In this document: piece by piece, positions 1-64,000 of the stretch
Numbering within the stretch: the first letter of the stretch is position 1
How the letters are laid out: each line of letters begins with the position of its first letter
NCBI GenBank assembly: GCA_942491145.1
Contig: CALOBC010000015.1
Location: 52,707-116,706, forward strand
Source of the DNA: Myxococcota bacterium
Lineage (GTDB): Bacteria; Myxococcota_A; UBA796; UBA2385
DNA: 64,000 nt
Reading direction: 5' to 3'
Made by a program: the position numbers and the translations under genes
The notes under the pieces: generated by a model
Database searches by the model: none
The model's input: only the letters and a program-made list of their open reading frames with translations
What the model was told of the DNA's origin: nothing

Positions 1-1
1 G

Positions 2-838
2 GAGGACCTGCTGGGGGATGGCTTTGATGCCCTGTGGGCGGGCATTCTCGATGCGTTGCCCCCGTTTGACTGTGTGGCCCTGGAGCGGATGCCGGCCGAG
101 CTGTGTGGCCGGCCCCTGCCGTTTCCGGCGGACCAGCTGAGCATGAACCCAAGCAGCTGCCACCAGACCCGCGTCGGCGATGACTGGGAGGCCTACTACC
201 GGTCCAAGTGCTCCGGAAAGACCCGCCACACCCACCGGCGCAAGCTCCGCAAGCTGGCCAGCCACGGTGAGCTCCGGTTTGAGGTGGCCACCACCGCCGA
301 TGCCGTGGACCGACTGCTGCCGGATGCGTTTGCGCTCAAGTCCGCCGGCTACCGCGACATGGGCGTGACCGACATCTTCGCGGATGAACGCTACCGCAGC
401 TTCTTTGGGGAGCTGGCCGGAAGGCTGGATGGGCTGGTGCACCTCAGCGGGCTGTGGGTGGGGGACGAGCTTTGGGCGACCCACTTGGGTCTACAGCACC
501 AAGGCACCCTCTACGTGCTGTTTCCCGGCTATCGGCGGGACGACGTGGCGAGTCGGCTGTCCCCCGGCAGTGCGCTGGTGTGTTGGCTGCTGGAGCAAGC
601 CTGCGAGACGCCCGGCATCCACACGGTGGACTTCACCGTCGGCGATGAGGCCTACAAGGGGCGCTGGTGTGAGCAGGTCACGCCGCTTCAGGATCTGCTG
701 CTGGCCCGCAGTCTGCGCGGTGTCGCGGTCACCAATGGCATCCGGCTGTGGTTGCAAGCCAAGCGCCGCATCAAGGCCCACCCGACCGTCTTTCCGATGC
801 TGAGAAAGGCCCGGTCCCGGTTGCGCGGGGGCAGTTGA
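2..838 (+). CDS. GNAT-type acetyltransferase, CelD/BcsL (FemAB-like) family; 5' end outside window
   Basis: The frame is open from the window edge to nt 838; the track's start at nt 56 is an internal TTG. The C-terminal half (GSALVCWLLEQACETPGIHTVDFTVGDEAYKGRWC) resembles CelD-like acetyltransferases by eye. Confidence 0.5.
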   Translation, partial: EDLLGDGFDALWAGILDALPPFDCVALERMPAELCGRPLPFPADQLSMNPSSCHQTRVGDDWEAYYRSKCSGKTRHTHRRKLRKLASHGELRFEVATTADAVDRLLPDAFALKSAGYRDMGVTDIFADERYRSFFGELAGRLDGLVHLSGLWVGDELWATHLGLQHQGTLYVLFPGYRRDDVASRLSPGSALVCWLLEQACETPGIHTVDFTVGDEAYKGRWCEQVTPLQDLLLARSLRGVAVTNGIRLWLQAKRRIKAHPTVFPMLRKARSRLRGGS

Positions 839-944
839 GCCTGGGGACCGGACCGATGCCCGACCCTGGCTGCTTTTGGGCGCGCCCACCCTGCCCAGAT
901 GCGTTACCCGCCCCGGGCTGGTGAGCACTGGCGGGAGGGACACA

Positions 945-2375
945 ATGGGCAAAGCGTTGCGCAGCTTGAGTTGGCTGGGGTGTGTGGTGGGTCTCGGCGC
1001 GCTGGTCGGCTGCGATGGCGACAGTGGCGACAGCGCAAAGGATGCGGCGGACGGCCGGCCGGATCCCGTCGCGTCTGAGGTCACTTGGTATGCCGATGTG
1101 CAGCCCATTGTGCATGAACACTGTGGCTCGTGCCATGTGTCGGGTGGCATCGCGCCGCTGGACTTGTCCACCTATGGCGATGCCGCGGCCTTGAGTCAGG
1201 CCATTGCCTCGGCGGTTGAGTCGGGCACCATGCCCCCTTGGCTTGCGGTCGAGACGGATGAGTGTGTCCCCCGCTTGCCGTGGAAGGGCGACACGCGCTT
1301 GTCCGAAGACGACAAAGCGACGCTGCGCGCGTGGGCCGACGGTGGCGCGCTGGAGGGTGATCCCGACGACTCGCCGGGGCTCGCTGAGCCGCCGTCGCTC
1401 GAGCTGGACAACCCCAACGCCGAGCTGGAGTTTGAAGAGCCCTACAAGGTCGAAGGCACCAAAGACGACTTCCAGTGCTTCGTGCTCGACCCGGGCAACA
1501 CCGAAGAAGTGTGGGTGACCGGGGCGCAGATCTTGCCCGGCAACCCCAAGGTGGACCACCACGCGCTGGTCTTCTTGGATGTCTATGGCGAGACCGCCGA
1601 AGGGGACCAACAGTTCCCTTGCTTCAACACGCCCAGCGTGCCCGGCTTCTTGATGGCCACCTGGACCCCCGGGGCCGCGCCCATGCGCACGCCGGAGTCT
1701 GCGGGAATGCCGATGGCGGCGGGCGCCCGGCTCATCGTCCAGATGCACTACCATCCCGATCCCGCGTCCACCGAGTTCGACCAGACGGTGGTGCAGCTGG
1801 AGTGGACGACGGAACAACCCGAGTGGGACGCGGCCCAGGCATTGGTCGGCAACGACTCGCGCTACAATGATGACGACGGCACGGGGCTGCAACCGGGCGA
1901 CAACGACCCCGAGAGTGGCCCTGCGTTCATCATTCCCGCCGGTGAGCGGGGCCACATCGAGACGCTGCTCTACACCCAGTCGGTGCCGATCGAGTTCCCC
2001 ATCTTTAGCGTGGGCACCCACATGCACTATGTGGGCACCGACATGAAGATTGACTTCCTCGACAAAGACCCGGCAACGGGAGATGTCGACGAGGAGTGCC
2101 TGATCCAGACCCCCGCTTGGGACTTCAACTGGCAGCGGGTCTATGACTACGATGCGCCGGTGGACGAGCTGCCCCACATCGACGCGGGCGACTCGCTGCG
2201 GATGCGCTGCACGTACGACAACTCCCTTGAGAATCCCTTTGTGGCCGATGCGCTGGCAGAGCGGGGGCTGTCGGATCCCGACGATGTGGTGCTGGGTGAA
2301 GAGACCTTGGACGAGATGTGCTTGGGCCTCTTTGGCATCCTTGTGCCGCCGGGCCTGATCGAAGGCATCTACTGA
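945..2375 (+). CDS. Secreted lipoprotein with a PHM/DBH-like copper monooxygenase domain preceded by a CxxCH haem-c motif
   Basis: ATG at 945 follows GGGAGGG. Lipobox LGALVGC is present, as is the CGSCH motif. His-rich motifs (KVDHHALVF, VQMHYHPD, THMHYVGTDM) resemble the two copper sites of type-II ascorbate-dependent monooxygenases. Confidence 0.5.
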   Translation: MGKALRSLSWLGCVVGLGALVGCDGDSGDSAKDAADGRPDPVASEVTWYADVQPIVHEHCGSCHVSGGIAPLDLSTYGDAAALSQAIASAVESGTMPPWLAVETDECVPRLPWKGDTRLSEDDKATLRAWADGGALEGDPDDSPGLAEPPSLELDNPNAELEFEEPYKVEGTKDDFQCFVLDPGNTEEVWVTGAQILPGNPKVDHHALVFLDVYGETAEGDQQFPCFNTPSVPGFLMATWTPGAAPMRTPESAGMPMAAGARLIVQMHYHPDPASTEFDQTVVQLEWTTEQPEWDAAQALVGNDSRYNDDDGTGLQPGDNDPESGPAFIIPAGERGHIETLLYTQSVPIEFPIFSVGTHMHYVGTDMKIDFLDKDPATGDVDEECLIQTPAWDFNWQRVYDYDAPVDELPHIDAGDSLRMRCTYDNSLENPFVADALAERGLSDPDDVVLGEETLDEMCLGLFGILVPPGLIEGIY

Positions 2376-2400
2376 ACCGCACCGACACACGGGGGCCCCC

Positions 2401-3414
2401 ATGATCGTCGCCATCACGGGCGCCTCCGGACTGGTCGGGGGCAACCTCGCCGCTGTGTTGCGGGACCGGGGGATTGAGGTGCGGGCCACCCGGCGCCGCA
2501 GCTCGGTCATCGACCACCTGGACCACCTCGACATCGAGTGGGTCGAGGCGACGCTGCAAGATGCCGACTCGCTGACGCATGCGTTCACGGGGGTGGACGC
2601 GGTGGTTCATTGCGCCGCCGCGGTGACCCTGCGTTGGGCACTGACCCCAAGCATCCGGGCCGCAAACATCGATGGCACGGCCCATGTCATCGAAGCGGTG
2701 AAGGCGGCGGGGGTGGACCGGCTGGTGCACTGCTCATCGACGGTGACGGTGGGCTTGTCCGACGACGACCAACCCTGCGATGAGACGGCGAGCTGGAACT
2801 TGCCGGCGCGGGGGCTGGACGACGGCTACTCGCGCTCGAAGCGAGAGAGCGAACAGCTGGTGCTCAACGCCGTGAGTGACGGTCTTGACGCTGTTGTTGT
2901 CAATCCGGGCTACATGCTGGGCCCGCTGGATGCGCGGCCGTCATCCGGTGAGTTGTTGTTGCGCTTGGTGAAGGGTGAAGTGCCCGCACTCACCGGGGGT
3001 GGCAACAGCTTTGTGGACGTGCGGGCGGTGGCGCGGGGCATGGTGGCGGCGCTGGAGCGAGGGCGCTCGGGCGAGCGCTACATCCTGGCGGGCGAGAACC
3101 TGGACTATGCCGAAGCGTTCCCCCGGTTCTGTGCCTTGGCGGGGGTCAAGCCACCGGGGCTGACGGTGCCCTTCGGAGTGGCGGCGATTCCGGGCGCCTT
3201 CGGTGCGGCCTGGGAGCGACTGACCAACCGGGATGCATTGGTCAACCTCAACGCGGTGCGCTGGTCCTATGCCCGGGGCTTTGCGTTTTCGTCCGACAAG
3301 GCCCGCGCGGAGCTGGGCTACGACCCGGGCGACCTGGACACCGCGGTGGTGGACGCGCTGAAGTGGTGGCAGGGGCGGGGGATGCTGGGCGGGCTGCCGG
3401 CGCTTCCGTTGTAA
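2401..3414 (+). CDS. NAD(P)-dependent epimerase/dehydratase (extended SDR)
   Basis: N-terminal Rossmann motif ITGASGLVGG and catalytic YxxxK (YSRSK) in a 337-aa ORF. Confidence 0.75.
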   Translation: MIVAITGASGLVGGNLAAVLRDRGIEVRATRRRSSVIDHLDHLDIEWVEATLQDADSLTHAFTGVDAVVHCAAAVTLRWALTPSIRAANIDGTAHVIEAVKAAGVDRLVHCSSTVTVGLSDDDQPCDETASWNLPARGLDDGYSRSKRESEQLVLNAVSDGLDAVVVNPGYMLGPLDARPSSGELLLRLVKGEVPALTGGGNSFVDVRAVARGMVAALERGRSGERYILAGENLDYAEAFPRFCALAGVKPPGLTVPFGVAAIPGAFGAAWERLTNRDALVNLNAVRWSYARGFAFSSDKARAELGYDPGDLDTAVVDALKWWQGRGMLGGLPALPL

Positions 3415-3603
3415 AGTGGTGAGAGTGTTGATGAGTAGGGTGTTCACAGGTGTTGCATTGGCCGGTGCCGAGCGGAGGCCCTGCGCCCAAGGGTGGCGTG
3501 GCCCGGGCTGAGGGAGTGCACAGCAGGGCTGGCTTGAGGGCGGCGGCCGTGCCCCCCCAGCGGCTGTGATAGCCTCGCCATTGAGCTGTCCCTGGGAGCA
3601 CGC

Positions 3604-5052
3604 GTGGCCCGCACTGGTCGCTGGAAGGCCCGTCTCGCCGCGCTGGGTCTGGGCCTCGGTCTCATCGCCGTAGCCGAGCTGGCCCTGCGGATGGTGGGGG
3701 CCGCCGATGGGGTGAGCTGGCGGCCCTCGCGCTTGGTCTATGTCGTCGAGAATGGTGAAGTGAAGGGCGAATTTGAGGTCGGCGCCGGTGCTCACTTCGT
3801 CGCTGAGCTCCTGGACGGCCAGCCGGGCATGCGCACCGCCGAGGCCTTCGCTTTGGGCCGCGGCAAGGGCTTTCCCGTCAACGGGGCCATGCGCGATGAG
3901 CACTTCACCACCGTGCCGGCACCCGGGACCGAGCGCTACGTCGTGTTGGGGGGCTCCGCCGCGATGGGACAAGCGCCCATCGGCCGCCGGGGAGGCGCCC
4001 ACTGGCAACCCGAGAAGCTGGCCAATGGGGTGCAAGCGCTGCCCGATGGGCTGGCCCTGTCCGGACAGCTTGAGCAGCGCTTGATCCAAGCCGGCCGCCG
4101 CGCCGAGGTCATCAACGCCGGGATGATTGCCCAAGACAGCGCTGGCGTGCAGCGCATCGCCCGGGAGGTGCTCGAGTTCTCGCCCACCGCTCTGGTGCTC
4201 TACATGGGCAACAACGAAGGCATCGGGCTGTCGGCCGGCATGGGCGGCGTCGACATCCCCCGACTGCCCGCCATGCGCTCCGTGATGCACCAAGTGCGGC
4301 TGTACCGCGTGCTCGCCGACCTTGTGCTCCCCGCCCGCCAGCGCATGGCCCAAGCCCCCACCGAGCAAGTCTCCGGCATGCTGCCCGAGGTGCTCGGCCG
4401 CATCACGCTCACCCAGTGGCAGAGCGCCGGCCATCCCCTGATGCGCGACGGCGAGCCCACCGACGAGGTCTATGGTGCGCTGCTGGCCCGCTTCGAGCGG
4501 AACCTGCGCACGATTGTGACCGAGGCCAAGGATCGCGGTGTGGCCGTCTACGTCGTGCCCACCGCCCCCCACCTCGGCTACCTGCCGTTCTTCACCGGCC
4601 ACGACCCCGCCCTCGGTCCCGCCGAGCTGGGCGCCTTCTCCGAGGCCCTCAACGCGGCACGGCCGGCAGAGCAGCGCCGGGACTGGCCGGGTGTGGTCGA
4701 AGCTGCCCGGCGGTGTGTGGCGGTCGACCCGAGCAGCGCCGCTGGACACCACTTGCTGGGGCTCGGCCTCGACGGCACCGGCCACCCCAGCGAAGCGATG
4801 GATGAGCTTGTGAAGGGCCATGCGCTGGACCTGTCCCGCAAGCGCACCCAGCCCGCGTTCGCCCGGGTGGCCGCCGAAGTCTGTGCCGACCTCGGGTGCC
4901 AGACCACCGATGCCCACAGCGCCTTGCTTGCTGAGGGTCGGCAGCGCGGTCTGGCGGTCTACAACGAACGCTACGGCGATCACGAGCACTTGGTGCCCGA
5001 GGGCAACGCCTGGGTGGCGGGCCTGTTCGCCGACCTGATCCTCGCGCCCTGA
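3604..5052 (+). CDS. Membrane-anchored SGNH/GDSL-hydrolase-like protein
   Basis: GTG start and an N-terminal TM segment (LGLGLGLIAVAELAL). Blocks VVLGGSAAMGQ and LVLYMGNNE resemble SGNH-fold proteins. The family call is weak. Confidence 0.35.
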   Translation: MARTGRWKARLAALGLGLGLIAVAELALRMVGAADGVSWRPSRLVYVVENGEVKGEFEVGAGAHFVAELLDGQPGMRTAEAFALGRGKGFPVNGAMRDEHFTTVPAPGTERYVVLGGSAAMGQAPIGRRGGAHWQPEKLANGVQALPDGLALSGQLEQRLIQAGRRAEVINAGMIAQDSAGVQRIAREVLEFSPTALVLYMGNNEGIGLSAGMGGVDIPRLPAMRSVMHQVRLYRVLADLVLPARQRMAQAPTEQVSGMLPEVLGRITLTQWQSAGHPLMRDGEPTDEVYGALLARFERNLRTIVTEAKDRGVAVYVVPTAPHLGYLPFFTGHDPALGPAELGAFSEALNAARPAEQRRDWPGVVEAARRCVAVDPSSAAGHHLLGLGLDGTGHPSEAMDELVKGHALDLSRKRTQPAFARVAAEVCADLGCQTTDAHSALLAEGRQRGLAVYNERYGDHEHLVPEGNAWVAGLFADLILAP

Positions 5053-5070
5053 CGCCCTCCGGAGTCCCCC

Positions 5071-7200
5071 ATGTCTCAAGTCCACCTGCGCACCTGTCAC
5101 TTGTGCGAGGCCATGTGTGGGGTGCGCATCACGCTGGAGGACGAGCGCATCGTGCGCATCGAAGGGGACCGGGATGACCCCTTCAGCAAGGGCCACATCT
5201 GCCCCAAGGGCGTGGCGCTGCAGGACCTCCAAGACGACCCCGACCGCCTCCGCCAGCCCATGCGGCGCACCAAAGACGGCTGGGCGCCCATGGACTGGGA
5301 CGCGGCGCTCGACTTTGCCGCCGAGGGGCTCGACGGGGTCCGCCGGTCCCACGGAAAGCACGCGGTGGGCGTGTATCTGGGCAATCCCAACGTGCACGAC
5401 TACGCCAAGATGCTCTACGGCTTGTATGCGGTGAAGGCCCTGGGCACCCGCACCCGCTTTAGCGCCACCAGCGTCGACCAGCTCCCGCACCACTTCGTGT
5501 CGTACCACTGCTTTGGGCATCAGCTCCTGTTGCCCATTCCCGACGTGGACCGCACCGACTTCTTGCTGATGATGGGGGCCAACCCGGCGGCCAGCAATGG
5601 CTCGCTCATGTCGGCCGGCGACATCAAAGGCCGCATCAAGGCCATCGGCGCCCGGGGCGGCACGGTGGTGCTGGTGGACCCCCGGCGCACCCCCTCAGCG
5701 GCGCTGTGCACCGAGCACCAATTCATCCGGCCGGGCACCGACGCGCTGTTGCTGGCGTCGCTCCTCTGGTGCCTCTTCGATGAAGCTCTCGTTGACGAAA
5801 ATGGTCTGCCAGACTGGATTGTCGGTGTATCGAAGATTCGGGCGGCCGTCGCGGACTTTCCCCCCGAGGCCGTGTGCGGGCCCACCGGCATCCCGGCCGA
5901 CACCATCCGCTCCCTCGCCCGTCGCTTTGCCGCAGCACCGCGGGCGGTGGCCTACGGGCGCATGGGCCTGTCCACCCAAGCCTTCGGCGCCACGTGCCAG
6001 TGGCTGTTGCTCGTGCTCAACGCGGTCACGGGCAACCTCGACCGCGCGGGCGGGGCCATGTTCACCAAGCCCGCCGTCGACATCGTGCGTGGTGTCGCTG
6101 GCATCACCCGCCAGGGCAGCCACGGACGGTGGACCAGCCGGGTGCGGGGCCTGGCCGAGTTTGGTGGGGAGCTGCCGGTGGCCACGCTCGCCGAAGAGAT
6201 CGCCACGCCGGGGAAGGGGCAAGTGCGCGGGATGCTCGTCGTCGCGGGCAACCCCGTGCTGTCCACCCCTGCCGGCCACCAGCTCGACAAGGCGCTGGAC
6301 TCCCTCGACTTCATGGTCTCCCTCGATCCCTACATCAATGAGACCAGTCGCCACGCCAGCATCATCTTGCCGCCCAGTGGGCCCCTGTCCCGGGACCACT
6401 TCGACCTCGCCTTCAACGCCCTCGCGGTGCGCAATGTGGCCAAGTGGTCGCCGCCGATGTGTGCGCGAGGGCCTGGGGAGCGCCACGACTGGGAGATCCT
6501 CATCGGCCTCGAGGCCCGGTTGAGCCGCCAACACGGCCTGGCTGCCCGGATCTCTCGGCAAGTGCGGGCCCGCATCGGACCCACGGGCATGCTGGACTTT
6601 GCGCTGCGCACCGGCCCCTACGGCGGACGCTGGAAGGTGTGGGGCGGCATGTCGATGGCCACCCTCAAGGCCCATCCCCACGGCATGGATCTCGGTGCAC
6701 TCGAGCCCGCCCTGCCAGGGCGTCTCTACACAACCAACAAGCACGTGTTGCTCGCGCCGGACGTGCTCCTCGTCGATCTGCCCCGGCTGCGCGAGGCCAT
6801 GGAGACCCCACCGACGCTGGTGATGATCGGGCGCCGCGAGCTGCGGTCCAACAACTCATGGATGCACAACAGCCAGCGCCTCGTGAAAGGCAAGCCGCGG
6901 TGCACCCTGCATGTGCATCCCGACGACGCCGACCGCTTGGGCTTGCGCGACGGGGCGGACGTGCGGGTGCGGTCCCGGGTGGGTGAGGTGGTCGTGCCCG
7001 TGGCGATCACTGACACCGTGATGGCCGGCGTGGTGTGCCTTCCCCACGGCTGGGGCCACGGTCGGCAGGGCGTGCGGATGGCGGTCGCCTCGGCCCACGC
7101 GGGGGTCAGCATGAACGACCTGACCGATCCCCTCGTTGTGGATGCGATCAGTGGGAATGCCGTGCTGAACGGTGTTCCCGTCGAAGTATCGCCCGCGTGA
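5071..7200 (+). CDS. Molybdopterin (bis-MGD) oxidoreductase family protein
   Basis: GGAG lies upstream of the ATG. The N-terminal Cys cluster (CHLCEAMCG...HICPKG) fits a 4Fe-4S Mo/W bis-MGD domain. The C-terminal VHPDDADRLGLRDGADVRVRSRVGEV fits a molybdopterin dinucleotide-binding domain. Confidence 0.8.
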   Translation: MSQVHLRTCHLCEAMCGVRITLEDERIVRIEGDRDDPFSKGHICPKGVALQDLQDDPDRLRQPMRRTKDGWAPMDWDAALDFAAEGLDGVRRSHGKHAVGVYLGNPNVHDYAKMLYGLYAVKALGTRTRFSATSVDQLPHHFVSYHCFGHQLLLPIPDVDRTDFLLMMGANPAASNGSLMSAGDIKGRIKAIGARGGTVVLVDPRRTPSAALCTEHQFIRPGTDALLLASLLWCLFDEALVDENGLPDWIVGVSKIRAAVADFPPEAVCGPTGIPADTIRSLARRFAAAPRAVAYGRMGLSTQAFGATCQWLLLVLNAVTGNLDRAGGAMFTKPAVDIVRGVAGITRQGSHGRWTSRVRGLAEFGGELPVATLAEEIATPGKGQVRGMLVVAGNPVLSTPAGHQLDKALDSLDFMVSLDPYINETSRHASIILPPSGPLSRDHFDLAFNALAVRNVAKWSPPMCARGPGERHDWEILIGLEARLSRQHGLAARISRQVRARIGPTGMLDFALRTGPYGGRWKVWGGMSMATLKAHPHGMDLGALEPALPGRLYTTNKHVLLAPDVLLVDLPRLREAMETPPTLVMIGRRELRSNNSWMHNSQRLVKGKPRCTLHVHPDDADRLGLRDGADVRVRSRVGEVVVPVAITDTVMAGVVCLPHGWGHGRQGVRMAVASAHAGVSMNDLTDPLVVDAISGNAVLNGVPVEVSPA

Positions 7201-7210
7201 GCGGGGAGGC

Positions 7211-8797
7211 TCAGGCCGTGCGGGGCAAGCCGGGCACCTGAATCAACCGACACTCGATCTCGCGCACCTTGGTGGACGTCTGGAACTCGTTGATGACCTC
7301 CAGCACGTCGAGGTCGATGTATTCGCAGTCGCTGCCGTCGATCTCGACATGGACTTCCGCGGGGATCATCGCGAGGGTCTCGGTCACACCGGCCTTGTGC
7401 AGGAAGGTGACCTGCTGGGCGAGGGTGAAGCGCACCCAGCCGGTCTCGGTGTTCCGGTCTTCCCGCAGCGCTGGGATGCGGGCGCTCTCGCGCAGGGTGA
7501 TGACCACGCCCACGACGAGGCCCACGCCGATGCCCACCAGCAGGTCCGTGAACAGAATGGCGAGGATGGTGATCAGGTAGGGCAAGAACTGGGAGCGGCC
7601 GGCCTTCCATGCTTCTTTGAACAGGGCCGGGCGGGCGAGCTTGTAGCCAACCTGGAGCAGGATGGCGGCCAGCGCAGCCAGCGGGATGCGTGCAAGCAGC
7701 TCGGGGAACACGAGCAGTGCAATGACGAGCCAAGCCGCGTGAAACAGTGCGGAGAAGCGGGTCTTTGCACCGGAGTCGGCGTTGGCAGATGAGCGCACGA
7801 TGACGCCGGTGATGGGCAGTGCGCCCACGAGGCCGGCGAGCATGTTGCCCACACCCTGGGCGATGAGCTCCCGGTCGGGGGAGGCCTCTCGCCGCCAAGG
7901 GTCCAGCTTCACACTGGCCTCGAGGCTGAGCAGGGTCTCCAAGCTCGCCACCAGCGCCAGGGTGAGCGCCAGTGTCCACGTCTTGGAGTCGGTGATGACG
8001 CTCCAGTCTGGGCGGGCGAGATCAGCCACCACGCCGGAGAAGCCGCCGAGGGGCAGGTCAACCCGGTGGCTGGCGTCGATGGCGAGGGTGGGGGCAAGCT
8101 GGATGAAGGCCTCGGACAGCAGCGTGCCAAACAGCACTGCCGCGAGCGGGGCCGGCATCGAGCGAATGGCCTTGATCGGCACCTTCGGCAGGGCGAAGCA
8201 CAGAATCAGGCACAGGATGCCGACGATGGCCGCGCCTGGCTGGATGTGGGTCGCCGCCATCAACAGCTCGGAGAAGGTCGTCTGGCTGTCGGCCTGGACG
8301 AAGGCGTCATCGCCCATCGCCGCGGCGTCCCAGCCCACGAGGTGGGGGATCTGCTTGAGGATCAGGATGATGCCGATCGCCGAGAGCATGCCCTTGATGA
8401 CCGAGTTGGGCACGTACCGGGCCACGACGCCCGCCTTGGCCAGTCCAAGCCCAAGCTGCATGCCGCCGCCGATCATGATGGCGGGAAGCACAGCCTCGAA
8501 GCTGCCTTGGCTCGCGATGCCGGCGACCATGATGGCGGTGAGGCCCGCCGCTGGGCCACTGACCTGGACGTGGGACCCGCTCATGAGGGCGACCACAGTG
8601 CCGCCGATGATGCCGGCCATCAAGCCGGACGTGAGCGGTGCCCCCGATGCCAGCGCGATGCCCAAGCACAGGGGCAAGGCCACCAAGAATACGACCACGC
8701 TGGCGCCCAGATCCGCCGCGGTGGGGCGACCGAATCCGGTGTAGATGAGCGACGGGTGGTCGTCAGGAACAGTCGAGACACCAGAACTCTTTGTCAT
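7211..8797 (-). CDS. SulP-family anion transporter with C-terminal STAS domain
   Basis: A 528-aa polytopic membrane ORF. The N-terminus (ADLGASVVVFLVALPLCLGIALASGAP) is typical of SulP, and the soluble C-terminal tail is STAS-like. Confidence 0.8.
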   Translation of the reverse strand: MTKSSGVSTVPDDHPSLIYTGFGRPTAADLGASVVVFLVALPLCLGIALASGAPLTSGLMAGIIGGTVVALMSGSHVQVSGPAAGLTAIMVAGIASQGSFEAVLPAIMIGGGMQLGLGLAKAGVVARYVPNSVIKGMLSAIGIILILKQIPHLVGWDAAAMGDDAFVQADSQTTFSELLMAATHIQPGAAIVGILCLILCFALPKVPIKAIRSMPAPLAAVLFGTLLSEAFIQLAPTLAIDASHRVDLPLGGFSGVVADLARPDWSVITDSKTWTLALTLALVASLETLLSLEASVKLDPWRREASPDRELIAQGVGNMLAGLVGALPITGVIVRSSANADSGAKTRFSALFHAAWLVIALLVFPELLARIPLAALAAILLQVGYKLARPALFKEAWKAGRSQFLPYLITILAILFTDLLVGIGVGLVVGVVITLRESARIPALREDRNTETGWVRFTLAQQVTFLHKAGVTETLAMIPAEVHVEIDGSDCEYIDLDVLEVINEFQTSTKVREIECRLIQVPGLPRTA

Positions 8798-9010
8798 GAA
8801 TCGTACTCCGGGTGACCATCATTTAGTCGGTGGAGCTGGCCTTGCAAGGTTCAGATTGGAAACAACCGTGGGCGGCGGGCCCCAGCTTGTCGGTTGCCGA
8901 TGTGCTGCCCGGCTGCCGCGTTGTCCAAGCTCCCGTTCTCACTGTCCTCGTGTCATCGCCCCGCATGGTCTACGGTGACCACGCCCTGCAGCGGCTTGGA
9001 GCGTGGTGAA

Positions 9011-10219
9011 GTGGTGAAGAGGCAAACCGAAAGACCGCACCGCGACGTCGAGCGGCTGCGGCAAGAGCTGGCGCTCGCCAATGCGCGCTGTGCAGAGCTG
9101 GAGTCACAGCTCCACGGGCTGCGCAAGATGCCGAACTATCCAAGCGCCAGCGTGGCCCAGCTCGACCTGTTGGGCGACCACCACGACTTCTTCCAGAAGC
9201 TCTGCGAGAACAACGTCTGCGGGGTGTATGTCTATGACCTGGAAGCCGGTCAGAACATCTACGTGAACTCGCAGTACACGGCGAGTCTGGGCTACACCCT
9301 CGATGAGCTAAACGCGTTGGATCCACAGCGCTTTAGCGCATTGTTCCACCCGAACGACTTCCAGTCGGTCCTGGACCACATGGCTGCGGTGGGACGCTCT
9401 GCCGATGACAAGCTGGTGCCGATTGAGTACCGGTTCCGGCACAAGAACGGCGCTTGGGTGTGGTGCCGGTCCTACGACGTGTGCTTTGCCCGTCGCCCCG
9501 ATGGGCAGATGAGCCAGTTCCTCGGATCCTTTGTCGAGATCACCGATCTCATGGAAGCCAAGGAGTCCGAAGCGCACTTCGCTCAGATGGCTGCCCACGA
9601 TCTGCGAGCGCCCACCCGGCGGATGTGCCAACACGTCGAGCTGCTGCGGGAGGAGCTCCACGGTGCAGCACCGAGTGGTGCGTTGCGGACCCTCGACCAG
9701 ATCGAGCGCCAAGCACGGAGCATGCAGAACTTGGTGGAAGGCCTCCGCCGCTTGACTGGGATGAACGTGCCCGCTGCCCGCACCGTGCTCCCGCTGGCAC
9801 CCCTCGTGGATCAGGTGATACAGACCATTCACGGCGATTTTTCGGGTGTGATTGGGCCAGTCGAGTGCGCGTCCCTGCCGATCGCCAGTGTGTATCCCTC
9901 GTTGGTCCAGACCCTGTTCACCAACCTGCTGACCAACGCGGTCGAGCACGGGGCGCCGGGTGCGCCGATTCGTGTCACGGCCGAGCATGTCGGCGATGAG
10001 CTGGTGTTGGGGGTGTGCAGTGTCGGTCCGCCCATCCCGCCGGGCATGGCCGACACCATCTTCATGCCATTCCGCCGGGCCACGACCCAACACAGTGGGG
10101 CCGGGTTGGGGCTCGCCATCTGCAAGCGGGTGGTAGATTGCCACCGTGGGCGCATGTGGTTGGACTGCGAGGCCGGCACCGTGCACTTCCGGTTCACCCT
10201 CGGTGGGGCAACAGATTGA
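9011..10219 (+). CDS. PAS-domain sensor histidine kinase (cytoplasmic)
   Basis: Probable GTG start at 9011 or 9014. It has a coiled-coil, a PAS-like region, the H-box AAHDLRAPTRRM, and HATPase G-boxes (GAGLGLAICK). Confidence 0.7.
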   Translation: MVKRQTERPHRDVERLRQELALANARCAELESQLHGLRKMPNYPSASVAQLDLLGDHHDFFQKLCENNVCGVYVYDLEAGQNIYVNSQYTASLGYTLDELNALDPQRFSALFHPNDFQSVLDHMAAVGRSADDKLVPIEYRFRHKNGAWVWCRSYDVCFARRPDGQMSQFLGSFVEITDLMEAKESEAHFAQMAAHDLRAPTRRMCQHVELLREELHGAAPSGALRTLDQIERQARSMQNLVEGLRRLTGMNVPAARTVLPLAPLVDQVIQTIHGDFSGVIGPVECASLPIASVYPSLVQTLFTNLLTNAVEHGAPGAPIRVTAEHVGDELVLGVCSVGPPIPPGMADTIFMPFRRATTQHSGAGLGLAICKRVVDCHRGRMWLDCEAGTVHFRFTLGGATD

Positions 10220-10233
10220 CTGCAGTCCCAGAC

Positions 10234-10641
10234 ATGCCGCCGCTGTTGATCGTGGACGACAGCGACGATGACCTGTTCTTCGCGCGTCGGGCCTATGAGA
10301 TGACCGGCCAAGCACCCCCGCTGGTGTGTCTGCAGAGCGGCGAGTGCATGTTGGACTACCAACACAAAGTGCGAGAAGGTGAGTTTGCGCAACCTATCGC
10401 CATTTTGCTGGACATCAACATGCCCTTGCTCGACGGATTTGCGACGTTCTCGGCCCTCGCCCGGATGTCGGGGGGGCAAGTTCCCGTGCCGGTGTGGTTC
10501 CTGACTGGGTCGGACGATCCGTCGGATGTGCGGGTGGCGGAAGCGCTGGGGGCACGGGGGCTCATCACCAAGCCCGACAGCGTCCGCGAGCTGGCCCGCA
10601 TCCTCAATGACGTGCTGCTCGCCGTGGGTGGCGGCACCTGA
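10234..10641 (+). CDS. Stand-alone response-regulator receiver protein
   Basis: ATG at 10234 lies 15 nt after the kinase stop. It carries LLIVDDSDDD, the phospho-acceptor context LLDINMP, and a conserved K in ITKP. Confidence 0.75.
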   Translation: MPPLLIVDDSDDDLFFARRAYEMTGQAPPLVCLQSGECMLDYQHKVREGEFAQPIAILLDINMPLLDGFATFSALARMSGGQVPVPVWFLTGSDDPSDVRVAEALGARGLITKPDSVRELARILNDVLLAVGGGT

Positions 10642-10680
10642 CCGTGGGGCCGAAGCCGGTGTGGCCGATTAGCCGCACAG

Positions 10681-12801
10681 ATGGCAGTCCTCTCCCCCGG
10701 CACGGTACTTGGCGAGCGCTTCACGATCCACGGAGTGGTCGGGCGGGGCGGCTCGGCGACGGTGTACCTGGCGGAGGACCGGCTGCGGGGGACACGGGTT
10801 GCCCTCAAGGTGGTCCACCCGCACCTCGCAGCGGATCCCGACGCCCGGCGCAGGCTGCGGCGTGAGGTGGCGGCCGCGGCCCACTTGGGGGGCGAAGGGC
10901 TGTTGGTCCCCTTCGATCTGCATGAGCTCGACGGCCACTTGGTGCTGTCTTTGCCCTTTCATCGGGGCCGCACGCTGTCGGAGCAAGTCGCGACCCGTGG
11001 ACCGATGGCGGAAGCGGAGCTGCGGGGACTGGGCATCCGCTTGGCGGCAGCGCTGGCGGAGGCCCACGGCGCCGGAGTGCTCCACCGGGACGTCACCCCA
11101 GCCAATGTGATGATTGATCAGGACGGCACAGACGCTGTGCTCACCGACTTCGGCCTCGCCCGCACCCAGGGGGGCACCCAGACCCGCACGACGGGGCTGT
11201 TGGGCACGGCAGGGTTTGCAGGACCAGAGGTCTACATGGGCAGCCGGGTGGACCCGCGCTCGGATCTGTACGGCCTTGGGGGCTGCCTGTATCTGGCGGC
11301 CTCTGGCAAGCCGCCGTTCGACGCCGCCAACCCGATGGCTGCCCTGAAGGCCCAAATGGACGATGTCTGGGAGCCCTTGAGCACGCTGCGTCCCGACCTG
11401 CCCCCGGCGTTGTGTGCCGCCATCGAGAGCCTGTTGTTCGCCGACCCCGACCGCCGTCCCGATGGGGCCGCCGAGCTGCGGGAGCTGCTGGCCGGTCGGG
11501 CACTTCCCCGGCCGGTTCCCGTGGTGTCCCCAGCCACCGACGTGGTGCGCCAGTACCTGCCTCCGGGCGACTGGACGGTGGTGGTGAGCGAGGCGTTCTC
11601 GGATCGCCAGCGGCGACATGGCTTGCGCCGACGCCACCGCGCCCGTCGCACCACCGAAGGGGAGCTGAAGCGCCTGGGTGAACACATCATGCGGGGGATC
11701 AAAGACGCGGTCGGCATGGCCGATGAGGTGGACGCGCCCGAAGACCAGCTCGCCGCGATTGTGGCCCACGAGGCGGGGCTGCCCATCGGGTCGGTGTTGC
11801 CCAGCAAGGTGGTCTACGACAAGAAGTTTCGGCTGGTGGACCGCACGGACGAAGAGACCGCGCTGCGGCTGGTGGCGGCCGCTCGGGGCCTGGGCTTTGG
11901 TGCCACGGCCAAGCGCATTGGGGGGCCGACGAGCTTCCTCGATCTGATCGCCCAGTGGTTCGGGTTGATCATTGCGGGGGGCTGGGCGTCCTTCCCGTTC
12001 TTTGTGGGCCTGGTTGCCTCGGTCTACGAGCCGGCCGCGGGCATTGCCGCGCTGGGCAGCATCATCGGCATGATCTTGCTGACCATCGGGCTGCCGATGT
12101 TGGCATCGCGGCGGTCCACCATCGACACCGCTGCCCGCAAGCTCCCGGCGGCATTTCGGGCAGACCTGCGCACGGCGCTGAAGGACGGCCAGCACGCCTC
12201 CCCTCGCTACGCCGTCTCGGCTGCCGAAGCATCGGTGAACGCGCCTGTGCCGGCGCCGCCGACGCCTGTGGTGCTGCCCGATCGGGCCGGAGCGCTCCTC
12301 GGCCGGGCCAACCAAGCCCTGGATGCCCTGGACCAGAGCATTGTCGCCAATGCTGAGACCTTGCCTGATCCGGCGCTCGTGGACCTGCGGGACACATCTC
12401 GGGACCTGCGCACTGCGGCAGTGGACCTCGCTGAAGAGCTGCGGGGGCTGGAGCGAGGCTTGAGCGAGACGAGCCCGGGGGCGGTGGATGCGGCGATGCT
12501 GAAGTCCCGGCTGGACCGCTTGGCGACAATGGACCGCGCGGGAGAGTCGGTGAGTCGAGCGGAGCTTCAGTCGCTGCAGCGGGCCCTGGATGCCCATGAG
12601 CGGGACCTCTCGGCGAAAGACATGCTCGAGTCCCGCCTCGCCGCGACCACTGCGCGCTTGCTGGAGGTCTGCAGCACTGCGAGCCAGGCGCGCCGCGAGC
12701 TGGAGGGAGGACGGGGCGGCGACCGCCACTCGGCCGATGAAGCTGTGGCACGCTTGCGCCGAGAGGTCCGGGCTGCCCGGGCCGCTGTGGAGGGGCGATG
12801 A
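10681..12801 (+). CDS. Ser/Thr protein kinase with central TM segments and a coiled-coil C-terminus
   Basis: Hanks kinase motifs are present: GRGGSATVY, VALK, HRDVTPANV, DFGLAR. Hydrophobic helices lie around aa 430-480. Confidence 0.8.
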   Translation: MAVLSPGTVLGERFTIHGVVGRGGSATVYLAEDRLRGTRVALKVVHPHLAADPDARRRLRREVAAAAHLGGEGLLVPFDLHELDGHLVLSLPFHRGRTLSEQVATRGPMAEAELRGLGIRLAAALAEAHGAGVLHRDVTPANVMIDQDGTDAVLTDFGLARTQGGTQTRTTGLLGTAGFAGPEVYMGSRVDPRSDLYGLGGCLYLAASGKPPFDAANPMAALKAQMDDVWEPLSTLRPDLPPALCAAIESLLFADPDRRPDGAAELRELLAGRALPRPVPVVSPATDVVRQYLPPGDWTVVVSEAFSDRQRRHGLRRRHRARRTTEGELKRLGEHIMRGIKDAVGMADEVDAPEDQLAAIVAHEAGLPIGSVLPSKVVYDKKFRLVDRTDEETALRLVAAARGLGFGATAKRIGGPTSFLDLIAQWFGLIIAGGWASFPFFVGLVASVYEPAAGIAALGSIIGMILLTIGLPMLASRRSTIDTAARKLPAAFRADLRTALKDGQHASPRYAVSAAEASVNAPVPAPPTPVVLPDRAGALLGRANQALDALDQSIVANAETLPDPALVDLRDTSRDLRTAAVDLAEELRGLERGLSETSPGAVDAAMLKSRLDRLATMDRAGESVSRAELQSLQRALDAHERDLSAKDMLESRLAATTARLLEVCSTASQARRELEGGRGGDRHSADEAVARLRREVRAARAAVEGR

Positions 12802-12856
12802 GTCGAGCGCGACACCGGCTGGCCAAACGCAGGGGGCGGGGGTGCTAAAGAAGGAC

Positions 12857-14086
12857 ATGATTCGGGTGCGGGTTCGCGGGAAGAACCTGGAGGTCGGCTA
12901 TGTCGACACCGACGACCCACGGATGCTGGAAGTGGCCGAGACGATCTTGGCCATCGTGCAGCAAGCCGCGCTGGAACACTGGCGGCGGGCGGATGTGGAC
13001 GCTGCGCTGCTCGAAGCCGAGGGCTCCGACCCCCGCCACCGGTTGATGCGGGGCATGGCCAAGCTGCTGCTCGACAAGTGTGTCTTTGAGATGGACTGCC
13101 CTGTTGAGCCGGCGGTCCTCCGAAAGACCGTGTTTGAGGCCGCCACCGCCGCGGCCCCGCTGGAGCGGCCGGGGGGCGCCGGGGTGCGACCGACTGCGTC
13201 CGTGGTGTTGGGCGAGCTGGCCCAGACCCTCGATCCCCACCCCTCCACCACGCTACCGTGGACGGTTCAACAACTCCAGAATGCCCTGTACGCGGACCAT
13301 CCCGAGGAACAGTGCTTGGTGTCTCGCAAGGGCCCCGAGACCCCCGAGGACGTGCTGCACGCCTACAACCTGGGGCTGGTCCAGGCCTTGTTGCTCCGCG
13401 CCACCAGCCTCCAGATCCGCATGGCCCGCCCGCCCGCCAAGCACCTGCGGGCGCTGTTTCGCCGGCTCAAGTTTCAGCAGCTGATGTACCGCGTGAAGAC
13501 CACCGGCGGTGATGTGTTGTTGGAACTCGATGGTCCCCAGAGCTTGTTGCAACAGTCGACCCGCTACGGGCTCGCCCTGGCCGTGTTCTTCCCCGCGCTG
13601 CCGTTGTTGCCGGTGGGCTGGACCGCCGAAGCCGAGGTGCTCTGGGGCGGCAAGCGCAAGCTAAAGAAACAACTGATGGTGTCCCACACACGCGGCCTGC
13701 GCAGCCACTACGCCGCTCAAGGAACGTGGCGCTCCAATGCCGAGAAGTGGTTTCTGGAGCGGTGGGAAAAGCTCGACACCGGCTGGGCGGTGTCGGAGGG
13801 CACCTTGATCGACCTGGGGCGCCAAGACCTCGTGCTGCCCGACCTGAGCTTTCGCAAGGGCGGCCGGGTGGCCCACCTCGACATCGTGGGCTTCTGGCGC
13901 AAGGGCTACTTGGAGAAGCGCATCGAGAACACCCCGTCCAACGTGATTCTCGCTGTGTCCAAGCGGCTGATGGGGGACAAGACCGCGCTGCCGGCCACCC
14001 TGGCCAAGCGCGTGGTCCCGTTTGCGGAGATCATCCCCGCCAACAAGGTGCTGGAGCGGCTGGAGCAAGTGGCGCGCCGGGGTTGA
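12857..14086 (+). CDS. DUF790-family protein (Bax1-like endonuclease fold)
   Basis: ATG at 12857. The N-terminus ([16 protein letters not shown]...[17 protein letters not shown]) and C-terminus (VLPDLSF...[17 protein letters not shown]) match the DUF790 pattern as I remember it. Confidence 0.55.
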
Positions 14087-14168
14087 GGGGCCGGGGGGCA
14101 CCGGTCAGCGGCGTCCGCTGGGGTTAGCCCGTGGCGGCCATCCCCAACTTTGGCCAGCCGGAGCCACC

Positions 14169-14594
14169 ATGCGCTTTCTCCATTCGATGATTCGGGTGCT
14201 CGACCTCGACGCCGCACTGCACTTCTTCGTGGACCAGCTCGGCTTGCAGGTCGTGCGTCGGACGGACCATGAGGGGGGCAGGTTCTCTTTGGTGTTCTTG
14301 TCGACGGGTGCCGAGGGCGACGCGGCGACTGTGGAGCTGACGTGGAACTGGGACGAGGCCACGGCCTACACCCAAGGGCGCAATTTCGGCCACCTCGCGT
14401 ATGCGGTCGACGACATCTATGCCCTCTGCGACAAGCTTCAGCGGGGGGGCGTCACCATCTTGAGGCCGCCGCGGGATGGCCGGATGGCCTTCATCAAGAG
14501 CCCCGATGGCATCAGTGTGGAGCTGCTCCAGAGCGGTGATGCGCTGCCGCCCCAGGAACCCTGGCTGAGCATGCCCAGCGTGGGCACCTGGTGA
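14169..14594 (+). CDS. gloA: Lactoylglutathione lyase (glyoxalase I)
   Basis: [20 protein letters not shown]...ELTWNW...[12 protein letters not shown]...[11 protein letters not shown] is a typical GloA/VOC sequence. Confidence 0.8.
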
Positions 14595-15970
14595 GCGGGT
14601 CCGCTCGTCCTCCTGAATTGGCGGCTGTGCCGGTGCTGCCGGCCCTGATTCGGCTGTCCTTGCCGGTCATCGGTCTCAACGTCTTGACCGTGATGGCGTT
14701 GTTTGTCGACACGGTGATGGTGGGGCGCTTGCCCGACAGCGAGTCGGCGCTGACGGGGATGGGCTTCTCGGGCCAGATCGCGTTTCTGCTGATGGTGCTG
14801 ATGATCGGTGTGACCGTCGGCAGCGTTGCGTTTGTGGCCCGTGCCCATGGCTCTGGCGACCGAGAGCGGGTGGACCATGTTGTGGCCCAGTCAGCGACTG
14901 TCGCGGTGCTGCTCGGGCTGCTGATCACGGTCGTTGGGAACGTCTTTGCTGTGCCCATTCTGGAGCTGCTGGGCGCCTCGGGGCCGGACGTGGTGTCGTC
15001 CCTTGAGTATTTGCGTCCGACCTTGTGTTTTGCGGCGGTGAACTACCTCAACATCTTGCTGGCGGCGGTGCTTCGGGGGGTGGGCAACACGCGGCTGCCA
15101 TTCCAAGTGGCCATCGGCAGCAATGTGCTGAACGTGGCGCTCAACTATGTGCTGATCCTGGGCAACCTGGGGATGCCCGCGATGGGGCTGACGGGGGCAG
15201 CGATCGGCACGGGCCTGTCCCAGCTCGCGTCGGTGGTTGTGTTGACGGTGCTCTTGGCCCGGGGTGCGGAGCCGGCCATGCAAGTGCGGCCTCGCTTCGC
15301 TGCGCTGGACGGCGCCCATGTGCGTGACTTGCTCCGCATCGGGGCACCAGCGGCAGTGGACATGCTGGTTCTCAACGCCGGTTTCTTGAGCATCGTCGGG
15401 ATGCTCGGACGGGTCGACCCCTTGGCAGTGGCGGCCCACGGGGTGGGCCTGAGGGTCCAGGCGCTGGCGTTTGTGCCGGGCATGAGCATCTCCCAAGCGA
15501 TTGGGGCGTTGGTTGGCCAAGCGCTGGGCGCCAATGACGTGGCGCGGGCGAAGGCGGTGGTGCGCAGCGGCGTGGGGCTGTGTGTCGTGGTGATGAGCAC
15601 ACTCGCGGCAGTGCTGGTGTTCGGCAAGGCGGGCATCGTGTCGGTGTTCGACATCAACCCCGCGGGGCCGCTCGGTGGCTATGCGATGCAGTGGATGGAG
15701 CTGTTGGGTTGGTGCATGCCTGTGGTGGGCGTCTACATCGCCTTTGTGGGCTTGTTCCAGGGCAGCGGTGCCACCCGGACCTCGCTGGGCATCAACGCCG
15801 CGATGACCCTGCTGTTCCAGATTCCCTTGTCGTATGTATTGGGGTTTTCCTTGGGTCTGGGCACGTTCGGGATCTGGCTGGCGTTCCCGCTTTCGTTTGT
15901 GGGGAAGGCCGTGCTGGGAGGTGTCTTCGTGGCCCGAGGGGACTGGGCGCGCACCGGCGCGTCGGTGTAG
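14591..15970 (+). CDS. MATE-family efflux transporter
   Basis: The GTG start overlaps the gloA stop (GTGA). The ORF is 459 aa with about 12 TM segments and the N-terminal [14 protein letters not shown] motif typical of MATE/NorM. Confidence 0.75.
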
Positions 15971-15995
15971 CGACTGCACACTTGGGCGTCGGCGC

Positions 15996-17264
15996 TCAGC
16001 CCGGCTCGAAGATCAGCGGCAGCAGCAGCGCACCGTCGACCCCCTCGGGCAGGGCGAAGCGGCGGGCCCGGCTGGTGATGCACTCGGCCAGCTTGGGGTC
16101 TCGGGTGGTGTTGTCGGTGACGACCGCGTCGACGACCTTGCCGTTGATGACCTCCATGTCGAGGGCCACACGGCCGGCGAGCTCCGGGTAGATGAGCAGC
16201 CGCTGTTCGTAGCACCGCTTGAGCTTGGGGAGCTGGCGGCGGATGGCGGTGAGCAGGGTCTGGTCGACGGTGCCTTGGGTCTCGGGCACACCGGTGACGG
16301 TCGGCTGGCGCGCGGTGGTCCGGACCCGCTGGACTCTCGCGTCGTGGACGTGTTGGCGGGCCAGGGGGTCGACACGGCCGTCGATGAGTATGGTGCCGGT
16401 GCCGTGGCGCACTCCGCCCACCCGGCCGCCCTCGTCGACGGTGGTGGACCGGTCGAGGGTCTGGGCGATGCCTTCCAAGCCGGTGCCGGCGCCGAAGATC
16501 TCGCTGGCGGTGGTGTTGCCGGAGGACAATGCGCTGAGCAGGCTGGACTGGCGGATGACTTGTTTGTGGGACGGGGACGGGGCGGCGGCCGGCGGCTCGG
16601 CATCGACGGTCTTGGTGACGGGGGTCGACTCGGGGTTGGGCTCGGGCTCCGGCGGCGGTGTGGGCTCGCTGGGCGGGGGCTCGGGCGGTGCCTGAAGATA
16701 GATGCGTACGGTATCTTGGGGCAGGTCGGCCAAGGTGACCGGGCCCACAGGTCCCTGGGTGGAGACCCAAGCCAGCAGCACGGCGGCGGCGGCGGACCAC
16801 CCGCTGAGGAGGCCGAGGAACAGGGGATCGTCGGGATCGAGGAGCTGGGGGCGGAACTGGAGCGGGGGCAGGGTCTGGACCGCGGGAGCCGGGACGAGCT
16901 GGAGCAGGATGGTGGTGGGCCCGATCCGCACCTTGCCGCGCACACCGGGGCGCAAGGGAAGGGTGGCGGGCACGGCATCGCCGAGGTGGTCGAGGTCGAC
17001 GGTGTGCCCCGGCCACACGAGGCGCCCGGTCATGCCGGGATGCACATGGAGCACCGGCACCCCGTCTTGGGGACTGACCAGCACGCACGCCTCAGGAAAG
17101 CCCTCGGGGATGCCGTTGTCGGGGATGGGCACGGTGGTCTGGGCGCCCACGCCCACGGTCACCGGCGACTTCAGGGGGACCAGCTGTTCATGGGTGAGGC
17201 GCCGGTCGCGCACGACGCCAAGGCGAAGGACGAGTCCGTGGGCGGGCGAGCGTTGCGTGGACAT
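15996..17264 (-). CDS. TonB-like protein with proline-rich linker and AgmX/PglI-type C-terminal domain
   Basis: ATG at 17264. The order is an N-terminal soluble domain, one TM segment, a Pro/Glu-rich linker (PPEPPPSEPTPPPEPEPNPE), then a C-terminal LKRCYEQRL...GRVALDMEVINGKV...ECI domain. Confidence 0.55.
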   Translation of the reverse strand: MSTQRSPAHGLVLRLGVVRDRRLTHEQLVPLKSPVTVGVGAQTTVPIPDNGIPEGFPEACVLVSPQDGVPVLHVHPGMTGRLVWPGHTVDLDHLGDAVPATLPLRPGVRGKVRIGPTTILLQLVPAPAVQTLPPLQFRPQLLDPDDPLFLGLLSGWSAAAAVLLAWVSTQGPVGPVTLADLPQDTVRIYLQAPPEPPPSEPTPPPEPEPNPESTPVTKTVDAEPPAAAPSPSHKQVIRQSSLLSALSSGNTTASEIFGAGTGLEGIAQTLDRSTTVDEGGRVGGVRHGTGTILIDGRVDPLARQHVHDARVQRVRTTARQPTVTGVPETQGTVDQTLLTAIRRQLPKLKRCYEQRLLIYPELAGRVALDMEVINGKVVDAVVTDNTTRDPKLAECITSRARRFALPEGVDGALLLPLIFEPG

Positions 17265-17344
17265 GGGGGGCCTCGGGACCCGTGGGCGTCGCGCTGTGCA
17301 CCGGGTCCGAGGGGATCGACCGCCGGGTGGGTGGCGGGTTCCCC

Positions 17345-17416
17345 GAAATCTGCAATTGCGTGCAATTTCCTGCGAGGGCGTGCAATTTGGTGAAAGACGG
17401 GGTGGAAATTGCACGC
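17345..17416. promoter_or_regulatory. Cluster of TGCAATT repeats (3 direct, 1 inverted) in a divergent intergenic region
   Basis: TGCAATT occurs at 17351, 17361 and 17381, spaced 10 and 20 bp. GCGTGCAATTT occurs at 17358-17368 and 17378-17388, with its exact reverse complement AAATTGCACGC at 17406-17416. This is a locally AT-richer patch. Confidence 0.4.
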
Positions 17417-17806
17417 AAGGGACCATCGGCAGTGTGGCCGGGTCGAGGGTCGCTTGTGTCAGGACGGTGTGCTGAGTGCCGTTCAGCACGATGTCTTCGC
17501 GGATCCCCACGCATTGGCGGGGTCCGATCGCCGGGCAGGTGTGGTGCCGTTGCGCGACGCTCCACAACCTTCGACCGGCCGCCCGGGCCGCTGTGCAGGC
17601 CTGCGACCCTGGTGGCCGCCGCGCTGCAGAGGTTGGGGTTGGGCTCGGTCTCGCGGGCCCGTCGGGTTGGCGAGGTGCCGCTTGATTTGTCCAGCGGGCC
17701 AAAGGGACCCGCCTCCATCGCGTCCGTGGGGCCGGTCAGAGCGCCGCGCATCGTCGGTCTGCAACGTCCGGAATATGCCCCCGGCATCGCCTCTCTCCGC
17801 CACACC

Positions 17807-20800
17807 ATGATGCTGCTGGCCAGCGCTGTCCTGGGCCGCTTCCTGGTCGGCGGCTTGGTCTTGGGCTGGATCGGAGCGGCCCATGCCCACCAGCCCGTCA
17901 AGGGGGTGCTCCAGGCCCTCACGACGGAAGACGGGCTGCCCATCAATTGGGTGGCAGCGTTTCTGCAAGACCCGGATGGGGCGCTGTGGATTGGCACCGA
18001 CAGTGGGCTGGTCTGGTACGACGGGGTCGAGTCTGCGGAGGTCCCTGAGCTCGACGGAGTGAGAATTCTCCAGCTCAATATGGATCCCCGCGGGGTCGGT
18101 TGGATCGCATCGAGGGAGACGCTGTGGCGGCTGGACGACGGTGTGTTTCAGCGCGTGCCGATGGAGCCACCGCACCGCGGCATGCCGCTGCACGTGGACG
18201 GAACCGGTGAGGTCTGGATCTCCGGTGATACCGGGTTGACCCGGGTCGACGACCCCAACCGGCACTTGGACACCCCCGATGGCTGTGGGCAGGTTGAGGT
18301 CGGCCAGGGGGCGAGCCTGTGGTGCGCAGGCAGTGGGGTCCCCTTGGCATTGGAGGATGGCGTCTTGCGGGTGTTGCGAGACGTCGCCGGTGCGCCCCTC
18401 CCTGGACCCGAGCTGCTCCGAGACAGCCGCGGCATCAGCTGGGTCCACACGCCCGGTCGTGTTCACCGATATATCCGGGAGGCAGGGGGCTTTCGGGAGC
18501 TGGAGGTTCAGGAGGCGCTGGCCGTCGAAGCGATAGGCATCCTCGAGGCACGCTCCGGCGAGATCTGGATCAACACCGATGACCACAGGGTGCTGGTGTG
18601 GGACGGAGTTGCGCTGCGGGAGCACGCCCGCCTGCGGTCCACCGTTCGCGCGCTCTATGAGGACCGGGAGGGCAGCATCTGGGCGGCCACCCGAGGCCTC
18701 GGAGCGCTCCGGCTGAGCTCGCCCCAGAGCTTCTCGGTGCTGGACAGTGGCTTCGGCGAGGCACCGGTCTGGACCTCGATGGTCACGTCGAGCGGTTCCC
18801 TCATCTTGGCCACCGATGACGGGGTGTTCCAGCGTTCACCATCAGGGGAAATACGCGCTTTGCCCGGGATTGCGAAGGCCTCGGTGTATGCCTTGCATGT
18901 CACCGACGACGGCTCCGTGCTGGTGGGTGGCTACGATGGACTGCACCGATGGACGGGGGAAGCGATGGAGCGCCTGGCCTTTGCTGAGCCTGGCGTGCTG
19001 CTGCGGGGCGGTGTGCTTGAGGACCGCGCTGGACGCATCTGGGCGGGGGGCAGGTACGCCATCTGGCGTTCCGAGGGGCGGGACCAACCGCTGGCGCGTC
19101 TGCCCCTGCCGGTGGAGCTGGGCACCGGCTACCCGGTGGTGGGACCCATTGTGGAGGATCCTGACGGCCAGGTGTGGGCTGCGACAAACGCTGGACTGAT
19201 CCGCTGGGGGGCCGCGGGCGTCGAGGTGTTCAACTTGGGGCCGGTTCGGGGCGTCGCGGTGGGACCCAAAGGGAAGGTCTGGGCGACCCTCGCGAGGGGC
19301 GGCCTCGTCCGGGTGGTGGACGGCGTGGTCCAAGAGCTCGGCGCCGCCCAAGGAATTCCCTCGGGGACCTTACACACCGTGGCCTTCGACAACCACGGCT
19401 CGGTGTGGCTGCCCAGCAACCGCGGGGTGTTTCGCACGAGCGCAGAGGGCTTGGACGCCCTGGCGAGTGACCCGCAGCGAACACTGTTTTTCCACACCTA
19501 CGGCGTCGAGGATGGACTCCCCAGCCTCGAGTGCAACAGCGGCCACCCCGCTGCCATGGTTGACGGGCAGGGTCGAGTCCACATCCCGACCATGCGCGGG
19601 CTGGTGCAGGTGGATCCGGGCGAGCTGCGCCGGGACATGGCTGCACCGGTGGTCACCATTCGACGGGTGGAGGTCGACGGCGAAGCGGTGCCTTGGAACG
19701 GGACCTTGGTGTTGCCCCCCCACGCCCGCTCGCTGGCCATCCACTACTCAGCCCCGGCGCTGCGCGATCCCGCTGGGGTCACCTACCGTTATCGCCTGGA
19801 GGGACACCAAGACGACTGGGTCGAGGCCGAGCGGCGGCGGGTGGCCTTCTGGACCAATCTTGAGGCGGGTACCCACACCTTCCGCCTGCAAGCGCGGAGT
19901 GGCGAGGGGGTGTTGAGCGCCGAAGATGCACTTCTGCCGTTCACTGTGGAAGCCCGACTGGTGGACCGAACCTGGTTTCGGCTGCTGGTTGGCCTCGGGG
20001 TCCTGGCGTTGGGCGCCGTTCTCGTCCGAGTTCAGCTTCACCGCATCCGAGAGCGAGAGCTCACGGCGCTGGTCGATGAACGGACCGCTGAGCTGCGTGC
20101 TGCCCGGGATCGCAGCCGTGAGCAGGCTGCGCGACTGCAGACTCAGGCCCACGAGCTGGAGAAGGTCGATGCCCGCAAGACCCGCTTCTTCGCCAACGTC
20201 AGCCATGAGCTGCGGACGCCGCTGTCGCTCATCCGAGGCCCAGTGAGCGGTGCGCTGTCCTCGGGCCAGTCGCTGGGTCCGGTCGACCTGGCGCGAGTAG
20301 CCCGAAGTGCCCATCGTCTCGAGGTTCTCATTGAGGAACTGCTCGACATCGCGCGGCTTGACGCCGGTCGCTTGCCCCTGCGGGCTCGGGAAGCGGACCT
20401 TGCCGGGTTTGTGGCCGAGCGGGTCGACGCATTTGCCCCGCTGGCCGAGCAGCGGGGGGTGGACCTGAGCTTGGGCAGCGTGCCCGTCACCGCATGGTTC
20501 GACGAAGCACGCCTCGCAAAGGTCGTGGACAACGTGGTGGCGAACGCACTGCGCCACACGGCCGCCGGGGGCACAGTCGATGTGCGCCTGACCACCACGC
20601 CCACCCACGGGTGCATCGATGTGCAGGACTCGGGCAGTGGCATCGCCCCCGAGCACCTGCCCCACATCTTCGACCGCTTCTACCAAGCCCCCGACGGCTC
20701 GGGCGCGTTGTCGGGCAGCGCGGGCCTCGGCCTCGCCTTGAGCCGGGAGCTGGCGCGGCGCCACGGGGGGGAGCTGACGGCACACAGCGAGGTGGGTGCG

Positions 20801-21703
20801 GGCAGCTTGTTCACGCTGCGGCTGCCGCTGGGTCGAGACCACTTGGCCGATGAGGACGTCATCGTGGGTGTCGAGCCGCCCCGCCCGACAGCGCCAGTGA
20901 TCCCCATTGTGCTCCCGGAGGCCGAAGACGCAGCTGCGGCGACGGCGACGGCGACCGTGCTTGTGGTGGAGGACGATGAGGAGCTGCGGTCCTGGATCTG
21001 CCAGGTTCTCCGAGCGCGGTACACGGTGCTGGAGGCCGGGGACGGCGGACAGGGGCTGCAGCTCGCTCGGGCCCACGTGCCCGATGTGGTGCTCACCGAC
21101 GCAGTGATGCCCGTCATGAGTGGGCTGGAGCTGTGCCGTGCGCTGCGCGACGATCCAGCCACCTGCCACCTGCCGGTCGTCATGCTGTCGGCCCGCAGCG
21201 AAGCGGACCGGCGGGTCGAGGGTCTCGCCAGCGGTGTGGATGCCTACCTGGGCAAGCCCTTTCATCCGCACGAGCTGCTGCTTCAGCTCGACAACCTGCT
21301 GGTCGCCCGGTCTCGTCTGCGCGCCCGGCACCACCGCCAGCTCGTCATGGCCGATGACACGCCCGAGCAGGCTTCGGTGGATGATCGATTCCTTGCCCAA
21401 GTGCGCGAGGCCATCCACGCCCACCTGCCCGACGAGGACTTTGGTGTGCGGGGGCTGGCGGACGCGGTCTCCCTCAGCCGGCGACAGCTCGGTCGCAAGC
21501 TGGATGCCCTGATCGGCCAGCCTCCGTCGACCCTCATCCGCCAGATCCGCCTGCAACGGGCCCGCGCGTTGTTGGAGCAGGACGCGGGGAGCATCTCCGA
21601 GGTCGCCTACGCAGTGGGGTTCCGTCGCCCGGGGCGCTTCAGTGAGCAGTTCAAGGCGGAGTTCGGCATGACCCCCACCGAGTTCAAGGCGAGCCAGGGG
21701 TGA
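17807..21703 (+). CDS. Hybrid two-component system: periplasmic propeller/Y_Y_Y sensor, HisKA-HATPase, receiver, AraC-type HTH
   Basis: ATG at 17807 opens a signal/TM segment (MMLLASAVLGRFLVGGLVLGWIGAAHA). About 730 aa of repeated G.(V/L)W.GT..GL propeller-like blades follow, then a TM segment (LLVGLGVLALGAVLV). Next come the H-box SHELRTPLS, a REC domain (VLVVEDDEE...LTDAVMP) and a C-terminal AraC HTH. Confidence 0.8.
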   Translation: MMLLASAVLGRFLVGGLVLGWIGAAHAHQPVKGVLQALTTEDGLPINWVAAFLQDPDGALWIGTDSGLVWYDGVESAEVPELDGVRILQLNMDPRGVGWIASRETLWRLDDGVFQRVPMEPPHRGMPLHVDGTGEVWISGDTGLTRVDDPNRHLDTPDGCGQVEVGQGASLWCAGSGVPLALEDGVLRVLRDVAGAPLPGPELLRDSRGISWVHTPGRVHRYIREAGGFRELEVQEALAVEAIGILEARSGEIWINTDDHRVLVWDGVALREHARLRSTVRALYEDREGSIWAATRGLGALRLSSPQSFSVLDSGFGEAPVWTSMVTSSGSLILATDDGVFQRSPSGEIRALPGIAKASVYALHVTDDGSVLVGGYDGLHRWTGEAMERLAFAEPGVLLRGGVLEDRAGRIWAGGRYAIWRSEGRDQPLARLPLPVELGTGYPVVGPIVEDPDGQVWAATNAGLIRWGAAGVEVFNLGPVRGVAVGPKGKVWATLARGGLVRVVDGVVQELGAAQGIPSGTLHTVAFDNHGSVWLPSNRGVFRTSAEGLDALASDPQRTLFFHTYGVEDGLPSLECNSGHPAAMVDGQGRVHIPTMRGLVQVDPGELRRDMAAPVVTIRRVEVDGEAVPWNGTLVLPPHARSLAIHYSAPALRDPAGVTYRYRLEGHQDDWVEAERRRVAFWTNLEAGTHTFRLQARSGEGVLSAEDALLPFTVEARLVDRTWFRLLVGLGVLALGAVLVRVQLHRIRERELTALVDERTAELRAARDRSREQAARLQTQAHELEKVDARKTRFFANVSHELRTPLSLIRGPVSGALSSGQSLGPVDLARVARSAHRLEVLIEELLDIARLDAGRLPLRAREADLAGFVAERVDAFAPLAEQRGVDLSLGSVPVTAWFDEARLAKVVDNVVANALRHTAAGGTVDVRLTTTPTHGCIDVQDSGSGIAPEHLPHIFDRFYQAPDGSGALSGSAGLGLALSRELARRHGGELTAHSEVGAGSLFTLRLPLGRDHLADEDVIVGVEPPRPTAPVIPIVLPEAEDAAAATATATVLVVEDDEELRSWICQVLRARYTVLEAGDGGQGLQLARAHVPDVVLTDAVMPVMSGLELCRALRDDPATCHLPVVMLSARSEADRRVEGLASGVDAYLGKPFHPHELLLQLDNLLVARSRLRARHHRQLVMADDTPEQASVDDRFLAQVREAIHAHLPDEDFGVRGLADAVSLSRRQLGRKLDALIGQPPSTLIRQIRLQRARALLEQDAGSISEVAYAVGFRRPGRFSEQFKAEFGMTPTEFKASQG

Positions 21704-22141
21704 CGGCGGCCGCCAGGTGTGCCTGGGGACTGGGCCGCGCCTGAGCTGGAGCAGGCTGGTGGGACCCGCGTCTTGGGGTCTCGTTGGTGAGCTGCGTGTG
21801 GTTGCCGGACCGGTCGGATGTGGATCGGCGCAGCAGGTTCGAAGGGCTCCTCCTTCGGCGCATGGTGCGGGGGCTGCTGGCAGGGCGCTGCAGCCTGGGG
21901 CCACAGTTGGGCGTGCGCCAGGCGGGGCAAGCTCGATCCTCCCCGCTGGCACTGCCGTCGATCTCATGCCCCATGTCGAGCCCATTCAGGGCCCAGTGTA
22001 CCCCGGCTCGGGACATCGCTTGGCCAGTTTGGGGACATGGACAGAATCCAGCCAAGTTCGTCCCACCCCACACCCAGGGCTGGTCGTAGAACTCATGCAT
22101 CGCCGCCGACGCGGCATCACCCCCACCCCAAAGGAGAGACC

Positions 22142-22192
22142 ATGAAGACCAAGACCCGCGTGAAGGCTGGCGGACAGCTCACGAACATCTGA
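22142..22192 (+). CDS. Mini-ORF A1: 16-aa Gly-Gly peptide precursor MKTKTRVKAGG-QLTNI
   Basis: ATG follows AAGGAGAGACC. Fourteen of 16 third positions are G/C, and the ORF ends in TGA. It is identical to A3. Confidence 0.65.
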   Translation: MKTKTRVKAGGQLTNI

Positions 22193-22228
22193 GACCCTAC
22201 CCATCCACCCCCACCAAGAGGAAGGACC

Positions 22229-22278
22229 ATGAGACCAAGACCCGCGTGAAGGCTGGCGGACAGCTCACGAACATCTGA
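22229..22278 (+). pseudogene. Mini-ORF A2: same sequence as A1/A3 with a 1-nt deletion (ATGAGACC versus ATGAAGACC); frameshifted
   Basis: As written it reads MRPRPA*. The downstream 45 nt are identical to A1/A3 but have no in-frame ATG. Confidence 0.55.
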
Positions 22279-22314
22279 GACCCTACCCACCCATCCCCAC
22301 CAAGAGGAAGGACC

Positions 22315-22365
22315 ATGAAGACCAAGACCCGCGTGAAGGCTGGCGGACAGCTCACGAACATCTGA
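22315..22365 (+). CDS. Mini-ORF A3: 16-aa peptide MKTKTRVKAGG-QLTNI
   Basis: ATG follows AGAGGAAGGACC. The sequence is nucleotide-identical to A1. Confidence 0.65.
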   Translation: MKTKTRVKAGGQLTNI

Positions 22366-22401
22366 GACCCTACCCACCCATCCCCACCATGAGGAGAGAC
22401 C

Positions 22402-22455
22402 ATGAAGACCAAGTCTAAGATGAAGGCTGGCGGCGTCGTCTGGGACGGCAGCTAG
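22402..22455 (+). CDS. Mini-ORF B1: 17-aa peptide MKTKSKMKAGG-VVWDGS
   Basis: ATG follows GAGGAGAGACC and the stop is TAG. The peptide is conserved with B2 although the flanks are unrelated. Confidence 0.65.
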   Translation: MKTKSKMKAGGVVWDGS

Positions 22456-22471
22456 CGCTTCCCCGGGCTCT

Positions 22472-22500
22472 CTGAACTGTTCAGGCAGTTCCTGGAACTG
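22472..22500. promoter_or_regulatory. Two adjacent palindromes between mini-ORFs B1 and B2
   Basis: CTGAACtGTTCAG lies at 22472-22484 and CAGTTCCtGGAACTG at 22486-22500. GAACTG (22474-22479) can also pair with CAGTTC (22486-22491). Confidence 0.3.
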
Positions 22501-22545
22501 TCCCCGTGTTCGAGCACCAACCCACCCAAGACCACTGGAGAACCC

Positions 22546-22599
22546 ATGAAGACCAAGTCCAAGATCAAGGCTGGCGGCGTCGTCTGGGACGGCAACTGA
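22546..22599 (+). CDS. Mini-ORF B2: 17-aa peptide MKTKSKIKAGG-VVWDGN
   Basis: ATG follows TGGAGAACCC and the stop is TGA. It differs from B1 by TCT/TCC (synonymous), ATG/ATC and AGC/AAC. Confidence 0.65.
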   Translation: MKTKSKIKAGGVVWDGN

Positions 22600-22605
22600 G
22601 ATCTC

Positions 22606-22643
22606 CCCAGGGCCCCTCCGACCGAGTCGGGGCGGGCCCTGGG
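22606..22643 (+). terminator. GC-rich stem-loop immediately after the last mini-ORF
   Basis: CCCAGGGCCC (22606-22615) pairs with GGGCCCTGGG (22634-22643). An inner CTCCGAC/GTCGGGG stem has a 3-nt loop, giving about 17 bp with one bulge. There is no T-tract, which is common in high-GC genomes. Confidence 0.55.
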
Positions 22644-22824
22644 ACCGTCCGTCTGGCGGCACCCCCATCCAGCGCCCCACGCCGTGGGGTTTCTGTTCCT
22701 CCCTCACGCTGCGCGCGGGGGAGGTCTGTGCGTCTTGGGTCTGGTGGACGGGTCCACTGATGGATTGCGCGGCCCGTTGACATCGGTCCGGGGCGTCGGG
22801 CACTCTCATTTGGACGTGTGTCGC

Positions 22825-22851
22825 GAGAATGACTGTCTAATCAGTGTTCTC
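22825..22851 (-). terminator. Imperfect hairpin about 27 nt downstream of the ABC operon stop
   Basis: GAGAA..ACTG-tctaat-CAGT.TTCTC in an AT-richer patch at the convergent junction. The stem is weak and there is no U-tract. Confidence 0.2.
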
Positions 22852-22877
22852 GGGCTGATTCCGAAAGGGCTGGCACC

Positions 22878-24980
22878 TCAAGGATGGGCGATCACCACCA
22901 ACGCCTCCGCCCTTCGCTGCACTGTGGCCATGGCTCGGCGAAGGCTGGCTGGGTCCAGCGCAGCAAAGCTCTCATCCAGCACGATGACGTCGGAGTCCTG
23001 AAGCAAGGTGCGGGCGATGTAGAGCCGGCTCTTCTCGCCATGAGACAGCCGCCAGCCGGTCTCGCCCACGAGCTGCATCAAGCCGCCGGGCATGCGCTCA
23101 ATGAGCCCACCGAGGCCCAGCTCTTCGCAGATGGTCTGTGCGAGGGCAATGTCGCTGGGCGCTGGCGGCCACGCACGACCCATGAGCAAGTTGAACAGAA
23201 AGGTGTTGGCCAGCACGTGGTTGTCGTGGAATTGGGGCGCACAGCTTGTGACCCGACGCCAGCCCGCTTCGCCCAAGGTGGCGCGGTCCAAGCCGCCGCT
23301 GAGCACCAGGCCCGCCGAGGGTGCCCGCAAGCCGAGGAGCACCGCAGCGAGTGTGGACTTGCCGCCGCCTGAGCTGCCCGTGAGCAGGATCCGATCCCCG
23401 CGCTGGATGGTCAGCGAGCAGCCCCGGAGCACGGGCGCACCGCCGGGGTAGGCGAAGTCGACCTTGCGCACCGAGAGGAGCCCGTCGGTCGGCGCAGCGA
23501 TGACCTGGGCATTGGCCTCGCCGTGGGTGATGGGGCGGCCGGCAGCATCGTAGAGCGGGCGGACCTGGGAGACGGCCACCACGGCCCCCGACAGCTGGGT
23601 CATGCCGAGTGACAGGGCGTGCAGCGCCCGGCCGGCGAGCAGCACCCCCCCGAGGGCGACGGCGATGCGGGTGGACGACGCCCCGAAGACCAAGAGCTGG
23701 CCTACGCCGGCGAGCCCCACGAGCATCCACCCCCGAGGCAGGGTCACCCGGAGGTGCGCGGCCGTGGCATCCAGCGCCGCCGAGGCCCTGAGATAGGCGC
23801 TCAGTTCGTGGTCTTCACCATCGTGGTGCCGTTCCGGGGGTTCCTGGGCGAGGCGGGTGCGGTGGCCGGCCATGCGCTCCACAAGGGAGCCCGTCATGGA
23901 GAGGCGTGCGGCTGTCCACACGCGGTGGTGGCGGAGGTGGCGAGTGCCGACAAGGGCCAGAGTGCCGATCCAGCCGAGCAACAACAGGGGCAGCATTGGG
24001 CCGCCAAGGGAGAGCACCCACGAGGCGCCCACCAGCTCCAGCAGCGCCAGGGCCGCGGCCACCCCACCGCTCAGCGCGAGCTGCTCCATGGCCTCGGCCT
24101 CGTTGACCCGGCCCATGGTCAGGCCAATGCCATCGCTGCGGCACTCATCGGGCTGCATGCGCAGCGCCCCGACCAACAACCGGCGCTTGAGGAGCGCCCC
24201 GCCTTCAATTGCCAGCACTCCCTGTGCCCAGGTGGTGAGCTGGCGCAGCGGCACCGTGGTGAGCAGCAGCAAACCCCAGGCGAGCAGCCAGCCCGACTGC
24301 AGCGCTCCGTCCAGCGCCGCCTTTCCCACAAGAGCCCATGCCAACACGAAGATGACGTACTGGGTGAGATGGGCGACAGCGACCACCCCACCCTGGCGCA
24401 GCAACTTTGACTCCTTGAGCTGAGCGGTCAAGCTGGCTGACGGGGGCAGCCTCAGCATCCACAAGCCCGAACAGGGGGCACCAGCGAGGCGCTCGGCCAA
24501 GAGGGCCCGCCGGGCGCGGTCTCTTCGGCGCCCAGGGGGCACAGTGCCGTCGAGCAGGGCGTCGATGCCCGGTCCAAAGCGGTCTTCGAGGGGTGCGGAG
24601 AGGGCCGCGCGGAGTGCTTCCACAGCCACCCGCTGGCGACGGCCGTCCGGGCCAATGAGGGTGGCTTGGCGGCCGCGACGACCGACTGATGCGAGCAACA
24701 GCAGGCGCTTTGGTCCCGGTTCGGGGAGCATGAGCAGGGCGGGCGCGACGTGCTGGAGGGCGTGGGTGAGGTCCCCGTACGCGGCGACCAGCGGCTCCAC
24801 TTCCAGGCCCGCCCGCCCGGCGGCCACGTCGAGCCAGTCCTCCAAGGCGCCGTCGGGGAGGGCACCGGGGGGATCTGCGATCCGGGTCGGGGCCTGCCCC
24901 CCGTACCCACCGTGCGCGGCGAGCACATTGAGGGCTTGGCCGAGGTTAACGACAGACCACTGGCACGGGTCCAGACTCAT
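22878..24980 (-). CDS. ABC transporter permease/ATPase, the second ABC of the export cassette; no C39 catalytic motifs
   Basis: The ATG overlaps the upstream stop (ATGA). It has Walker A GSSGGGKST, signature LSHGEKSR and Walker B VIVLDESF. A roughly 170-aa N-terminal extra domain lacks the Cys/His peptidase motifs. Confidence 0.8.
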   Translation of the reverse strand: MSLDPCQWSVVNLGQALNVLAAHGGYGGQAPTRIADPPGALPDGALEDWLDVAAGRAGLEVEPLVAAYGDLTHALQHVAPALLMLPEPGPKRLLLLASVGRRGRQATLIGPDGRRQRVAVEALRAALSAPLEDRFGPGIDALLDGTVPPGRRRDRARRALLAERLAGAPCSGLWMLRLPPSASLTAQLKESKLLRQGGVVAVAHLTQYVIFVLAWALVGKAALDGALQSGWLLAWGLLLLTTVPLRQLTTWAQGVLAIEGGALLKRRLLVGALRMQPDECRSDGIGLTMGRVNEAEAMEQLALSGGVAAALALLELVGASWVLSLGGPMLPLLLLGWIGTLALVGTRHLRHHRVWTAARLSMTGSLVERMAGHRTRLAQEPPERHHDGEDHELSAYLRASAALDATAAHLRVTLPRGWMLVGLAGVGQLLVFGASSTRIAVALGGVLLAGRALHALSLGMTQLSGAVVAVSQVRPLYDAAGRPITHGEANAQVIAAPTDGLLSVRKVDFAYPGGAPVLRGCSLTIQRGDRILLTGSSGGGKSTLAAVLLGLRAPSAGLVLSGGLDRATLGEAGWRRVTSCAPQFHDNHVLANTFLFNLLMGRAWPPAPSDIALAQTICEELGLGGLIERMPGGLMQLVGETGWRLSHGEKSRLYIARTLLQDSDVIVLDESFAALDPASLRRAMATVQRRAEALVVIAHP

Positions 24981-27571
24981 GGCTGGTCCTCGACCAAAAT
25001 GCCGTCATTCAAGGACACATTGCGCCAGTCCATGCCGGCCCAGGATGCGCCTTGCAGCGCTGCCTCCGCGTCCATCAGCTGCCGGTAGCGAGAGGGGCCC
25101 GCGAGGAGCTCCGCGGGGGGAGCGGCCTCGACCACCCGGCCGTCTTCGACCACCAAGACTTGGTCAAACCCGAGGGTGTGGTCGATGTCATGGGTGATGC
25201 ACAGCAGCGTGGCGTCTCTCCAGTGGCGTCGGGCCACACCGAGCAGCGCCCGGCGCCGGTCCCGGTCCAGCCCCCGAAAGGGCTCGTCGAGAATGGCCAG
25301 TCGTGTGGGGCCCCGACTGAGCGCTCGGCCGAGGCGCACCCGCTGGCCCTGTCCGCCGGAGAGCCGTCCGCCCCCCTCCCCGAGGGAGGTCTGCAGTCCG
25401 TCGGGGAGGCGATCGAGGACGTCCATGAGGTCGGCGTCTTGGAGGGCCTGCGCGACTGATTGTTCCGGCGGTGCGCCATAGCGGAGGTTGTCGAGGAGGG
25501 ACCGGTTCCAGAGCTGGACCTCGGGGTCCACCCAGGCCGTGCACCGTCGGAGCGCCGCCACCCGCGCGGGGTCCAGGGCTTCCTGGTTCACCGAGAGGGT
25601 GCCGCTGGCTGGGCGGTGCCACCCGAGCAGCAAGCCCGCCAGACTGGACTTGCCCGAGCCCGAGGAACCCACAATGGCGACATGACAGCCCGCGGGAATG
25701 TTGATGTTTACGTTGTTCAGGATGGTCTGTCCGCCGGCCACCACCGACAGGGCTTCGGCCTGGATGGCCACCGCGCCGTTGCCGGGCAGCGTCCCTGGTG
25801 CGTCGGCAGCACTCGCCGACTCCGGCGCCAGAAGTGGCTCCAGCAGGCGCAACAGCACACTGCGCATGGCCGGGTATTGGCGGGTGGCCACGGCCACTTG
25901 CTGACCGTAGGCTGGAAGCGCGAGCGCCCAATAGATGAGCAGCAACCCGCCCTGGTCAGCGGCGAAGAGGGCGACCAAGCTGGCCGCCACCGCAAGGCCC
26001 ACGCTGGCGATGAGACCCTCGAGGAGGACCGCGGTGCGCTGCAGGGAGAGGCCCGCGTGGCCCCACTCCACCAGCCGGGCCGCGTGCTCCCGTCGCAGCG
26101 CTCGCTCGGCCCCGTGGCTGCGAATGGCTGCGAGGCCCAGCAAGGCGTCGAGGTAGAAGCGGCTCAAGGCACCGAGGTGCGCTCGCTGACGCAGGTCCTG
26201 CTCGGCCAGGAGGGGATGGCAGAGCAGCGGCAAGCCCACTGCGACCACCGCCGCGAGCAGTGCGAGGGGGGCCGCGGCCGGTGCCAGCCAGATGATGCCC
26301 GCAGTGGTCAGCACGAGGCGGGCGACGCCCTGAAGCAAGCTCTGGCCCGCCTGGGGCACCCGTCGCAGCAAGTGTGTGGCGTGGCTGCGCTCGGCCATGT
26401 CCGAGATGAGGCGGCTCTGGAAGTAGTGGTCCGGGAGCCGAGGCAGCTTCGTCATGAAGGCCAGACGAAGTCGAGCATCGAGGGCCCGCCCGGAGTCGAG
26501 CACGCCACGGGTGACTTGCAGCTCCAGGAACACACCCACCGCCACCAGCGTGATGACGGCCGCGAGGGCACCGACTTGGTTGAGGGGCACCGGCATCAGG
26601 GTGCCGAGCTCCAGCAGCCCCCGCAACAGCAGTGCTTCGAGGAGCACCGTGATCGCCGAGACAGCGAGCGCCCCCACCAGCACGGCGGGCGCGAGCAGCC
26701 CGTCCTCGGCCAAGTACCTTCCCAAGGACCGCAGGGGTGCAGGCTCGGGCTCGCTCAAGGCAGCACGCAGCTCGGGGCCCAAGCTGGCCTCGTCCACGTC
26801 GGCCCGTCCGCTGGCCCGTACCAGCACTGCGCCGCGGAGGAGGAGCTGAGGGTCCCCCTCTTCGTCGGGCTCGGTGGGCTGCACCGACCACGCACTGGGG
26901 GAGATGGTGGATGGTTCAGCCACGAGCTTGACCAAGGCCCCGTGGGCTTCTGCGCCCCGCCTTAGACCGCCAGCGGCGACCACCGAAGCCACCATGCGGG
27001 TGGCTGCGTCTAGGCGGGCGAGGCCACCCCAGCTGGGATCGGCCAGCGCGGAAGCGCTCAGTGCTGCGGCGTCTTCGCCACCGATGGCCCGCAGACGGGC
27101 GTGAAGCGTCGCCTGGAACTCCTGGTCGCCGGCCCACTCCCGCCAGTCGGCCGCCGGCACTGGCAGGCTGTGCTTGTAGAGCAGGTCGAGCAGGTCGCTT
27201 CGGCGCAACCAGCGTCGGCCCACCGCCGGGTCCATCACTTGGACGAAGGGGCCCACTACCGACCAGACCACCACGAAGTGGGAGACCCCGCTGGGCGTGC
27301 GGATGACCACAATGGCGGGCAGTGCGTGGGCCTCGGGCAGCAGCACGTGGTCTGCTGGGAGCATCACCTCTTCGCACGCCAAGCCAAGCTGGGTGGCCAC
27401 CTCTTCCATTGCGGAGATTGATGTGCCGTCCACGTCCGTCTGGCAGGCTTCCCGCAGGCGGGCGTAGCTGACAGGCAGGTGGAAGCCGGCGAGCAGCGCG
27501 GTGAGGGCGGCCGGCCCGCAGTCCATGCCGGAGGTCTGGATGACCTCGGGAACCAGTCGGCGGGCGCTCAT
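24977..27571 (-). CDS. Peptidase-containing ABC transporter (C39 double-glycine peptidase, TMD, NBD)
   Basis: The ATG at 27571 overlaps the HlyD stop (ATGA). C39 triad contexts are GMDCGPAAL (Cys), VSHFVVVW (His) and VMDPAVG (Asp). It also has Walker A GSSGSGKSS, signature LSGGQGQR and Walker B LAILDEP. Confidence 0.85.
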   Translation of the reverse strand: MSARRLVPEVIQTSGMDCGPAALTALLAGFHLPVSYARLREACQTDVDGTSISAMEEVATQLGLACEEVMLPADHVLLPEAHALPAIVVIRTPSGVSHFVVVWSVVGPFVQVMDPAVGRRWLRRSDLLDLLYKHSLPVPAADWREWAGDQEFQATLHARLRAIGGEDAAALSASALADPSWGGLARLDAATRMVASVVAAGGLRRGAEAHGALVKLVAEPSTISPSAWSVQPTEPDEEGDPQLLLRGAVLVRASGRADVDEASLGPELRAALSEPEPAPLRSLGRYLAEDGLLAPAVLVGALAVSAITVLLEALLLRGLLELGTLMPVPLNQVGALAAVITLVAVGVFLELQVTRGVLDSGRALDARLRLAFMTKLPRLPDHYFQSRLISDMAERSHATHLLRRVPQAGQSLLQGVARLVLTTAGIIWLAPAAAPLALLAAVVAVGLPLLCHPLLAEQDLRQRAHLGALSRFYLDALLGLAAIRSHGAERALRREHAARLVEWGHAGLSLQRTAVLLEGLIASVGLAVAASLVALFAADQGGLLLIYWALALPAYGQQVAVATRQYPAMRSVLLRLLEPLLAPESASAADAPGTLPGNGAVAIQAEALSVVAGGQTILNNVNINIPAGCHVAIVGSSGSGKSSLAGLLLGWHRPASGTLSVNQEALDPARVAALRRCTAWVDPEVQLWNRSLLDNLRYGAPPEQSVAQALQDADLMDVLDRLPDGLQTSLGEGGGRLSGGQGQRVRLGRALSRGPTRLAILDEPFRGLDRDRRRALLGVARRHWRDATLLCITHDIDHTLGFDQVLVVEDGRVVEAAPPAELLAGPSRYRQLMDAEAALQGASWAGMDWRNVSLNDGILVEDQP

Positions 27572-28734
27572 TCGGGAGACGGCAGAAGGCGCTGCCCAGC
27601 GGCCCGCAGTGCGAGGGCGGCGGGGCTCAGCCGCTCCAAGTCCACTTCGACGACCCCCGGCAAGCCATGGGCGAGCGGAATCTGGGAGGGCGCTGCGGTC
27701 GGATCCAGCTCGAGCTCTATTCGAAGGCCACTGGCATCGGGCTCGCTGGCGACGGCGGTGACACGGACGGGGACCATCCCGAACTGGCTCCACGGAAAGC
27801 CATCCAGCCGCATTCGGCCCTCGGCACCCGGGGTGATGCGGCCTGCCACAACGAGGGGAAAGGTTGCGACGGCATGCAGCGTGTCGACGGGCACCACTGA
27901 GGCAACCGGTGCTCCTTTCGACACTCGCATGCCTTGTGCCAGCATTGCGAGAGCGCCCACAATGCCGTCGCTGGGGGCCAGAATGCGGTGTCGCCCGACG
28001 GCACCATCGAGGGTGTCCCGTCGGGCCTCGCAGGCGCGGAGGTCGGCAGCCTGGGCCGCCGCGTGGCCTTGGCTCACCACCACATCGACCTGGCGGTCCA
28101 GGCTTGTGGCGCTGGCGGACCCGCGCTGGTGTTCGACAATCCAGGCCCGGGCTTGGGCTTCAGCCTGACGCTGCCTTGCCTCCCCGACCCGTGCCGCCAC
28201 CTCCGCCTCGGGGGCGGTCCCTTCGATGCCCAGGCGGGCCGCACGGTCGGCATCTTGGGTGGCCAGCTTCGCCACCTCGTCCGCCGCGCTGGCGCTGCGA
28301 AGAGCTCCTTGGACGGCGGCATCGCCGGAAGAGGCCGCCGCAGCCCGGGCTGCTTCTTGCACCGAGACCGCAGCGTTGGCGGCCCGGGCTTGCTCCCGGA
28401 TGCTCTCGCAGCGGCTGGTCTCGGCCGCGAGGGCGAGCACGGCGTCGGTGTCATCGAGCTGGATGAGCAGATCGCCAGCCTGCACCGCCTGTCCCAGTCC
28501 CACCGCGACGCGCACCACCACGCCGTCGAATGGCGCGCTGAGCTGGCGGGGATGGCCAGTGGACTCCAGGCGAGCTTGCGTGGAGGCCGCCTGGATGGGC
28601 ACTTCCGCGAAGAAGAACCACGCCGACCAGCCGGCCAGAAGGCCCATTCCCAGGACGGCGAAGCCGGCCGTGGCCAAGCGGTGCAGGCGGTCGCGGTGGA
28701 GCGCTCGGAGGGTCTGGGAGAAGGCAGACGGCAT
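27568..28734 (-). CDS. HlyD-family membrane-fusion / secretion adaptor protein
   Basis: Probable ATG at 28734 (MPSAFSQTL...). It has an N-terminal TM segment (FAVLGMGLLAGWSAWFFFA), a long Ala-rich coiled-coil, and a C-terminal beta-barrel motif (ILAPSDGIVGAL...GAPVASVVP). Confidence 0.8.
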   Translation of the reverse strand: MPSAFSQTLRALHRDRLHRLATAGFAVLGMGLLAGWSAWFFFAEVPIQAASTQARLESTGHPRQLSAPFDGVVVRVAVGLGQAVQAGDLLIQLDDTDAVLALAAETSRCESIREQARAANAAVSVQEAARAAAASSGDAAVQGALRSASAADEVAKLATQDADRAARLGIEGTAPEAEVAARVGEARQRQAEAQARAWIVEHQRGSASATSLDRQVDVVVSQGHAAAQAADLRACEARRDTLDGAVGRHRILAPSDGIVGALAMLAQGMRVSKGAPVASVVPVDTLHAVATFPLVVAGRITPGAEGRMRLDGFPWSQFGMVPVRVTAVASEPDASGLRIELELDPTAAPSQIPLAHGLPGVVEVDLERLSPAALALRAAGQRLLPSPE

Positions 28735-28792
28735 GGCCGAACTGTACCGGATGGCGGCCGCGGGATGACAGCTTGAACCGGTAGTACGTTGT

Positions 28793-28808
28793 AGCACCTG
28801 TACTGCCG
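28793..28808 (-). promoter_or_regulatory. Sigma-54-like -24/-12 element upstream of the HlyD gene (weak candidate)
   Basis: The minus strand reads CGGCAGTACAGGTGCT against consensus TGGCACG-N4-TTGCW. GG and GC have the correct 12-nt register, and the element lies about 60 nt upstream of ATG 28734. There are three mismatches, and no enhancer-binding protein is in the window. Confidence 0.2.
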
Positions 28809-28836
28809 CAGCGCGTGCCTGGGCGTTGACGGCGTG

Positions 28837-31203
28837 TCAGCCGCCGCCTTGTCCACCGCCGCCTTGACCGCCGCCGCCTTGACCGCCGCCGCCTTGACCG
28901 CCGCCGCCTTGACCGCCGCCGCCTTGACCGCCGCCGCCTTGACCGCCGCCGCCTTGACCACCGCCGCCTTGTCCACCGCCGCCTTGAGGTCCACCACCCC
29001 CGCCGCCTTGTCCGCCGCCGCCTTGTCCGCCGCCGCCTTGACCACCGCCGCCTTGACCGCCGCCGCCTTGACCGCCGCCGCCTAGACCGCCGCCGCCGTG
29101 TCCACCGCCGCCTTGACCGCCGCCGCCTTGACCGCCGCCGCCCTGAGGTCCACCACCCCCGCCGCCTTGTCCACCGCCGCCTTGAGGTCCACCACCGCCG
29201 CCGCCTTGTCCACCGCCGCCTTGAGGTCCACCACCGCCGCCGCCTTGTCCGCCGCCCTGGGGTCCTCCCCCACCTTGGCCACCACCGCCCCGGTTGCCAC
29301 CACCTTGCGGCCGGTCCTGGCCCGAGCCTCCCTCCGGCTCCTCTTCAGCTTCCGGACTGGGCTCCGGCTCCAAGCGCCGCAGCGGAGCCCGATAGCCAGC
29401 CGCGCCCCACGGCAAGCTGGCCACGATCAGCTCGTCCACCACCGCGACGTCCACCGCATCGGGCACCCGCCACGCCGGCTCACCGTCGGCCCACAGACCC
29501 ACCGCGCCCCGGTCGGTCTGCACCACCGCGCCCCCGGTCCACGTCACAATGCTCCGCACCTGGGCCCCCACATCCACCGGGCCGATGCCCCCTGGCGGCT
29601 GGACAAAGCGGCCCGAGATCATCCATCCCACCAGCGGTGCGCCCGGCGGCGGGGGACTGCCCACCGAGTCCAGCGGGCCTTCGGTCTGCCAAGTCACCAG
29701 CCCCTTGCCGGCGCCCAGGTGGCCCCCTTCGAACACTGCCTCGGCGCGTTGGCCGGCCACCACGATCTCGTACGAGCTGCGCTCCGTCAGCCGAATCGAC
29801 TGGACCGGCCCCGGCAAGGCGATCTCTTCGGGACGGTGGCCCTTCGAGCTGTTGCGCAGCAAGCGATGGCCGAGACCGAGCACAATGCTGCCGTCGACGT
29901 CGATCAGCATGTCTGAGCCGGGCCCCGGTGTGCGCTTCCAACCTGGGGTCAGCTCCGGTGCGCTCGCCACGGCGTGCAGGGGGTCCGCGGCGCCCGCCAG
30001 CTTCACCAGATCATCGCGGATCAGCACGGTGCTCGGTCGGCCGCTGCGCTCCCCCACCAGCATCCCATCCGCGTCGGTGTAGACCACCGTGGCTCCCGCT
30101 GTGGGGGCCACTTGGAGGGAGGGCTGGCTCACCAGACGCAGCCCCTCCACGCACGGAGTCCGGCTGCGCTTGAGCTGACGCAGGCGCAGGTCCCACGCTG
30201 CGAGCTGGGCCGCGTCTGAGGCGACCAGGATCACCCCCCCGTGGCACGCCGGAGCGCCGGGATCTCCCATCCACGCCTCGGGCCCGTCCGCCGGGAGGGG
30301 CTGGAGCACGACGGCCAAGGGGGCGCCCACGTCGGCCACGATGGACCGATTCACCATCACAACCTTGGGCTTGTGGCCCTCCCACCGGCCGGGTGCTTCG
30401 GTGTCTTCGGGGTCGCTCTCGGGCATGCCGAGCGCCCAGGTGCGCAGAATGTCACCGGTGCGCCATGCGGCCAGGCGGGCCTGTTCCAGCTCCCAGCCGG
30501 CCGCCACCGCCAGGGTGGAGGGCAAGGGGGTGCCGGTGGTGCAGCGGGACGCGTCCATGCGCCCCAGCAGCAGGGCATCGCTGAAGGGCCAGCGGTCGAC
30601 CGGGGGCAACAGCGGGCAGCCGGTGGTGGGGTCCAGCGCCAAGCGGGCACTGCCGAAGTTGATCGCCAGCGCGCCGTCTTCGGTCCATGTGGGCCGGTCC
30701 ACGGGCAAGGTGCGAGACGCGGCCCCTCGGGGGTCCACCCGCAGCACGCTGCCCGGCTGAAGCACCCACACCACGCCATCTTCGTCAATGCGCACATCGA
30801 GCGGTGGCGTGCCCAAGGACTGCACAACCGGGGGCTGATCGCCGTGGACCCGCATGATCTGGCCGAGCCACTGGGGGCCCTCCCGTCGACCGGACCACAC
30901 CACACCCACGCCGTCCCGCACGACGCCACCCAGGACGGTGCCACCGATCCGGGCCACCTCCTCCAGCCGTTTTGTGCCGAGCCAGACCGCGCCGCCGGCA
31001 TCCACAGCCAGCGTGGACTCGCCCCGCTGCTCCGTGAGGATCGCGGACTTGAGCACACGGGCGCGCGACGCCGCTTGGCTGGGCGCACCCCCAAACCCCC
31101 CGAGCCCCGCGAGGACCAACATCCGCAGCGTCCGAGCCGCCGTTCGTTGCGGTCTCTGGCGTCCCACCGAGGGCGCGGCGGGCTCCACCGAATGCACACC
31201 CAT
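28837..31203 (-). CDS. Secreted 788-aa protein: propeller-like N-terminal region plus a C-terminal (GGGGQ)n low-complexity tail of about 160 aa
   Basis: ATG at 31203 follows AGGAGA. The N-terminus is signal-like (RMLVLAGLGGFGGAPSQAAS). Repeated G.VW motifs occur (GAVWLGT, GVVWSG, GVVWVLQ). The frame runs continuously into the Gly/Gln repeat. Confidence 0.6.
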   Translation of the reverse strand: MGVHSVEPAAPSVGRQRPQRTAARTLRMLVLAGLGGFGGAPSQAASRARVLKSAILTEQRGESTLAVDAGGAVWLGTKRLEEVARIGGTVLGGVVRDGVGVVWSGRREGPQWLGQIMRVHGDQPPVVQSLGTPPLDVRIDEDGVVWVLQPGSVLRVDPRGAASRTLPVDRPTWTEDGALAINFGSARLALDPTTGCPLLPPVDRWPFSDALLLGRMDASRCTTGTPLPSTLAVAAGWELEQARLAAWRTGDILRTWALGMPESDPEDTEAPGRWEGHKPKVVMVNRSIVADVGAPLAVVLQPLPADGPEAWMGDPGAPACHGGVILVASDAAQLAAWDLRLRQLKRSRTPCVEGLRLVSQPSLQVAPTAGATVVYTDADGMLVGERSGRPSTVLIRDDLVKLAGAADPLHAVASAPELTPGWKRTPGPGSDMLIDVDGSIVLGLGHRLLRNSSKGHRPEEIALPGPVQSIRLTERSSYEIVVAGQRAEAVFEGGHLGAGKGLVTWQTEGPLDSVGSPPPPGAPLVGWMISGRFVQPPGGIGPVDVGAQVRSIVTWTGGAVVQTDRGAVGLWADGEPAWRVPDAVDVAVVDELIVASLPWGAAGYRAPLRRLEPEPSPEAEEEPEGGSGQDRPQGGGNRGGGGQGGGGPQGGGQGGGGGGPQGGGGQGGGGGGPQGGGGQGGGGGGPQGGGGQGGGGQGGGGHGGGGLGGGGQGGGGQGGGGQGGGGQGGGGQGGGGGGPQGGGGQGGGGQGGGGQGGGGQGGGGQGGGGQGGGGQGGGGQGGGGQGGG
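28840..29300 (-). repeat. 15-bp tandem repeat (plus-strand unit GCCGCCGCCTTGACC) encoding (GGGGQ)n
   Basis: About 30 units are present, including a run of about 7 perfect copies at roughly 28860-28960. Variants encode GGGGGGPQ, GGGGH and GGGGL. Confidence 0.9.
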
Positions 31204-31334
31204 GCGGGTCTCCTGAACCGATTGACGGCTCCACCCTACAACGCGCTCTGCCCGAGGCGCTTGCCCGTGAGCAGCGGCCGGTCTATCGTGCCGCCTCGAC
31301 TGCCCTGCTCATGCAGGGGGAGGACCGCTCCACA

Positions 31335-33542
31335 ATGTTTCCGACGCTGTCCCCGCTGCCTGGTGTGCTCGCGCCAGCCCGCCCCCGCCGCCGCGCTCTG
31401 TCTCTGGCGGTCTTGATCTCTTGTGTGCTGCCTGCTTGCTCCTCGAAGGGCGATGACACGGCCACCGAGTCCTCCAATGATGCCGATCAGGACGGTGTTC
31501 CCGCGGGTCAGGACTGCAACGACTCCGATGCCTCCGTGGCCCCCGGTGCGACCGAGATCTGGTACGACGGCGTCGACTCGGACTGTGGTGGCGACGACGA
31601 CTTTGATGCCGACGCCGACGGGTTCCGCAGCGACGCCTTCGGCGGCAACGACTGCAATGACAGCGACGCAGCTGTGAACCCTGCCTCCACCGAAGTCTGG
31701 TACGACGCCGCTGGGGTCGACAGCAACTGCGATGGCTGGAACGACGGTGACGCCGACTTTGACGGCCAGCCCGCTGTGGACGTGGGCGGCACGGACTGCG
31801 ACGACACGAACCCGGCCATCTACCGGGGCGCGCCCGAGACTTGGTACGACGGGGTCGACAGCAACTGTGATGGCGAAGACGACTACGATGCCGACCAAGA
31901 CGGTGTTGTGGCGGCGCTCTACGCCGAAGATGGCGAAGAGCAGGACTGCAACGACAACGATCCGGATGTGCGGCCGGGTGCGGTTGAGATCTGGTACGAC
32001 GGCATCGACAGCGACTGTGATGAAGCCGATGACTACGATGCGGACGGCGATGGTGAGGCCAGCTTGGACCACGCTCCTGCGGGTGCGGGCACGGACTGCG
32101 ACGACACCGATCCCACGATTCGCACCAGCACCGTGGAGGCCCTCGACGGCCGCGACACCGACTGTGATGGCGTGAAGGACACCTTCAGCGCCGATCAGGA
32201 CTTCGGCCAAGGCTGGATCCTCGGCGTCCAGTCGGGCCATGCCTTCGGCAGCGCGGTGGCAGCGGGCGACTTCGACGAGGATGGTCGGGCCGACATCGCA
32301 GCGATTCAGGCGACCGACGATGGCATCTCCGATCTGGGTGATGGCCTCGTCTATATCTTTGAGGGCGCTGATCTGGGCACCTCCGCCACTGACGCCAGCA
32401 TCGCGGTGTCGCGGATTCGATCCGACCCCTTCTCGGGCCAGCTGACCGATGTGGCCTTCCTGCTCGACGTCGACGGCCCCGACAACAAGCGTGAGCTTGC
32501 GATCTCTGGTCCGGATGCGATCAACGGCTCTGGCGACATGGTCGGCAGCGTCTGGATCTTCAAGCACAACCTGCTCAGCATCTCGGCCAGCTACAAGGTC
32601 AACACCAACGCGAGCTGGATCCTCACGGGCCGGACGCCGGCGCCTGACCCGACGGAGTTTGGCACCACCGTTCGCTCGGTGGATGTGGATGATGACGGGC
32701 TGGCGGATGTGCTCGTCGGCGCTCCCGGCGCGGATGGGGGCGAGGTCTTCCTGTTCACCGCCGACACCCTGGATGCGTCCGCGGTGCTGGTGGCGGGCGA
32801 TGCCGACGCCAGCTGGGTGGGCCCGAACGACGGCGACGAGCTGGGCAAGGGCATCGGCACCTTCGACGTCAATGGCGATGGCCACGGCGACATGGTCTTT
32901 GGTGCGCCCGGCTACAACAACGCCGCGGGACGCTCGTGGGTGGTGTTGGGCACCGCCACGCCCACCGGGGGCGCGGTAAGCTCGGCGGCGTTTGCGACCT
33001 TGGACCATCCGGCCACCAACAGCCGCTTCGGTCACTCGATCGCGGCGGGCGACTTCGATGGTGATGGTGACCCGGATCTGGCGGTGGGTGCTCCCCGCGC
33101 GGTCACCCGGGCCGGCAAGGTCTATGTGATCTTGAACAGCTCCCTGGTCGGAGGCGGCAGCCTGTCGGCGACTTCGGATGCCTACGTGACCCACACGGGC
33201 ACTGACATCGACGGTCTGGCGTCCAGCGTGGTGCACGCTGGCGATGTCAACGCCGATGGGTCCGACGATCTGTTCCTCGGTGGTCCAGGCAATGACGACG
33301 GGGGCGACAATTCAGGCGCCGCTTGGATGGTGGTCTCGGGCCTGCGGGGCGACCGGGCGCTGGCCAACGCCGACGCCACCCTCTACGGCGGTGCGCCGGA
33401 TGACGGGCTCGGGGGCGCGCTGGCGACCGGCGACGTGGACGGGGATGGCCGCAGTGACCTCGTCTTCGGCGTGCCGGGCGAAGACGTGTTCGGCAACGAG
33501 GGCTCGGTCTACATCGGCTTCTCCCAATACGCAGCGCCTTGA
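31335..33542 (+). CDS. Lipoprotein with MopE-like Cys/Asp metal-binding motifs and FG-GAP/VCBS repeats
   Basis: ATG at 31335 follows GGGGAGGA; an alternative ATG lies at 31311. Lipobox VLPAC is present. There are at least 6 copies of DCND.D..V.PGA.E.WYDGVDSDC. Later FG-GAP-like motifs include GDFDGDG, DVNGDGHGD and GDVDGDGRSD. Confidence 0.65.
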   Translation: MFPTLSPLPGVLAPARPRRRALSLAVLISCVLPACSSKGDDTATESSNDADQDGVPAGQDCNDSDASVAPGATEIWYDGVDSDCGGDDDFDADADGFRSDAFGGNDCNDSDAAVNPASTEVWYDAAGVDSNCDGWNDGDADFDGQPAVDVGGTDCDDTNPAIYRGAPETWYDGVDSNCDGEDDYDADQDGVVAALYAEDGEEQDCNDNDPDVRPGAVEIWYDGIDSDCDEADDYDADGDGEASLDHAPAGAGTDCDDTDPTIRTSTVEALDGRDTDCDGVKDTFSADQDFGQGWILGVQSGHAFGSAVAAGDFDEDGRADIAAIQATDDGISDLGDGLVYIFEGADLGTSATDASIAVSRIRSDPFSGQLTDVAFLLDVDGPDNKRELAISGPDAINGSGDMVGSVWIFKHNLLSISASYKVNTNASWILTGRTPAPDPTEFGTTVRSVDVDDDGLADVLVGAPGADGGEVFLFTADTLDASAVLVAGDADASWVGPNDGDELGKGIGTFDVNGDGHGDMVFGAPGYNNAAGRSWVVLGTATPTGGAVSSAAFATLDHPATNSRFGHSIAAGDFDGDGDPDLAVGAPRAVTRAGKVYVILNSSLVGGGSLSATSDAYVTHTGTDIDGLASSVVHAGDVNADGSDDLFLGGPGNDDGGDNSGAAWMVVSGLRGDRALANADATLYGGAPDDGLGGALATGDVDGDGRSDLVFGVPGEDVFGNEGSVYIGFSQYAAP

Positions 33543-34420
33543 TGCTGCGCCGGGCGCTTGTGGTGGTCCTTGGCGTGATCCTCGGTGCCTGTGGTGCCGA
33601 AGAGCCCAAGACGGGCTCTGCCGTGCAGTCAGGGGCGGTGGTCGGTGCAGGGGATGGTGGTGATGAGGATGTCCCGGCCAACTGCCCGGTCGGAATGGTC
33701 GAGATTGCCCCAGCAACGGTCATTCTGGGCGAGTGGTCGGAAGACCGCATCGAGCTCTATCTGGGCCAGGTCCTGGTGGAGCGGGAGTACGTGCTGGACG
33801 GCTACTGCATCGACCAGTTCCCGTTTCCGGGGCGCCGGGGTGATGCGTGGACCACCGATGAGCTGAGCTGGAGCGGGATCGAGACCTTCTCGGCGCTCGC
33901 AGAAGCCCACGGCCGCCGGCTGTGCACGGTGGCCGAGCTGGTCTACGCGGGTGCTGGGCCCGAGAACTGGCGCTACCCCTACGATGAGGTGGGCTTCCAG
34001 GACGGGCTGTGCGATCCCTCGGATGTCACGCCGGTGGATCCCATCGGCGCGCTGCCCACGTGCACCAGCCCCCACGGGGTGCAGGACTTCATGGTCCGCA
34101 GCACTTGGGGGGTTCTCGACGAGCAGTCGGGCGAAGATCTGCGGGCGTTCTACCGAACCGACACGGGCGGCACCCTGATCCCCGGCGACGGTGTCTACGC
34201 CGTGTGGGGCGGCTCTTCCAGCCAGGGCACCTTCTACGCCCCGGACAACTACGGCGTGCACTTCTATGGGCCGGAAGACCCGGGCTACATCAACGAGAGC
34301 GTGCGATCGTGTGCGCCGATCGGGGTGCCGGCGCCGGAAGTCGATGATGCTTGGGCGGCGGTGCAAGCGGCATTTGCGTCGGATCCACGGTGGGCAAGGC
34401 TCTCCGAGCTTGCACGCTGA
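33542..34420 (+). CDS. Lipoprotein, possible SUMF1/FGE-sulfatase-fold domain
   Basis: The ATG overlaps the upstream stop (TGATG). Lipobox ILGAC is present. MVEIAPATVILG, YCIDQFPFPG and RRLCTVAELVYAGAG loosely resemble FGE-family blocks. Confidence 0.4.
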   Translation: MLRRALVVVLGVILGACGAEEPKTGSAVQSGAVVGAGDGGDEDVPANCPVGMVEIAPATVILGEWSEDRIELYLGQVLVEREYVLDGYCIDQFPFPGRRGDAWTTDELSWSGIETFSALAEAHGRRLCTVAELVYAGAGPENWRYPYDEVGFQDGLCDPSDVTPVDPIGALPTCTSPHGVQDFMVRSTWGVLDEQSGEDLRAFYRTDTGGTLIPGDGVYAVWGGSSSQGTFYAPDNYGVHFYGPEDPGYINESVRSCAPIGVPAPEVDDAWAAVQAAFASDPRWARLSELAR

Positions 34421-34558
34421 ACGATTGGCCAGACTTCAGGTTTGTGTCAAGGACATTTTCTGTCCGCTGGCGAGCTTGCCGGCGTCGCGAAGACGGGGCA
34501 CTCCTACTGTGCAAGTTGGCGCAACCGCGCCCGATTTTCATCCATCCTGGAGAACGAC

Positions 34559-35056
34559 ATGACCGTGAACAAGGTCATTCTAGTGGGGCGACTGGGCCGC
34601 GATCCCGAAATGCGGACCACCAACTCGGGCCTGGCCATCGCCAACATTCGACTCGCCACCTCCGAGCGGAAGAAGGACCAAGACGGCAACTGGGGTGAGC
34701 ACACCGAGTGGCACACCGTGAGCGCCTTCGGCAAGACTGCCGAGAATGCCGGTCGCTTCTTGACCAAGGGTCGCCAGATCTACGTCGAAGGTCGCTTGCG
34801 CACCCGCAAGTACCAGGACCGCGACGGCAACGACAAGTGGAGCACCGAGGTGGTCGCCGATCGTGTCCAGTTCCTGGGCGGGAAGAACGATGGTGACGGC
34901 GGCGGTGGCAGCGGCGGTGGCTTCTCCGGTGGGGGCAGCGGCGGTGGCTATTCCGGCGGCGGTGGAGGCGGCGGTGGAAGCCGCAAGTCCCCGGCCCCTG
35001 CACCGGCTCCCGCTGGCGCCGAGATGCCCTACGTCGACGACGACATCCCGTTCTGA
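34559..35056 (+). CDS. ssb: Single-stranded DNA-binding protein
   Basis: [19 protein letters not shown]...[12 protein letters not shown]..., a Gly-rich linker, and the acidic C-terminal tip DDDIPF. GGAGAA lies upstream of the ATG. Confidence 0.9.
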
Positions 35057-35101
35057 TGTTCGCGTTGGGGGGCATAGGGTCCATCGGGCCCTGCCGCTCA
35101 C

Positions 35102-36769
35102 TCAGCGGGCGACCGGGTGGCATCCGTGGCCATGCTGCGGGCCGCCCTCACCATGCAGCGCCTCCCAAGAGGGGCGTGGCATCGCGGTGCGGGCCCCTGC
35201 GGGTGCGCCGATGTCCCCGGTCTCTCGGGCCAAGCTCTCCACGACATGCGCGGCCGCCCGGCCCATCTCGTCCAGCAACACGGGATCAAGGTTGTCGATG
35301 TTGTCGCATCCTTGGTGGTAGCACGCGTCCATCGCTTCGCGGGCATCCCCGCCAAAGCGCTCGGCGAGGTCGGTACCCTTGCGGCTCTCGGCCCCCGAGA
35401 ACAGCCCGCCAGCGGGTATTCCCGTCCAGATGAACGGCCCGTAGTCCGACCGTCCATCGAAGGCGGTGGGCTCCCAGTCCTGCCCCGCGTCATCGAACCA
35501 GTCCGTAAAGAGGGCTTCGATGCGGTCAGAGCCCGCAGGACCCGCGCCGCCTGTGGCTGAGCCGTCGCCGTCGTAGACGAAGCGTGCGCCATTGGGCGAG
35601 CCAATCATGTCGAAGTTCAAGTTCGCCAGGGTGGCGTCCCGGGCCTCTCGGTCCATGTTGTCGACGTAGTGGGTGGATCCCAACAAGCCCAGCTCTTCTG
35701 CGCCCCACAGGGCCCAGCGGATCTGGTTGGGTGATGTCAGCCCCTCGGCGGCCCACGCTTCGGCGGCGGCCAAGATGAAAGCGGTCCCGGTGCCGTTGTC
35801 GTTGATGCCTGCGCCGGCGCCCACGCTGTCGAGGTGGCCACCCACGACCACCTGCCGGGTGGGGTCCCCCTCGGGGGTGTCGGCCCAGACGTTGCTCACG
35901 CTGATGTCGCCACTGGACGCGTCCACGACCATGGTCACCTCCACCGGCCCGTCGTCCAAGAGGCCAGCGAGGTCTTCGCCCACCGCAAACGTGGTCCCGA
36001 ACACCGGGATCGACGCGGGGCTGCTCTCGTCGAGGGTCCATGCCTCCAAGCCCTGACGGTCAGACTGGCCTTCGTTGAACACGATGACCCCGGATGCACC
36101 GGCCGCTTCCGCCCGGGCGACCTTCTCCGAGAAGGTGCACGAGCCGCGCTGGACCAAGGCGATGGCGCCGGTGGGAAAGCCCGAAAAGTCACTGGTCTGG
36201 CAGCCCGACGTGGAGCTGGACGAAGCGGTCGGCGGCAGGACCAAGTCCACTGCGGCCAAGGGCGCTGCAGCCGTGCCAGAGCCGGACCAGGTCAGCGTGA
36301 TGAAGTCGGTGTTGGCCGTGAAGTCCCGGGCCTCGGGCACGCGCAGAGAAAGCTCTGGGGGGACATTCTCGGAGAACCCACGGACAGTGAAGGGCTGCTC
36401 TTCCACAGTGTAGCCGGCGGCTTCGAGCACCTCCACGACGTAGGCCACGCTCGCCCGGTAGCCGGGGCCGAAGGCTTCACGGGTGCCGGAGTGGGCGTCC
36501 GCGATGCGCTGGAGCTCCACAAGGTGCACCATCATAGTGTCTTGGTCCACAAGCGATGCCAGACTGGCCGTGTCCCCACCGTCCCCGCCATCGCCACCGT
36601 CCCCGCCATCGCTGCCGGCTGCTCCGTCACTGCCATCTGCGCCGTCGCTGCCGTCGACTGGGGATGCGGAGTCGCCGTCGTTTGTGGTCTTGTCCCCGCC
36701 GCCGCCCACCAGTGAGGGGGCGCACCCACCCAGGAACAACATCAGCGAGAACAAGCGATGGGTCGACAT
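35102..36769 (-). CDS. M28-family aminopeptidase lipoprotein with PA domain
   Basis: ATG at 36769 and lipobox FLGGC. The zinc-site context HLDSVGAGAGINDNGTG is present, with a PA-domain-like insert. Confidence 0.75.
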   Translation of the reverse strand: MSTHRLFSLMLFLGGCAPSLVGGGGDKTTNDGDSASPVDGSDGADGSDGAAGSDGGDGGDGGDGGDTASLASLVDQDTMMVHLVELQRIADAHSGTREAFGPGYRASVAYVVEVLEAAGYTVEEQPFTVRGFSENVPPELSLRVPEARDFTANTDFITLTWSGSGTAAAPLAAVDLVLPPTASSSSTSGCQTSDFSGFPTGAIALVQRGSCTFSEKVARAEAAGASGVIVFNEGQSDRQGLEAWTLDESSPASIPVFGTTFAVGEDLAGLLDDGPVEVTMVVDASSGDISVSNVWADTPEGDPTRQVVVGGHLDSVGAGAGINDNGTGTAFILAAAEAWAAEGLTSPNQIRWALWGAEELGLLGSTHYVDNMDREARDATLANLNFDMIGSPNGARFVYDGDGSATGGAGPAGSDRIEALFTDWFDDAGQDWEPTAFDGRSDYGPFIWTGIPAGGLFSGAESRKGTDLAERFGGDAREAMDACYHQGCDNIDNLDPVLLDEMGRAAAHVVESLARETGDIGAPAGARTAMPRPSWEALHGEGGPQHGHGCHPVAR

Positions 36770-36937
36770 GCAACACCCCGGTCTGCCGGGCCAACCGGGG
36801 CCGATCGGGGGCCCCGTGGATGCACCCGCGTGGACCCTCCCATGCCCCCACTCGCCCCAACCGATCACATCGGCGGCCGCCCCACATCCTCTTGACGACG
36901 TGGTGGCGTAGGCGCACCGAACCCGCTAGCCGGGGGC

Positions 36938-37825
36938 ATGTGCCGACTCTACGGATTTCGCTCCGCCATCGACAGCGCTGTGCACCGCTCCCTGGTCGAG
37001 GCCGAGAACGCCATGTCTCGCCAGAGCCAGAACCATCGGGATGGCTGGGGAATTGCCTTCTACGTGGGCCGCTTTCCCCAAGTCATCCGCAACGACGCCC
37101 AAGCCCTCGGCGACACGCTGTTTCGTGAAGTCAGCGCCGTGGTCAGCACGCGCACCTTCCTGGCCCACATCCGCCAAGCGACCGCCGGCAGTGTGCGGGT
37201 GCTCAATTGCCATCCCTTCCAGCACGGTGCGTGGAGCTTCGCCCACAACGGCCAAGTGTGTGGCTTCGGCGACCCAGAAGTGCGCGCCAAGCTGGACCGC
37301 CTCATCGACCCCCGGTTCCGCCGGTATGTGCTCGGTGACACCGACAGCGAGCGGATCTTCTACATCTTGCTGTCTCGGCTGGCGCGCACGGTGGGCGACA
37401 TCCAGCACCCCAGCATCGGCTCTCGCCACCTCGTCGAGGCCCTGCGGGAGACGGTGGAAGAAGTGCGCGCTATCGCCGCCCCGGACGACACCGAGGGCGA
37501 GCGCCCCACGCGGCTGAACATGCTCATCACCAACGGTGCTGCGCTGGTGGGCTTCCGGTTCGGCGTCGACCTGTTCTACAGCACCCACAAGAGCCACTGC
37601 CCCGAGCGTGCGCTGTGTTGGGCCTACGACACACAGCGCTGCGAGCGCCCCGTCACCGACGGCATCGTGCAGCACCTGCTCGTGTCGAGCGAGGTGATGA
37701 GCGAAGGCACCAACGTCTGGCAAGAGGTGCCGGACGGCGGCTACGTGTGTGTCGACCACGGCATGGCCTTCCACTCGGGCCGGCTGTTCGAGGTCGAAGC
37801 GCCGTCGGTGGCCCCCTGCGCGTGA
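36938..37825 (+). CDS. Class II (Ntn) glutamine amidotransferase, YafJ/EgtC-like
   Basis: The N-terminal MCRLYG supplies the Cys nucleophile after Met removal. NHRDGWGIAFY and HIRQATAG..NCHPF blocks are present. Confidence 0.65.
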   Translation: MCRLYGFRSAIDSAVHRSLVEAENAMSRQSQNHRDGWGIAFYVGRFPQVIRNDAQALGDTLFREVSAVVSTRTFLAHIRQATAGSVRVLNCHPFQHGAWSFAHNGQVCGFGDPEVRAKLDRLIDPRFRRYVLGDTDSERIFYILLSRLARTVGDIQHPSIGSRHLVEALRETVEEVRAIAAPDDTEGERPTRLNMLITNGAALVGFRFGVDLFYSTHKSHCPERALCWAYDTQRCERPVTDGIVQHLLVSSEVMSEGTNVWQEVPDGGYVCVDHGMAFHSGRLFEVEAPSVAPCA

Positions 37826-37845
37826 CGCCGAGGGGGCCGTGAAGC

Positions 37846-38247
37846 TCAGGGCTGCGAGACGATCTCGGGACGGCGAATGAGGCGCAGGACTGGTCGACCG
37901 GATGGGTCTTGGGGCCAGCGAATGCCGCGCATCTCGTCGTCGGACAGCTTGCTGCTGGCTTCGAACTCGAGGCCGAGGCCGACGCAGCGGTGCTCCAGGG
38001 ACCAGCCCCGCCAGCGCACGACGGCGCTGAACACCCGCGGCTTGCCACCGATGTCGAGAGAGCCCCACACCACGTCATTGGGGCGGAAGCGCACAGTGCC
38101 GCCGGCTGGCCGGAGGAACAGCCCAGTCTCGGACACATCCCGCACTTCGCCGGGCTGAGCCTCAAGGCGGCGGTGGTCCCAGCGGACTGGGAATTGAACG
38201 GCAGCACGCTGCTGCTCACGGCGGTTGTCGAGGTTCTGGACGATCAT
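37846..38247 (-). CDS. Stand-alone PilZ-domain protein
   Basis: ATG at 38247 gives 133 aa. Canonical c-di-GMP motifs are present: RxxxR (RREQQR) and DxSxxG (DVSETG). Confidence 0.7.
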   Translation of the reverse strand: MIVQNLDNRREQQRAAVQFPVRWDHRRLEAQPGEVRDVSETGLFLRPAGGTVRFRPNDVVWGSLDIGGKPRVFSAVVRWRGWSLEHRCVGLGLEFEASSKLSDDEMRGIRWPQDPSGRPVLRLIRRPEIVSQP

Positions 38248-38480
38248 CGGTGATCTCCCCGTGCCCGGGATCCCATTGCACTGCTGAGCTGGCGGTCCCC
38301 GCGGACCACCTGGACTCAGCGTCCTTGTCGGACCCACAGCTTCAACTTTGACCGGAATCGAAGTCTGAAGTGTGGTTCCCCAGCGTGCAAGAAACCGTTG
38401 AGGGCTGTCGCGCCGCACCGCCCTGACGAAAGGATACTCCCTCGAATGCTGGATCGCACAAGATCCTTCCGGGAGGACAA

Positions 38481-39497
38481 TTGGAGACCTGGGCACTATC
38501 GAGCGGCTTTGGTGTGGAGAACTTGGGGCGCACGGCCCACGACCCCGGGGCGCCGGGACCGGGTCAAGTGCGCCTGCGGATGCGGGCGGCTTCCCTGAAC
38601 TACCGCGATCTGTTGATGATCCGGGGCCACTACGACCCGAGGGTGCCGCTGCCGCTGACTCCGTGTTCCGATGGGGTGGGGGTTGTGGAGGCGGTGGGGC
38701 CAGGCGTCGTGGACTTCGCTGTCGGGGACCGGTGCGCGCCCACGTTTGTCCAGGGCTGGACCGCTGGGCCCTTCCGCCCGGGCATGGGCCGCGACACCTT
38801 GGGGTGCATCGTGCCCGGGACCTTGCGCCGCGCGATGGTGGTCCCGGCGTCGGCACTCACGACCGTGCCGGACCACCTCAGCGACGCCGAGGCCGCGTGC
38901 TTGCCGTGCGCGGGCGTGACGGCGTGGCAGGCGCTGGTGCGGCTGGGTCAGATCAAGGCGGGCGACCGGGTGCTCACCCTCGGCACCGGCGGCGTGAGCC
39001 TGTTTGCGCTCCAGATCGCCCGGATGCAGGGGGCCCGTGTGGCGATCACATCGTCCAGCGACGAGAAGCTTGCGCAGGCCAAGGCCATGGGGGCCGAGCT
39101 GACGGTGAACTACACCCAGGATCCGCGGTGGGGGCGCACCGTGGCGAAGTGGGCCGGGGATGGGGTCGACCATGTCGTGGAGCTCGGCGGTGCCGGCACC
39201 TTGGACCAGTCGCTCCGCGCGGTGCGCACCGGCGGCACCATCTCGATGATTGGGGTGCTGGCCGGTGTGAAGACCGAGCTCGCGGTGACGCGCATCCTGA
39301 TGCGTGGACTCCGCCTTCAGGGCGTGTTCGTGGGCTCTTTGGCCGATCAGCAGGACCTGTGCGCGGCGCTGTCGGCCCACCCCGACATGAGGCCACGGGT
39401 GGACCGGGTGTTCCCCTTCGGCGAGGTGCCGGCCGCGCTGGCCCACCTCGACAGCGGCGCCCACTTCGGCAAGGTGGTCATCGACCTCCAAGCCTGA
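38481..39497 (+). CDS. Zinc-type alcohol dehydrogenase / NADPH:quinone oxidoreductase (MDR) family
   Basis: TTG start follows GGGAGGACAA. LNYRDLL, PCSDGVGVV and the Rossmann motif LGTGGVSLFALQ are present. Confidence 0.75.
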   Translation: METWALSSGFGVENLGRTAHDPGAPGPGQVRLRMRAASLNYRDLLMIRGHYDPRVPLPLTPCSDGVGVVEAVGPGVVDFAVGDRCAPTFVQGWTAGPFRPGMGRDTLGCIVPGTLRRAMVVPASALTTVPDHLSDAEAACLPCAGVTAWQALVRLGQIKAGDRVLTLGTGGVSLFALQIARMQGARVAITSSSDEKLAQAKAMGAELTVNYTQDPRWGRTVAKWAGDGVDHVVELGGAGTLDQSLRAVRTGGTISMIGVLAGVKTELAVTRILMRGLRLQGVFVGSLADQQDLCAALSAHPDMRPRVDRVFPFGEVPAALAHLDSGAHFGKVVIDLQA

Positions 39498-39506
39498 GCG
39501 CGGGGC

Positions 39507-42212
39507 TCACTCCTTGCCGTCCTGATCCTCGTCCTCGTCCTCCTCCTCTGCGTCCTGAGCCGCCAGCTTGAGCCGCAGCTCGTGCTGGTATTCTTCGTAG
39601 CGCTCGAACACGACGGGGTTCTCCGGTTCCCGGACCAGTGCCTCTTTGAGCACCAGCAGGGCCTTGAGGTAGTCGTCCCGGCGGGTGTAGGCCTCCGCGA
39701 GGTCCAACATGCCCGGCACGTCCTTGACCATGTGCAGCGGCACCATGTTGCGGGCGTGGCTGCCCTCCAGCAGCTTGTAGAAGTTCAGCTCGGCGGTGTC
39801 TTCGTGGAGGTGGCGGGGGGCCGAGTACTCGATGCGCATGTTGTCATCGGTGTTCAGCGGGGCGTCCCCAGCGAACTCCAAGATCTTGTCTTGGTCGACC
39901 AGATACCGCGTCAGCACGTCTTCAGGACACTCCACGTCGATCATCTTGAAGTCGTCGCGGACCGCCTGGTCCCGGTTCATCATCGCACCGATGCGGTCGG
40001 CGGTGAGGTCCAGGGGGGAGTCGCTGCCAATGAGCACCAGGTCGGCATCTTCGATGGTGCTGAACAGATGCACATACTTGTAGGACGACGTGAACGTGTG
40101 CAGCAGCGAGCGCAGGTCTTCGTGGTCCATGCCGTACATCTGGACCCACTGGGCCCACACGCCGCCTTCGGCGAGCTTGGACTTGCCCAACGCAAAGAAC
40201 TCGGCGGTGAACAGGTTGCTCACGCCGGTGAGCCAAGGGTTGCTCGGCTCCGAGATGATCAGCTCGTAGTGGCCGTCTTCTTGGAGGAACAGGTGGTTGC
40301 GCCCGTCGTTGGCGATGAGGGTGACCCGGGGGTCTTCGAGGGGGCGGTGGTTGTGCTCGTCGAAGAAGTGGCTGGCTTCGACGATGACCGGTTCCAGCTC
40401 GATGATCTCGAAGGTGCCCGCGTCGCTGTGGAGCACTGCCGAGCCGGCGGTGATGCCGCTGGCCAGACCGATGACCAGGACGTCTTCGGGTTCTGGGGCG
40501 AACACGAAGGGCAGGTGAGCGACCATGACTTGTGTGGGCATGTCGATCTGGGTCGACGCATCCACCTTGCCGTTGTTCGCCAGCCAGATGTTGCCGGACT
40601 CCTTGGACCGCGCGACCGTCACCACACTGGACAAGCCCTCGGCGTAGTAGACGAGCTCATAGGGATCCAGGGCGAATTCGTTGACCCCTTCTCGGGTGAG
40701 CTCGCTGGCGTCGAGGTGGCTGGCGTACTTGTACATGCCGGCCGTCATCAGCAGCGGGTTCCACGGCGGCCGGGCCCACTGGACCAGTCCGATGGCCCAG
40801 ACCGCGAGCACAAACCAACCGACTTGGTGGCCCGTGCTGGGCCGCTTGGCGGCCGCTTGGCTGCCCGCCCACATGGCCGCAGCCGCACCGAGCAGGTTGA
40901 AGCTGACGGCGAGCAGGGTGCTTCCGGTCACATAGAGCGTCGGCAGCAGCAGCAAGCCGCCCAGCGAGGCGCCGAGAATGGAGCCCACCGTGTTCCAGCC
41001 ATAGATGCGGCCCACCGGGCGGCCGAGGGAGCCGCCGACCGTGGCGGCCCGCACAAGCACCGGGAAGGACGCCCCCATGAACAGTGCCGGCGGCACCATG
41101 ATCATCATGGACAGGCTCAGCTTGCCGATCCACAGCCAGTGGCTGGGGTAGCTGCGCACCACCGAGTACATCTCGATGAAGATGTAGGGCAGCTCATTGT
41201 ATTGCCACATGGCAAGATAAGCGAAAGAACCGACACAGACTTGCAAGATGGCGTAGGCGGTCATCGTGCCGCGCACCCCGCCGCGCTTCCATGCGAAGTC
41301 CGCGATGTGGCCACCCACCCAGCCGCCCGAGCCGATGCCGAGCAAGAAGGACAGCAACATGATGCTGAACGCATAGGCGGAACCACCCAACGTGAGCACC
41401 ATCACGCGGAACCAGGACACCTCGTAGATGAGCGCCGTCATGCCCGCGACCGCCGCCAAGGGGCCGAGTGCCTTGAGCCAGAGACCGTCCGGCGTGGCAG
41501 TGGGGTTTGCGGTCTGGGTGGACAGCTCGGCTTGGGGTTCGAGCGCCCCGGTCCACCGGTCCAGCGCCAGCGCCATCAGACACAGCGCCACGTTGCTGGC
41601 CGCCGTGATCCAGGTGGTCGCGTTCAGGCCGTAGCCGGGCAGCAACACAAAGCCCGCGAGACCCACCCCACACACCGCGCCGATCGTGTTGGCGCCGTAC
41701 AGCCGGCCCACTTGGCGCCCGGCATCTTTGCCCTGGGTCGCCACTTGGGCGAACCGAGCCAGCACCGGAAGCGTCGCCCCCATACAGATCGTGGGCGGCA
41801 GCAAGAACACGCCCAGCAAGCCAAACTGGATCACCGCAAACACCGTCGGCGACGGCTGGAAGACTTGCCAGATGCCGGTGTAGACCGGGACCAGCGCCGA
41901 CAGCAGCCACGGGAAGATCACCGCGTAGATGCCGATTGCGCCCTCCAGCAGCGCATAGACCATCAATGGGCGCTTGACGGTGTCTGCCTTCCGGGAGGAC
42001 AGGAATCCCCCCGCAGCCAGACCGGTCATGAATGCCGTAAGAACCGTGATCACCGCGATCTGGGACGTGCCGACGACGAGGTGGAGCTGCCGTTCCCACA
42101 AGGTCTCATAGACCAGCGAAGTGGCCCCGCTGAACACGAAGAGGGGGACGAGCAGCAGCACGGCAAGCATGCGCCGACGGTCGTTCTGGAGTTGTTGTAG
42201 AGCGGGATCCAT
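39507..42212 (-). CDS. Fused polytopic membrane / spermidine-synthase-like protein with TPR-like acidic tail
   Basis: A 901-aa ORF. The N-terminal two-thirds is multi-TM. It then has VLVIGLASGITAGS (SAM-fold) and ...ISEPSNPW.... The C-terminus is AEEEDEDEDQDGKE. Confidence 0.6.
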   Translation of the reverse strand: MDPALQQLQNDRRRMLAVLLLVPLFVFSGATSLVYETLWERQLHLVVGTSQIAVITVLTAFMTGLAAGGFLSSRKADTVKRPLMVYALLEGAIGIYAVIFPWLLSALVPVYTGIWQVFQPSPTVFAVIQFGLLGVFLLPPTICMGATLPVLARFAQVATQGKDAGRQVGRLYGANTIGAVCGVGLAGFVLLPGYGLNATTWITAASNVALCLMALALDRWTGALEPQAELSTQTANPTATPDGLWLKALGPLAAVAGMTALIYEVSWFRVMVLTLGGSAYAFSIMLLSFLLGIGSGGWVGGHIADFAWKRGGVRGTMTAYAILQVCVGSFAYLAMWQYNELPYIFIEMYSVVRSYPSHWLWIGKLSLSMMIMVPPALFMGASFPVLVRAATVGGSLGRPVGRIYGWNTVGSILGASLGGLLLLPTLYVTGSTLLAVSFNLLGAAAAMWAGSQAAAKRPSTGHQVGWFVLAVWAIGLVQWARPPWNPLLMTAGMYKYASHLDASELTREGVNEFALDPYELVYYAEGLSSVVTVARSKESGNIWLANNGKVDASTQIDMPTQVMVAHLPFVFAPEPEDVLVIGLASGITAGSAVLHSDAGTFEIIELEPVIVEASHFFDEHNHRPLEDPRVTLIANDGRNHLFLQEDGHYELIISEPSNPWLTGVSNLFTAEFFALGKSKLAEGGVWAQWVQMYGMDHEDLRSLLHTFTSSYKYVHLFSTIEDADLVLIGSDSPLDLTADRIGAMMNRDQAVRDDFKMIDVECPEDVLTRYLVDQDKILEFAGDAPLNTDDNMRIEYSAPRHLHEDTAELNFYKLLEGSHARNMVPLHMVKDVPGMLDLAEAYTRRDDYLKALLVLKEALVREPENPVVFERYEEYQHELRLKLAAQDAEEEDEDEDQDGKE

Positions 42213-42627
42213 GGCCTTCGCATGGTGGAGAGGGTCGCCGGAGGGCTCGCGGCGTGGACGGTCGCCGGCACCGCGTGGGCGGGGTCACCGTGGGCACCGT
42301 GGGGGTCGGCCGGGTATCCCGCGGCGCAGCGCTTTGGAACGCTGGATGCACGCGGAGACGCAGGACCTCATCCGGCCGGCCGGTGGGGCCCCCGATAGTG
42401 GGCGCGGGTTGCGGGCGGGGGAGCCCACGCGGGATTGCAACGCAACAGTGCGCCAGACTCCGAGCGCCCATCAATGCTTGTCCCCAGATGGGGCTGGCAC
42501 TGGTCACCGGTGCCCTCGGTGGACAGGTTGCCGACGGTGCCCGGCGGTGGTCCGGCTATGCACCCATGGCGAGTGTGGATAGTCGGCCGCTGCTTGTGCC
42601 TGCCCTGCCCCCCGAGAGCCCCCCCTC

Positions 42628-43047
42628 ATGCAGATCATTGTCCTCGCCACCCTCAGCATTCTCTGGAAGCTGGCTGTGCTTCCGGTGCTGGTGGGCTTCG
42701 CTGCGCGGCTCTTGCGCCGGCGACTGCTGAGGACGGCCCGCACCCGCTTCCCGGTGTACTGGCGCGCGGACGCCTACGCGGCAGTGATGGGGCCAGAGCG
42801 CGGACGGCTGTGGCATCTTCGGGGCATGGGTGTGCTGGTGATGGACGCCCAGTATCTGTGGTTTCAGCAAGTGTGGCCGCGCCAGGAAGACCTGATTCCA
42901 CTCGCGGATGTGCGAGACTACTTTGCCCTCGGAATGGGCAAAAACAGCGTGCTGCGGGTGGAGACGGCCGATCAGACCGTGCACATGTGGCGGGTGCCCG
43001 ATGCCGAGAGCTGGGCCGAAGAGCTGCGGGCGCGCTGTCCGGTCTGA
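42628..43047 (+). CDS. Hypothetical membrane-anchored protein
   Basis: A 139-aa ORF with an N-terminal TM segment (IIVLATLSILWKLAVLPVLVGF). GC3 is consistent with coding. No family recognised. Confidence 0.35.
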   Translation: MQIIVLATLSILWKLAVLPVLVGFAARLLRRRLLRTARTRFPVYWRADAYAAVMGPERGRLWHLRGMGVLVMDAQYLWFQQVWPRQEDLIPLADVRDYFALGMGKNSVLRVETADQTVHMWRVPDAESWAEELRARCPV

Positions 43048-43101
43048 ACACTGCGCTCGCCGACTGGGGGCGGTCCAGCACCGTGGGCCGCGTGCCCCGG
43101 T

Positions 43102-43875
43102 TCAGCTCGCCGTTCCCCCGGAGCGGTCGCTTGCAATGGCCACAGCCGCGACAAAGGCGTCCGCCGGCTCGGCCAGTTTCAGTCCCGGGCCCACGTCCAG
43201 CCCGATGCGGTGCATGTAGGCAAAGGCCAACCCCCGGGCACCCGGTGGTCCGCGGCGAATTCGAGACAGGCGTCGCAGGGGTGTGGCCAGCTTGCGCTCG
43301 TCGAGAAAGGGCAGGTGGGGCCAGAACCAGAAGCCCAGTGCCCGTGCGTCGGCGCGCAGGGCATCGGAGGCCCACGTCGTCAGCTTGCGCATCCAGTCGA
43401 CGTGCAGCGCGGTCATCACCCGGTCGGCGCTCGCCAGAAGCTCGATGCTGAGCGGGTGCAGCTCACCGGGAAAGACGTAGGGCAGGTCCTGTTCGGACAG
43501 CGCGGCTCGGGCCTTTCGCTCCCGGCCTTCGTCGGCCTGAATCCACAGCCGCAGCGCGGGCACACTCAGGGTGGGGTGGTCCTGGAGCGCTTCAGCGAGG
43601 GGACGGGCCTCATCGACAGGCACCGACTCGCCGCCGTCATGCCGTGAGATGGCCGCCCACAGCGCGTCTTCGGTGCTGAGGCCGCCGGAGTCGGGCGCGG
43701 CATCCAGGCCAGCGAGCGCCCGGGACACGGCGTCGGTCAGCACGGGGTCCATGGCCGCCGCCATGACGGGCACCCGCCGCGCACGCCGAAGCACGCCCGG
43801 GCAGAGCCAGTCCGCTTCGGGCGAGGCAGCCCATTGCGCCAGGATGCCGTCAATCAGGCCTTCTTCGATGGACAT
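43102..43875 (-). CDS. Hypothetical protein
   Basis: ATG at 43875 (MSIEEGLIDGIL...). The composition is codon-like. No family recognised. Confidence 0.35.
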   Translation of the reverse strand: MSIEEGLIDGILAQWAASPEADWLCPGVLRRARRVPVMAAAMDPVLTDAVSRALAGLDAAPDSGGLSTEDALWAAISRHDGGESVPVDEARPLAEALQDHPTLSVPALRLWIQADEGRERKARAALSEQDLPYVFPGELHPLSIELLASADRVMTALHVDWMRKLTTWASDALRADARALGFWFWPHLPFLDERKLATPLRRLSRIRRGPPGARGLAFAYMHRIGLDVGPGLKLAEPADAFVAAVAIASDRSGGTAS

Positions 43876-43985
43876 GGCAGCTCCTGTGGTGGCCGGAGTC
43901 GGCCTTATCGCACTCGGCCGCACTGCACCGAGCTGCGCAACAGTGCTTTGCGGAGCGTGGCGGCGCCGTTGCGATAGGTCTGACG

Positions 43986-45050
43986 ATGAAACATGCGGGA
44001 GTCCCCATGCCCAGAGAGACTGATCAGAGCGCCGTTGTCGCGGTTCGTGCCCTCGGTGCGCCGCCGTGGCCCACCCTCGACCCATTCCTGTTTTGCGTGC
44101 ACCACAAAGACAACTATCCCGAGGGTGACGCTCGGATGGCGCCCAGCGCGGCGGCCCTCGCCGGTCGCAACATCGGCAGCGACTTCAGCGGCAAAGACGG
44201 CTGGTCCATGTACCACGGTGACGTTGTGCCGGGCTTTCCCCGCCATCCCCACCGGGGCTTCGAGACCATCACTGTGCTGCGGTCCGGGCTGTGTGACCAC
44301 TCCGACTCGCTCGGCGCCACCGCGCGCTTTGGCCCCGGCGATGCCCAGTGGATGACGGCGGGCTCGGGCATCGTTCACAGCGAGATGTTCCCGCTGGTGA
44401 ACCCAGACCAACCCAACCCGCTGGAGCTGTTCCAGCTGTGGATCAACCTACCGTCGCGCTCGAAGATGGTGCCGCCCTACTTCACGATGTTCTGGGACGC
44501 CCAGGTCCCCACCGTTCGCGAGACCGACCGCGAAGGCCGGACCTCGACAACCCGGGTGGTCGCGGGTGCCTATGGGGACCACGTGCCGCCGCCGCCGCCG
44601 CCGGACTCCTGGGCCGCCGACCCCGCGAACCATGTGGCGGTGTGGACCCTCGATCTGGAGCCGGGCGCCCACCACACGCTCCCCCCCGGGCCGGCCGATG
44701 CCAACCGGGTGCTCTATGTGTTTCAGGGCACCGAACCCCGGGTCGGCGGCCAGCACGTGGTCACGCCGTCCGCGGTCCAGATTCGTCCTGGCCACGCGGT
44801 GCACATCGTCGCTGGCGAGGGCATGGTCACGCGCATCTTGGTGCTGCAGGGCCGGCCCATCAACGAGCCCGTCGCGTCCCAAGGACCGTTCGTGATGAAC
44901 ACCCGCGAAGAGCTGGCCCAGGCCTTCACCGACTATCGGCGCACCGGGTTTGGGGGATGGCCGTGGTCTCGATCGGACCCCGCCCATGCCGCGGATGCCG
45001 GACGCTTTGCGATCCACCCCGATGGGCGCCGAGAACTGCCAAAGAGCTGA
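43986..45050 (+). CDS. Pirin-family protein
   Basis: HPHRGFETITV, GDAQWMTAGSGIVHSE and a bicupin-length ORF. An alternative ATG lies at 44007. Confidence 0.75.
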   Translation: MKHAGVPMPRETDQSAVVAVRALGAPPWPTLDPFLFCVHHKDNYPEGDARMAPSAAALAGRNIGSDFSGKDGWSMYHGDVVPGFPRHPHRGFETITVLRSGLCDHSDSLGATARFGPGDAQWMTAGSGIVHSEMFPLVNPDQPNPLELFQLWINLPSRSKMVPPYFTMFWDAQVPTVRETDREGRTSTTRVVAGAYGDHVPPPPPPDSWAADPANHVAVWTLDLEPGAHHTLPPGPADANRVLYVFQGTEPRVGGQHVVTPSAVQIRPGHAVHIVAGEGMVTRILVLQGRPINEPVASQGPFVMNTREELAQAFTDYRRTGFGGWPWSRSDPAHAADAGRFAIHPDGRRELPKS

Positions 45051-45054
45051 AAGA

Positions 45055-46002
45055 TCAGTCCTTTAGCGTCTGATTCAGGTACTCGCGCAGGGCGGTGAGG
45101 TGGGGCCCGAGGTCGGTCGGGTGGGCGCTGCCGGCGCAGGTGGAGCACGTCGCGTCGCAGTCCCACTTGAACACACCATGGCAGCTGTCTTCGCCTTGGA
45201 TGAAGGCGTCCACAGTGCCGCCGAGGCCCTCGATGGTGGGCACCATGTCGGCCGCCATCACGCCGCACGTGGACTGGTCCGGCCGCTGGGGATCGGGGTC
45301 GTGCTCGCCGCACCACATCCAGAACCGGGCGCCCTCAAGCGACCGGCCGTTGTAGTCGGAGGTTGGCAGGGTGCCCGAGTCGACCACAAACGCCGTGAAC
45401 CGCTGGGGGCCCGCTCGGTCCTGCCCGGCGAGCTGGACCGTGCGCGCGGCGCCCCGGGAGAGGCCGTAGACGGCGGCCTTGGCGTTGGCCACCGGGCAGG
45501 CCGACCGCAGGGCCTGCATCGCCTCGGTCAGGTCGTCGTGCACCGCGTCTCCCCGGGCGTAGCTGCCGTCGGCATTCTGGTACTGCAGGCTCAACAGGGC
45601 GTGGTCCGACTCAATCAAGCGGCGGAAGTCCCCGAAGGTGCCCTCCGCACACCCGGCGCTGCCATGGACCAACACCAACAGGCTCTGGGCGTCCCGAGTC
45701 TCCCAGTCTTCGGGCAGCCACGCGAGGGCCGTGCGCCCGCTGGACAGGGTGATGACCCGGGCGCCGTCGCTGATGACTTGTTCGACGTCTCGTGCATTGG
45801 CGGACTCGCAGCGGGTGGCGCCACCGTCGTGGGGGACCTCGGCCATCCACTGCTGACACTCGGCGAAGGTGGGCGCAGGCACGGTGGCGCTGTCGCCGCC
45901 GGAGGTGCCGGGCGTGCCAGTCTTGGGGGCAGATTCGTCACTGCAGCCGCCCCAAGTCAAGGCAACACACAGCAAACTCAACGAGTGTAGGTTTGGCTTC
46001 AT
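45055..46002 (-). CDS. Lipoprotein, alpha/beta-hydrolase (esterase-like)
   Basis: ATG at 46002, lipobox LTWGGC, and the nucleophile elbow GLSRG in VYGLSRGAA. Confidence 0.45.
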   Translation of the reverse strand: MKPNLHSLSLLCVALTWGGCSDESAPKTGTPGTSGGDSATVPAPTFAECQQWMAEVPHDGGATRCESANARDVEQVISDGARVITLSSGRTALAWLPEDWETRDAQSLLVLVHGSAGCAEGTFGDFRRLIESDHALLSLQYQNADGSYARGDAVHDDLTEAMQALRSACPVANAKAAVYGLSRGAARTVQLAGQDRAGPQRFTAFVVDSGTLPTSDYNGRSLEGARFWMWCGEHDPDPQRPDQSTCGVMAADMVPTIEGLGGTVDAFIQGEDSCHGVFKWDCDATCSTCAGSAHPTDLGPHLTALREYLNQTLKD

Positions 46003-46083
46003 TGTGGGACCATAGCGCACCGGGGGTGTCCCCTGGCGCGGGGCGCCGCTCGCCAGTCCGCCGGTGGGGCAGTAGGGGGCCTG

Positions 46084-46686
46084 ATGCCTCCCCGTCGACC
46101 CCCACGCGCCACCCACTCCGGCGCCGAGACCCGCGCCGCTATCCTCGATGCCGCGGACGCCCTGCTGCGGGCCCACGGTCCGGCCAAGGTGCGCCTCGAC
46201 GCCGTCGCTGCTGAAGTGGGCATCAGCCGACAAGCAGTGCTGCATCACTTTGGGTCCCGGGACGGCTTGATGCGGGCGGCGGTGGGACGGGCCTGGGCGG
46301 CGCTCTTTGCCGATCTCAAAGGCCTGGGCGATGGAGAGACCCCCTCGATCGGGGACGCCATCGAGCGCGTGGACGAGGCGGCCCGCTTGCGCGGCAATGC
46401 CCGCATTGGGGCGTGGTTGCTGCTCTCCGGATCCCAGCTCCCGCCGGAAGCCATCGTCGACCAGCTCGTCGACCTTCCGGGCCGGCTGGTGGCGGTGCCC
46501 GAGGGCAGTGTCGACGCGGAGGCCTCCGACAAAGAAGCCCGCTATGTGAGCCTCTTGATGGCGGCGGCCTTGTTCGGGGATGCCATCTTCGGCGGTCGCT
46601 TTCGGGAGGTCTTCGGGCTCGAGGATGGCGAGGCGGCCCGTGCCGACTTTCGACTGTGGCTGGGCGAGCGGCTGGCCCGGGTCTGA
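46084..46686 (+). CDS. TetR/AcrR-family transcriptional regulator
   Basis: N-terminal HTH (TRAAILDAADALLRAHGPAKVRLDAVAAEVGISRQAVLHHF). It is divergent from the esterase-like gene. Confidence 0.75.
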   Translation: MPPRRPPRATHSGAETRAAILDAADALLRAHGPAKVRLDAVAAEVGISRQAVLHHFGSRDGLMRAAVGRAWAALFADLKGLGDGETPSIGDAIERVDEAARLRGNARIGAWLLLSGSQLPPEAIVDQLVDLPGRLVAVPEGSVDAEASDKEARYVSLLMAAALFGDAIFGGRFREVFGLEDGEAARADFRLWLGERLARV

Positions 46687-46707
46687 CTCTGGTGATGTGG
46701 AGGACGG

Positions 46708-48171
46708 GTGAGACGCATGCTGTGGCTTTGGTTGGGGTTGGCGGCGTGCACCAATGTGCCCTCAGAGCCGCCAGCGCCGGTGGTCGAGAAGGCCCCCAAC
46801 ATCATCTTCATCAGCATGGACACGACCCGTGCGGATGCGTTGTCCTGCTACGCCGACACGAACCACTGGGGGCTGCCCATGCCGGCCGAAGCGCGGCCGA
46901 GTCCCCAGACGCCCGTGTTGGACGGCATTGCCGACAAGGGCGTGCGCTTTCGCTGGGCCTTGGCCCATGCGCCGACAACCTTGTCCAGCCACACGTCCAT
47001 GCTGTCGGGTCGGGACCCCCATCGACACGGGGTAGTGCGCAATGGCTATGCCGTGTCCGCCGATGTTCCCATGGTCACCGAGCGCCTCGCAACGGCGGGT
47101 CAGTACGACACCATCGCCGTGTTGGGGAGCAGCGCCCTCGAGCGCAAGATGCAGATGGACAGGGGCTTCCGGCGGTATGTTGACCCCGGTCCCCAGCCCC
47201 CGGGCGGCATGCTGATGCTGCCGGCCGATGAGGTGACCCGCCGGGCCCTCGCTGAGGTCGACCAGCGCCCGAGTGCCGATGCCCCCCTGTTTCTGTTCGT
47301 CCACTACTACGACCCCCACATGCCCTGGGTCTTTGCGCCCGAGGCCCTGCGCCAGCGCTTCGTCCCGGCCGGCTACACGGGCTTTGTCGACGGAACCATG
47401 GAGTCGGTGGGTCACTTGACGGCGGCCCGGCGCCAAGGTGTGTTGCGCTTTGGCGACGCCCGTGCGGCCCGGGGGCGCTACCTCGCCGAGGTGGCCTGGG
47501 TGGACCAGCAAGTCGGGGTGTTGTTGGCGGGGCTCGAGGCCCGGGGTGTGCTCGAAGACACGCTCATCATCGTCACGTCCGACCACGGCGAGACCCTCGA
47601 TGAGTCGGAGCGCCACCCCTACACCCACGGTCCCGAAGCCAGCCTCGTGGCCTTGCATGTGCCGCTGTTGATGGCCGGTCTCGGGCCCCGCTTTGCCCAG
47701 ATGCCCTCGGGCGTGGTCGTCGAGCGCCCCGTGCGCCTGATGGACCTCGCCTCGACGGTGTCCAGCGTGGCCGGCTTGGGCACCGTGCATGGCGATGGTG
47801 AGGACCTTCAGCCCATCTGGTCCGGCCGCACCAGTCCAGCTACCCAGCCGTCCTTTGCCGAAGCGACCAAGCCCATGAGCCAAGAGTCGACGACGGCGTG
47901 GAACAACCTGCCGATGGAACGCAGTGTCACTGTGGCCGGCCCTCAAGGCGCGCTGATGCTGCGGCTGCGACCATCCGAGGGGGGCCTCGCGAGCCTGCAC
48001 CACCTGGCACCCGGTGCTCCGGCGGCTTCAGACGTGCCGGATGCCAGAGCTCGGGCCACCGAGATGGTGGGTCTGCTGCGCCAGTGGGACCAAGCCAGCC
48101 CTCCGTTCCGGCCCGCCGAGTACGACAAAGAGACCGAGGCCGCGCTCAAGGCTCTGGGCTACCTCGACTGA
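46708..48171 (+). CDS. Sulfatase-family (alkaline-phosphatase superfamily) lipoprotein
   Basis: GTG at 46708 or ATG at 46717, with lipobox GLAAC. PNIIFISMDTTRAD and IVTSDHGE blocks are present. Confidence 0.65.
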   Translation: MRRMLWLWLGLAACTNVPSEPPAPVVEKAPNIIFISMDTTRADALSCYADTNHWGLPMPAEARPSPQTPVLDGIADKGVRFRWALAHAPTTLSSHTSMLSGRDPHRHGVVRNGYAVSADVPMVTERLATAGQYDTIAVLGSSALERKMQMDRGFRRYVDPGPQPPGGMLMLPADEVTRRALAEVDQRPSADAPLFLFVHYYDPHMPWVFAPEALRQRFVPAGYTGFVDGTMESVGHLTAARRQGVLRFGDARAARGRYLAEVAWVDQQVGVLLAGLEARGVLEDTLIIVTSDHGETLDESERHPYTHGPEASLVALHVPLLMAGLGPRFAQMPSGVVVERPVRLMDLASTVSSVAGLGTVHGDGEDLQPIWSGRTSPATQPSFAEATKPMSQESTTAWNNLPMERSVTVAGPQGALMLRLRPSEGGLASLHHLAPGAPAASDVPDARARATEMVGLLRQWDQASPPFRPAEYDKETEAALKALGYLD

Positions 48172-48276
48172 ACCCTTGGGTGGGCAACGGCGTGCTCCCC
48201 TTGTGGACGGGCTGCGGCAAGGGCCCCCCTGCAACCGACCGGAACCCGGTGTTCCTCGGTGGTTGCAGGCCAAGCC

Positions 48277-49227
48277 TCAGCTGCGCAGGACGTCTTCGAT
48301 GCGCTGGAGCACGTCGGGCGTGAGCTTCTCAATGACGTCCCCCGCCTTGAGGTTCTCGATCACCTGTGAGGGGCGGCTGGCGCCCGTGAGCACCGTACTG
48401 ACCGTGGTGGTGTCCCGCGCCGTCCACGCCAAGGCAAGCTGCGCCATGGTGCATCCCAGGTCGCCGGCCAGCTCGGTCAAGGTGCGCACCTTCTGCACCC
48501 GCTCCGGCGTGACCTCGGCCGCAAGCCACTTGTATTGGTCTTGGGCCAAGCGAGACCCATCCGGGATCCCTGCGTTGTACTTGCCGGTGAGAATGCCGCT
48601 CGCCAGGGGGCTCCAGACCGTCGTGCCCAGCCCCCGCTCATGGTACAAGGGGCGCAGCTCCGTCTCGACACGTTCGCGATGGAACATGTTGTATTGGGGC
48701 TGTTCCATCTGGGGACCGATCAGCTTGTGTTGGTCGCAGATACGAAACACCTTGTCGAGCTGCTCGGGCGACCACTCGCTTGTGCCCCAGTACAAAACCT
48801 TACCACTGCGGATGAGAATGTCCATTGCCAGGGCAGTCTCAAGCACCGGCGTCTCGGGATCCGGCCGGTGGCAGAAGTAGAGGTCGAGGTAGTCGATCCC
48901 CATTCGCCGCAGTGCGCCATTGCAGGCTTCGGTCACGTGTTTTCGGGAGAGGCCCCGGTCGTTCGGGCCGCTGCCGCCCCAGAACACCTTGCTGGAGATG
49001 ACCAAGCTCTCGCGGCGAAAGTCGGCGATGGTCTCGCCCACCATCTGCTCGGCCCGACCGCCAGCGTACGCTTCGGCGTTGTCGATGAAGTTGACACCGC
49101 CCTCAATTGCGGTCTGGAGGATCTTCTTGGCCTTCGCGGCGTCGACGTGGACCCCGAAGCTTGCCCAGGATCCGATCGAGAACTGCGAGACCCGAAGGCC
49201 GCTCGCGCCCAGCTTGTTGTATTGCAT
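48277..49227 (-). CDS. Aldo/keto reductase (Kv-beta-subunit-like)
   Basis: ATG at 49227. MQYNKLGASGLRVSQFSIGSW..., NFIDNAEAY, LDLYFCHRPD and GTSEWS are present. Confidence 0.85.
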   Translation of the reverse strand: MQYNKLGASGLRVSQFSIGSWASFGVHVDAAKAKKILQTAIEGGVNFIDNAEAYAGGRAEQMVGETIADFRRESLVISSKVFWGGSGPNDRGLSRKHVTEACNGALRRMGIDYLDLYFCHRPDPETPVLETALAMDILIRSGKVLYWGTSEWSPEQLDKVFRICDQHKLIGPQMEQPQYNMFHRERVETELRPLYHERGLGTTVWSPLASGILTGKYNAGIPDGSRLAQDQYKWLAAEVTPERVQKVRTLTELAGDLGCTMAQLALAWTARDTTTVSTVLTGASRPSQVIENLKAGDVIEKLTPDVLQRIEDVLRS

Positions 49228-49365
49228 CTTCGCTCCCCAGTGTGCGGGTCGAGTATCCCATTTGGCTTGGCGTTGGGCTGTGGGGGGGGGGGTAGGGGGA
49301 GACCGCGCCGGTGGGACCAGCGCAGGGCATCTGCGGGCCGGCAGCCGGTCCGTTAGGCTGGGCGG

Positions 49366-50718
49366 ATGCGTCTCTGGTTGTCGATTTCGGGAGTCCTTCT
49401 GAGTGTGCTCAGTGGGTGTGCTCAGCACGAAGTGCCTGGGCCTCCTGGAGTTTCTACTTTGGATCACTCGTCGGTCCCCAGCACCATCATCCTGGCGATT
49501 GGGTGCACCTTTCGCGCCGACCGCACCACGCCATATGGCCACACGGTCGACACGACGCCCTACCTGGCTCGGTTGGCCGATGAGGGCGTGTTGTTTGACC
49601 GAATGCTGGCGAACGCGGCCTGGACGCGCGCGGGGGTGGCTGCGCTGGTCTCCGGCTATTCGCCGGCCCGCTGGGGCATCGACGACACCGGCCGCAACAT
49701 CCACAATCGCGGCCTGCCAGACGATGTCGAGACCTTGGCGGAGCGCCTGTCCGCGGCGGGGTGGGCGACCGCAGGGGCCACCGGCAACCCAAACGTGAAC
49801 CCGGTCTTTGGTCTGCCCCAAGGCTTCGAATTCTACCAGGGCACCGACAAGCTCTTTCGCGACGGCCAGTCCCATGTGCCCGGGCCCGAGATGGTGGACC
49901 GGCTGATCGAGCAAGTCCAAGCTGCAGAAGCGGCCTCTCCGGGGGCGCCCGTCTTCGCTCAAGTTGTGTTCATCGATGCCCACGACCCCTGGGACCTGCG
50001 TCCACTCGAACAGCTTCGCCAAGGGCGACTGCCAGGCACCTCAGGCGCGGACCGCTACGACGCGTCGTTGGCTTCGCTGGATCAGGCCTTTGCCGAACTT
50101 GACCGAAGGCTCGTTGAGATTGGCCGTGGAGACCGCATTCTCATCGTGACAGGTGACCACGGGGAGGGGCTGCGGGTCCCGGAGTGGGCCGCCGGCGGCC
50201 ATGGCTTCACCCTGTATGAACCCCAGATCCACATTCCCCTCATCGTGCACGGACCGGGCGTGCCCGCGGGCCACCGTGTGGGCGGAATTGCCCAACAGCT
50301 CGATATTCTGCCCACGGTCCTGGGCCTCGCGGGGCTGCCCGCGGACCCCCAGTTGCCGGGCACCGACCTCGGGCCCGCGATTCGGGGTGAAGTGTCGGTG
50401 TCCCCGACCCCAGAGGTGCTCAGTGTGACCCGGGTCATGCGCACGGATCGCTGGCGGATCACCACGCCGGAGTGGACCGCGATCGAGGCCCTGCAACCGA
50501 AGAAGCTCAAGCACGGCCGGGTCGCCAATGAGCTGTTTCCGTCCTCAGACCGCATCCAACAGCACAACATTGCATCGGCCAACCCTTGGGTTGCATCTGC
50601 GCTGTGGAGCCGTGGTGCTGTGGCGTTTGACCACCTCAAGGCCACCGAGTCGGTGTCGCTGGTGGTCCCGTCGGATGTCGAGACGGAGCAGCTGCGGATG
50701 CTCGGCTACGTCGAGTAG
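49366..50718 (+). CDS. Sulfatase-family lipoprotein (paralog of 46708-48171)
   Basis: Lipobox VLSGC, VTGDHGE, and an overall block order parallel to the first copy. Confidence 0.6.
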   Translation: MRLWLSISGVLLSVLSGCAQHEVPGPPGVSTLDHSSVPSTIILAIGCTFRADRTTPYGHTVDTTPYLARLADEGVLFDRMLANAAWTRAGVAALVSGYSPARWGIDDTGRNIHNRGLPDDVETLAERLSAAGWATAGATGNPNVNPVFGLPQGFEFYQGTDKLFRDGQSHVPGPEMVDRLIEQVQAAEAASPGAPVFAQVVFIDAHDPWDLRPLEQLRQGRLPGTSGADRYDASLASLDQAFAELDRRLVEIGRGDRILIVTGDHGEGLRVPEWAAGGHGFTLYEPQIHIPLIVHGPGVPAGHRVGGIAQQLDILPTVLGLAGLPADPQLPGTDLGPAIRGEVSVSPTPEVLSVTRVMRTDRWRITTPEWTAIEALQPKKLKHGRVANELFPSSDRIQQHNIASANPWVASALWSRGAVAFDHLKATESVSLVVPSDVETEQLRMLGYVE

Positions 50719-50786
50719 GTCGTGGACGGCACACGAGGCCCCAGGCCCCCCCGCAGACATGCTGGAAGCCCTGGGGTGTTTGTGTT

Positions 50787-52364
50787 CTACTCGCAGACTT
50801 CGCCCTCGCCGGCGAACGCGAAGTCGTGTCCTTCGGCCGTGCCGGTCAAGCTGGCTGCGATCATGTTGCCGTCGAAGTTGCCGTTGTTGAAGCGCACGTC
50901 GGCGAAGGGTGCGAGCACGGTTCCCCGCATCCCGAAGGCTTCCATGCCCAGCCAACACGCATCCCAGAAGTTCCACAGCACGGTGGTGTCGTCGACGCCG
51001 CCCTCGAGCGAGATGTAGAAGTGGCCCGTGTTGATGATGCACTCATCGACATTGATGACAACCGTGGCGCCCGCGGGGGCGTCGATCGAGAGGTAGCTGG
51101 CGGCCACGAAGTCGCTGCCGCTGAGGGTGAAGATGTTGGCGTCTGGGTTTGTGCCCACCAGGCTGACCTCGGCCCATGGGCTCACGTCGGTGTCGCCGTT
51201 GGGGGCCAGGGCGGCCAGGGCGAGGGACAGGTCTTCGAGGGCGTCCTGCTCGGCCACAAAGTCGACGGGGCTGCCCTGGATGGGGGTGCCCCCGGTGACG
51301 TGCACATTCTCGGGAACACTGGCGCTTGTGCCGTAGTGGACCTCACCATGGACGGTCCCGGAGTCGAGGTTGGCCGCGGTTCCGGCGATGAGCACCGGGC
51401 CGCTGCCAATGGCCGAGCCCACGGAGAAGTACTGCATGTCGACCCGTCCGCCGGCGGCCACGCTGCCGAGCACGTCGAGCCCACCAGTGTAGTTCCCGAA
51501 CACAAACACATTGTGGTCCGCTGCCGCACCCAGGTCCAGATCGACGCATGCTTCGCACCCGTCCAGGTCCACTGTGATCTCTGCGGTGCCGGCGCCGGCC
51601 CAACCCACGCTGGTGCTGGTCGGCAACGAGGCCACCGACCACGTCATCCAACCCGATGCCCCGCGTTCTGCGTTGCGTCCGTTGGCACCGTCGCCCACCT
51701 GAAAGGCAATGCCGTCGTCGCTGAGGTTAATGTCCGCACCGACCCAGGCGCCGATCCCCTCCAAGCTCGCATTGTAGCAATCATAGTAGTACCACGTGCT
51801 GCTGTCGATGCTACCGCTTGGGGAGTAGGCCGTGTTGCGCAGGTCCTCGATGGGGCTGCCGCCGGGGGCGGTCATCGTGTGGTGGGTGAGCCAGACGATG
51901 GCGTCGAAGCCCCGGGTGGTGTCGCCGGCCGGGTAGAGGGTGCCGGTGAGGGTTGCGGTGCCATCGGAGTTCTCGACCAGCTGGGCGCCATCGGCGAACA
52001 CGAGCTCGTCGTGGATCCCCGGCAGCGAGAAGGCCACGGTCGTGGAGCTGGTGCTCAAGCCACTGTCGGGCACGGCCTCGTCGACGCAGGACTCGGCGTC
52101 CCGACAGCCCGCGTCCGCCTCGTCGATCTCGCCATCGCCGTCATTGTCGATGCCGTCGCACACCTCGGCAGTGGTGGACGGGGGCGCCACAGCGGTGTCA
52201 CCGTCTTCGGCACCCTCGGCGCGGTCTCGGCTGTCGGAGCGGTTGTTCCGGTCGCCGGCGTCCTTCTCCGACAGCGCGGTGGCGTCGTAGCAACCGTTGA
52301 GTGCGGAGAGACCGAGCAGGGCGACCAACAGCCGCGGGGAGGACACAGCGAAACGCAAAGACAT
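50787..52364 (-). CDS. Choice-of-anchor-A-domain lipoprotein with an N-terminal Cys/Asp motif
   Basis: ATG at 52364 and lipobox ALNGC. CDGIDNDGDGEIDEADAGC is present, and HNVFVFGNYTGGLDVLGSVAAGG is typical of choice-of-anchor A. Confidence 0.55.
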   Translation of the reverse strand: MSLRFAVSSPRLLVALLGLSALNGCYDATALSEKDAGDRNNRSDSRDRAEGAEDGDTAVAPPSTTAEVCDGIDNDGDGEIDEADAGCRDAESCVDEAVPDSGLSTSSTTVAFSLPGIHDELVFADGAQLVENSDGTATLTGTLYPAGDTTRGFDAIVWLTHHTMTAPGGSPIEDLRNTAYSPSGSIDSSTWYYYDCYNASLEGIGAWVGADINLSDDGIAFQVGDGANGRNAERGASGWMTWSVASLPTSTSVGWAGAGTAEITVDLDGCEACVDLDLGAAADHNVFVFGNYTGGLDVLGSVAAGGRVDMQYFSVGSAIGSGPVLIAGTAANLDSGTVHGEVHYGTSASVPENVHVTGGTPIQGSPVDFVAEQDALEDLSLALAALAPNGDTDVSPWAEVSLVGTNPDANIFTLSGSDFVAASYLSIDAPAGATVVINVDECIINTGHFYISLEGGVDDTTVLWNFWDACWLGMEAFGMRGTVLAPFADVRFNNGNFDGNMIAASLTGTAEGHDFAFAGEGEVCE

Positions 52365-52402
52365 GTGGGGAATCCAACGGGACTCACCGCCGCCCCCCAA
52401 CG

Positions 52403-53269
52403 CTACACCGGGCCTTCGCCGCTGTCTGCTGTGTCGTGTCTGAGAATGTCAGGCGATGCCACAGCCTGGGCCACGGAGTCGACCAAGATCCGGGGCTGAC
52501 CGAGCGCCACGCCCACCGCCGACAAGGCTGCGGGCACGCCCAAGGAGACCTGTGTGCGCACCGCCACCCACCCGTCCTGGATCGCCCACACGCTGAACTG
52601 AAACCGGGCGTTGCCCCCCTCAAATCCCTGGACTTGAACGACCGGCGGGGGCTGCTGGAGCACGTCCGGATCAGCCTCGCCAAGGCCAATCAGGGCGGCT
52701 CTGGCGGCCCGGAGATCCGCTTCTTGGGGAATCAGCAGCACAAGGTCGATCCGCCGTATCGGGAAGCCGGTGAGGTTGGTCAGCGGGGACTTGACCAGCA
52801 GCTCGTTGGGCACTCGGACCATGCGGTTGTCGAAGGTGCGCATCCGCACGCTCAACGGGTCGATGCTCAGCACCTCGCCGGAGAGGGTGCCCACCTCGAT
52901 GAAGTCGCCCACCTTGATGGCATTCTCGAGCATCAGGAACAGGCCCGAGATGAGGTTCGAGGTGGACGTCTGGGCCGCAAAGCCGATGGCCACTGTGGCG
53001 AACCCCGCGGCACCGAGCAGCACGCTCAGGTCGATGCCAATGATCTGGAGCGCCTCGGCGATGCCCAGGCCGATGATCCCCCACAGGCCGAACCGGCGGG
53101 CCATCAGCTCCCACCCGGGGCTGGCGAACCGCTGCACCACGCGGGCGAGCAGTCCCCCGATGAACCGGCCCAAGAAGATGCTGAGCACCAGCACCAGGAA
53201 GGCCGAGGCCACCGGCAGGGCCTTGTCGGGAATTGCGCTTGTGAGCTGGTTCAAGTCCATGAAGGTCAC
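52403..53269 (-). CDS. MscS-family mechanosensitive channel (small, about 3 TM)
   Basis: The ATG overlaps the upstream stop (ATGA). The beta-domain is IKVGDFIEVGTLSGEVLSIDPLSVRMRTFDNRMVRVPNE. Confidence 0.7.
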   Translation of the reverse strand: MTFMDLNQLTSAIPDKALPVASAFLVLVLSIFLGRFIGGLLARVVQRFASPGWELMARRFGLWGIIGLGIAEALQIIGIDLSVLLGAAGFATVAIGFAAQTSTSNLISGLFLMLENAIKVGDFIEVGTLSGEVLSIDPLSVRMRTFDNRMVRVPNELLVKSPLTNLTGFPIRRIDLVLLIPQEADLRAARAALIGLGEADPDVLQQPPPVVQVQGFEGGNARFQFSVWAIQDGWVAVRTQVSLGVPAALSAVGVALGQPRILVDSVAQAVASPDILRHDTADSGEGPV

Positions 53270-54075
53270 TGGCCGCGGGAGAAGAATGCGTTGAAGGCTT
53301 GCACCACCGCCGGGCCCCGCTCACGGTGGTCTCGGGGGGGCGACAGCTCGGTCCAGCTCGCCGGACAGGTGCCGATGTCCACGGCGGCGAATTCGTCCTT
53401 GTCGCGGGTGAAGACCACCGGCGGGGTGCGAAGCTGGCCTCGGTCGTCCTGCATCAGCGCGAGGTGGGGGATGGGGATGTTGAGACGAGAGACCGTGAGG
53501 GCGGTCGCGCCCCGGTTGATCACATCCACCGACACGAGCGCCCGGTGGGCGAGGGCAGCGAAGCGGTCAATCTCGAGCCGCATGGCCGTCCGGCTGGCGT
53601 AGCAGAGCACCCCGGATGTGGGGCCGCCGAACCACGTGTTGTGGGGCCGGACCACGGGCAGATCAACGGTCAGCTGGCGCTTCTGGCCGACGAGGGCTTG
53701 CACCCACACCGGGATCGAGACGTAGGCGCGGATGCTCTCGGCCGGCAGCACGTAGAAGGGCTCGTCGGGCGTCGCCACGAAGGAGCGGTCGCCCAGCCGG
53801 GGCGCGAGGTGCAAGGGATCGACCGTGGCCCCAAAGGCAAATCGTCGCCGCTCGACGCCCTCCGGCTCCACCATCTGGTCGCCGGGAATTCTGATGTCAA
53901 GGACATTGTCGAGCCATCGTCCGTCTCGCCACCATCGAAAGGTCCACTCCCAGGGGCGCCGCTCCACCAGCAGGTTCAGCGGCCCCACCCGCCAGCCCCG
54001 GCTCTCGCCCAGCGGAATCGAGGTGGGCCCCCACAGCGTGGGCGCTGCGGCCTCTGCCATCGTGACGTCAGACAT
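53266..54075 (-). CDS. Conserved-looking hypothetical soluble protein between two MscS genes
   Basis: A 269-aa ORF starting at ATG 54075 or 54060. It is translationally coupled to the downstream MscS gene. No family recognised. Confidence 0.45.
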   Translation of the reverse strand: MSDVTMAEAAAPTLWGPTSIPLGESRGWRVGPLNLLVERRPWEWTFRWWRDGRWLDNVLDIRIPGDQMVEPEGVERRRFAFGATVDPLHLAPRLGDRSFVATPDEPFYVLPAESIRAYVSIPVWVQALVGQKRQLTVDLPVVRPHNTWFGGPTSGVLCYASRTAMRLEIDRFAALAHRALVSVDVINRGATALTVSRLNIPIPHLALMQDDRGQLRTPPVVFTRDKDEFAAVDIGTCPASWTELSPPRDHRERGPAVVQAFNAFFSRGQ

Positions 54076-54943
54076 GGTCCACGACCGACACAGCGCCCTT
54101 CACATGCAGATCGCGCTGCGGGAAGGGGATCGTGATCTTGGCTGCGGCAAGCGCTTCCCAGATGTGCTGGTTGAGGCGGTCGCGCATGACGGGAAGGAGC
54201 CAAGGGTCTCCAATCCAGAGAAAGACATCAAAGATGAGTGCGCTGTCGCCAAATGCCTTGAACTGCACGACCGGATCCAGTTCTTCGAGGCGGTCTTCCA
54301 CCGCCCGAGCGGCCGCCATCAGCACTTCCCGTGCGTGGGCGGGCGGCGTGGCGTAGGCGACCCCCACTTCGGTCTTCAGGCGCACGGCCTTCGAGCGCAT
54401 GGTGAAGTTTCGCACGGTGGCTTGCACGAGGGCGGAGTTGGGCACAATGCGCCGGTCGCCATTGATGCTGATGACGATGGTGCTGCGGACGGCCATCTCT
54501 TCCACGCGCACGAGCTGGGCATCCACCTCGACCCCATCGCCAGGACGGATGCTCTGTTCCAACAACAGGATGATGCCGGAGACAAAGTTCTGGGCGATGC
54601 CCTGCAGCGCAAGGCCGATGCCGACCGCGAAGACGGCGCCGAACGTCAGCAGCGCGTCAAGCTGCACACCCACAGTCTGAAGCGCCACCACCAAGGCAAC
54701 CGCAACGATGGAGTAGTGCAGCAGCCGCATGACTGTGCCGACCGAACCCTCGTCCCCCACGCCCCTTGAGCGGGCAAAGCGCAGGAACGCCGCCTGACCC
54801 AGGGTGGACCCACGATGGGCCACGATGAGAATCATGAGCACGGTCATCACCGTCACCACGGACACCGGCGTGCCCGCGAGGGTGATCAAGGACGTGTTTA
54901 GCGCCGCCCAGATGATGCTGTAGATCTCGCGGATGGTGTCCAC
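54068..54943 (-). CDS. MscS-family mechanosensitive channel
   Basis: TM3-like GLALQGIAQNFVSGIILLLE is followed by IRPGDGVEVDAQLVRVEEMAVRSTIVISINGDRRIVPNS. Confidence 0.7.
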   Translation of the reverse strand: MDTIREIYSIIWAALNTSLITLAGTPVSVVTVMTVLMILIVAHRGSTLGQAAFLRFARSRGVGDEGSVGTVMRLLHYSIVAVALVVALQTVGVQLDALLTFGAVFAVGIGLALQGIAQNFVSGIILLLEQSIRPGDGVEVDAQLVRVEEMAVRSTIVISINGDRRIVPNSALVQATVRNFTMRSKAVRLKTEVGVAYATPPAHAREVLMAAARAVEDRLEELDPVVQFKAFGDSALIFDVFLWIGDPWLLPVMRDRLNQHIWEALAAAKITIPFPQRDLHVKGAVSVVDHV

Positions 54944-55012
54944 ACCGTCTCCTGGTGACTCGGCGAGCGGGCTGGACTATCGCGGTGACCGTGCCGGCAA
55001 TGTGACGTCTGC

Positions 55013-55849
55013 CTACAGCTCGGCGCATCCGAGAGCGGCGTAGTATCCGGTGTTCTCGCCATCCACCCAGCAGTCTCCGCTGGCGGGATCGGCCAGTACA
55101 TAGGTGATGTCGTCACGGAGGCCTTGGTGGAAAAGGGTCTGGCCATCGCCCACTTGGCTGAGGTCGGGGTAGACGCTCTCGATGGTCCCGCCGCCCGCCG
55201 CGATGCTGTGGCACACGTCATAGCCATAGTCATCAACGCCGCCGGGCTCCGGTCCGGCGATGCAGGTCTCGCCATACCACCCGCCACTGCCGGCCCCGGT
55301 CTCGGCCATGCCCAGCTCGTGGGACGCGGCGGTGCTGTTGACCACCCGGACAACAAGGCCTTCGCGGTCCCATGTGAAGCTCACGGCGACATCTGGATCG
55401 GCGCCGATGTCCTCGTCGATGTTGCCGTCGCAGTCGTTGTCCCGGCCATCGGCGATCTCCACGGCGCCCGGATGGGCCGTGTCGTCGTCATCGTCGCAGT
55501 CTGCGCCGTTGTCGGCATATGCCGCGGGCGCGGTGCACTGGACCACACTGTCCCCGCCCCACCCGTCTCCGTCTTCGTCCAGGTACCAGACCGTGCCGGC
55601 GCCGTTGTCCACAGCGCCGTCGCAGTCGTCATCCACGTCGTTGCAGTCCTCGATGGCCCCCGGGTGGATGGTGGGGTCGTCCGGTGCGCAGTCGTCGGCG
55701 CAGTACCCGTCACCATCGGGATCTGTGGCGAGGCTGCACAGCCCGGAGTCGGTCCCCCCGTCCCCGCCCCACGGCTGGGTGACCCCGGAGTCGGCGGTCT
55801 TGCCGCTCCCTGCGCACCCGGCCAGCATCAGCAACAGGACGTTCTTCAT
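55013..55849 (-). CDS. Lipoprotein with MopE-like Cys/Asp metal-binding motifs
   Basis: ATG at 55849 and lipobox MLAGC. DCAPDDPTIHPGAIEDCNDVDDDCDG and DCDDDDDTAHPGAVEIADGRDNDCDG are present. Confidence 0.5.
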   Translation of the reverse strand: MKNVLLLMLAGCAGSGKTADSGVTQPWGGDGGTDSGLCSLATDPDGDGYCADDCAPDDPTIHPGAIEDCNDVDDDCDGAVDNGAGTVWYLDEDGDGWGGDSVVQCTAPAAYADNGADCDDDDDTAHPGAVEIADGRDNDCDGNIDEDIGADPDVAVSFTWDREGLVVRVVNSTAASHELGMAETGAGSGGWYGETCIAGPEPGGVDDYGYDVCHSIAAGGGTIESVYPDLSQVGDGQTLFHQGLRDDITYVLADPASGDCWVDGENTGYYAALGCAEL

Positions 55850-56394
55850 GGCTGGAGCCCCTCGGCTTCGATCAAGGCGAAGATGCCGGGCACGTCCGAT
55901 TCGCCCTCCATGTAGGGTTGAGGGTCGAGGCGGCCGATCTGGCCCAGGGCCCGCACGAAGGTCTTGCCCGTGTCCGGGAAGCCGCACACCTCGTGGGGGT
56001 CGTGGCCGCCAATGGCGAGGTAGACCAGATCTTCGTCAAACGGGTTCGCGATCTGGTGGGCGACCCTGGTGCCAGCTGGGCACGAGATGCAGTCGCCGGG
56101 ACCGATGGCGCGCAAGGTGTCGCCCGCGCGGAGCACCCCCCGCCCGGTGAGGATGTAGAAGACCTCGTCCTCGCGCATGTGGAAGTGGAAGGGCACCAGT
56201 GCGCAGCCCGGCGGCAGGCGCGACTGGTTGACGCCAAGGCCCCGCCCGAGCGTGCGGGTGTTGGGGGTGAGCACGACGTAGCTGCCCCCCCAGCGCCCCT
56301 CGCGGTGGTTGACTTCGTCGAGGCCAGCGGCGTTGAGCACGGTGATGGGGGCGCGCTCAAGCGGGTCGACGGGGGGACGGGTGCTGTCAGGCAT
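55846..56394 (-). CDS. Cupin-domain protein
   Basis: ATG at 56394; the stop overlaps the next gene's start (ATGA). The cupin motif is PFHFHMREDEVFYILTGRG...AGTRVAHQ. Confidence 0.6.
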   Translation of the reverse strand: MPDSTRPPVDPLERAPITVLNAAGLDEVNHREGRWGGSYVVLTPNTRTLGRGLGVNQSRLPPGCALVPFHFHMREDEVFYILTGRGVLRAGDTLRAIGPGDCISCPAGTRVAHQIANPFDEDLVYLAIGGHDPHEVCGFPDTGKTFVRALGQIGRLDPQPYMEGESDVPGIFALIEAEGLQP

Positions 56395-56533
56395 GGCGCA
56401 CTCCTGCGGGGCGGGACCTGATCCGGTATCGCCGTGGGTGGGGGGCTGCCGCCGGCGGGGCGGGTAGAACCGGCCTTCAGCGGGATGTGGGGCGGTCGCT
56501 GTGGTTCGGATACGGGGCGCCGCCGGAGTCCCG

Positions 56534-57259
56534 ATGTGCCCTTTGTCCGCCCCGACCCAAGCTGCCGATCCGACCGTGCTGGTGGACCGTCTCGTGCGCA
56601 TTCATGCCGAGCTGGAGGCCTACCGGGACGGGGGCCGTCGCTTGTTTGCCACCTCAAGCTTCCAGACGAACAGCTTGGTGTTGCTGCATGTGCTCAGCCG
56701 GTTCGCGCCGTCGACCCCGGTGGTGTTCCTGAACACGGGGTACCACTTCCCCGAGACGCTGGCGTTTAGAAAGCGGCTTGAGAAGACGCTTGGGATTAAT
56801 GTTCTCGATCTGTACTCTCCCGTCTCGCGGTATCAGCAACGCGACGGGATGGGACGGTTGCTGTTTACGTCAGATCCCGATCGGTGCTGCCACCTGAACA
56901 AGGTGCTGCCACTGGACCCGGTGATTGCGGAACATGACGTGTGGATCAGCGGTGTGCGGGCGGGGCAGTCGGCCCACCGTGCGTCGATGGGGCGCACCGC
57001 CCAGGGCCGGCGGGGCATCGAGCGCTTCCACCCCATCCTCGACTGGACCTCCCGCGAGGTCTACCTCTACCTTCAGGCCCACGCGCTGCCGATGCACCCG
57101 CTGGAGTCCGAGGGCTACCCATCCATCGGCTGTGCCCCCTGCACCCGCCGCTTCGTCGACCAACCGGATCTGGGCGGTGTGGTGGACGACGAGCGGGCGG
57201 GGCGCTGGGCCGGCATGTCGAAGACCGAGTGTGGTCTGCACCTCGACGGAGCTTCCTGA
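56534..57259 (+). CDS. cysH: APS/PAPS reductase (CysH family, Fe-S type by Cys pattern)
   Basis: ATG at 56534 follows GGAG; an alternative GTG lies at 56501. SSFQTNSLVLLH, a CC pair (DRCCHLNK), CxxC (GCAPCT) and the C-terminal ECGLH are present. Confidence 0.75.
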   Translation: MCPLSAPTQAADPTVLVDRLVRIHAELEAYRDGGRRLFATSSFQTNSLVLLHVLSRFAPSTPVVFLNTGYHFPETLAFRKRLEKTLGINVLDLYSPVSRYQQRDGMGRLLFTSDPDRCCHLNKVLPLDPVIAEHDVWISGVRAGQSAHRASMGRTAQGRRGIERFHPILDWTSREVYLYLQAHALPMHPLESEGYPSIGCAPCTRRFVDQPDLGGVVDDERAGRWAGMSKTECGLHLDGAS

Positions 57260-58194
57260 TGCGAATTCTGGTCACCGGCGGCGCAGGCTACCTCGGCAGT
57301 GCCCTCTGCTTGCGGCTTGCGGGCCGCTACGATGTCAACGAGGTCGTGATCTACGATAACCTCAGCCGCAGCCGTGGCCTGTTTCTCGCCGCGATGCCAC
57401 CGGGCAGCAGCGAGCGGGTGAGGTTCATCCACGGGGAGCTGCTCGACACCCGCTCCCTCGGCAAAGCCCTTGAGGGCGTCGATGTGGTGGTGCACTTGGC
57501 TGCGCGGGTGACCACACCCTTCGCCCACGATGACCTTCATGGCTTCGACCAGATCAACCGCTGGGGCACGGGCGAGCTGGCCATCGCCGTCGAGCGCAGT
57601 GGCGCGGTCCAGCGGGTGGTCTATGCCAGCAGCACTGCCGTGTATGGCGACACCCACGGCGGGCCCGCCTCGGCACAGGACACCCCCCCCGCACCGGTCT
57701 CGGCCTATGGCCACTCCAAGCTGGAGGGCGAGCGGCTGCTGGCCAACCTCGCCGATGACTTGCACTTGCTTGTTCTGCGCATGGGCAACGTCCACGGCAT
57801 GGCGCCGGCGATGCGATTCGACTCGCTGGTCAACCGGTTGCTCTTCGACGCGTGGTTCTCTGGGCGCATCCAAGTGACCGGCTCGGGGGAACAGCACCGC
57901 GCGTTGTTGCACGTCGACGCGGGCGCACGGGCGCTGGAAGCGGCAGCGATGGGCGGGCTCGAACCGGGCGTGGTCGATTTGGTGGACGCCACCGCCAGTG
58001 TGTTGGACGTGGTGCGGGCCATTCGGGGCGTGCTGCCCGAGACCGAAGTGCTCTTCATCAGCCAGCACCTCACCCCGCCGGACTCGGTGATTGCCCGCGA
58101 TGATCGTGTGCCTCGGGGGATCCACGATGACCGAAGCATCGAGATCCAGGTGCGTGAGATGGCGGGCCGGTTCAGCTTTGGTGGGCGACGCTGA
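57259..58194 (+). CDS. NAD-dependent epimerase/dehydratase (SDR)
   Basis: The start overlaps the cysH stop (TGATG). VTGGAGYLGS and YxxxK (YGHSK) are present. Confidence 0.7.
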   Translation: MRILVTGGAGYLGSALCLRLAGRYDVNEVVIYDNLSRSRGLFLAAMPPGSSERVRFIHGELLDTRSLGKALEGVDVVVHLAARVTTPFAHDDLHGFDQINRWGTGELAIAVERSGAVQRVVYASSTAVYGDTHGGPASAQDTPPAPVSAYGHSKLEGERLLANLADDLHLLVLRMGNVHGMAPAMRFDSLVNRLLFDAWFSGRIQVTGSGEQHRALLHVDAGARALEAAAMGGLEPGVVDLVDATASVLDVVRAIRGVLPETEVLFISQHLTPPDSVIARDDRVPRGIHDDRSIEIQVREMAGRFSFGGRR

Positions 58195-58470
58195 GCTCGC
58201 CGGTCATGCGACCTCGGCCCCCCGAGCGATGCGTGCGCCGGAGCCATCTCGATCTTGACCCGCGCTGATTCTGCACAGCATCTTTACTCGTTGTTGTCGT
58301 CGCAGACAGCGTGATGACCGGGATCCAGGTTCGGCCGACCCGGGTGCCGGCAGCGCCATCGTGAGGGCGGCGACACGTCTTTGTTCCCACGAACACGCTT
58401 CGAGGCGCTACTGTGCGGCGAGTATCTTCGGGTCCCGAGAGTGGGGCAGCTCTCCTGCGCTGAGGCCGGC

Positions 58471-61400
58471 ATGGCAAGATCCCTTTCTGCGACTGTGATT
58501 CCCCTACTTGTCCTTGCTGCCTGTGCTGGCAAGGAAGGGGGCTTCTCGGTCTACAATTCCAATCCCACGCCTGTGATCACCTGGCCGTCTGACGGCGAGG
58601 TCATTGAGGGGACCGATCCCGTGACCTTGACGGGGCGGGGAGAAGACTCGGAGAGCGACAACGAGCAGCTCCTCTCCGAGTGGCAGATCGACGGCACGCC
58701 CATCTGCGAAGACGTGGCGCTGGCCTCCGACGGCACGACCACGTGCACGGCGGGGCTCCCGACGGGATCTCACACCATCACCCTGGTCCTCACCGACCCG
58801 GACGGTGGCGTGAGCCAAGAGAGCGTCAGTGTGGTGGTCGAGGCCTCGAACTCGCCGGTGGTTCAGCTGCTGACCCCCGACGGCTCGGTCAACTACTACC
58901 AGGGCACCGACATCGCCTTCACGGGCGCGGTGGCCGACTCTGAGACCTCACCAAGCGACCTCGATGTCCGGTGGGAGAGTAGCATCGACGGCGATCTCGA
59001 TGTGGATGACAGCCCCGACGGTGCGGGCGATCTGGCCGGCAGCTCGCGGCTGACGGCGGGCCTGCACATCGTGACGTTGTTCGCGGTGGACGCGGATGGC
59101 TACGAAGGCTCGGACTCGGTTGAGATCACCGTCCGTGAGCCCAACCAGGCGCCCGACTGCGACATCGTCACCCCCGAGAACGGCGCAGCGTCCGACAGTG
59201 GCGTGTCCGTCGACTTCTCCGGCACGGCGGACGACCCGGACGTCGATCCCGAGCTGCTCACGGCGGTCTGGTCCAGCGACCTGGACGGTGAGCTCCACAG
59301 CGAGATGGTCACCCCCGATGGGATCACCGACTTTGACGTGGACACTCTCATTGTGGGCACCCACGTCATCACGCTCACGGTCACCGATGACGCGGGTCTG
59401 AGCTGCACCGACAGCATCCTGTTCAACATCGGCACGCCGCCCTCGGTGGTCATCGACAACCCCGCGGACGGGGACGTGGTCAACGAAGGCGACCTGATCA
59501 CCTTCGAAGGCACCATCGCCGACTCCGAGACCGCACCCCACGACCTCGCGGTCCGCTGGACCTCCGATCTCGACGGTGAGCTCGACACCTCGACCGCCCC
59601 CGACTTGGGCGGCGTCGAAGGCGACTCCGGCGAAGTGGGCTTTGGGGTCTCCGACCTCACCATCGGCACCCACGTCATCAGCCTCCGCGCGACGGACGGC
59701 GATGCGATGTACACGGTCGACACGATCGCCCTGCGCATCAACGATCTGCCCAGCGCGGCCACGATCTCCCTCGACCCCGACCCGGCGTACACGAGCAACA
59801 ACGTCACGGTGTCCATCGACGCGAACGCGACCGATGCCGAGGGCGATGCGATCTCCTACGCCTACGAGTGGTGGAAGAACGGCACGCTCACCGCCATCAC
59901 CACCGCGACCTTCCCGAGCACCGACACGGTCCGGGGCGACGCCATCGAAGCGCGGGTCACCGCCTTTGACGGCTACGGCGCGGGCGATGTGGCCACGGCC
60001 TCGCTGACCATCAGCAACTCGCCGCCGGTCACCACGGCCCCGGCCCTCACCCCCGACCCCGCCTACGAAGGCGACACGATGGTGTGCGCAGTGGGCACCA
60101 GCTCCGACGACGACGGCGACACCGTGGTCGACGCCTACTCTTGGTACGTCAATGGAGTGGTGGTCTCGGCCAGCACCAGCACCCTGGGCTCGACCTTCTT
60201 CGCCGCGGGCGACAACGTCTACTGCGGTGTGACCCCCTTCGACGGCACCTCCTACGGCACGATTGCCAGCTCGAATGTGATCACCATCTCGAACACCGCC
60301 CCGGTGGTGTCGACAGCGGCCATCACGCCCGACCCGGCCAAGGCCGCCGACACGCTGACCTGCGGCTACACGTACGCGGATGTCGACGGCGACAGCGACG
60401 CATCGACGGTGACCTGGACCATCAATGGCACCAGCGCCGGCACGGGCTCCACCCTCACCGGTGGCTTTGTCTTCGGTGACACGGTGGCCTGCTCGGTCGA
60501 AGCCTACGATGGCGCCGACACGGGCAACACCATCACCGACTCGATCACGATCTCGAACACCGCACCGGTGCTGTCGAGCGTGAGCTTGACCCCCACGACG
60601 GCGACGACCACCGACGACATGACCTGCACCCCGGGCTCGTCGACCGACGCGGACGGCGGCGCGGTCTCGTACAGCTACGCATGGCAAGTCAATGGGTCGA
60701 CGGTCTCGGAGACCTCGTCCACGCTGGACTCCGGGGACCACGAGCGCGGTGACAACGTCGCCTGCCTCGTGACGCCCAACGACGGCACCGACAACGGCTC
60801 GGCGGTGACCTCCAACACGGTCACCATCTCGAACACGGCGCCGGTCATCTCGGCGGTGGCCCTGTCCCCGACAACCATCGGCACCGAAGATGTGGTCACC
60901 GCCAGCGCGACCTCGTCTGACGTGGACGGCGACGCGGTCACCTACACCTATGACTGGTACGTCAGCTCCGCGCTGGTCCAGTCGGGAGCGTCCAGCTCCC
61001 TCGATGGCCTCACCTACTTCGACCGCGGCGACACGGTCTATGTGGTGGTGACCCCGACCGACGGCACCACCGCCGGCTCCGCGTTCACGTCCAGCACCAT
61101 CACGGTGGGCAACACGGTGCCTGAGGCCCCGGTGGTCAGCATCTCGCCGACCTCTCCGGGCATCAACATCGACGACCTCGTCTGTGGTGTGGCGACCGCC
61201 TCCTACGACGCCGACGGCGATGCGATCACCTACACGGCCACCTGGTTGGCCGACTCGGTGGCCTACACAACCGGCTTGTCGACGACCACCTGGCCCAACG
61301 ACACCGTTCCGGCGACCTACACCCACCTCGCCACCACCTGGCAGTGTGTGCTGACCCCGAACGATGGCACCGCGAACGGCAGCGCAGGCGCGGCCACCAC

Positions 61401-62253
61401 GACGGTCAGCGACCAGACCGCTCCGGGCGCGCCGACCATCGACACGCCGCTCACCTACGTCAACTCCGATGCGTTGGACCAGTCCGGCACCTGCACCTAC
61501 GGCGACCACGTCGACATCACGGTGGAGTGCAACAACAGCGTGGATGGGACCTTCTCCAGCTCCACCACCTGTCTGACCGACGGCACCTGGGACCTGACCA
61601 TCTCGGGCGTTGCCCGGGGTGTGCCCACCAACTGTGTGGCCTACGGCACGGACGCGGCGGGCAATGAGTCTGGCGACTCGAGCACGGTCAGCACCACGGT
61701 CTGTGACCCGGAAGACGCCTACGAAGATGGCACGGGCTACGGCGACTCGGTCACTGATCCTGTCGATGAGTGGGCCATTCTCGCTGATGATGGCTTGACC
61801 ACCATCAACGTCACGGCCAACATCCTGGAAGATGGCAGCGACACCGAGGACTGGTACGTCATCGAGACGGACGACAACTCGTCGACCGATACGACCGCCG
61901 GCATCGACTACTACAACCTGGACATTCGCCTCTACGACGAAGCCACCGGTGCGGCGTCCACGCTGTACAAGATGGTCGTCTACCGCGGGTCCAGCACCGG
62001 GCTGGAGTGCGCCACCACAGGCTACGACGCATACAACGACTACAAGTACGACGCCGCCGACGGTGTCCACTCGCAGCCGGCGGATGCACGGTCCTGTGGA
62101 AACTCAACTTCGCGCAATGTGTGCGAAGACAACAGCAACACCTACTATGTCAAGGTCACGCGGCAGAGCAGCGCGGTCACAAGCTGCGGGGGATACGAGC
62201 TTGAGATCACCAACGGCGCCTGGACCTGCAACAGCACCGACTGCCCGTACTGA
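58471..62253 (+). CDS. Giant surface lipoprotein: PKD/Ig-like modules, at least 6 tandem modules of about 92 aa, and a C-terminal PPC-like domain
   Basis: ATG at 58471 and lipobox VLAACAG. The repeated module is ISNTAPV...D.DGD...Y.Y.W..NG...G....C.VTP.DG. The C-terminus carries EDWYVIETDD and YYVKVTR, like pre-peptidase C-terminal domains. Confidence 0.6.
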   Translation: MARSLSATVIPLLVLAACAGKEGGFSVYNSNPTPVITWPSDGEVIEGTDPVTLTGRGEDSESDNEQLLSEWQIDGTPICEDVALASDGTTTCTAGLPTGSHTITLVLTDPDGGVSQESVSVVVEASNSPVVQLLTPDGSVNYYQGTDIAFTGAVADSETSPSDLDVRWESSIDGDLDVDDSPDGAGDLAGSSRLTAGLHIVTLFAVDADGYEGSDSVEITVREPNQAPDCDIVTPENGAASDSGVSVDFSGTADDPDVDPELLTAVWSSDLDGELHSEMVTPDGITDFDVDTLIVGTHVITLTVTDDAGLSCTDSILFNIGTPPSVVIDNPADGDVVNEGDLITFEGTIADSETAPHDLAVRWTSDLDGELDTSTAPDLGGVEGDSGEVGFGVSDLTIGTHVISLRATDGDAMYTVDTIALRINDLPSAATISLDPDPAYTSNNVTVSIDANATDAEGDAISYAYEWWKNGTLTAITTATFPSTDTVRGDAIEARVTAFDGYGAGDVATASLTISNSPPVTTAPALTPDPAYEGDTMVCAVGTSSDDDGDTVVDAYSWYVNGVVVSASTSTLGSTFFAAGDNVYCGVTPFDGTSYGTIASSNVITISNTAPVVSTAAITPDPAKAADTLTCGYTYADVDGDSDASTVTWTINGTSAGTGSTLTGGFVFGDTVACSVEAYDGADTGNTITDSITISNTAPVLSSVSLTPTTATTTDDMTCTPGSSTDADGGAVSYSYAWQVNGSTVSETSSTLDSGDHERGDNVACLVTPNDGTDNGSAVTSNTVTISNTAPVISAVALSPTTIGTEDVVTASATSSDVDGDAVTYTYDWYVSSALVQSGASSSLDGLTYFDRGDTVYVVVTPTDGTTAGSAFTSSTITVGNTVPEAPVVSISPTSPGINIDDLVCGVATASYDADGDAITYTATWLADSVAYTTGLSTTTWPNDTVPATYTHLATTWQCVLTPNDGTANGSAGAATTTVSDQTAPGAPTIDTPLTYVNSDALDQSGTCTYGDHVDITVECNNSVDGTFSSSTTCLTDGTWDLTISGVARGVPTNCVAYGTDAAGNESGDSSTVSTTVCDPEDAYEDGTGYGDSVTDPVDEWAILADDGLTTINVTANILEDGSDTEDWYVIETDDNSSTDTTAGIDYYNLDIRLYDEATGAASTLYKMVVYRGSSTGLECATTGYDAYNDYKYDAADGVHSQPADARSCGNSTSRNVCEDNSNTYYVKVTRQSSAVTSCGGYELEITNGAWTCNSTDCPY

Positions 62254-62262
62254 GAGGAACCC

Positions 62263-62793
62263 ATGAGTACTCGACGCGATGTGCTTCGTTCGATGGGGCT
62301 GGGCGCTGCAGCGCTGACCGTTGCTGGTGGTTCGTCCGCCGCAAGGGCTCAGAATGTGCGGCGCGCTGCTGCCACCCTCCGCGAAGGGGCTCCGGCTCCT
62401 TGGTGGTTGGTCGCCCCGCTGAAGCCCGGCTCCTCCTTGGGCAAGGGATGGTCCGTCTCGGGCCTGTCTCCTGTCGCCCAGGGTGCCGCTGTGCTGGCCA
62501 TTCAGCACCGCAGCGGAGCCTCCGCCAATGTGCACATCTGTGCGCTGGGCAGCCGTGGTCAGGGGGTCGCTCAGTCGGCGCTCTTCGACCTGGTGGTGAT
62601 GGACGGACGGGACGGTGGGCAAGCCACAGATGAAGATCTGGGGCGTGCCATGACCGGACTGGCCCGCCGCATCCACCGCAACGAGCTGCGGGTGGAAGAC
62701 GAGCTGCGCCAAGCCGACGGCATGCTCACCCACGGTGAGCGGGTCGCACGCTTCGGTGGTGAGACCTTTGCCCCCGAAGGCGCCGCCGACTGA
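62263..62793 (+). CDS. Tat-signal hypothetical protein
   Basis: ATG lies 10 nt after the previous stop and follows GAGAGGAA. The twin-arginine signal is MSTRRDVLRSMGLGAAALTVAG. No family recognised. Confidence 0.45.
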   Translation: MSTRRDVLRSMGLGAAALTVAGGSSAARAQNVRRAAATLREGAPAPWWLVAPLKPGSSLGKGWSVSGLSPVAQGAAVLAIQHRSGASANVHICALGSRGQGVAQSALFDLVVMDGRDGGQATDEDLGRAMTGLARRIHRNELRVEDELRQADGMLTHGERVARFGGETFAPEGAAD

Positions 62794-62796
62794 CGC

Positions 62797-64000
62797 TCAG
62801 GCGTCCATCAGCCGCTTGAGGGTCTGGACAAACGATGCCCGCAGTGCCTCGCGCTGTGGGTGTTGTCCGTTCTGGACCACCGGTTGCCCGCCGACCACGA
62901 GCGAGTGCAGGGCATCCCGGGCGTCGGCGAAGATGTAGCTGTCCAGGCACGTGTCGCCGTGGCGCCCCACCATCGCAGGGTGGTCTGGGTCCAGCGTCAG
63001 CAGGTCGGCCCGATGCCCCACGGCGATGCGACCGCAGGCTTGCCCCAGCGCTTGGGCTCCCCCCGCCGCACAGGCCCGCCAGAGTGCGCCCCCCGTGGAC
63101 CGTCCGCCCCCGGGACGGCACAGGTTGCGTCCACCCCGAACCAAGCGCTGGCCCAGCTCCAACAGGGCCAGCTCATGGGGTGCGCTGCGGCCGACGTGGC
63201 TGTCGGTGCCGACACCCATGCGGCCACCGTGGTGGAGGTAGTCCTCCAGCGCGAAGATGCCGTCGCCGAGGTCGGCTTCGGTGGTGGGGCACAGGCCGAG
63301 CACCCCGCCAGACCGGGCGAGGTCCCGCCGCTCCTGGGGGTTGGCGTGGGTGCCGTGCACCAAGCACCACCGGTCGTCCACGGCGACATGGTCCAGCAAC
63401 CACGCGATGGGCGGCTGGCCCGACCACGCCACACAGGCCTCGACCTCGCGGGGTTGCTCGGCGATGTGGATGTGCAGGGGTGCGGACTCGCTCATGGACC
63501 GCACGACCTGGACCACTTCCTGGAGGGCCGCCGGCGGGACGGCCCGCAGGCTGTGGGGCGCGACACCCCAGGCCCCGTCCGGGTCGTCGGCAACGGCCGC
63601 CTGCACACCCTCGACGATGTTGAACAGTCCAGCGAGGTCGTTGAGGAAGGGGCGCTGGGGTTCCTGGGCGGGGGCCCCCCCAAAGTCGGCGGTCTGGTAC
63701 AGCACCGGCATCATCGTCACACCGATGCCGGCCGCACGAAAGCCCGTCAGCACGGCCTTTGCGGTCTCGGCGCGGTCGGCGTAGGGGCGCCCGTCGGGCT
63801 GGTGGTGCAGGTAGTGGAATTCCGCGACCCGGCTGAAGCCTCCCTCCAGCATCTCCACGCCCAGCCAGGCGGCGATGTGGTGCAGGTCGTCCGGGTGGAG
63901 CTTGCCGACGAAGCGGTACATGACCTCACGCCACGTCCAGAAGCTGTCCGACGTGTCGCCGGCGGTCTGGGTCAGCCCGGCCAGGGCCCGCTGAAAGGCG
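62797..64000 (-). CDS. hutF: Formimidoylglutamate deiminase-like amidohydrolase; N-terminus outside window
   Basis: The frame is open to the window edge. APHSLRAV, LHIHIAEQPREVEAC, RWCLVHGTH, GLCPTTEADLGDG and GVGTDSH blocks match HutF-type amidohydrolases by eye. Confidence 0.65.
   Translation of the reverse strand, partial: AFQRALAGLTQTAGDTSDSFWTWREVMYRFVGKLHPDDLHHIAAWLGVEMLEGGFSRVAEFHYLHHQPDGRPYADRAETAKAVLTGFRAAGIGVTMMPVLYQTADFGGAPAQEPQRPFLNDLAGLFNIVEGVQAAVADDPDGAWGVAPHSLRAVPPAALQEVVQVVRSMSESAPLHIHIAEQPREVEACVAWSGQPPIAWLLDHVAVDDRWCLVHGTHANPQERRDLARSGGVLGLCPTTEADLGDGIFALEDYLHHGGRMGVGTDSHVGRSAPHELALLELGQRLVRGGRNLCRPGGGRSTGGALWRACAAGGAQALGQACGRIAVGHRADLLTLDPDHPAMVGRHGDTCLDSYIFADARDALHSLVVGGQPVVQNGQHPQREALRASFVQTLKRLMDA

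Follow-up and report, generated by a model that had tools for sequence, protein, structure and literature searches.

In the hybrid two-component systems (HTCSs) of Bacteroides thetaiotaomicron, exemplified by the heparin sensor BT4663 and by BT3049 and BT4673, a transmembrane (TM) segment, a double beta-propeller with a Y_Y_Y domain, a second TM segment, the kinase domains HisKA and HATPase_c, a receiver (REC) and an AraC-type helix-turn-helix (HTH) follow each other in a single polypeptide. For 16 Bacteroides HTCSs, the predicted operators consist of directly repeated sites with a spacing of about 21 bp (PMC3878776). The target of such a system adjoins its gene, and in the Bacteroides members it is by functional habit a polysaccharide utilisation locus.

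The Gram-positive GG-peptide pheromone loci Com (ComC/ComAB/ComDE) and Blp (BlpC/BlpAB/BlpRH) encode small precursors of the GG type, which are exported by a C39-peptidase ABC transporter and its accessory protein, and next to them a sensor kinase with a DNA-binding response regulator. In the NHLM export systems, a C39-ABC transporter, a second ABC protein without peptidase and an HlyD adaptor serve precursors with a long NHLP/Nif11 leader.

The locus considered here lies in a 64-kb stretch of DNA (the window) from a high-GC Myxococcota, a host unlike Bacteroides. An HTCS gene adjoins an array of mini-ORFs in the same orientation, and an export operon is convergent to the array (Table 1). The putative target of the HTCS is a GG-leader mini-gene array with a C39-ABC exporter, and not a polysaccharide utilisation locus. 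The locus resembles Com and Blp in its small precursors with a putative GG-type cleavage motif, its C39 ABC exporter with accessory protein and its adjacent sensor and regulator. It differs in its short leader (10-11 residues) and core (5-7), in that a periplasmic propeller is fused to the regulator, where Com and Blp have a polytopic HPK10-type kinase and a LytTR regulator as separate proteins, and in that the cell is diderm and peptide sensing putative.

Table 1. Positions of the features in the window, with HTCS domains given also by residue
Feature	Position	Strand	Basis or remark
HTCS gene	17807-21703	+	1298 aa; ORF and Pfam
Signal/TM1			residues 1-27
Double beta-propeller plus Y_Y_Y			residues ~28-720; periplasmic
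Y_Y_Y			residues 655-714; Pfam
TM2	20015-20077		residues ~737-757
HisKA	20177-20368		residues 791-854; Pfam
HATPase_c	20501-20833		residues 899-1009; Pfam
Response_reg (REC)	20957-21283		residues 1051-1159; Pfam
HTH_18, AraC-type	21455-21691		residues 1217-1295; Pfam
Non-coding gap, putative array regulatory region	21704-22141	+	438 bp, HTCS stop (21703) to first mini-ORF ATG (22142)
Candidate HTCS (AraC-domain) operator	22010-22038	+	GGGACAT-N15-GGGACAT direct repeat; sequence comparison
Mini-ORF array	22142-22599	+	five units, each with its own GGAG-type RBS; sequence, repeat families D1-D3
Mini-ORF, MKTKTRVKAGGQLTNI	22142-22192	+	intact
Degenerate copy	22229-22278	+	1-nt deletion; sequence
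Mini-ORF, MKTKTRVKAGGQLTNI	22315-22365	+	intact
Mini-ORF, MKTKSKMKAGGVVWDGS	22402-22455	+	intact
Mini-ORF, MKTKSKIKAGGVVWDGN	22546-22599	+	intact
Two hairpins ending the array transcription unit	22606-22699	+	RNA fold, terminator scan
First hairpin	22606-22643		17-18-bp stem
Second hairpin	22674-22690		followed by U-run
Export operon	22878-28797	-	Pfam, translation; array context, separate from the HTCS
ABC2, second ABC half-transporter	22878-24980	-	Pfam
ABC1, C39-peptidase ABC transporter	24977-27571	-	Pfam; catalytic Cys in MDCGPAAL, His in VSHFVVV
HlyD-type adaptor	27568-28797	-	Pfam
788-aa protein	28837-31203	-	ORF

A complete hybrid two-component system and its neighbours

The 1298-aa protein is a bona fide, complete HTCS, with all structural parts of the Bacteroides proteins present in the same order in one polypeptide. 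HisKA, HATPase_c, REC and HTH_18 all score above their Pfam cut-offs, as do Y_Y_Y (43.2 bits) and the Reg_prop repeats of the sensor (63.6 bits). The translation contains the H-box SHELRTPL, the acidic pocket and Asp of the REC domain (VVEDD...LTDAVMP) and its Lys (YLGKPF). An AF2 model of residues 1-764 (pLDDT 90.8, pTM 0.81) is all-beta between a helix at residues 2-26 and another at 722-763. When the modelled sensor is compared with the PDB by Foldseek, the top matches are the periplasmic domains of BT4663, BT3049 and BT4673 (4a2m/4a2l/3v9f/3ott, E 4e-37 to 3e-28), the best being BT4663 (4a2m/4a2l, E ~4e-37, TM 0.65-0.69). A sequence search of the PDB reaches 4a2l/3v9f at E ~1e-13; the sensor is only about 17% identical in sequence to those of Bacteroides. 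The one-protein route from sensor to DNA that the first-pass annotation had read from the sequence is therefore borne out by Pfam, AF2 and Foldseek.

The scanned neighbours of the HTCS gene encode an AgmX/PglI-tail protein, a MatE protein, a DUF790 protein, a Ser/Thr kinase, the C39-ABC/ABC/HlyD exporter, the 788-aa protein and an FG-GAP/MopE protein; unlike in Bacteroides, no SusC/D genes or glycoside hydrolases are among them. An adjacent polysaccharide utilisation locus is, in other words, missing, but this is not a structural property by which an HTCS is recognised.

The 788-aa protein had been credited with propeller-like motifs similar to those of the HTCS, and this likeness is not supported. 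Searches with Pfam and NCBIfam gave no match, the best BLASTP hit to the HTCS sensor has E = 0.17 and covers only DxxGxVW-like snippets, and the C-terminal ~190 residues (from ~600) are Gly-rich and of low complexity, mostly GGGGQ repeats. With a pLDDT of 52.5, the AF2 model of the protein is too poor for a propeller fold to be claimed. Nor is the protein part of the exporter system. Its gene and the FG-GAP gene are kept together in two other loci (L208 and L209) which have no exporter, array or HTCS.

The exporter has the composition of an NHLM system, and the nearest NCBIfam models are NHLM_micro_ABC1, ABC2 and HlyD. The scores, however, are far under the equivalog cut-offs of TIGR03796, TIGR03797 and TIGR03794 (194.2 versus 853.3, 117.7 versus 709.4 and 22.6 versus 156.2 bits), and the cargo is of another kind. 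Each mini-ORF has 16-17 codons, with a leader MKTK..KAGG of 10-11 residues followed by a core of ~5-7 aa. Among 80 genomic relatives of the exporter, ABC2 co-occurs in 72 and HlyD in 49, and tandem mini-ORFs with the leader MK[VT]K[TS]xxKAG accompany related exporters in 33 of the 80 genome loci and on 102 of 120 metagenome contigs. Across these relatives KAG alone is conserved in the leader, not GG. The array transcription unit ends in a region which folds with -56.3 kcal/mol (z = -2.8) and in which the scan reports a terminator-like site.

A candidate operator in the gap before the array

As previously proposed, the 438 bp that lead from the HTCS stop to the first mini-ORF hold no credible gene. 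This follows from the coordinates and from the GC content by codon position, which is 0.66/0.65/0.61 in the gap versus ~0.5/0.8 in genes (0.75/0.49/0.81 in the HTCS gene); the pattern GC3>GC1>GC2 is found in no ORF of the gap. An Rfam search of the gap gave no match, and neither a sigma-70 consensus (-35/-10) nor an intrinsic terminator was recognised in it. The gap also lacks a canonical sigma-54 promoter, the best site matching 9/12 positions without the -12 TTGC, in which it differs from related arrays.

What the gap does contain is a direct repeat, GGGACAT-N15-GGGACAT, with 22 bp from start to start. It points at the array and lies at -132/-110 relative to the ATG of the first mini-ORF. 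The pattern GGGACR-N13-17-GGGACR occurs once in the window. Among 209 loci it is found only beside HTCS orthologs and in a locus (L207) which is 100% identical to the motif-bearing part of the window, and it is absent from the 202 others. Each ortholog locus has one copy, placed in the promoter adjoining the HTCS, oriented with the target gene and at a similar distance, namely -113/-92 in L001 and -112/-91 in L005, upstream of the operon beside the HTCS and with 21-22-bp spacing. The repeat, initially noticed by eye, has a core of just 6-7 bp, which is seen in the window and in only two independent ortholog lineages; in an unbiased scan of hexamer pairs, GGGACA was the only shared pair spaced by 20-23 bp, 0.8% of shuffles gave any such pair, and none of 2122 real 438-bp control windows from the same lineages shared one. 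The recognition helices of the AraC domain (SRRQLGRK, RFSEQF) are near-identical in the three orthologs and different in a paralog. In its architecture, the candidate operator agrees with the direct repeats published for Bacteroides HTCSs (PMC3878776). The first-pass annotation's proposal of the 21.7-22.1-kb region as the place of action of the AraC domain has in this way gained support in silico, with a predicted site that matches the repeat of the ortholog promoters in sequence, spacing, orientation and distance.

Probable control of the array by the HTCS

These comparisons make it likely that the HTCS controls the mini-peptide array. By homology with the Bacteroides HTCSs, a periplasmic ligand would bind the double-propeller/Y_Y_Y sensor of a membrane-anchored dimer, the His of the H-box would be autophosphorylated, and the phosphoryl group would pass to the Asp of the protein's own REC domain, which would free the C-terminal AraC-type domain for DNA binding. 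Two such domains, bound at the repeat about 100-130 bp before the first mini-ORF and on the same helix face, may then activate a promoter of the five-unit array which does not depend on sigma-54. Domain architecture, fold, the repeat with its distribution and the missing synteny are results of the analysis; DNA binding, activation and ligand are here what we infer. The convergent C39-ABC/ABC/HlyD system would remove the leader behind KAG(G) and export the peptides.

The regulators of related arrays are of other kinds. An FHA-GAF-sigma-54 activator occurs together with the promoter TGGCAC-N5-TTGCA at -60 to -100 in ~19 genomic loci, and an AraC_binding+HTH_18 regulator in 7. The exporter's conserved partner, in ~28 related loci, is a Ser/Thr kinase with an extracytoplasmic PD40 beta-propeller, so that a propeller sensor beside the array recurs with non-homologous parts. 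In the Acidobacteriota modules of this type (e.g., L066 and L039), the kinase, with TM and PD40, occupies the same place by exporter and array as the HTCS, and transcription-factor output likewise has a matching promoter before the array. In contrast to the HTCS, these modules use Pkinase, FHA and AAA+ sigma-54 domains, non-homologous to the His-Asp phosphorelay and AraC domain, are made of two proteins, depend on a sigma-54 promoter and are conserved with the cassette in many genomes. The array of the window has neither this set nor the AraC-type regulator, and no sigma-54 activator is found across its 64 kb. The HTCS would thus fill the slot held elsewhere by the kinase and its activator or by the classical AraC regulator.

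The circuit of the first-pass annotation was to fail if the two loci were not syntenic in relatives, and such synteny is absent. The HTCS orthologs belong to two lineages only (56-57% identity), and neither has an array or exporter within 10 kb; conversely, no HTCS is found near the exporter relatives or array contigs (0/80 genomic, 0/120 metagenomic), and more than 150 array-bearing loci are without one. The cassette of exporter and array, which is mobile and widespread, lies at a synteny breakpoint in the window. Because synteny is lacking in both directions and the cassette lies at a breakpoint, the link is lineage-specific, seen in this window only, and not a conserved circuit; the mobile cassette would have been taken over by an HTCS whose counterparts in relatives govern another operon.

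From the breakpoint it follows that the adjacency could also be an accident of insertion. The HTCS would then be an orphan or regulate another target, the array would be constitutive, read through or remotely controlled, and the repeat would be chance or the site of another factor. The preservation of the 788-aa and FG-GAP genes elsewhere without the cassette fits this, as do the many array loci that have housekeeping genes as their only neighbours and the different repeat cluster, GTGCAATTT x3, which marks the upstream region of the HTCS itself. With no terminator in between, read-through from the HTCS gene could also transcribe the array. Such an accident is nevertheless unlikely, in view of the match between the repeat and the ortholog promoters, its rarity among loci and control windows, the retained DNA-reading helices and the absence of the sigma-54 promoter and regulators typical of related arrays.

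The ligand of the sensor

If the HTCS controls the array, its ligand could be a glycan, another periplasmic cue or the array peptides. In the last case, which had been sketched earlier as a speculative circuit, the released 5-7-residue peptides would re-enter the periplasm and bind the propeller, and the AraC output would activate their own array. All evidence for regulation by the HTCS applies here too, the exporter's C39 domain has its catalytic Cys and His, and the peptides carry the GG-type motif KAGG at which cleavage is predicted. The logic would be that of Com and Blp, and the ~28 loci which pair the exporter with a PD40 kinase, an FHA-sigma-54 activator and a sigma-54 promoter offer a further analogy. 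Against this, every characterised sensor of the fold binds glycans (BT4663 and relatives; PDB match descriptions). The orthologs, with sensors 52-53% identical, reside in loci without arrays or exporters, and therefore this lineage of sensors did not evolve together with the peptides. An adjacent sensor is, moreover, missing altogether from many array loci, and the cores encoded in the array are of two quite different kinds, QLTNI and VVWDG[SN]. Autoinduction by the peptides is on balance improbable.

That the HTCS double propeller is a receptor for C39-exported peptides, and that beta-propeller kinases generally receive the MKxKTxxKAG mini-peptides, is accordingly doubtful and drawn by analogy. 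If true, it would mean a peptide quorum-sensing or positive-feedback loop in a diderm, for which a sensor fold so far known from glycan recognition only had been used, and it would make extracytoplasmic beta-propeller kinases, both the HTCS and the Ser/Thr kinase-PD40 proteins of Acidobacteriota, the receptors of a very widespread, undescribed family of soil-bacterial mini-peptides.

The HTCS and its surroundings

The first-pass annotation described the gene directly upstream of the peptide array as a hybrid two-component system (HTCS), in which a periplasmic propeller sensor, a histidine kinase, a receiver and an AraC output domain form one polypeptide, and this architecture is borne out by Pfam domains, sequence motifs, predicted fold and PDB matches. 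The domains listed in the table all score above the curated Pfam cut-offs, and the H-box SHELRTPL, the acidic residues and aspartate of the receiver (VVEDD...LTDAVMP) and its conserved lysine (YLGKPF) are visible in the translation. An AlphaFold2 model of residues 1-764, based on an alignment of 48 sequences (mean pLDDT 90.8, pTM 0.81), has a helix at 2-26, an all-beta stretch and a helix at 722-763. In the PDB, this modelled sensor is matched best by periplasmic domains from Bacteroides HTCSs, i.e., BT4663 (4a2m/4a2l; E ~4e-37, TM 0.65-0.69), BT3049 (3v9f) and BT4673 (3ott), and 4a2l and 3v9f are also matched from sequence alone with E ~1e-13. By all structural criteria, the window protein is a further member of the HTCS family. 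Many homologs with the same architecture, at most 36% identical, occur in Acidobacteriota, Gemmatimonadota, Rhodothermales and Bacteroidota, from which it follows that the HTCS architecture is not confined to Bacteroidota.

The GC content of the window is 68%. Upstream of the HTCS gene lies a divergent gene (15996-17264) whose product scores above cut-off for an AgmX/PglI C-terminal domain, and genes for a Ser/Thr kinase and an FG-GAP/MopE protein are found nearby. GC content, AgmX/PglI domain and neighbouring genes together make it probable that the host belongs to Myxococcota. Between the divergent gene and the HTCS gene there is an AT-rich repeat cluster (17349-17414), with GTGCAATTT at 17360, 17380 and 17406(-) and CTGCAATTG at 17349. 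These three are the only exact copies of GTGCAATTT in the 64-kb window, and the cluster probably serves some regulator as a binding site; the repeat is not present in the gap upstream of the array.

Features of the window and of related loci (HTCS domains in residues; L-numbers are contigs)
Feature	Position	Strand	Remarks
HTCS ORF	17807-21703	+	likely ATG 17807; 1298 aa
Reg_prop	HTCS sensor part
Y_Y_Y	655-714
HisKA	791-854
HATPase_c	899-1009
Response_reg	1051-1159
HTH_18	1217-1295
GGGACAT boxes in gap	22010 and 22032	+	22 bp apart; -132 and -110 from first mini-ORF ATG
Array unit MKTKTRVKAGGQLTNI			two copies
Array unit, copy of MKTKTRVKAGGQLTNI	22229-22278		1-nt deletion
Array unit MKTKSKMKAGGVVWDGS			one copy
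Array unit MKTKSKIKAGGVVWDGN			one copy
Two hairpins closing the array unit	22606-22699
L001 repeat	-113/-92		GGGACAC-N14-GGGACAT
L005 repeat	-112/-91		GGGACGG-N14-GGGACAC
Ortholog-locus operon, gene 1			410/404-aa protein; Pfam and NCBIfam give nothing for the 410-aa protein
Ortholog-locus operon, gene 2			283-aa protein; weak UbiA match
Ortholog-locus operon, gene 3			SAM methyltransferase
788-aa gene / FG-GAP/MopE gene	28837-31203 / 31311-33542	- / +	window
Conserved 788-aa + FG-GAP/MopE pair	7674-12118		L208
Conserved 788-aa + FG-GAP/MopE pair	7584-12079		L209

The array and its candidate operator

The HTCS stop (21703) and the first mini-ORF start (22142) are separated by 438 bp, which had been said to hold no other credible gene. 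This description stands, in that the gap lacks a codon-position GC signal and none of its ORFs has the GC3>GC1>GC2 order of real genes in the window. The array (22142-22599) consists of five mini-ORF units, each with its own RBS. In the second unit ATGAGACC replaces ATGAAGACC, and as a consequence of the 1-nt deletion its reading frame stops after 6 codons; the unit either has decayed or reflects a misassembly of the repeat. L207, an independent Logan contig with 100% identity to window 15570-22203, ends inside the array. Convergent with the array is a minus-strand operon that encodes an HlyD adaptor, a C39-peptidase ABC protein (ABC1) with intact Cys and His, and a second ABC protein (ABC2). 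This export operon resembles NHLM systems in layout only, its scores being far below the NCBIfam cut-offs, and the combination of peptide array and C39 exporter is similar in logic to the Gram-positive Com/Blp systems, with other parts.

Scanning the gap with the sigma-70 consensus gave no promoter, a repeat search within it (seed 6) gave nothing useful, and Rfam had no match in window 17-23 kb. A sigma-54 promoter before the window array was considered and rejected, since the best site matches 9 of 12 positions and has no -12 element, while such promoters are clear in related arrays; a sigma-54 activator is found nowhere in the 64-kb window.

What the gap does contain is the pair of GGGACAT boxes. 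A corresponding repeat, pointing at the target gene, occurs in the divergent-operon promoters beside the HTCS orthologs of both close lineages (L001 and L005 in the table). The pattern GGGACR-N13-17-GGGACR has a single match in the 64-kb window, located in the gap, and a single match in each of the six ortholog contigs (L001-L006), always in the divergent-operon promoter; it is found in L207 as well, where the sequence has 100% identity to that part of the window, and in none of 202 other loci. As the motif was first spotted by eye, two unbiased controls were applied. In the first, hexamers were sought that occur twice on one strand at a spacing of 20-23 bp, in the gap as well as in an ortholog intergenic region: GGGACA was the sole hexamer common to both, and 0.8% of shuffles gave any. 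In the second, real 438-bp segments, 2122 in all, were drawn from the remainder of the window and from the same-lineage contigs L208 and L209, and a shared pair with this spacing appeared in none of them. The AraC recognition helices (SRRQLGRK and RFSEQF) are near-identical across the three orthologs and different in a paralog. Furthermore, the architecture of the repeat is that predicted for 16 Bacteroides HTCSs, with direct repeats about 21 bp apart, read as two monomers on one helix face (PMC3878776). A MAFFT alignment of the gap with the ortholog promoters gives no extended homology past the motif, and from this follows that the promoter as a whole was not inherited.

Two further features recur in the three promoters. 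The proximal GGGACA box is bracketed by a 6-7-bp inverted repeat of differing sequence, i.e., CTTGGC/GCCAAG in the window (22019-22024 / 22051-22056) and CTTCCG/CGGAAG in the orthologs (L001 9870-9910; L005 9940-9985), and a TA-initial, -10-like hexamer (TAGAAC, TACAAC or TACGGG) follows the box by 49-50 nt.

Conservation of the linkage and regulation of related arrays

When 5.8 billion proteins were searched with the HTCS, only two close clusters were found, P0002 (57% identity) and P0003 (56%), the next best match being 36% identical. Within 10 kb of these orthologs (L001-L006), C39-ABC, HlyD and leader-matching mini-ORFs are all absent. Both ortholog lineages have instead a divergent upstream operon of three genes that is missing from the window, and from what Pfam and NCBIfam give for these genes, the ortholog targets offer no clue to the HTCS ligand. 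In L005 a second HTCS paralog (18605-22762, 30% identity) lies 4.6 kb downstream of the ortholog, and in L001 a perfect palindrome, GGCCATATCCGG-N10-CCGGATATGGCC (14000-14033), lies downstream of the ortholog and precedes a three-gene operon without assigned function.

Starting from the exporter, a search of genomes with the C39-ABC gave 80 loci in many phyla at about 50% identity, with ABC2 in 72 and HlyD in 49, and neither the HTCS sensor, Y_Y_Y nor an HTCS-type AraC domain occurs within 10 kb in any of the 80. When metagenomes were scanned for leader patterns in tandem, at least 120 contigs were obtained; among the matches listed, 102 of 120 carry two or more leader-matching mini-ORFs and none of the 120 an HTCS. 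Co-conservation of HTCS and array in relatives, by which the first-pass annotation had proposed to judge the circuit, therefore fails: the ortholog loci have no array, the exporter and array loci examined have no HTCS, and the circuit is not conserved. That the two are neighbours by coincidence is nevertheless judged improbable; the lack of a conserved linkage is to be weighed here against a repeat that the window gap shares with the ortholog promoters.

The mini-ORFs belong to a family in which the leader MK[VT]K[TS]xxKAG precedes a hypervariable core, 3-20 aa long. Its members form tandem arrays, which adjoin the C39-ABC/ABC/HlyD exporters in 33 of the 80 loci from the genome scan (e.g., L027 15161-16154 and L077 20244-21165). 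At least 431 peptides (at least 357 distinct) come from 120 soil metagenome contigs, among the matches listed, and the phyla include Acidobacteriota, Chloroflexota, Myxococcota, Methylococcales and Rhodothermales. No NCBIfam model matched eight of the longer peptides, and a literature search on the family or on functions of HTCSs outside Bacteroidota found nothing relevant; the peptides apparently form a very widespread family, undescribed as far as found.

At related arrays, the place of the HTCS is often filled by dedicated regulators. A Ser/Thr kinase that combines a TM segment with a PD40 beta-propeller comes after ABC2 in about 28 Acidobacteriota loci, and in about 19 genomic loci an FHA-GAF-sigma-54 activator is divergent from the array, which then has a canonical sigma-54 promoter at -60 to -100 (TGGCAC-N5-TTGCA, 10-12 of 12 positions matched). 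Kinase, activator and promoter together look like a complete, undescribed signalling circuit, exemplified in Terriglobia/Bryobacterales by L066 15093-17669(+), L039 19997-21949(-) and L026 19841-19856. Seven Pyrinomonadaceae-type loci have a classical one-component AraC_binding+HTH_18 regulator divergent from the array, these being mutually 73-83% identical (L027 6887-7804(-), L037 7226-8197(-), L061 6927-7907(-), L105, L108, L190 and L206), and the remaining loci have a TPR protein or housekeeping neighbours only. An uncultured acidobacterial contig (L084) has four arrays in 22 kb (1529-1723, 8243-8577, 15043-15247 and 18570-18759), three of them beside their own Ser/Thr kinase and two of those three also with an FHA-sigma-54 activator, a hint that one genome may run several peptide circuits in parallel. 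In the complete genome of the cultured strain Methylomicrobium lacus 22M6SE5-12 (NZ_CP169217.1; L059 7020-7399), the order is a three-unit array, MKVK[TS]KVKAG...NRCETFR[RG], a TPR_12 protein and then the HlyD/ABC1/ABC2 operon.

The 788-aa protein encoded upstream of the export operon had been called propeller-like, which is not supported, and it was rejected as a second propeller sensor: it belongs to no Pfam or NCBIfam family, its similarity to the HTCS sensor is not significant (best E = 0.17), and its model is of low confidence (pLDDT 52.5). The tail is of low complexity, (GGGGQ)n. The protein collection contains only two homologs (57-58% identity), and in their contigs, L208 and L209, as in the window, the gene is divergent from an FG-GAP/MopE gene. 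Since both contigs keep this pair with no exporter, array or HTCS beside it, the 788-aa gene is a resident whose place next to the exporter is incidental. The comparison also puts the exporter-array cassette at a break in the synteny of this lineage. The genes after the pair in L208 (a hutF-like gene, a 176-aa protein and a PKD protein) map to window 58.5-64 kb.

A possible circuit and its implications

In the best-supported reading, which we hold to be somewhat probable, the double propeller of the HTCS would sense a periplasmic ligand, phosphate would pass from the histidine to the protein's own receiver domain, and the AraC domain would bind the 22010-22038 repeat and activate the array, leaving processing and export of the products to the convergent C39-ABC system. 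The main weaknesses of HTCS control are that the HTCS-array linkage is not conserved, that the motif core is short and known from only three lineages, and that a recognisable core promoter is absent; transcription running on from the HTCS gene may also reach the array. It is unlikely that the propeller has the exported peptides themselves as its ligand: the conserved kinase of the Acidobacteriota loci likewise has an extracytoplasmic propeller, which is a suggestive analogy, but the orthologous sensors, with 52-53% identity, have no arrays nearby. Peptide sensing by an HTCS would, if true, be of high interest; on present evidence the interest is moderate.

Work on HTCSs has dealt almost solely with their role in Bacteroidota, where they sense glycans and turn on polysaccharide utilisation loci. 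In the window, by contrast, such a locus is absent, and the putative target is an array of GG-leader peptides beside a C39 exporter. Judged from sequence, a distant lineage of high GC content appears to have wired a complete HTCS to an array coding for tiny exported peptides via a recognisable candidate operator. If HTCS control of the array is true, regulators of the membrane-tethered, one-protein type can be taken up by mobile cassettes for peptide export, and the regulatory module of the cassette would be interchangeable between an HTCS, a Ser/Thr kinase with an FHA-sigma-54 activator, and a classical AraC regulator. The 29-bp candidate site, the defined peptides and the soluble sensor domain offer a concrete handle on a very abundant, uncurated peptide family of soil bacteria, for which M. 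lacus 22M6SE5-12 could be an experimental host, and the role of which may be that of a signal, a bacteriocin or something else.

Follow-up and report, generated by a model that had tools for sequence, protein, structure and literature searches.

What do five tiny open reading frames encode, if anything, that lie head to tail in the gap between a sensor kinase gene and a convergent ABC transporter operon? The question is raised by positions 22142–22599 of the window, the 64,000 nt stretch of DNA from a Myxococcota bacterium that was analysed here. A sequence-only reading had proposed that these mini-ORFs of 16–17 codons each specify peptides with a conserved leader, a Gly-Gly motif and a variable tail, in the manner of RiPP or pheromone precursors. 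All five units were found exactly where that reading had placed them, and so were their flanks, with the hybrid histidine kinase/receiver/AraC gene stopping at 21703 and the convergent ABC operon starting from 22878 (Table 1). Four of the five copies are intact and one has suffered a 1-nt deletion; when this second copy is read from its ATG a stop is reached after 6 codons, and it is either a pseudogene or the result of a sequencing error.

Table 1. Features in and around the mini-ORF array (positions in the window)
Feature	Position	Strand	Remarks
Hybrid sensor gene	17282..21703	+	True start probably 3′ of 17282
Antisense 230-aa ORF	22117..22809	-	Public gene call (P0246)
Mini-ORF 1	22142..22192	+	MKTKTRVKAGGQLTNI, then stop; Shine–Dalgarno AAAGGAGAGACC immediately 5′
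Copy 2, QLTNI type	22229..22278	+	1-nt deletion in codon 2, ATGAGACC replaces ATGAAGACC
Mini-ORF 3	22315..22365	+	MKTKTRVKAGGQLTNI, then stop; same as copy 1
Mini-ORF 4	22402..22455	+	MKTKSKMKAGGVVWDGS, then stop
Mini-ORF 5	22546..22599	+	MKTKSKIKAGGVVWDGN, then stop
Probable end of the array transcript	22606..22690	+	Two successive hairpins
ABC exporter subunit without active peptidase, 700 aa	22878..24980	-	Start codon shared in part with the upstream gene's stop (ATGA)
ABC exporter subunit with N-terminal C39 peptidase	24977..27571	-	Likely start MSARRL at 27571
HlyD-family periplasmic adaptor, cassette gene 1 of 3	27568..28797	-	Exact start uncertain

The features that had been put forward in favour of coding could be confirmed in the array itself. 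A Shine–Dalgarno sequence (GGAGAGA, GGAAGGA or GGAGAA) is situated 3–4 nt upstream of each ATG, and the third codon positions are rich in G and C, the pooled GC3 of the mini-ORFs being 0.86 compared to 0.77–0.84 in the neighbouring genes. Copies 1–3 constitute an 87-bp tandem repeat with 95% identity. Copies 4 and 5 had been described as nearly identical ORFs embedded in unrelated flanks and terminated by different triplets; indeed their similarity is limited to 61 nt (92%) comprising the Shine–Dalgarno sequence and the ORF, and they differ by TCT/TCC, ATG/ATC, AGC/AAC and TAG/TGA. The leader pattern matches the window 4–5 times, always within the array, and was never found in 100 dinucleotide-preserving shuffles of the window. 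The array was also said to be hidden from the list of ORFs of at least 60 aa. This is mostly correct, but the frame of copy 1 remains open in the 5′ direction as far as 21818 and is contained in a listed 124-aa ORF. We rejected this upstream extension because of its non-genic composition (GC2 0.72, GC3 0.65) and the position of the Shine–Dalgarno sequence. A scan for sigma-70 consensus sequences 5′ of the array yielded no match, which is uninformative in this high-GC organism. At the other end, the strong hairpin reported to follow the last stop is present, with no plus-strand gene beyond it. It consists of a GC-rich 17 bp stem (22606–22643) directly after the final stop, and a second hairpin of 7 bp with a U-rich tail (22674–22690) follows; the folding energy of a 104-nt stretch is −56.3 kcal/mol (z = −3.0).

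A search for the leader pattern in other genomes, as had been suggested, revealed more than 200 related mini-ORFs. Among the matches listed, pattern scans and transporter-anchored look-ups together provided ~211 of them in ~101 loci, and the metagenome pattern scan detected at least 120 loci where by our own estimate ~10 would be expected by chance. The carriers include Planctomycetota (Pirellulaceae and others), Anaerolineae, Ardenticatenaceae, Blastocatellia, one deltaproteobacterial MAG and many soil metagenomes, and thus extend over phyla such as Planctomycetota, Chloroflexota and Acidobacteriota. The ORFs start with ATG, GTG or TTG, are most often 16–17 aa long and are preceded by a Shine–Dalgarno-like motif in 190 of 215 cases. 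In 102 pairs of adjacent paralogues the leader reached a median identity of 0.82 and the Shine–Dalgarno region 0.55, compared to only 0.28 and 0.30 for the upstream and downstream flanks; the similarity between neighbouring copies is therefore confined to the Shine–Dalgarno sequence and the leader, and paralogues show synonymous codon differences. Codon-position entropy across the family displays the expected excess at third positions. However, we do not count it as separate evidence: K2, K4, K8, A9 and G10 were prescribed by the search patterns, and with them positions one and two of several codons, which renders codon-level statistics partly circular. The claim that the mini-ORFs are coding nevertheless gains clear support from the same start, Shine–Dalgarno sequence, frame and early stop in ~100 independent loci of several phyla, from the synonymous changes between paralogues and from conservation that does not reach beyond the Shine–Dalgarno sequence and the leader. 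Judged by these comparisons, the mini-ORFs are not chance ORFs and make up a large unannotated family in soil bacteria of several phyla. Searches of Pfam and NCBIfam with natural members of 21–28 aa and with concatenated members gave nothing better than E = 0.16, the matches being at noise level (BH3, E 0.16; TfxA, E 0.28; DUF131, E 1.3). No relevant mention was found in a full-text literature search with sequence strings and topics, most subscription journals being outside its scope. False positives of the genome scan, among them the Latescibacterota peptide MKGKAIAKAGGRMVRRQ and MKGKKxxKAGGTT from Limnohabitans and Rhodoferax, were set aside as they are not demonstrably part of the family.

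Could the locus still be something other than a set of peptide genes? The repeats might represent non-coding DNA or RNA, or the antisense 230-aa ORF might be the real gene; after all, this ORF is long and public annotation lists it as a protein, and copies 1–3 form a simple repeat. However, the GC3 of the antisense ORF is only 0.60 compared to 0.77–0.84 in real genes, neither Pfam nor NCBIfam contains a match for it, and among 1.84 billion representative proteins it has no homologue except itself. The remaining matches align in multiple stretches to long proteins and are read as low complexity. Likewise, no RNA family was detected by Rfam at E ≤ 1 between 21600 and 23000. What is kept across loci is only the Shine–Dalgarno sequence and the ORF, with variation at third positions and retention of the stops. 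The sequence-only reading had accepted as refutation the loss of the mini-ORF frames in loci that conserve the antisense ORF, and the outcome was the opposite: the frames recur and the antisense ORF lacks homologues. The antisense gene call is spurious, and a locus without mini-genes, already contradicted by the comparative data, appears very improbable. The mini-ORFs could alternatively be upstream or leader ORFs controlling a downstream gene by attenuation. They are short, possess a Shine–Dalgarno sequence and in some loci (L001, L004) lie on the same strand 5′ of the exporter cassette. Yet array and cassette are convergent in the window, where no plus-strand gene follows, and L006, L016 and L026 show the same layout; the array is located 3′ of the cassette in L038 and L158, and in L004 a terminator separates it from the next gene. 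Multi-copy arrays with diversified tails are also unlike attenuators. The earlier statement that these are not leader ORFs of a larger gene thus holds at several loci, and with gene orientations already contradicting it, attenuation is hardly tenable at all.

The peptides of the family begin with M-K-[VIT]-K-[TS]-x-[VI]-K-A-G, in which K2, K4, K8, A9 and G10 are near-invariant, although for G10 this is partly a matter of search design. Residue 11 was G in 141, A in 23 and S in 7 of 212 ORFs (171 in total, 81%), and A-G-G is found in all window copies, which places their Gly-Gly at positions 10–11. The canonical double-glycine rule, Gly at −2 and Gly, Ala or Ser at −1 before the variable region, is met. 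The tails that follow are hypervariable, with a median of 8 residues and 194 distinct sequences out of 211, and the first 10 residues hardly vary across phyla; the division into conserved leader and variable tail first noticed in the window is therefore a property of the family. Both tail types of the window have relatives at other loci: Q[IL][ST][GN]I in L158 and SLTSI in L105 resemble QLTNI, and YSWDGT in L033 and F[TS]WSN in L092 and L156 resemble VVWDGS/N. Such classes (xxWxG, Q[IL][ST][GN]I, [IV]xxGD, ATNGDIHVGG) are shared by unrelated loci and their recurrence implies selection on the tails. The description as a Gly-Gly precursor of the RiPP or pheromone type is thus adequate for the leader/tail layout, but some members lack the second Gly and, in the absence of a modifying enzyme that recurs in the vicinity, a strict RiPP label is unsupported.

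The convergent operon encodes a HlyD-type adaptor and two ABC subunits whose genes overlap, the start of the peptidase-containing subunit also overlapping the HlyD stop as ATGA. The Peptidase_C39 domain of this subunit (72.6 bits) retains the Gln/Cys/His/Asp catalytic residues, of which Cys, His and Asp align with those of PCAT1, and the motif QTSAMDCGPA...THFVV is kept in 17 loci. The peptidase looks active, as far as this can be inferred from intact catalytic residues. In the other subunit the N-terminal ~125 residues resemble a degenerate C39-like domain in which another residue takes the place of the catalytic His; a sequence comparison of this domain with the PDB gave no match, and its link to C39 relies solely on profile–profile comparison. 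An association with C39 ABC transporters had been anticipated, and the HlyD/C39-ABC/ABC cassette is indeed the most frequent neighbour of the family: ABC genes (22 loci) and HlyD genes (20 loci) are the two most common neighbours among the loci listed, and the cassette occurs in 10 of 31 metagenome loci with at least 3 kb of room. Transporter-anchored look-ups conversely led to mini-ORF arrays in L001, L004 and L038 and to polyprotein versions in L040 and L042; they uncovered no peptide gene in L039 and only an aberrant one in L005. The co-occurring transporters are ~41–57% identical. About two thirds of the arrays with enough flanking DNA have no cassette within reach. However, in two MAGs an array adjoining a cassette is accompanied by a further array elsewhere (L006 and L015; L016 and L013), which makes export in trans plausible.

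Other neighbours are less constant. Directly upstream of the window array and on the same strand lies the gene for a hybrid sensor that combines beta-propeller (Reg_prop) repeats and Y_Y_Y with a transmembrane segment, HisKA/HATPase, a receiver and an AraC HTH. Its position alone links it to the array and makes it a possible regulator or sensor, and in tblastn searches the hybrid kinase was absent from other mini-ORF loci; similarly, the 788-aa Gly-rich protein encoded upstream of HlyD did not recur there. Elsewhere we encountered Ser/Thr kinase-PD40, ECF sigma, STAND-TPR and RR-LuxR genes, without comparison to a background. Radical SAM, YcaO, LanM/LanB/LanC, ATP-grasp, P450 or similar enzymes do not recur within ±8 kb of ~100 arrays, and no modifying enzyme was found near the array in the window, which does not exclude genes elsewhere in the genome. 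In a comparison aimed at the taxonomy of the window, HutF had one relative at 98%, all other matches lying at ~50–66%.

In some relatives 2–6 units are fused in frame into one polyprotein. Of 26 internal copies of the leader motif 23 follow a Gly, and this repetition implies that a protease cuts the chain where two units meet. In L040, L042 and P0121–P0125 the repeats place KVKTxVKAG on the 5′ side and NHNETLVR on the 3′ side of a short variable segment. The polyproteins have neither a Pfam domain nor a source name. They require a second cut that is not obviously explained by a GG peptidase alone.

We favour the explanation, with a probability of about 0.65, that the five units are minimal precursors of the double-glycine type which are cut and exported by the adjacent cassette. 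The mini-ORFs would be translated, an inference from their conservation, into precursors of 16–17 residues in which M-K-[VIT]-K-[TS]-x-[VI]-K-A-G-G forms a leader of the double-glycine type, very short and rich in Lys. This leader may be recognised by the HlyD adaptor and a heterodimeric ABC exporter composed of the active C39 subunit and the degenerate C39-like one. The cassette would then cut after G-[G/A/S], an inferred site, and export the variable C-terminal tail, export being inferred as well. The predicted products of the window are QLTNI, VVWDGS and VVWDGN, for which the masses given previously (587.33, 661.31 and 688.32 Da) are correct on recalculation; each would be one Gly longer if cleavage took place after K-A-G. 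In favour of such a short leader, the final 13–14 leader residues are sufficient for a C39 domain in vitro (PMC6363468). Several observations fit less well. C39 domains are known to recognise leaders of ~15–30 residues as a helix whose hydrophobic residues at −4, −7 and −12 dock in a groove (PMC6363468). The leader considered here has 11 residues, with Lys at −4, Thr/Ser at −7 and no −12. In 19% of the members residue 11 is other than G, A or S, export in trans must be assumed for the arrays without a cassette, the polyproteins need their additional cut, and there are no data of any kind on expression, cleavage or activity.

Two other readings accept the peptides and differ in what becomes of them. 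The N-terminus could be recognised by a modifying enzyme encoded elsewhere, making the peptides true RiPP precursors with modified exported products, for example by Trp cross-linking or hydroxylation. A conserved leader with hypervariable cores is a RiPP hallmark, W, F or Y occurs in 93 and Cys in 22 of 211 tails, a Rieske/LigXa_C oxygenase gene is found beside arrays with Trp tails at four loci (L088, L092, L119, L156), and such precursors can be far from their modification genes (Haft et al., PMC2887384). However, what recurs around the arrays are exporters and signal-transduction genes and not a modifying family, and no single modifiable residue is common to the tail classes, QLTNI containing neither an aromatic residue nor Cys; we consider modification unlikely. 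Alternatively the uncleaved 16–17-mers or their cationic N-terminal strand may be functional and the tails secondary, as in a micropeptide regulating the transporter or the neighbouring kinase, or in a small cationic membrane-active peptide. This would be compatible with a leader that departs from canonical C39 recognition, with the many arrays away from any cassette, and with an N-terminus far more conserved across phyla than the transporter, as if it had a conserved target of its own. On the other hand, the recurrence of tail classes at unrelated loci, the G-[G/A/S] junction, the internal units of the polyproteins, which point to processing, and a peptidase-exporter as the strongest genetic link make a function without cleavage quite improbable. 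If cleaved precursors are retained as the preferred explanation, the role of the tails, whose status as active product in place of the leader is itself inferred, remains to be assigned. Hypervariable and multi-copy tails and the frequent proximity of sensor/regulator genes point to intercellular signalling and/or antagonism, an activity that is again inferred. A tentative extension, possible but doubtful, is a widespread and overlooked form of peptide signalling in Gram-negative soil phyla (Acidobacteriota, Planctomycetota, Chloroflexota and Myxococcota-like lineages). Linear peptides of 4–10 residues freed from 13–20-aa precursors by the heterodimeric C39 exporter would be sensed by adjacent beta-propeller kinases, that is Ser/Thr kinase-PD40 with ECF sigma or, in the window, the Reg_prop hybrid histidine kinase with AraC output, and the hypervariable tails would represent strain- or kin-specific 'pherotypes'.

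The proposed scheme comes closest to the double-glycine peptides handled by PCAT/AMS transporters, such as ComC with ComAB, class II bacteriocins, PlnA-type induction peptides and colicin V with CvaAB. In both cases a conserved leader that terminates in G-[G/A/S] precedes a variable C-terminal product within a small ribosomal precursor, and there is genetic linkage to a HlyD-type accessory protein and to an ABC exporter whose N-terminus is a C39 Cys peptidase; in the window, as in the com, blp and pln loci, a sensor kinase/regulator gene also adjoins the array. In contrast to these peptides, the leader has 11 instead of ~15–30 residues, is rich in Lys, with K and V/T in alternation, and lacks the hydrophobic −4/−7/−12 residues. 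In most members the precursor measures 13–20 aa and the predicted product 4–10 aa, two genes encode the heterodimeric exporter, the carriers belong to Gram-negative soil phyla and no immunity gene is evident. The combination of a HlyD-like protein with ABC proteins with and without peptidase is shared with the NHLM cassette of the NHLP/Nif11 precursors (TIGR03794, TIGR03796, TIGR03797; PMC2887384), which are also multi-copy, hypervariable after Gly-Gly and sometimes remote from the cassette. Their leaders of ~70–83 residues, however, contrast with the 11 residues found here, there is no similarity to NHase or Nif11, and neither a cyclodehydratase nor a LanM gene lies near the window array. The window proteins score far below the respective cut-offs (TIGR03796, 193.7 vs 853.3; TIGR03797, 117.7 vs 709.4; TIGR03794, 22.6 vs 156.2 bits). 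Further peptide families had been predicted for such three-gene exporters by Haft et al. 2010 (PMC2887384). Prochlorosins similarly combine one leader with many hypervariable cores encoded by several genes per genome, some of them remote, but are lanthipeptides made by ProcM with long Nif11-type leaders, and no modifying enzyme was found here. The likeness to cyanobactin PatE and repeat-type graspetide precursors is limited to the polyprotein relatives with their motif-flanked short variable segments; no PatA/PatG-type protease or ATP-grasp ligase is near, and the window contains separate mini-genes. In Anabaena, the PatS product has 13–17 aa and its C-terminal penta- to octapeptide is the signal. 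It thus resembles the mini-ORFs in gene size and in the use of a very short C-terminal peptide as the active diffusible product, but there is no sequence similarity, the mini-ORFs lack the RGSGR motif, and PatS is not known to have a conserved KxKxxxKAGG leader or to occur in tandem arrays.

On our best reading, what is new is a family without a curated model, of a kind that is already known, namely double-glycine precursors with C39 exporters. If these are real exported peptides, their genes of 13–20 codons with an 11-residue leader would be among the smallest precursor genes known. A large peptide family would then have stayed invisible to standard annotation, which at this locus gave an antisense ORF. 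The Lys-rich non-canonical leader would widen the known range of C39 recognition and provide a tag for export of very compact size. Soil metagenomes commonly contain the family, and so do Acidobacteriota, Planctomycetota and Chloroflexota, phyla in which cell–cell communication and peptide chemistry have hardly been explored.

The hybrid two-component gene stops at 21703 and the convergent ABC operon occupies positions from 22878 onwards; the intergenic stretch that separates them carries five head-to-tail units, which are almost certainly genuine conserved coding genes. The sequence-only reading had described precisely these units, with a 1-nt deletion in the second, a Shine–Dalgarno sequence before each ATG, third positions rich in G/C, unrelated flanks around copies 4 and 5 and a strong hairpin after the last stop, and the description holds. 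A GGAG-type Shine–Dalgarno sequence lies ahead of every start, the pooled mini-ORFs have a GC3 of 0.86 compared to 0.77–0.84 in the neighbouring genes, and the last stop is followed by a 17-bp hairpin. Units 1–3 form an 87-bp tandem repeat of 95% identity; the similarity of units 4 and 5 is limited to the Shine–Dalgarno sequence plus the ORF (61 nt, 92%). The leader pattern does not occur in the 64-kb window outside the array, nor did it occur in 100 shuffles. An in-frame upstream extension of copy 1 was rejected for its non-genic composition.

Positions of the features discussed (window positions, or positions in related loci, whose handles begin with L)
Feature	Position	Strand	Remarks
Hybrid sensor ORF, 1473 codons	ends 21703	+	upstream of the array, same strand; Reg_prop beta-propeller repeats, Y_Y_Y, HisKA/HATPase, receiver, AraC-type HTH
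Antisense ORF, 230 aa	22117-22809	-	overlaps the array
Mini-ORFs 1 and 3	22142-22192, 22315-22365	+	product of both MKTKTRVKAGGQLTNI
Unit 2	22229-22278	+	MKTKTRVKAGGQLTNI unit minus one A in codon 2; ATG frame stops after six codons
Mini-ORF 4	22402-22455	+	product MKTKSKMKAGGVVWDGS
Mini-ORF 5	22546-22599	+	product MKTKSKIKAGGVVWDGN
Array end	22606-22643; 22674-22690		17-bp hairpin; second hairpin with U-rich tail
Second ABC subunit, 700 aa	22878-24980	-	cassette gene
ABC exporter with N-terminal C39 peptidase	24977-27571	-	cassette gene
HlyD-family adaptor	27568-28797	-	cassette gene
788-aa ORF	28837-31203	-	same strand as and just upstream of HlyD
HutF (formimidoylglutamate deiminase) gene	62797-63921	-	
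Polyprotein ORFs	L040:4477-4986; L042:4119-4523; proteins P0121-P0125		upstream of the same type of export cassette
ECF sigma (PF07638) and Ser/Thr kinase-PD40 pairs	L043:298-3861; L058:1863-5971; L084:1-2465; L055; L074; L038:1017-4464		directly beside peptide genes, often divergent
Rieske [2Fe-2S]/LigXa_C oxygenase gene	L119:5345-6916		example
32-aa ORF	L005:7079-7177		between HlyD and C39-ABC genes

That the array is a non-coding element, or that the antisense ORF is the real gene, is contradicted by the data. The antisense ORF has poor composition (GC3 0.60) and matched only itself among 1.84 billion representative proteins, and an Rfam search of the array region matched no family. Since this ORF has been called as a protein in a public collection (P0246, 100% identical) yet is without any other homologue, the locus appears to be mis-annotated in the public record, with the five mini-genes left unannotated. 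A role of the mini-ORFs as attenuator uORFs is likewise contradicted, the orientation of the genes being opposed to it.

Two DNA pattern scans extended the family. The one run on one genome per species, demanding the leader and a W-x-G tail, returned 32 stretches with ten clear family arrays, found in Pirellulaceae, other Planctomycetota, Anaerolineae, Ardenticatenaceae, Blastocatellia and a deltaproteobacterial MAG. The other, demanding the leader only, gave at least 120 metagenome loci, mainly from soil and rhizosphere, with 157 family ORFs in 85 loci among the matches listed. Once ORFs nested in others, duplicated loci and probable false positives are taken out, some 211 ORFs from some 101 loci remain among the matches listed, with 1–9 copies per array. 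The N-terminus is M-K-[V/I/T]-K-[T/S]-x-[V/I/L]-K-A-G. Among the matches listed, 212 distinct ORFs have G, A or S (141, 23 and 7) as residue 11 in 81% of cases, the commonest length is 16–17 aa, a Shine–Dalgarno-like motif precedes 190 of 215 ORFs, and 194 of 211 tails are distinct, with a median of 8 residues after K-A-G. Because the search patterns fixed several leader positions, codon-position statistics are not independent evidence for coding. Such evidence is provided by the excess of matches over chance expectation, by Shine–Dalgarno sequences and early stops (neither part of the patterns), by further copies beside each seed and by synonymous changes between paralogues. For 102 adjacent pairs, identity falls from 0.82 (leader) to 0.55 (Shine–Dalgarno region) and 0.28–0.30 (flanks).

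The peptides match no model in Pfam or NCBIfam, and a full-text literature search by sequence motifs and topic, with incomplete coverage of the literature, found nothing. The leader MKVK[TS]SVK of the family, at 22142-22165 in the window, resembles the way in which ribosomal protein bL36 begins (E. coli MKVRASVKK...); Ribosomal_L36 was not reported in the Pfam search of the peptides, and the resemblance may be accidental or reflect a common preference for starts that are translated efficiently. The tails are hypervariable and nonetheless group into recurring classes. QLTNI of the window resembles MKVKTQIKAGGQISGI (four copies in L158, cassette adjoining) and SLTSI (L105), and VVWDG[SN] resembles YSWDGT (L033), F[TS]WSN (L092, L156) and IAWTG (L149). 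In Pirellulaceae/Planctomycetota MAGs (L006, L013, L015, L016, L026, L030), ...W-x-G tails alternate in pairs with ...[F/Y]-x-G tails, for example MKVKTSVKAGGGRVWNG with MKIKTNVKAGGGSNFGG, an arrangement reminiscent, by analogy only, of two-peptide systems. A conserved M/VK[GV]KAIAKAGG[RQ]MVR... ORF at a syntenic locus without a cassette in Latescibacterota MAGs (L008:2003, L009:3473, L023:5300, L028), also picked up by the genome scan, may be distantly related or may be a short ORF of no kinship.

The family was also reached through the transporter. Homologues of the second ABC subunit (at most ~52% identity) occur in Acidobacteria, Planctomycetes and metagenome bins, and seven of their loci were fetched without regard to peptides. 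In L001, MKVKTKVKAGGMAWAG and MKVKTKVKAGGHSWAG are encoded upstream of the cassette; in an 11-Mb genome (L004), (M)KVKKTRIKAGG[SQ]K[LT]W[SA]G is present four times with a GTG start, always behind a Shine–Dalgarno sequence, with synonymous differences among the copies and a terminator after them; L038 has nine copies downstream of the cassette; and L040 and L042 contain the leader motif 4 or 5 times in frame inside a single ORF of 134–169 aa. No family peptide was seen in L039, and L005 yielded only an aberrant ORF of 32 aa, MKTKPKIKDGRAPIIVVCQTPLPICATRVAGR, in a cassette otherwise without family peptides, perhaps a member that has decayed or diverged.

When all ORFs of 120 aa or more lying up to 8 kb from arrays were clustered, ABC and HlyD proteins came out on top (22 and 20 loci, respectively, among the matches listed). 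Of 31 metagenome loci that offer 3 kb of room or more, 10 have the cassette (among the matches listed), and the C39 motif QTSAMDCGPA...THFVV is kept in 17 loci. Two MAGs hold one array by a cassette and a second elsewhere (L006 and L015; L016 and L013), so that remote arrays can plausibly use the cassette in trans. The next commonest neighbours belong to signal transduction, namely Ser/Thr kinases with PD40 beta-propellers (12 loci, among the matches listed), ECF sigma factors, NB-ARC, AAA_16 and TPR proteins and RR-LuxR regulators; in L043, L058 and L084 a divergent ECF sigma gene lies less than 400 bp from the peptide genes. These phyla have genes of that sort in abundance, so the association with ECF sigma factors and Ser/Thr kinases is only suggestive. 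A system of signalling peptides, made from the mini-ORFs and perceived by the sensor kinases next to them, is conceivable and, in our view, unlikely.

The best-supported reading is that the mini-ORFs encode minimal double-glycine-type precursors, with translation, cleavage site, export and activity all inferred. It rests on the G-[G/A/S] junction, the conserved leader with its variable tail, the genetic link to a C39 exporter whose catalytic residues are intact, and the polyproteins which repeat the leader internally. The sequence-only reading had inferred RiPP- or pheromone-type precursors from the leader/core layout and had pointed to related genomes and C39 ABC transporters as places to look; the recurrence of the layout in several phyla and its linkage to the exporter support it, without extending to modified peptides (RiPPs in the strict sense). 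The C39 domain would recognise and remove the 11-residue leader, and the tail would leave the cell through the HlyD/ABC machinery; we put the probability of cleavage and export by the cassette at about 0.65. The last 13–14 leader residues are enough for a C39 domain, and recognition relies on hydrophobic residues at −4, −7 and −12 (PMC6363468). In the family leader, −4 is occupied by Lys and −7 by Thr or Ser, and hence, if it is a substrate, its recognition must differ.

True RiPPs whose modifying enzymes are encoded remotely are possible, if improbable. Radical SAM, YcaO, lanthipeptide synthetase and ATP-grasp genes did not recur within 8 kb of arrays (among the matches listed). On the other hand, a Rieske [2Fe-2S]/LigXa_C oxygenase gene lies by arrays with Trp-containing tails (F[TS]WSN, ...WW) in L088, L092, L119 and L156 and may encode a tail-modifying enzyme for this subgroup. 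An uncleaved functional micropeptide is possible too, and we give it little credence. The polyprotein relatives, for which no domain or name was found, consist of 2–6 in-frame units of [G]-L-K-V-K-T-x-[VI]-K-A-G-x, a short variable segment, N-H-N-E-T-L-V-R and a linker, and two-unit intermediates exist in L116, L127, L129, L143 and L152. Gly directly precedes 23 of 26 internal leaders, and the only sensible reading is therefore that the units must be cut apart.

Beside the cassette of the window, the 788-aa ORF has no Pfam or NCBIfam match and did not turn up at other family loci; its C-terminal ~170 residues are GGGGQ-type repeats. The HutF gene matches a counterpart (P0126) on other public contigs at 98% identity, and thus a very close relative of the organism has already been sampled elsewhere.

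The principle of a double-glycine peptide with a PCAT exporter is known, and the array with its cassette is of the same kind. What sets it apart is the unusually short, lysine-rich and non-canonical leader, the precursors of 13–20 aa and the wide spread across Gram-negative soil phyla. The leaders of NHLP and Nif11 precursors, served by the same three-gene cassette, end at about residue 70–83 and classical ones at about 24; Haft et al. predicted that the wider distribution of the cassette would reveal more peptide families (PMC2887384). In the window the three genes overlap by ATGA in an operon downstream of the array, and the nearest curated models are NHLP-type (TIGR03796, TIGR03797, TIGR03794) with scores far under the cut-offs. 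The alignment of the C39 peptidase with PCAT1 includes the Cys, His and Asp of the catalytic site. In the second ABC subunit, the N-terminus had no match in a PDB sequence search; its ~125 residues (24600–24980, minus strand) match the C39 domain with a profile–profile probability of 86% (E 5e-6), with Arg at the catalytic His position and the Cys region unaligned. Judged from these alignments alone, it looks like a degenerate C39-like domain, in which case the exporter would be a heterodimer that pairs an active peptidase domain with an inactive one.

Follow-up and report, generated by a model that had tools for sequence, protein, structure and literature searches.

A ten-residue Ala-Gly tag on tandem mini-genes as a candidate minimal leader for an adjacent C39 peptidase ABC exporter in Myxococcota

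The window (the whole 64,000-nucleotide stretch of Myxococcota DNA that was analysed) contains five tandem mini-genes next to genes for an HlyD / C39-ABC / ABC exporter. The mini-genes would encode substrates of this exporter, which appears to be a heterodimeric PCAT-type, type-I-secretion-like machine. Their products begin with M-K-T-K-(T/S)-(R/K)-(V/M/I)-K-A-G, which may be a self-contained, strongly cationic tag for export and cleavage. Most likely, the active C39 domain of one transporter subunit (ABC1) would cut after Ala(-2)-Gly(-1). With this cut the next Gly becomes the first product residue, so that GQLTNI, GVVWDGS, and GVVWDGN would be released as unmodified hexa- and heptapeptides outside the cell. 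There they may serve as signals for neighbouring regulators. Among leaders of this type the ten-residue tag is probably the shortest, and the peptides released from it and secreted would probably have 6-7 residues. The reading as a whole is given a probability of about 0.55.

The mini-gene array spans positions 22142-22599 on the forward strand. It consists of four intact mini-ORFs and one frameshifted copy, and the 16-residue gene flagged by the initial annotation is the first of the five. The copies and the region that follows them are:

22142..22192, forward strand: mini-ORF 1 (the flagged gene), MKTKTRVKAGGQLTNI; an exact ATG...TGA frame that matches the strict family motif, with a 10-residue leader (MKTKTRVKAG) and a 6-residue core (GQLTNI)
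22229..22278, forward strand: copy 2, frameshifted by a 1-nt deletion in codon 2; ATGAGACC in place of ATGAAGACC
22315..22365, forward strand: mini-ORF 3, with a protein identical to that of ORF 1
22402..22455, forward strand: mini-ORF 4, MKTKSKMKAGGVVWDGS; MKTKSKMKAG, then the Trp(+4)-class core GVVWDGS
22546..22599, forward strand: mini-ORF 5, MKTKSKIKAGGVVWDGN; MKTKSKIKAG, then the Trp(+4)-class core GVVWDGN
22606..22700, forward strand: likely array terminator region, with a GC-rich hairpin (22606-22643) followed by a U-tailed hairpin (22674-22690)

Two intact copies (ORFs 1 and 3) thus share one protein, and the proteins of ORFs 4 and 5 are found once each. ORF 5 differs from ORF 4 by synonymous changes and by M/I and S/N substitutions. 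Copy 2 translates as MRPRPA followed by a stop; it could be a pseudogene, or else the assembly is wrong within an AA run. A Shine-Dalgarno (SD) site precedes each mini-ORF, and that of ORF 1 (GGAGAG, 22133-22138) lies 4-9 nt 5' of the ATG. Copies 4 and 5 each have an in-frame stop 3-6 codons 5' of the ATG (3 codons in ORF 4) and no start codon between the two, so that a longer leader is impossible in these two copies. In a terminator scan with folding, the region downstream of ORF 5 folds at -56.3 kcal/mol (z = -2.9). Its two hairpins together are likely the terminator of the peptide array, located between two convergent transcription units. No sigma-70-like promoter was found in the promoter search of the window, and the sigma-54 promoter pattern had no match within 200 nt 5' of the window's peptide genes. 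The interval 21690-22145 held no convincing direct repeats for an AraC-type regulator.

The mini-genes were compared with 80 loci from other species, chosen only for encoding an ABC1 homologue. The conserved motif is the 10-mer M-K-(V/T/I)-K-(T/S)-x-(V/I/L)-K-A-G. A strict 10-position residue-set motif had 202 matches in six-frame translations of the window and the 80 loci (1.54 Mb). Strict-motif mini-ORFs are found in 50 of the 80 loci, and 5 more loci have them when one motif deviation is allowed. About 30 of the 80 have no strict-motif peptide within 10 kb.

The 87-nt repeat of the window could also be a non-coding repeat or RNA element, in which the small ORFs are accidental. The array is indeed a tandem repeat at the DNA level (period 87, 3.3 copies), and small ORFs are common in DNA of 70% GC. 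However, the peptide motif is kept across phyla with synonymous codon variation, an SD site is found in 97 of 103 distinct copies, and the strict motif had no match in a reversed-sequence control. An Rfam scan of 21500-23000 gave no match. In the leader codons third positions are far more variable than first and second positions (e.g., entropies of 0, 0, and 1.70 bits at codon -1). Together with the SD sites and the control, this pattern indicates that the mini-ORFs are translated genes under purifying selection. The non-coding reading is effectively refuted by these comparisons, and its probability is negligible.

The exporter genes form an operon, hlyD-abc1-abc2, which is convergent with the array; 279 nt lie between the array and the 3' end of the operon. 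The operon and a neighbouring ORF are:

22878..24980, reverse strand: ABC2, a 700-aa ABC exporter subunit (Pfam ABC_tran), whose start overlaps the ABC1 stop in ATGA
24977..27571, reverse strand: ABC1, an 864-aa peptidase-containing ABC transporter (Pfam C39, ABC_membrane, ABC_tran)
27568..28797, reverse strand: HlyD-type membrane-fusion (periplasmic adaptor) protein of 409 aa (Pfam HlyD_3, HlyD_D23, Biotin_lipoyl_2)
28837..31203, reverse strand: 788-aa ORF, 40 nt 5' of hlyD on the same strand, whose N-terminus resembles a signal sequence and whose C-terminus is a (GGGGQ)n tail

The three exporter genes are translationally coupled by overlapping start and stop codons; the true start of ABC1, at 27571, overlaps the hlyD stop. 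At 48 of 81 loci an HlyD-type adaptor is encoded along with the ABC pair. The 788-aa ORF has a GC3 of 0.86 in its frame and contains a 15-nt tandem repeat (20.9 copies). It had no Pfam or NCBIfam match and no equivalent gene at the other loci compared. It may be a co-transcribed, lineage-specific accessory gene, with an uncertain link to the system.

ABC1 consists, in order, of a C39 domain, an extra domain of ~150 aa, a transmembrane domain, and a nucleotide-binding domain. Its Peptidase_C39 match scores 72.6 bits against a Pfam cutoff of 22, and the domain aligns to Cys21/His99/Asp115 of PCAT1. C18, H98, and D114 of ABC1 are invariant in 118 homologues, and the Gln is conserved in at least 90% of them. 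The top Foldseek matches of the AF2 model (pLDDT 85) are PCAT1 structures (best 6v9z; E = 4e-31, TM 0.63/0.74). ABC1 is therefore placed among the PCATs by the presence of C39, type-I exporter transmembrane, and nucleotide-binding domains in one chain with a PCAT1-like predicted fold. On this point the initial annotation, which named a C39 domain, is supported: the peptide genes adjoin a C39 exporter whose catalytic triad is intact. Across the family, the C39 domain has a mean net charge of -3, and this mild acidity is not informative on electrostatic complementarity with the tag. The N-terminal domain of ABC2 also matches the C39 profile (97.3% probability in hhalign), with the catalytic His replaced by Arg and the Asp by Pro. 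It is a degenerate, catalytically dead C39-like domain without Cys/His/Asp.

The same trio, i.e., an adaptor, an ABC protein with an active peptidase, and an ABC protein without, is found in NHLP/Nif11 export (TIGR03794, TIGR03796, TIGR03797; PMC2887384). There the precursors also exist in paralogous arrays near the transporter, and the leader ends in V-A-G-G. NHLP-system models are the best NCBIfam matches for ABC1. However, the matches are far below the trusted cutoffs of these models (193.7 vs 853.3 bits for TIGR03796, 117.7 vs 709.4 for TIGR03797, and 22.6 vs 156.2 for TIGR03794). NHLP/Nif11 leaders have ~70-90 residues, compared with 10 here, and no NHLP (TIGR03793) or Nif11 (TIGR03798) leader was matched in the 16-17-aa peptides or in longer relatives. 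Note also that, unlike in the NHLP system, an extra domain exists between C39 and TM1 of ABC1, and that ABC2 retains its degenerate C39-like domain.

The initial annotation took Gly-Gly as the defining element of the peptides. A first comparative scan was anchored in the same way ([AGS]GG after a K/R-rich start) and saw the family in only about 8 loci. GG proved to be the wrong anchor, and relaxation of the pattern revealed AG as the conserved pair. With residues -2/-1 left free, 90 of 101 copies have AG, another 6 have SG, and a single one has CG. Only 48 of the 202 copies continue with Gly, the others with S, A, Q, E, F, T, P, L, or further residues, and 15 multi-copy loci have not one Gly there. 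In 56 cores from 24 loci (the window's two Trp peptides included) Trp is the +4 residue counted from AG; one core has it at +5 and none at +3. GVVWDGS/N matches this register only if the leader ends at AG. In the closest transporter relative (58% identity, L081) the peptide reads MRTKSRVRAG-GDAWAG.

With a canonical Gly-Gly cut, the products would be QLTNI and VVWDGS/VVWDGN, and the leader would have 11 residues with its hydrophobic residue at -5. All four intact window copies read A-G-G, and copies with Gly at +1 are concentrated in certain lineages (window 4/4, L004 3/3, L012 8/9, L015 8/10). Documented C39 sites also have Gly at -2 (PMC10885120). Against this cut are the rarity of Gly after AG in the family as a whole and the Trp peptides of the window, which would be out of their class register. 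With such a cut, position -4 would also be Lys, and this substitution abolishes processing by LahT (PMC6363468). A GG cut is considered distinctly unlikely. The two readings offered earlier were a GG cut yielding penta- or hexapeptides and a whole 16-17-mer as product; neither is the best, and a cut after Ala-Gly fits better.

In the AG register, the window peptides have Val, Ile, or Met at -4. When this position is left free in the family, V/I/L/M is found in 90 of 116 copies, with mostly Thr or Ala otherwise. Position -7 is Lys/Arg in more than 90% of copies, and with -9 and -7 both left free, both are K/R in 90 of 97. The tag is too short to have any -12 or -15 position. The earlier description, with Lys at -4 and the only hydrophobic position at -5 (V/M/I), is correct when counted from GG. 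Given the conserved AG and the Trp register, it is a one-residue register artefact. Four Lys/Arg before the GG had been counted correctly, but only 9 residues, not 11, precede it; 11 is the length with the GG included. The principal observation holds: the leader, at 10 residues and +4 net charge, is far below any characterised double-glycine leader in length and far above it in positive charge.

Some relatives have Pro at +1, a point against the AG cut, and Pro is an awkward P1' residue for many proteases. Canonical C39 leaders carry GG, GA, or GS together with hydrophobic residues at -4, -7, -12, and -15 (PMC10885120), and Ala at -2 is outside these documented motifs, a second point against it. 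For LahT, the 13 leader residues nearest the cut are required, and neither -4 nor -7 may be charged (PMC6363468). A third point against the AG cut is that characterised enzymes such as LahT do not process leaders with a basic -7 or a missing -12 (PMC6363468). The hydrophobic -4/-7/-12/-15 pattern used earlier as a benchmark is sound by these two sources.

Likenesses to the double-glycine/C39 systems (ComC/ComA, class II bacteriocins, colicin V/CvaB, lanthipeptides/LahT, and CtA/PCAT1) are several. A small precursor is encoded beside a C39-ABC exporter with Cys/His/Asp. The precursor has a conserved N-terminal part with two small residues at its end, followed by a hypervariable part, and -4 is hydrophobic in the AG register. 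As in the Gram-negative systems, an HlyD-type adaptor is present. The leader, however, has 10 residues rather than ~15-30 or more (the minimal LahT element has 13; PMC6363468). The conserved pair is Ala-Gly instead of GG/GA/GS (PMC10885120), -7 is Lys/Arg, and -12/-15 are missing where the known leaders have hydrophobic residues. A net charge of +4 contrasts with the acidic residues in the Haft 2010 logo (PMC2887384), and the products would have only 6-7 residues. Compared with a canonical double-glycine peptide, neither the hydrophobic -4/-7/-12 helix nor the leader length is found here, while the adjacent C39 transporter is. Along the tag, hydrophobic residues alternate with basic ones, a pattern that suggests binding in an extended or strand-like form and not as the amphipathic helix of double-glycine leaders. 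Recognition would keep only the -4 hydrophobic residue of known systems, with -7 basic and -12/-15 absent. If the tag works as proposed, it would be the shortest and most divergent PCAT leader known. C39 recognition could then do without hydrophobic 'knobs' at -7 and -12 and would accept Ala at -2. Such a 10-residue tag could help secrete short peptides or release them tracelessly.

The length of the cargo after the tag varies from 3 to more than 50 residues (mode 6), and some cores have only 3-4 residues (RRK, KKAQ, and LRIA). In some relatives the precursors are multi-cassette, built as (leader-core-NHNQT)n. These precursors open with MKIKTNVKAG and contain up to 8 units of [LKVKTxVKAG - variable core of 3-25 aa - NHNQTxxRG]. 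A database search with one of them found 249 homologues, and the AF2 model of one such precursor (pLDDT 46.6, no secondary structure) predicts a disordered protein. Folded beta-solenoids with a turn at AG were considered for the cassette proteins and rejected, given this pLDDT and the range of core lengths between invariant flanks. From its variable cargo and its internal reuse in the cassettes, the tag appears to behave as a portable module. Repeated recognition sequences flanking hypervariable short cores are also known from PatE-type cyanobactin cassettes and yeast alpha-factor pro-peptides, a likeness that applies to the multi-cassette relatives only and not to the window. Unlike in PatE-type precursors, the N-terminal recognition element of a cassette is the same 10-mer that forms the whole leader of the single-cassette genes. 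Unlike for cyanobactins, no PatA/PatG-type subtilisin genes are found here, and the processing machinery associated with the precursors is of the C39 ABC type. Repeated, prohormone-like precursors such as those of the multi-cassette relatives would be uncommon among bacteria.

It may be argued that no cleavage takes place, and that the whole 16-17-mer is the product, e.g., a cationic hairpin-like peptide with a turn at K-A-G, which is exported intact or acts within the cell. In that case the active part would be the conserved N-terminal half, which would not be a leader. The K/V/K/T/x/V/K alternation followed by A-G is consistent with such a peptide, as is the fixed spacing from AG to Trp, which could equally mean a structural turn in an intact peptide. 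Cores as short as RRK and LRIA may suit an uncleaved product better, and the AG motif with a basic -7 is non-canonical for C39 enzymes (PMC10885120, PMC6363468). On the other hand, the C39 Cys/His/Asp of ABC1 are invariant in its homologues, and ABC2 shows what degeneration looks like. Non-cleaving systems such as HlyB have degenerate C39-like domains. The hypervariable part after the tag and the reuse of the tag in cassettes follow the pattern of leader and cargo, and the cassette protein is predicted to be unstructured. An uncleaved product is unlikely on balance, though AG may still act as a structural turn in single hairpin-sized peptides.

Another possibility is that the peptides are not signals, but RiPP precursors modified by enzymes encoded elsewhere or small antimicrobial peptides. 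PCATs commonly serve such substrates (PMC10885120), and tandem arrays with hypervariable cores resemble prochlorosin-type diversification. Cys pairs are present in many cassette cores, which suggests disulfide loops. However, no conserved modifying enzyme, maturase family, or immunity-like gene was found near the peptides in the window and the 80 loci. Unmodified 6-7-mers are short for membrane-active toxins. In addition, identical cores (e.g., SALWGS) recur across species-level genomes, unlike those of fast-evolving toxins. A role of this kind is doubtful, and unmodified products, as in the AG-cut reading, are preferred.

Members of the family come from Acidobacteriota, Chloroflexota, Myxococcota, Verrucomicrobiota, Rhodothermales, and Gammaproteobacteria. 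The cultured Methylomicrobium lacus 22M6SE5-12 encodes peptide ALTQNRCETFRR (L063 7005-7399; NZ_CP169217.1, ~633.1-633.5 kb). ABC1-type transporters are encoded in at least 558 species-level genomes. Pfam and NCBIfam searches gave nothing above noise for the window peptides (X-padded), longer relatives, or multi-cassette precursors. The best profile match (ribosomal protein L36, N-terminal part, 19.5 bits) was judged to be chance. When 10 of the peptides were looked up among 15 billion proteins, eight were missing and not one of the 10 carried a name. A full-text search, with most subscription journals outside its reach, found no paper describing the family. By these comparisons it is a large, unannotated family across several bacterial phyla, widespread and yet with peptide genes largely invisible to annotation.

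A candidate regulator or sensor of the array, by its adjacency, is encoded upstream:

17282..21703, forward strand: hybrid two-component sensor/regulator with Reg_prop beta-propeller, Y_Y_Y, HisKA, HATPase, REC, and AraC-type HTH domains (Pfam, NCBIfam)

This gene, whose true start is probably downstream of 17282, ends 438 nt 5' of the array on the same strand, and no equivalent gene was found at the other loci compared. In Acidobacteria the association with regulators is of a different kind. A TGGCAC-N5-TTGCA sigma-54 promoter exists within 200 nt 5' of 19 peptide ORFs in 13 arrays, with ~0.3 expected by chance. These arrays adjoin genes for FHA-GAF-sigma-54 activators and Ser/Thr-kinase/beta-propeller proteins. 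In this gene context, the most plausible role of the peptides would be that of extracellular signals, with the neighbouring regulators as their sensors.

Very small products and a peptidase-ABC exporter in a diderm are also features of the signal peptide proposed for Nostoc HetC (PMC10986499) and of the EbfG/GG-motif proteins of Synechococcus (PMC4997328), and Gram-positive pheromones are similarly small. No substrate of HetC is known as yet (PMC10986499), whereas the EbfG proteins exceed the peptides here in size and have ordinary GG motifs (PMC4997328). The predicted products are within the size range of oligopeptide pheromones (5-8 residues), and sensor/regulator genes exist nearby. The regulators differ from those of the HetC, EbfG, and pheromone systems, being a hybrid HK-AraC protein in the window and a Ser/Thr kinase with an FHA-sigma-54 activator in Acidobacteria; the receptor-peptide pairing is putative.

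A wider reading is possible, if tentative. The family may be a hitherto unrecognised multi-phylum diderm system of peptide secretion and signalling, in which the KAG tag is the full recognition element for a specialised heterodimeric PCAT, bound in a new, non-helical form and cut after AG. Signals of 4-13 residues, including conserved Trp hexapeptides such as SALWGS and the cassette products, would be read by the Ser/Thr-kinase and FHA-sigma-54 pairs in Acidobacteria or by the hybrid two-component/AraC sensor in the window genome. To our knowledge, almost nothing is known of peptide-based communication in Acidobacteria, Myxococcota, and Chloroflexota. The link to sigma-54, FHA, and Ser/Thr kinase proteins offers a testable candidate for peptide cell-cell signalling in these phyla. 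The recurrent neighbours of the peptide genes are the transporter genes, the FHA-sigma-54 activator, the Ser/Thr kinase, a histidine kinase/response regulator, TPR proteins, and FtsX-type permeases.

The mini-ORF at 22142-22192 is the first of five tandem units.

Peptide array in the window
22142-22192, plus strand: mini-ORF 1, complete, preceded by GGAGAG, first unit of the tandem array; encodes MKTKTRVKAGGQLTNI
22229-22278, plus strand: copy 2, frameshifted; codon 2 lacks one A of an AA run, and the frame reads MRPRPA and then a stop
22315-22365, plus strand: copy 3, identical to copy 1
22402-22455, plus strand: copy 4; encodes MKTKSKMKAGGVVWDGS
22546-22599, plus strand: copy 5; encodes MKTKSKIKAGGVVWDGN
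22606-22643, 3' of the array: strong hairpin, followed by a U-tailed hairpin at 22674-22690

The observed feature is confirmed and strengthened. The initial annotation described the peptide correctly except in placing 11 residues before Gly-Gly: nine precede it, and 11 is the count with Gly-Gly included. Copy 2 may be a pseudogene of recent origin, unless the missing base is an assembly error in the homopolymer. Synonymous differences separate copies 4 and 5. Both have in-frame stops 3-6 codons upstream of the ATG with no other start codon between, so that a longer leader is impossible for them.

Homologues of ABC1, the C39-peptidase ABC transporter encoded beside the array, number in the thousands (~53% identity). 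When one genome per species was scanned, at least 558 loci were found; 80 of them were kept with 10-kb flanks. The 80 belong to Acidobacteriota, Chloroflexota, Myxococcota, Planctomycetota, Verrucomicrobiota, Rhodothermales, and Gammaproteobacteria, and include the cultured Methylomicrobium lacus. A first scan anchored on Gly-Gly gave few matches; with the pattern relaxed, most loci proved to contain tandem mini-ORFs that share a conserved 10-mer ending in Ala-Gly. The strict motif [MLVI][KR][VTIAL][KR][TSA]x[VILMTAC][KRQ][AS]G has 202 matches against none in reversed-sequence controls; besides the window, 50 of the 80 fetched loci have it, and five more have one-deviation variants. Positions were tested by leaving residue pairs free one pair at a time (-1 is the Gly of Ala-Gly, +1 the residue after it). 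With -2/-1 free, AG is found in 90 of 101 copies (SG in six, CG in one). Lys/Arg occupies both -9 and -7 in 90 of 97 copies; Thr or Ser is found at -6 in 89 of 90, and V/I/L/M at -4 in 90 of 116, the remainder being mostly Thr or Ala. Third codon positions of the leader are far more variable than first and second positions, and a Shine-Dalgarno site precedes 97 of 103 distinct copies. Judged from these patterns, the mini-ORFs are genuine genes, and strong purifying selection acts on their first ten codons. The array region has no Rfam match, and there is next to no chance that the array consists of non-coding repeats.

The register of the tag is fixed by a class of peptides with Trp in the core, the part after Ala-Gly (e.g., QSVWGT, SALWGS, NIIWTP, MAIWGT, and FAVWGG). 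Trp is at +4 in 56 cores from 24 loci, at +5 in one, and at +3 in none. GVVWDGS/N of the window fits this class only when its first Gly is counted as core, as does GDAWAG of L081, the locus with the closest transporter (58% identity). Gly-Gly is therefore the invariant Gly at -1 plus a +1 position that varies within the family and is occupied by Gly in the window's copies; +1 is Gly in 48 of the 202 copies and otherwise almost any residue. The initial annotation was right that the leader is unusual and that a C39 exporter is present, but it anchored the leader on the wrong dipeptide. A cut after Gly-Gly is quite improbable. In the Ala-Gly register, Val/Ile/Met falls at the canonical -4.

The exporter genes form a minus-strand operon that converges on the array, and successive genes overlap in ATGA.

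Exporter operon
27568-28797, minus strand: hlyD-type adaptor
24977-27571, minus strand: ABC1, 864-aa C39-peptidase ABC transporter
22878-24980, minus strand: ABC2, 700-aa ABC protein

When the C39 domain of ABC1 is aligned to PCAT1, catalytic Cys21, His99, and Asp115 are all in place. In the alignment of 118 homologues this triad is invariant, and the oxyanion Gln is conserved in at least 90%. The AlphaFold2 model (pLDDT 85) has PCAT1 structures as its best structural matches (TM 0.63/0.74). Alignment, triad conservation, and model all indicate that ABC1 is an active PCAT. Unlike PCAT1, ABC1 carries an extra domain of ~150 residues (~140-290) between C39 and TM1. This domain, confidently modelled as five helices and a beta-hairpin and conserved in the 118-sequence family alignment, could help recognise a very short leader. 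At its N-terminus ABC2 has a domain homologous to C39 (hhalign probability 97.3%), in which other residues replace the catalytic ones. Since one peptidase domain is live, the other dead, and an adaptor present, the exporter is predicted to be a heterodimeric PCAT; PCAT membership tests also place it there. Its architecture matches that of the NHLP/Nif11 export system, whose NCBIfam models are the best hits, with all three proteins far below cutoffs. In 16 loci, mostly Chloroflexota, a single-pass membrane protein of ~170 aa (cluster c4; e.g., L072 9397-9981, L013 4250-4813) replaces the HlyD adaptor upstream of ABC1, which may reflect a different cell envelope.

The shortest part after Ala-Gly has 3 residues and the longest more than 50 (mode 6). 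Several Acidobacteria, a Verrucomicrobiota genome, and a Myxococcales genome also encode multi-cassette precursors. Each opens directly with MKIKTNVKAG, after which come as many as eight repeats of [LKVKTxVKAG - variable core - NHNQTxxRG], the final one without the follower.

Multi-cassette precursors at loci encoding ABC1 homologues
L008: 5351-5974, 6317-6910, 6987-7730
L012: 7389-7931
L015: 1255-1839, 4634-4900, 7306-8169
L043 and L058
Proteins: P0121-P0240

A search with one precursor found 249 homologues; each is labelled 'hypothetical', and none has a Pfam domain. Cores between the invariant flanks are 3-25 residues long, and many contain Cys pairs (e.g., CNPSDCG, CPEWGCG). This variable length and the lack of predicted structure (AlphaFold2 pLDDT 46.6 for one precursor) rule against a folded repeat protein. 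The leader-core anatomy of the cassettes speaks for the 10-mer as a signal for processing and export. Together with the invariant triad of the neighbouring peptidase and the degenerated, unused C39 domain at the same locus, it makes cleavage after Ala-Gly the most economical reading, and an uncleaved 16-17-mer is unlikely to be the functional form. In the best explanation (probability about 0.55), the ten-residue tag would direct the peptide to the C39 exporter, which would cut after Ala-Gly and release GQLTNI and GVVWDGS/N. In two Anaerolineales loci (L023 ~6978, L049 ~6988, both minus strand) the cargo fused to a variant tag, MKVRTNIEAG / MKVKTGIESG, exceeds 50 residues (RGLGDAIADLAHLTGLD...CGCD...), suggesting that the tag can also carry small proteins. 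The cassette leader LKVKSSVKAG (residues 108-121 of a multi-cassette query) is weakly similar to the start of type-B ribosomal protein L36 (E = 7e-4; 19.5 bits, cutoff 70), most likely a chance likeness between short basic strands.

Documented C39 motifs are GG/GA/GS (PMC10885120). Read in the Ala-Gly register, the tag differs from every characterised double-glycine leader, beginning with Ala instead of Gly at -2. LahT is reported to leave leaders unprocessed when -4 or -7 is basic or acidic, and to require the last 13 leader residues (PMC6363468); here -7 is basic, and positions -12 and -15 do not exist. The classical leader logo is acidic (PMC2887384), whereas the tag has a net charge of +4. 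The peptides depart from the canonical pattern in leader length, in the hydrophobic residues at -7/-12 and, when the whole family is considered, in Gly at -2, although the window's own copies do read A-G-G. The alternating K/V/K/T/x/V/K would fit an extended strand better than an amphipathic helix. The peptides match no Pfam or NCBIfam model. When ten relatives were looked up exactly in a 15-billion-protein collection, eight were not called as genes and none was named. The motif appears in no paper of the searchable library, which excludes subscription literature, nor is a system of this kind described there, and within that scope we classify it as an undescribed minimal cationic Ala-Gly leader on PCAT-exported peptides.

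Recurrent neighbours are transporter genes, FtsX-type permeases, TPR proteins (a cytoplasmic TPR_12-type protein of ~400 aa co-occurs with the NHNQT precursors), and regulators: FHA-GAF-sigma-54 activators (18 loci), Ser/Thr kinase-beta-propeller fusions (20), and, in some cases, histidine kinases and response regulators. Among the compared neighbourhoods there is no recurrent modifying enzyme or immunity-like gene, and a RiPP or bacteriocin role is unlikely. For 19 peptide ORFs in 13 arrays, the 200 nt upstream contain a canonical sigma-54 promoter, TGG[CT]A[CT]-N5-T[TC]GC (~0.3 expected by chance; 31 matches in the whole 1.5-Mb set); nearly all of these arrays encode Trp-class peptides beside an FHA activator. 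In Acidobacteria (L019, L021, L026, L027, L036, L038, L055, L071, L075, L076; e.g., L071 19913-19977), TGGCAC-N5-TTGCA is found 28-70 nt upstream of the first Trp-class gene, in arrays divergent from the activator gene and near a kinase-propeller fusion. Some cores, SALWGS among them, are identical in different species-level genomes. The recurrent regulators and promoters point to putatively secreted peptides that are under tight regulation and possibly self-sensing. In the window, the gene for a hybrid sensor kinase / receiver / AraC regulator, whose sensor domain is a beta-propeller, stops 438 nt short of the array on its upstream side. Because this adjacency is the sole link there, no promoter or operator motif being found around the array, a signalling role is plausible but unproven.

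Forty nt upstream of hlyD, on the same strand, is a 788-aa ORF (28837-31203, minus strand) with a signal-like N-terminus and a ~130-residue C-terminal (GGGGQ)n tail, encoded by a 15-nt tandem repeat (20.9 copies, 28840-29146). It has no Pfam or NCBIfam match, and none of the 80 other loci has an equivalent beside the transporter. Divergent from it, and with no evident link found to the peptide system, is a gene (31311-33542, plus strand) for a 743-aa protein with five FG-GAP repeats and five MopE-type putative metal-binding motifs.
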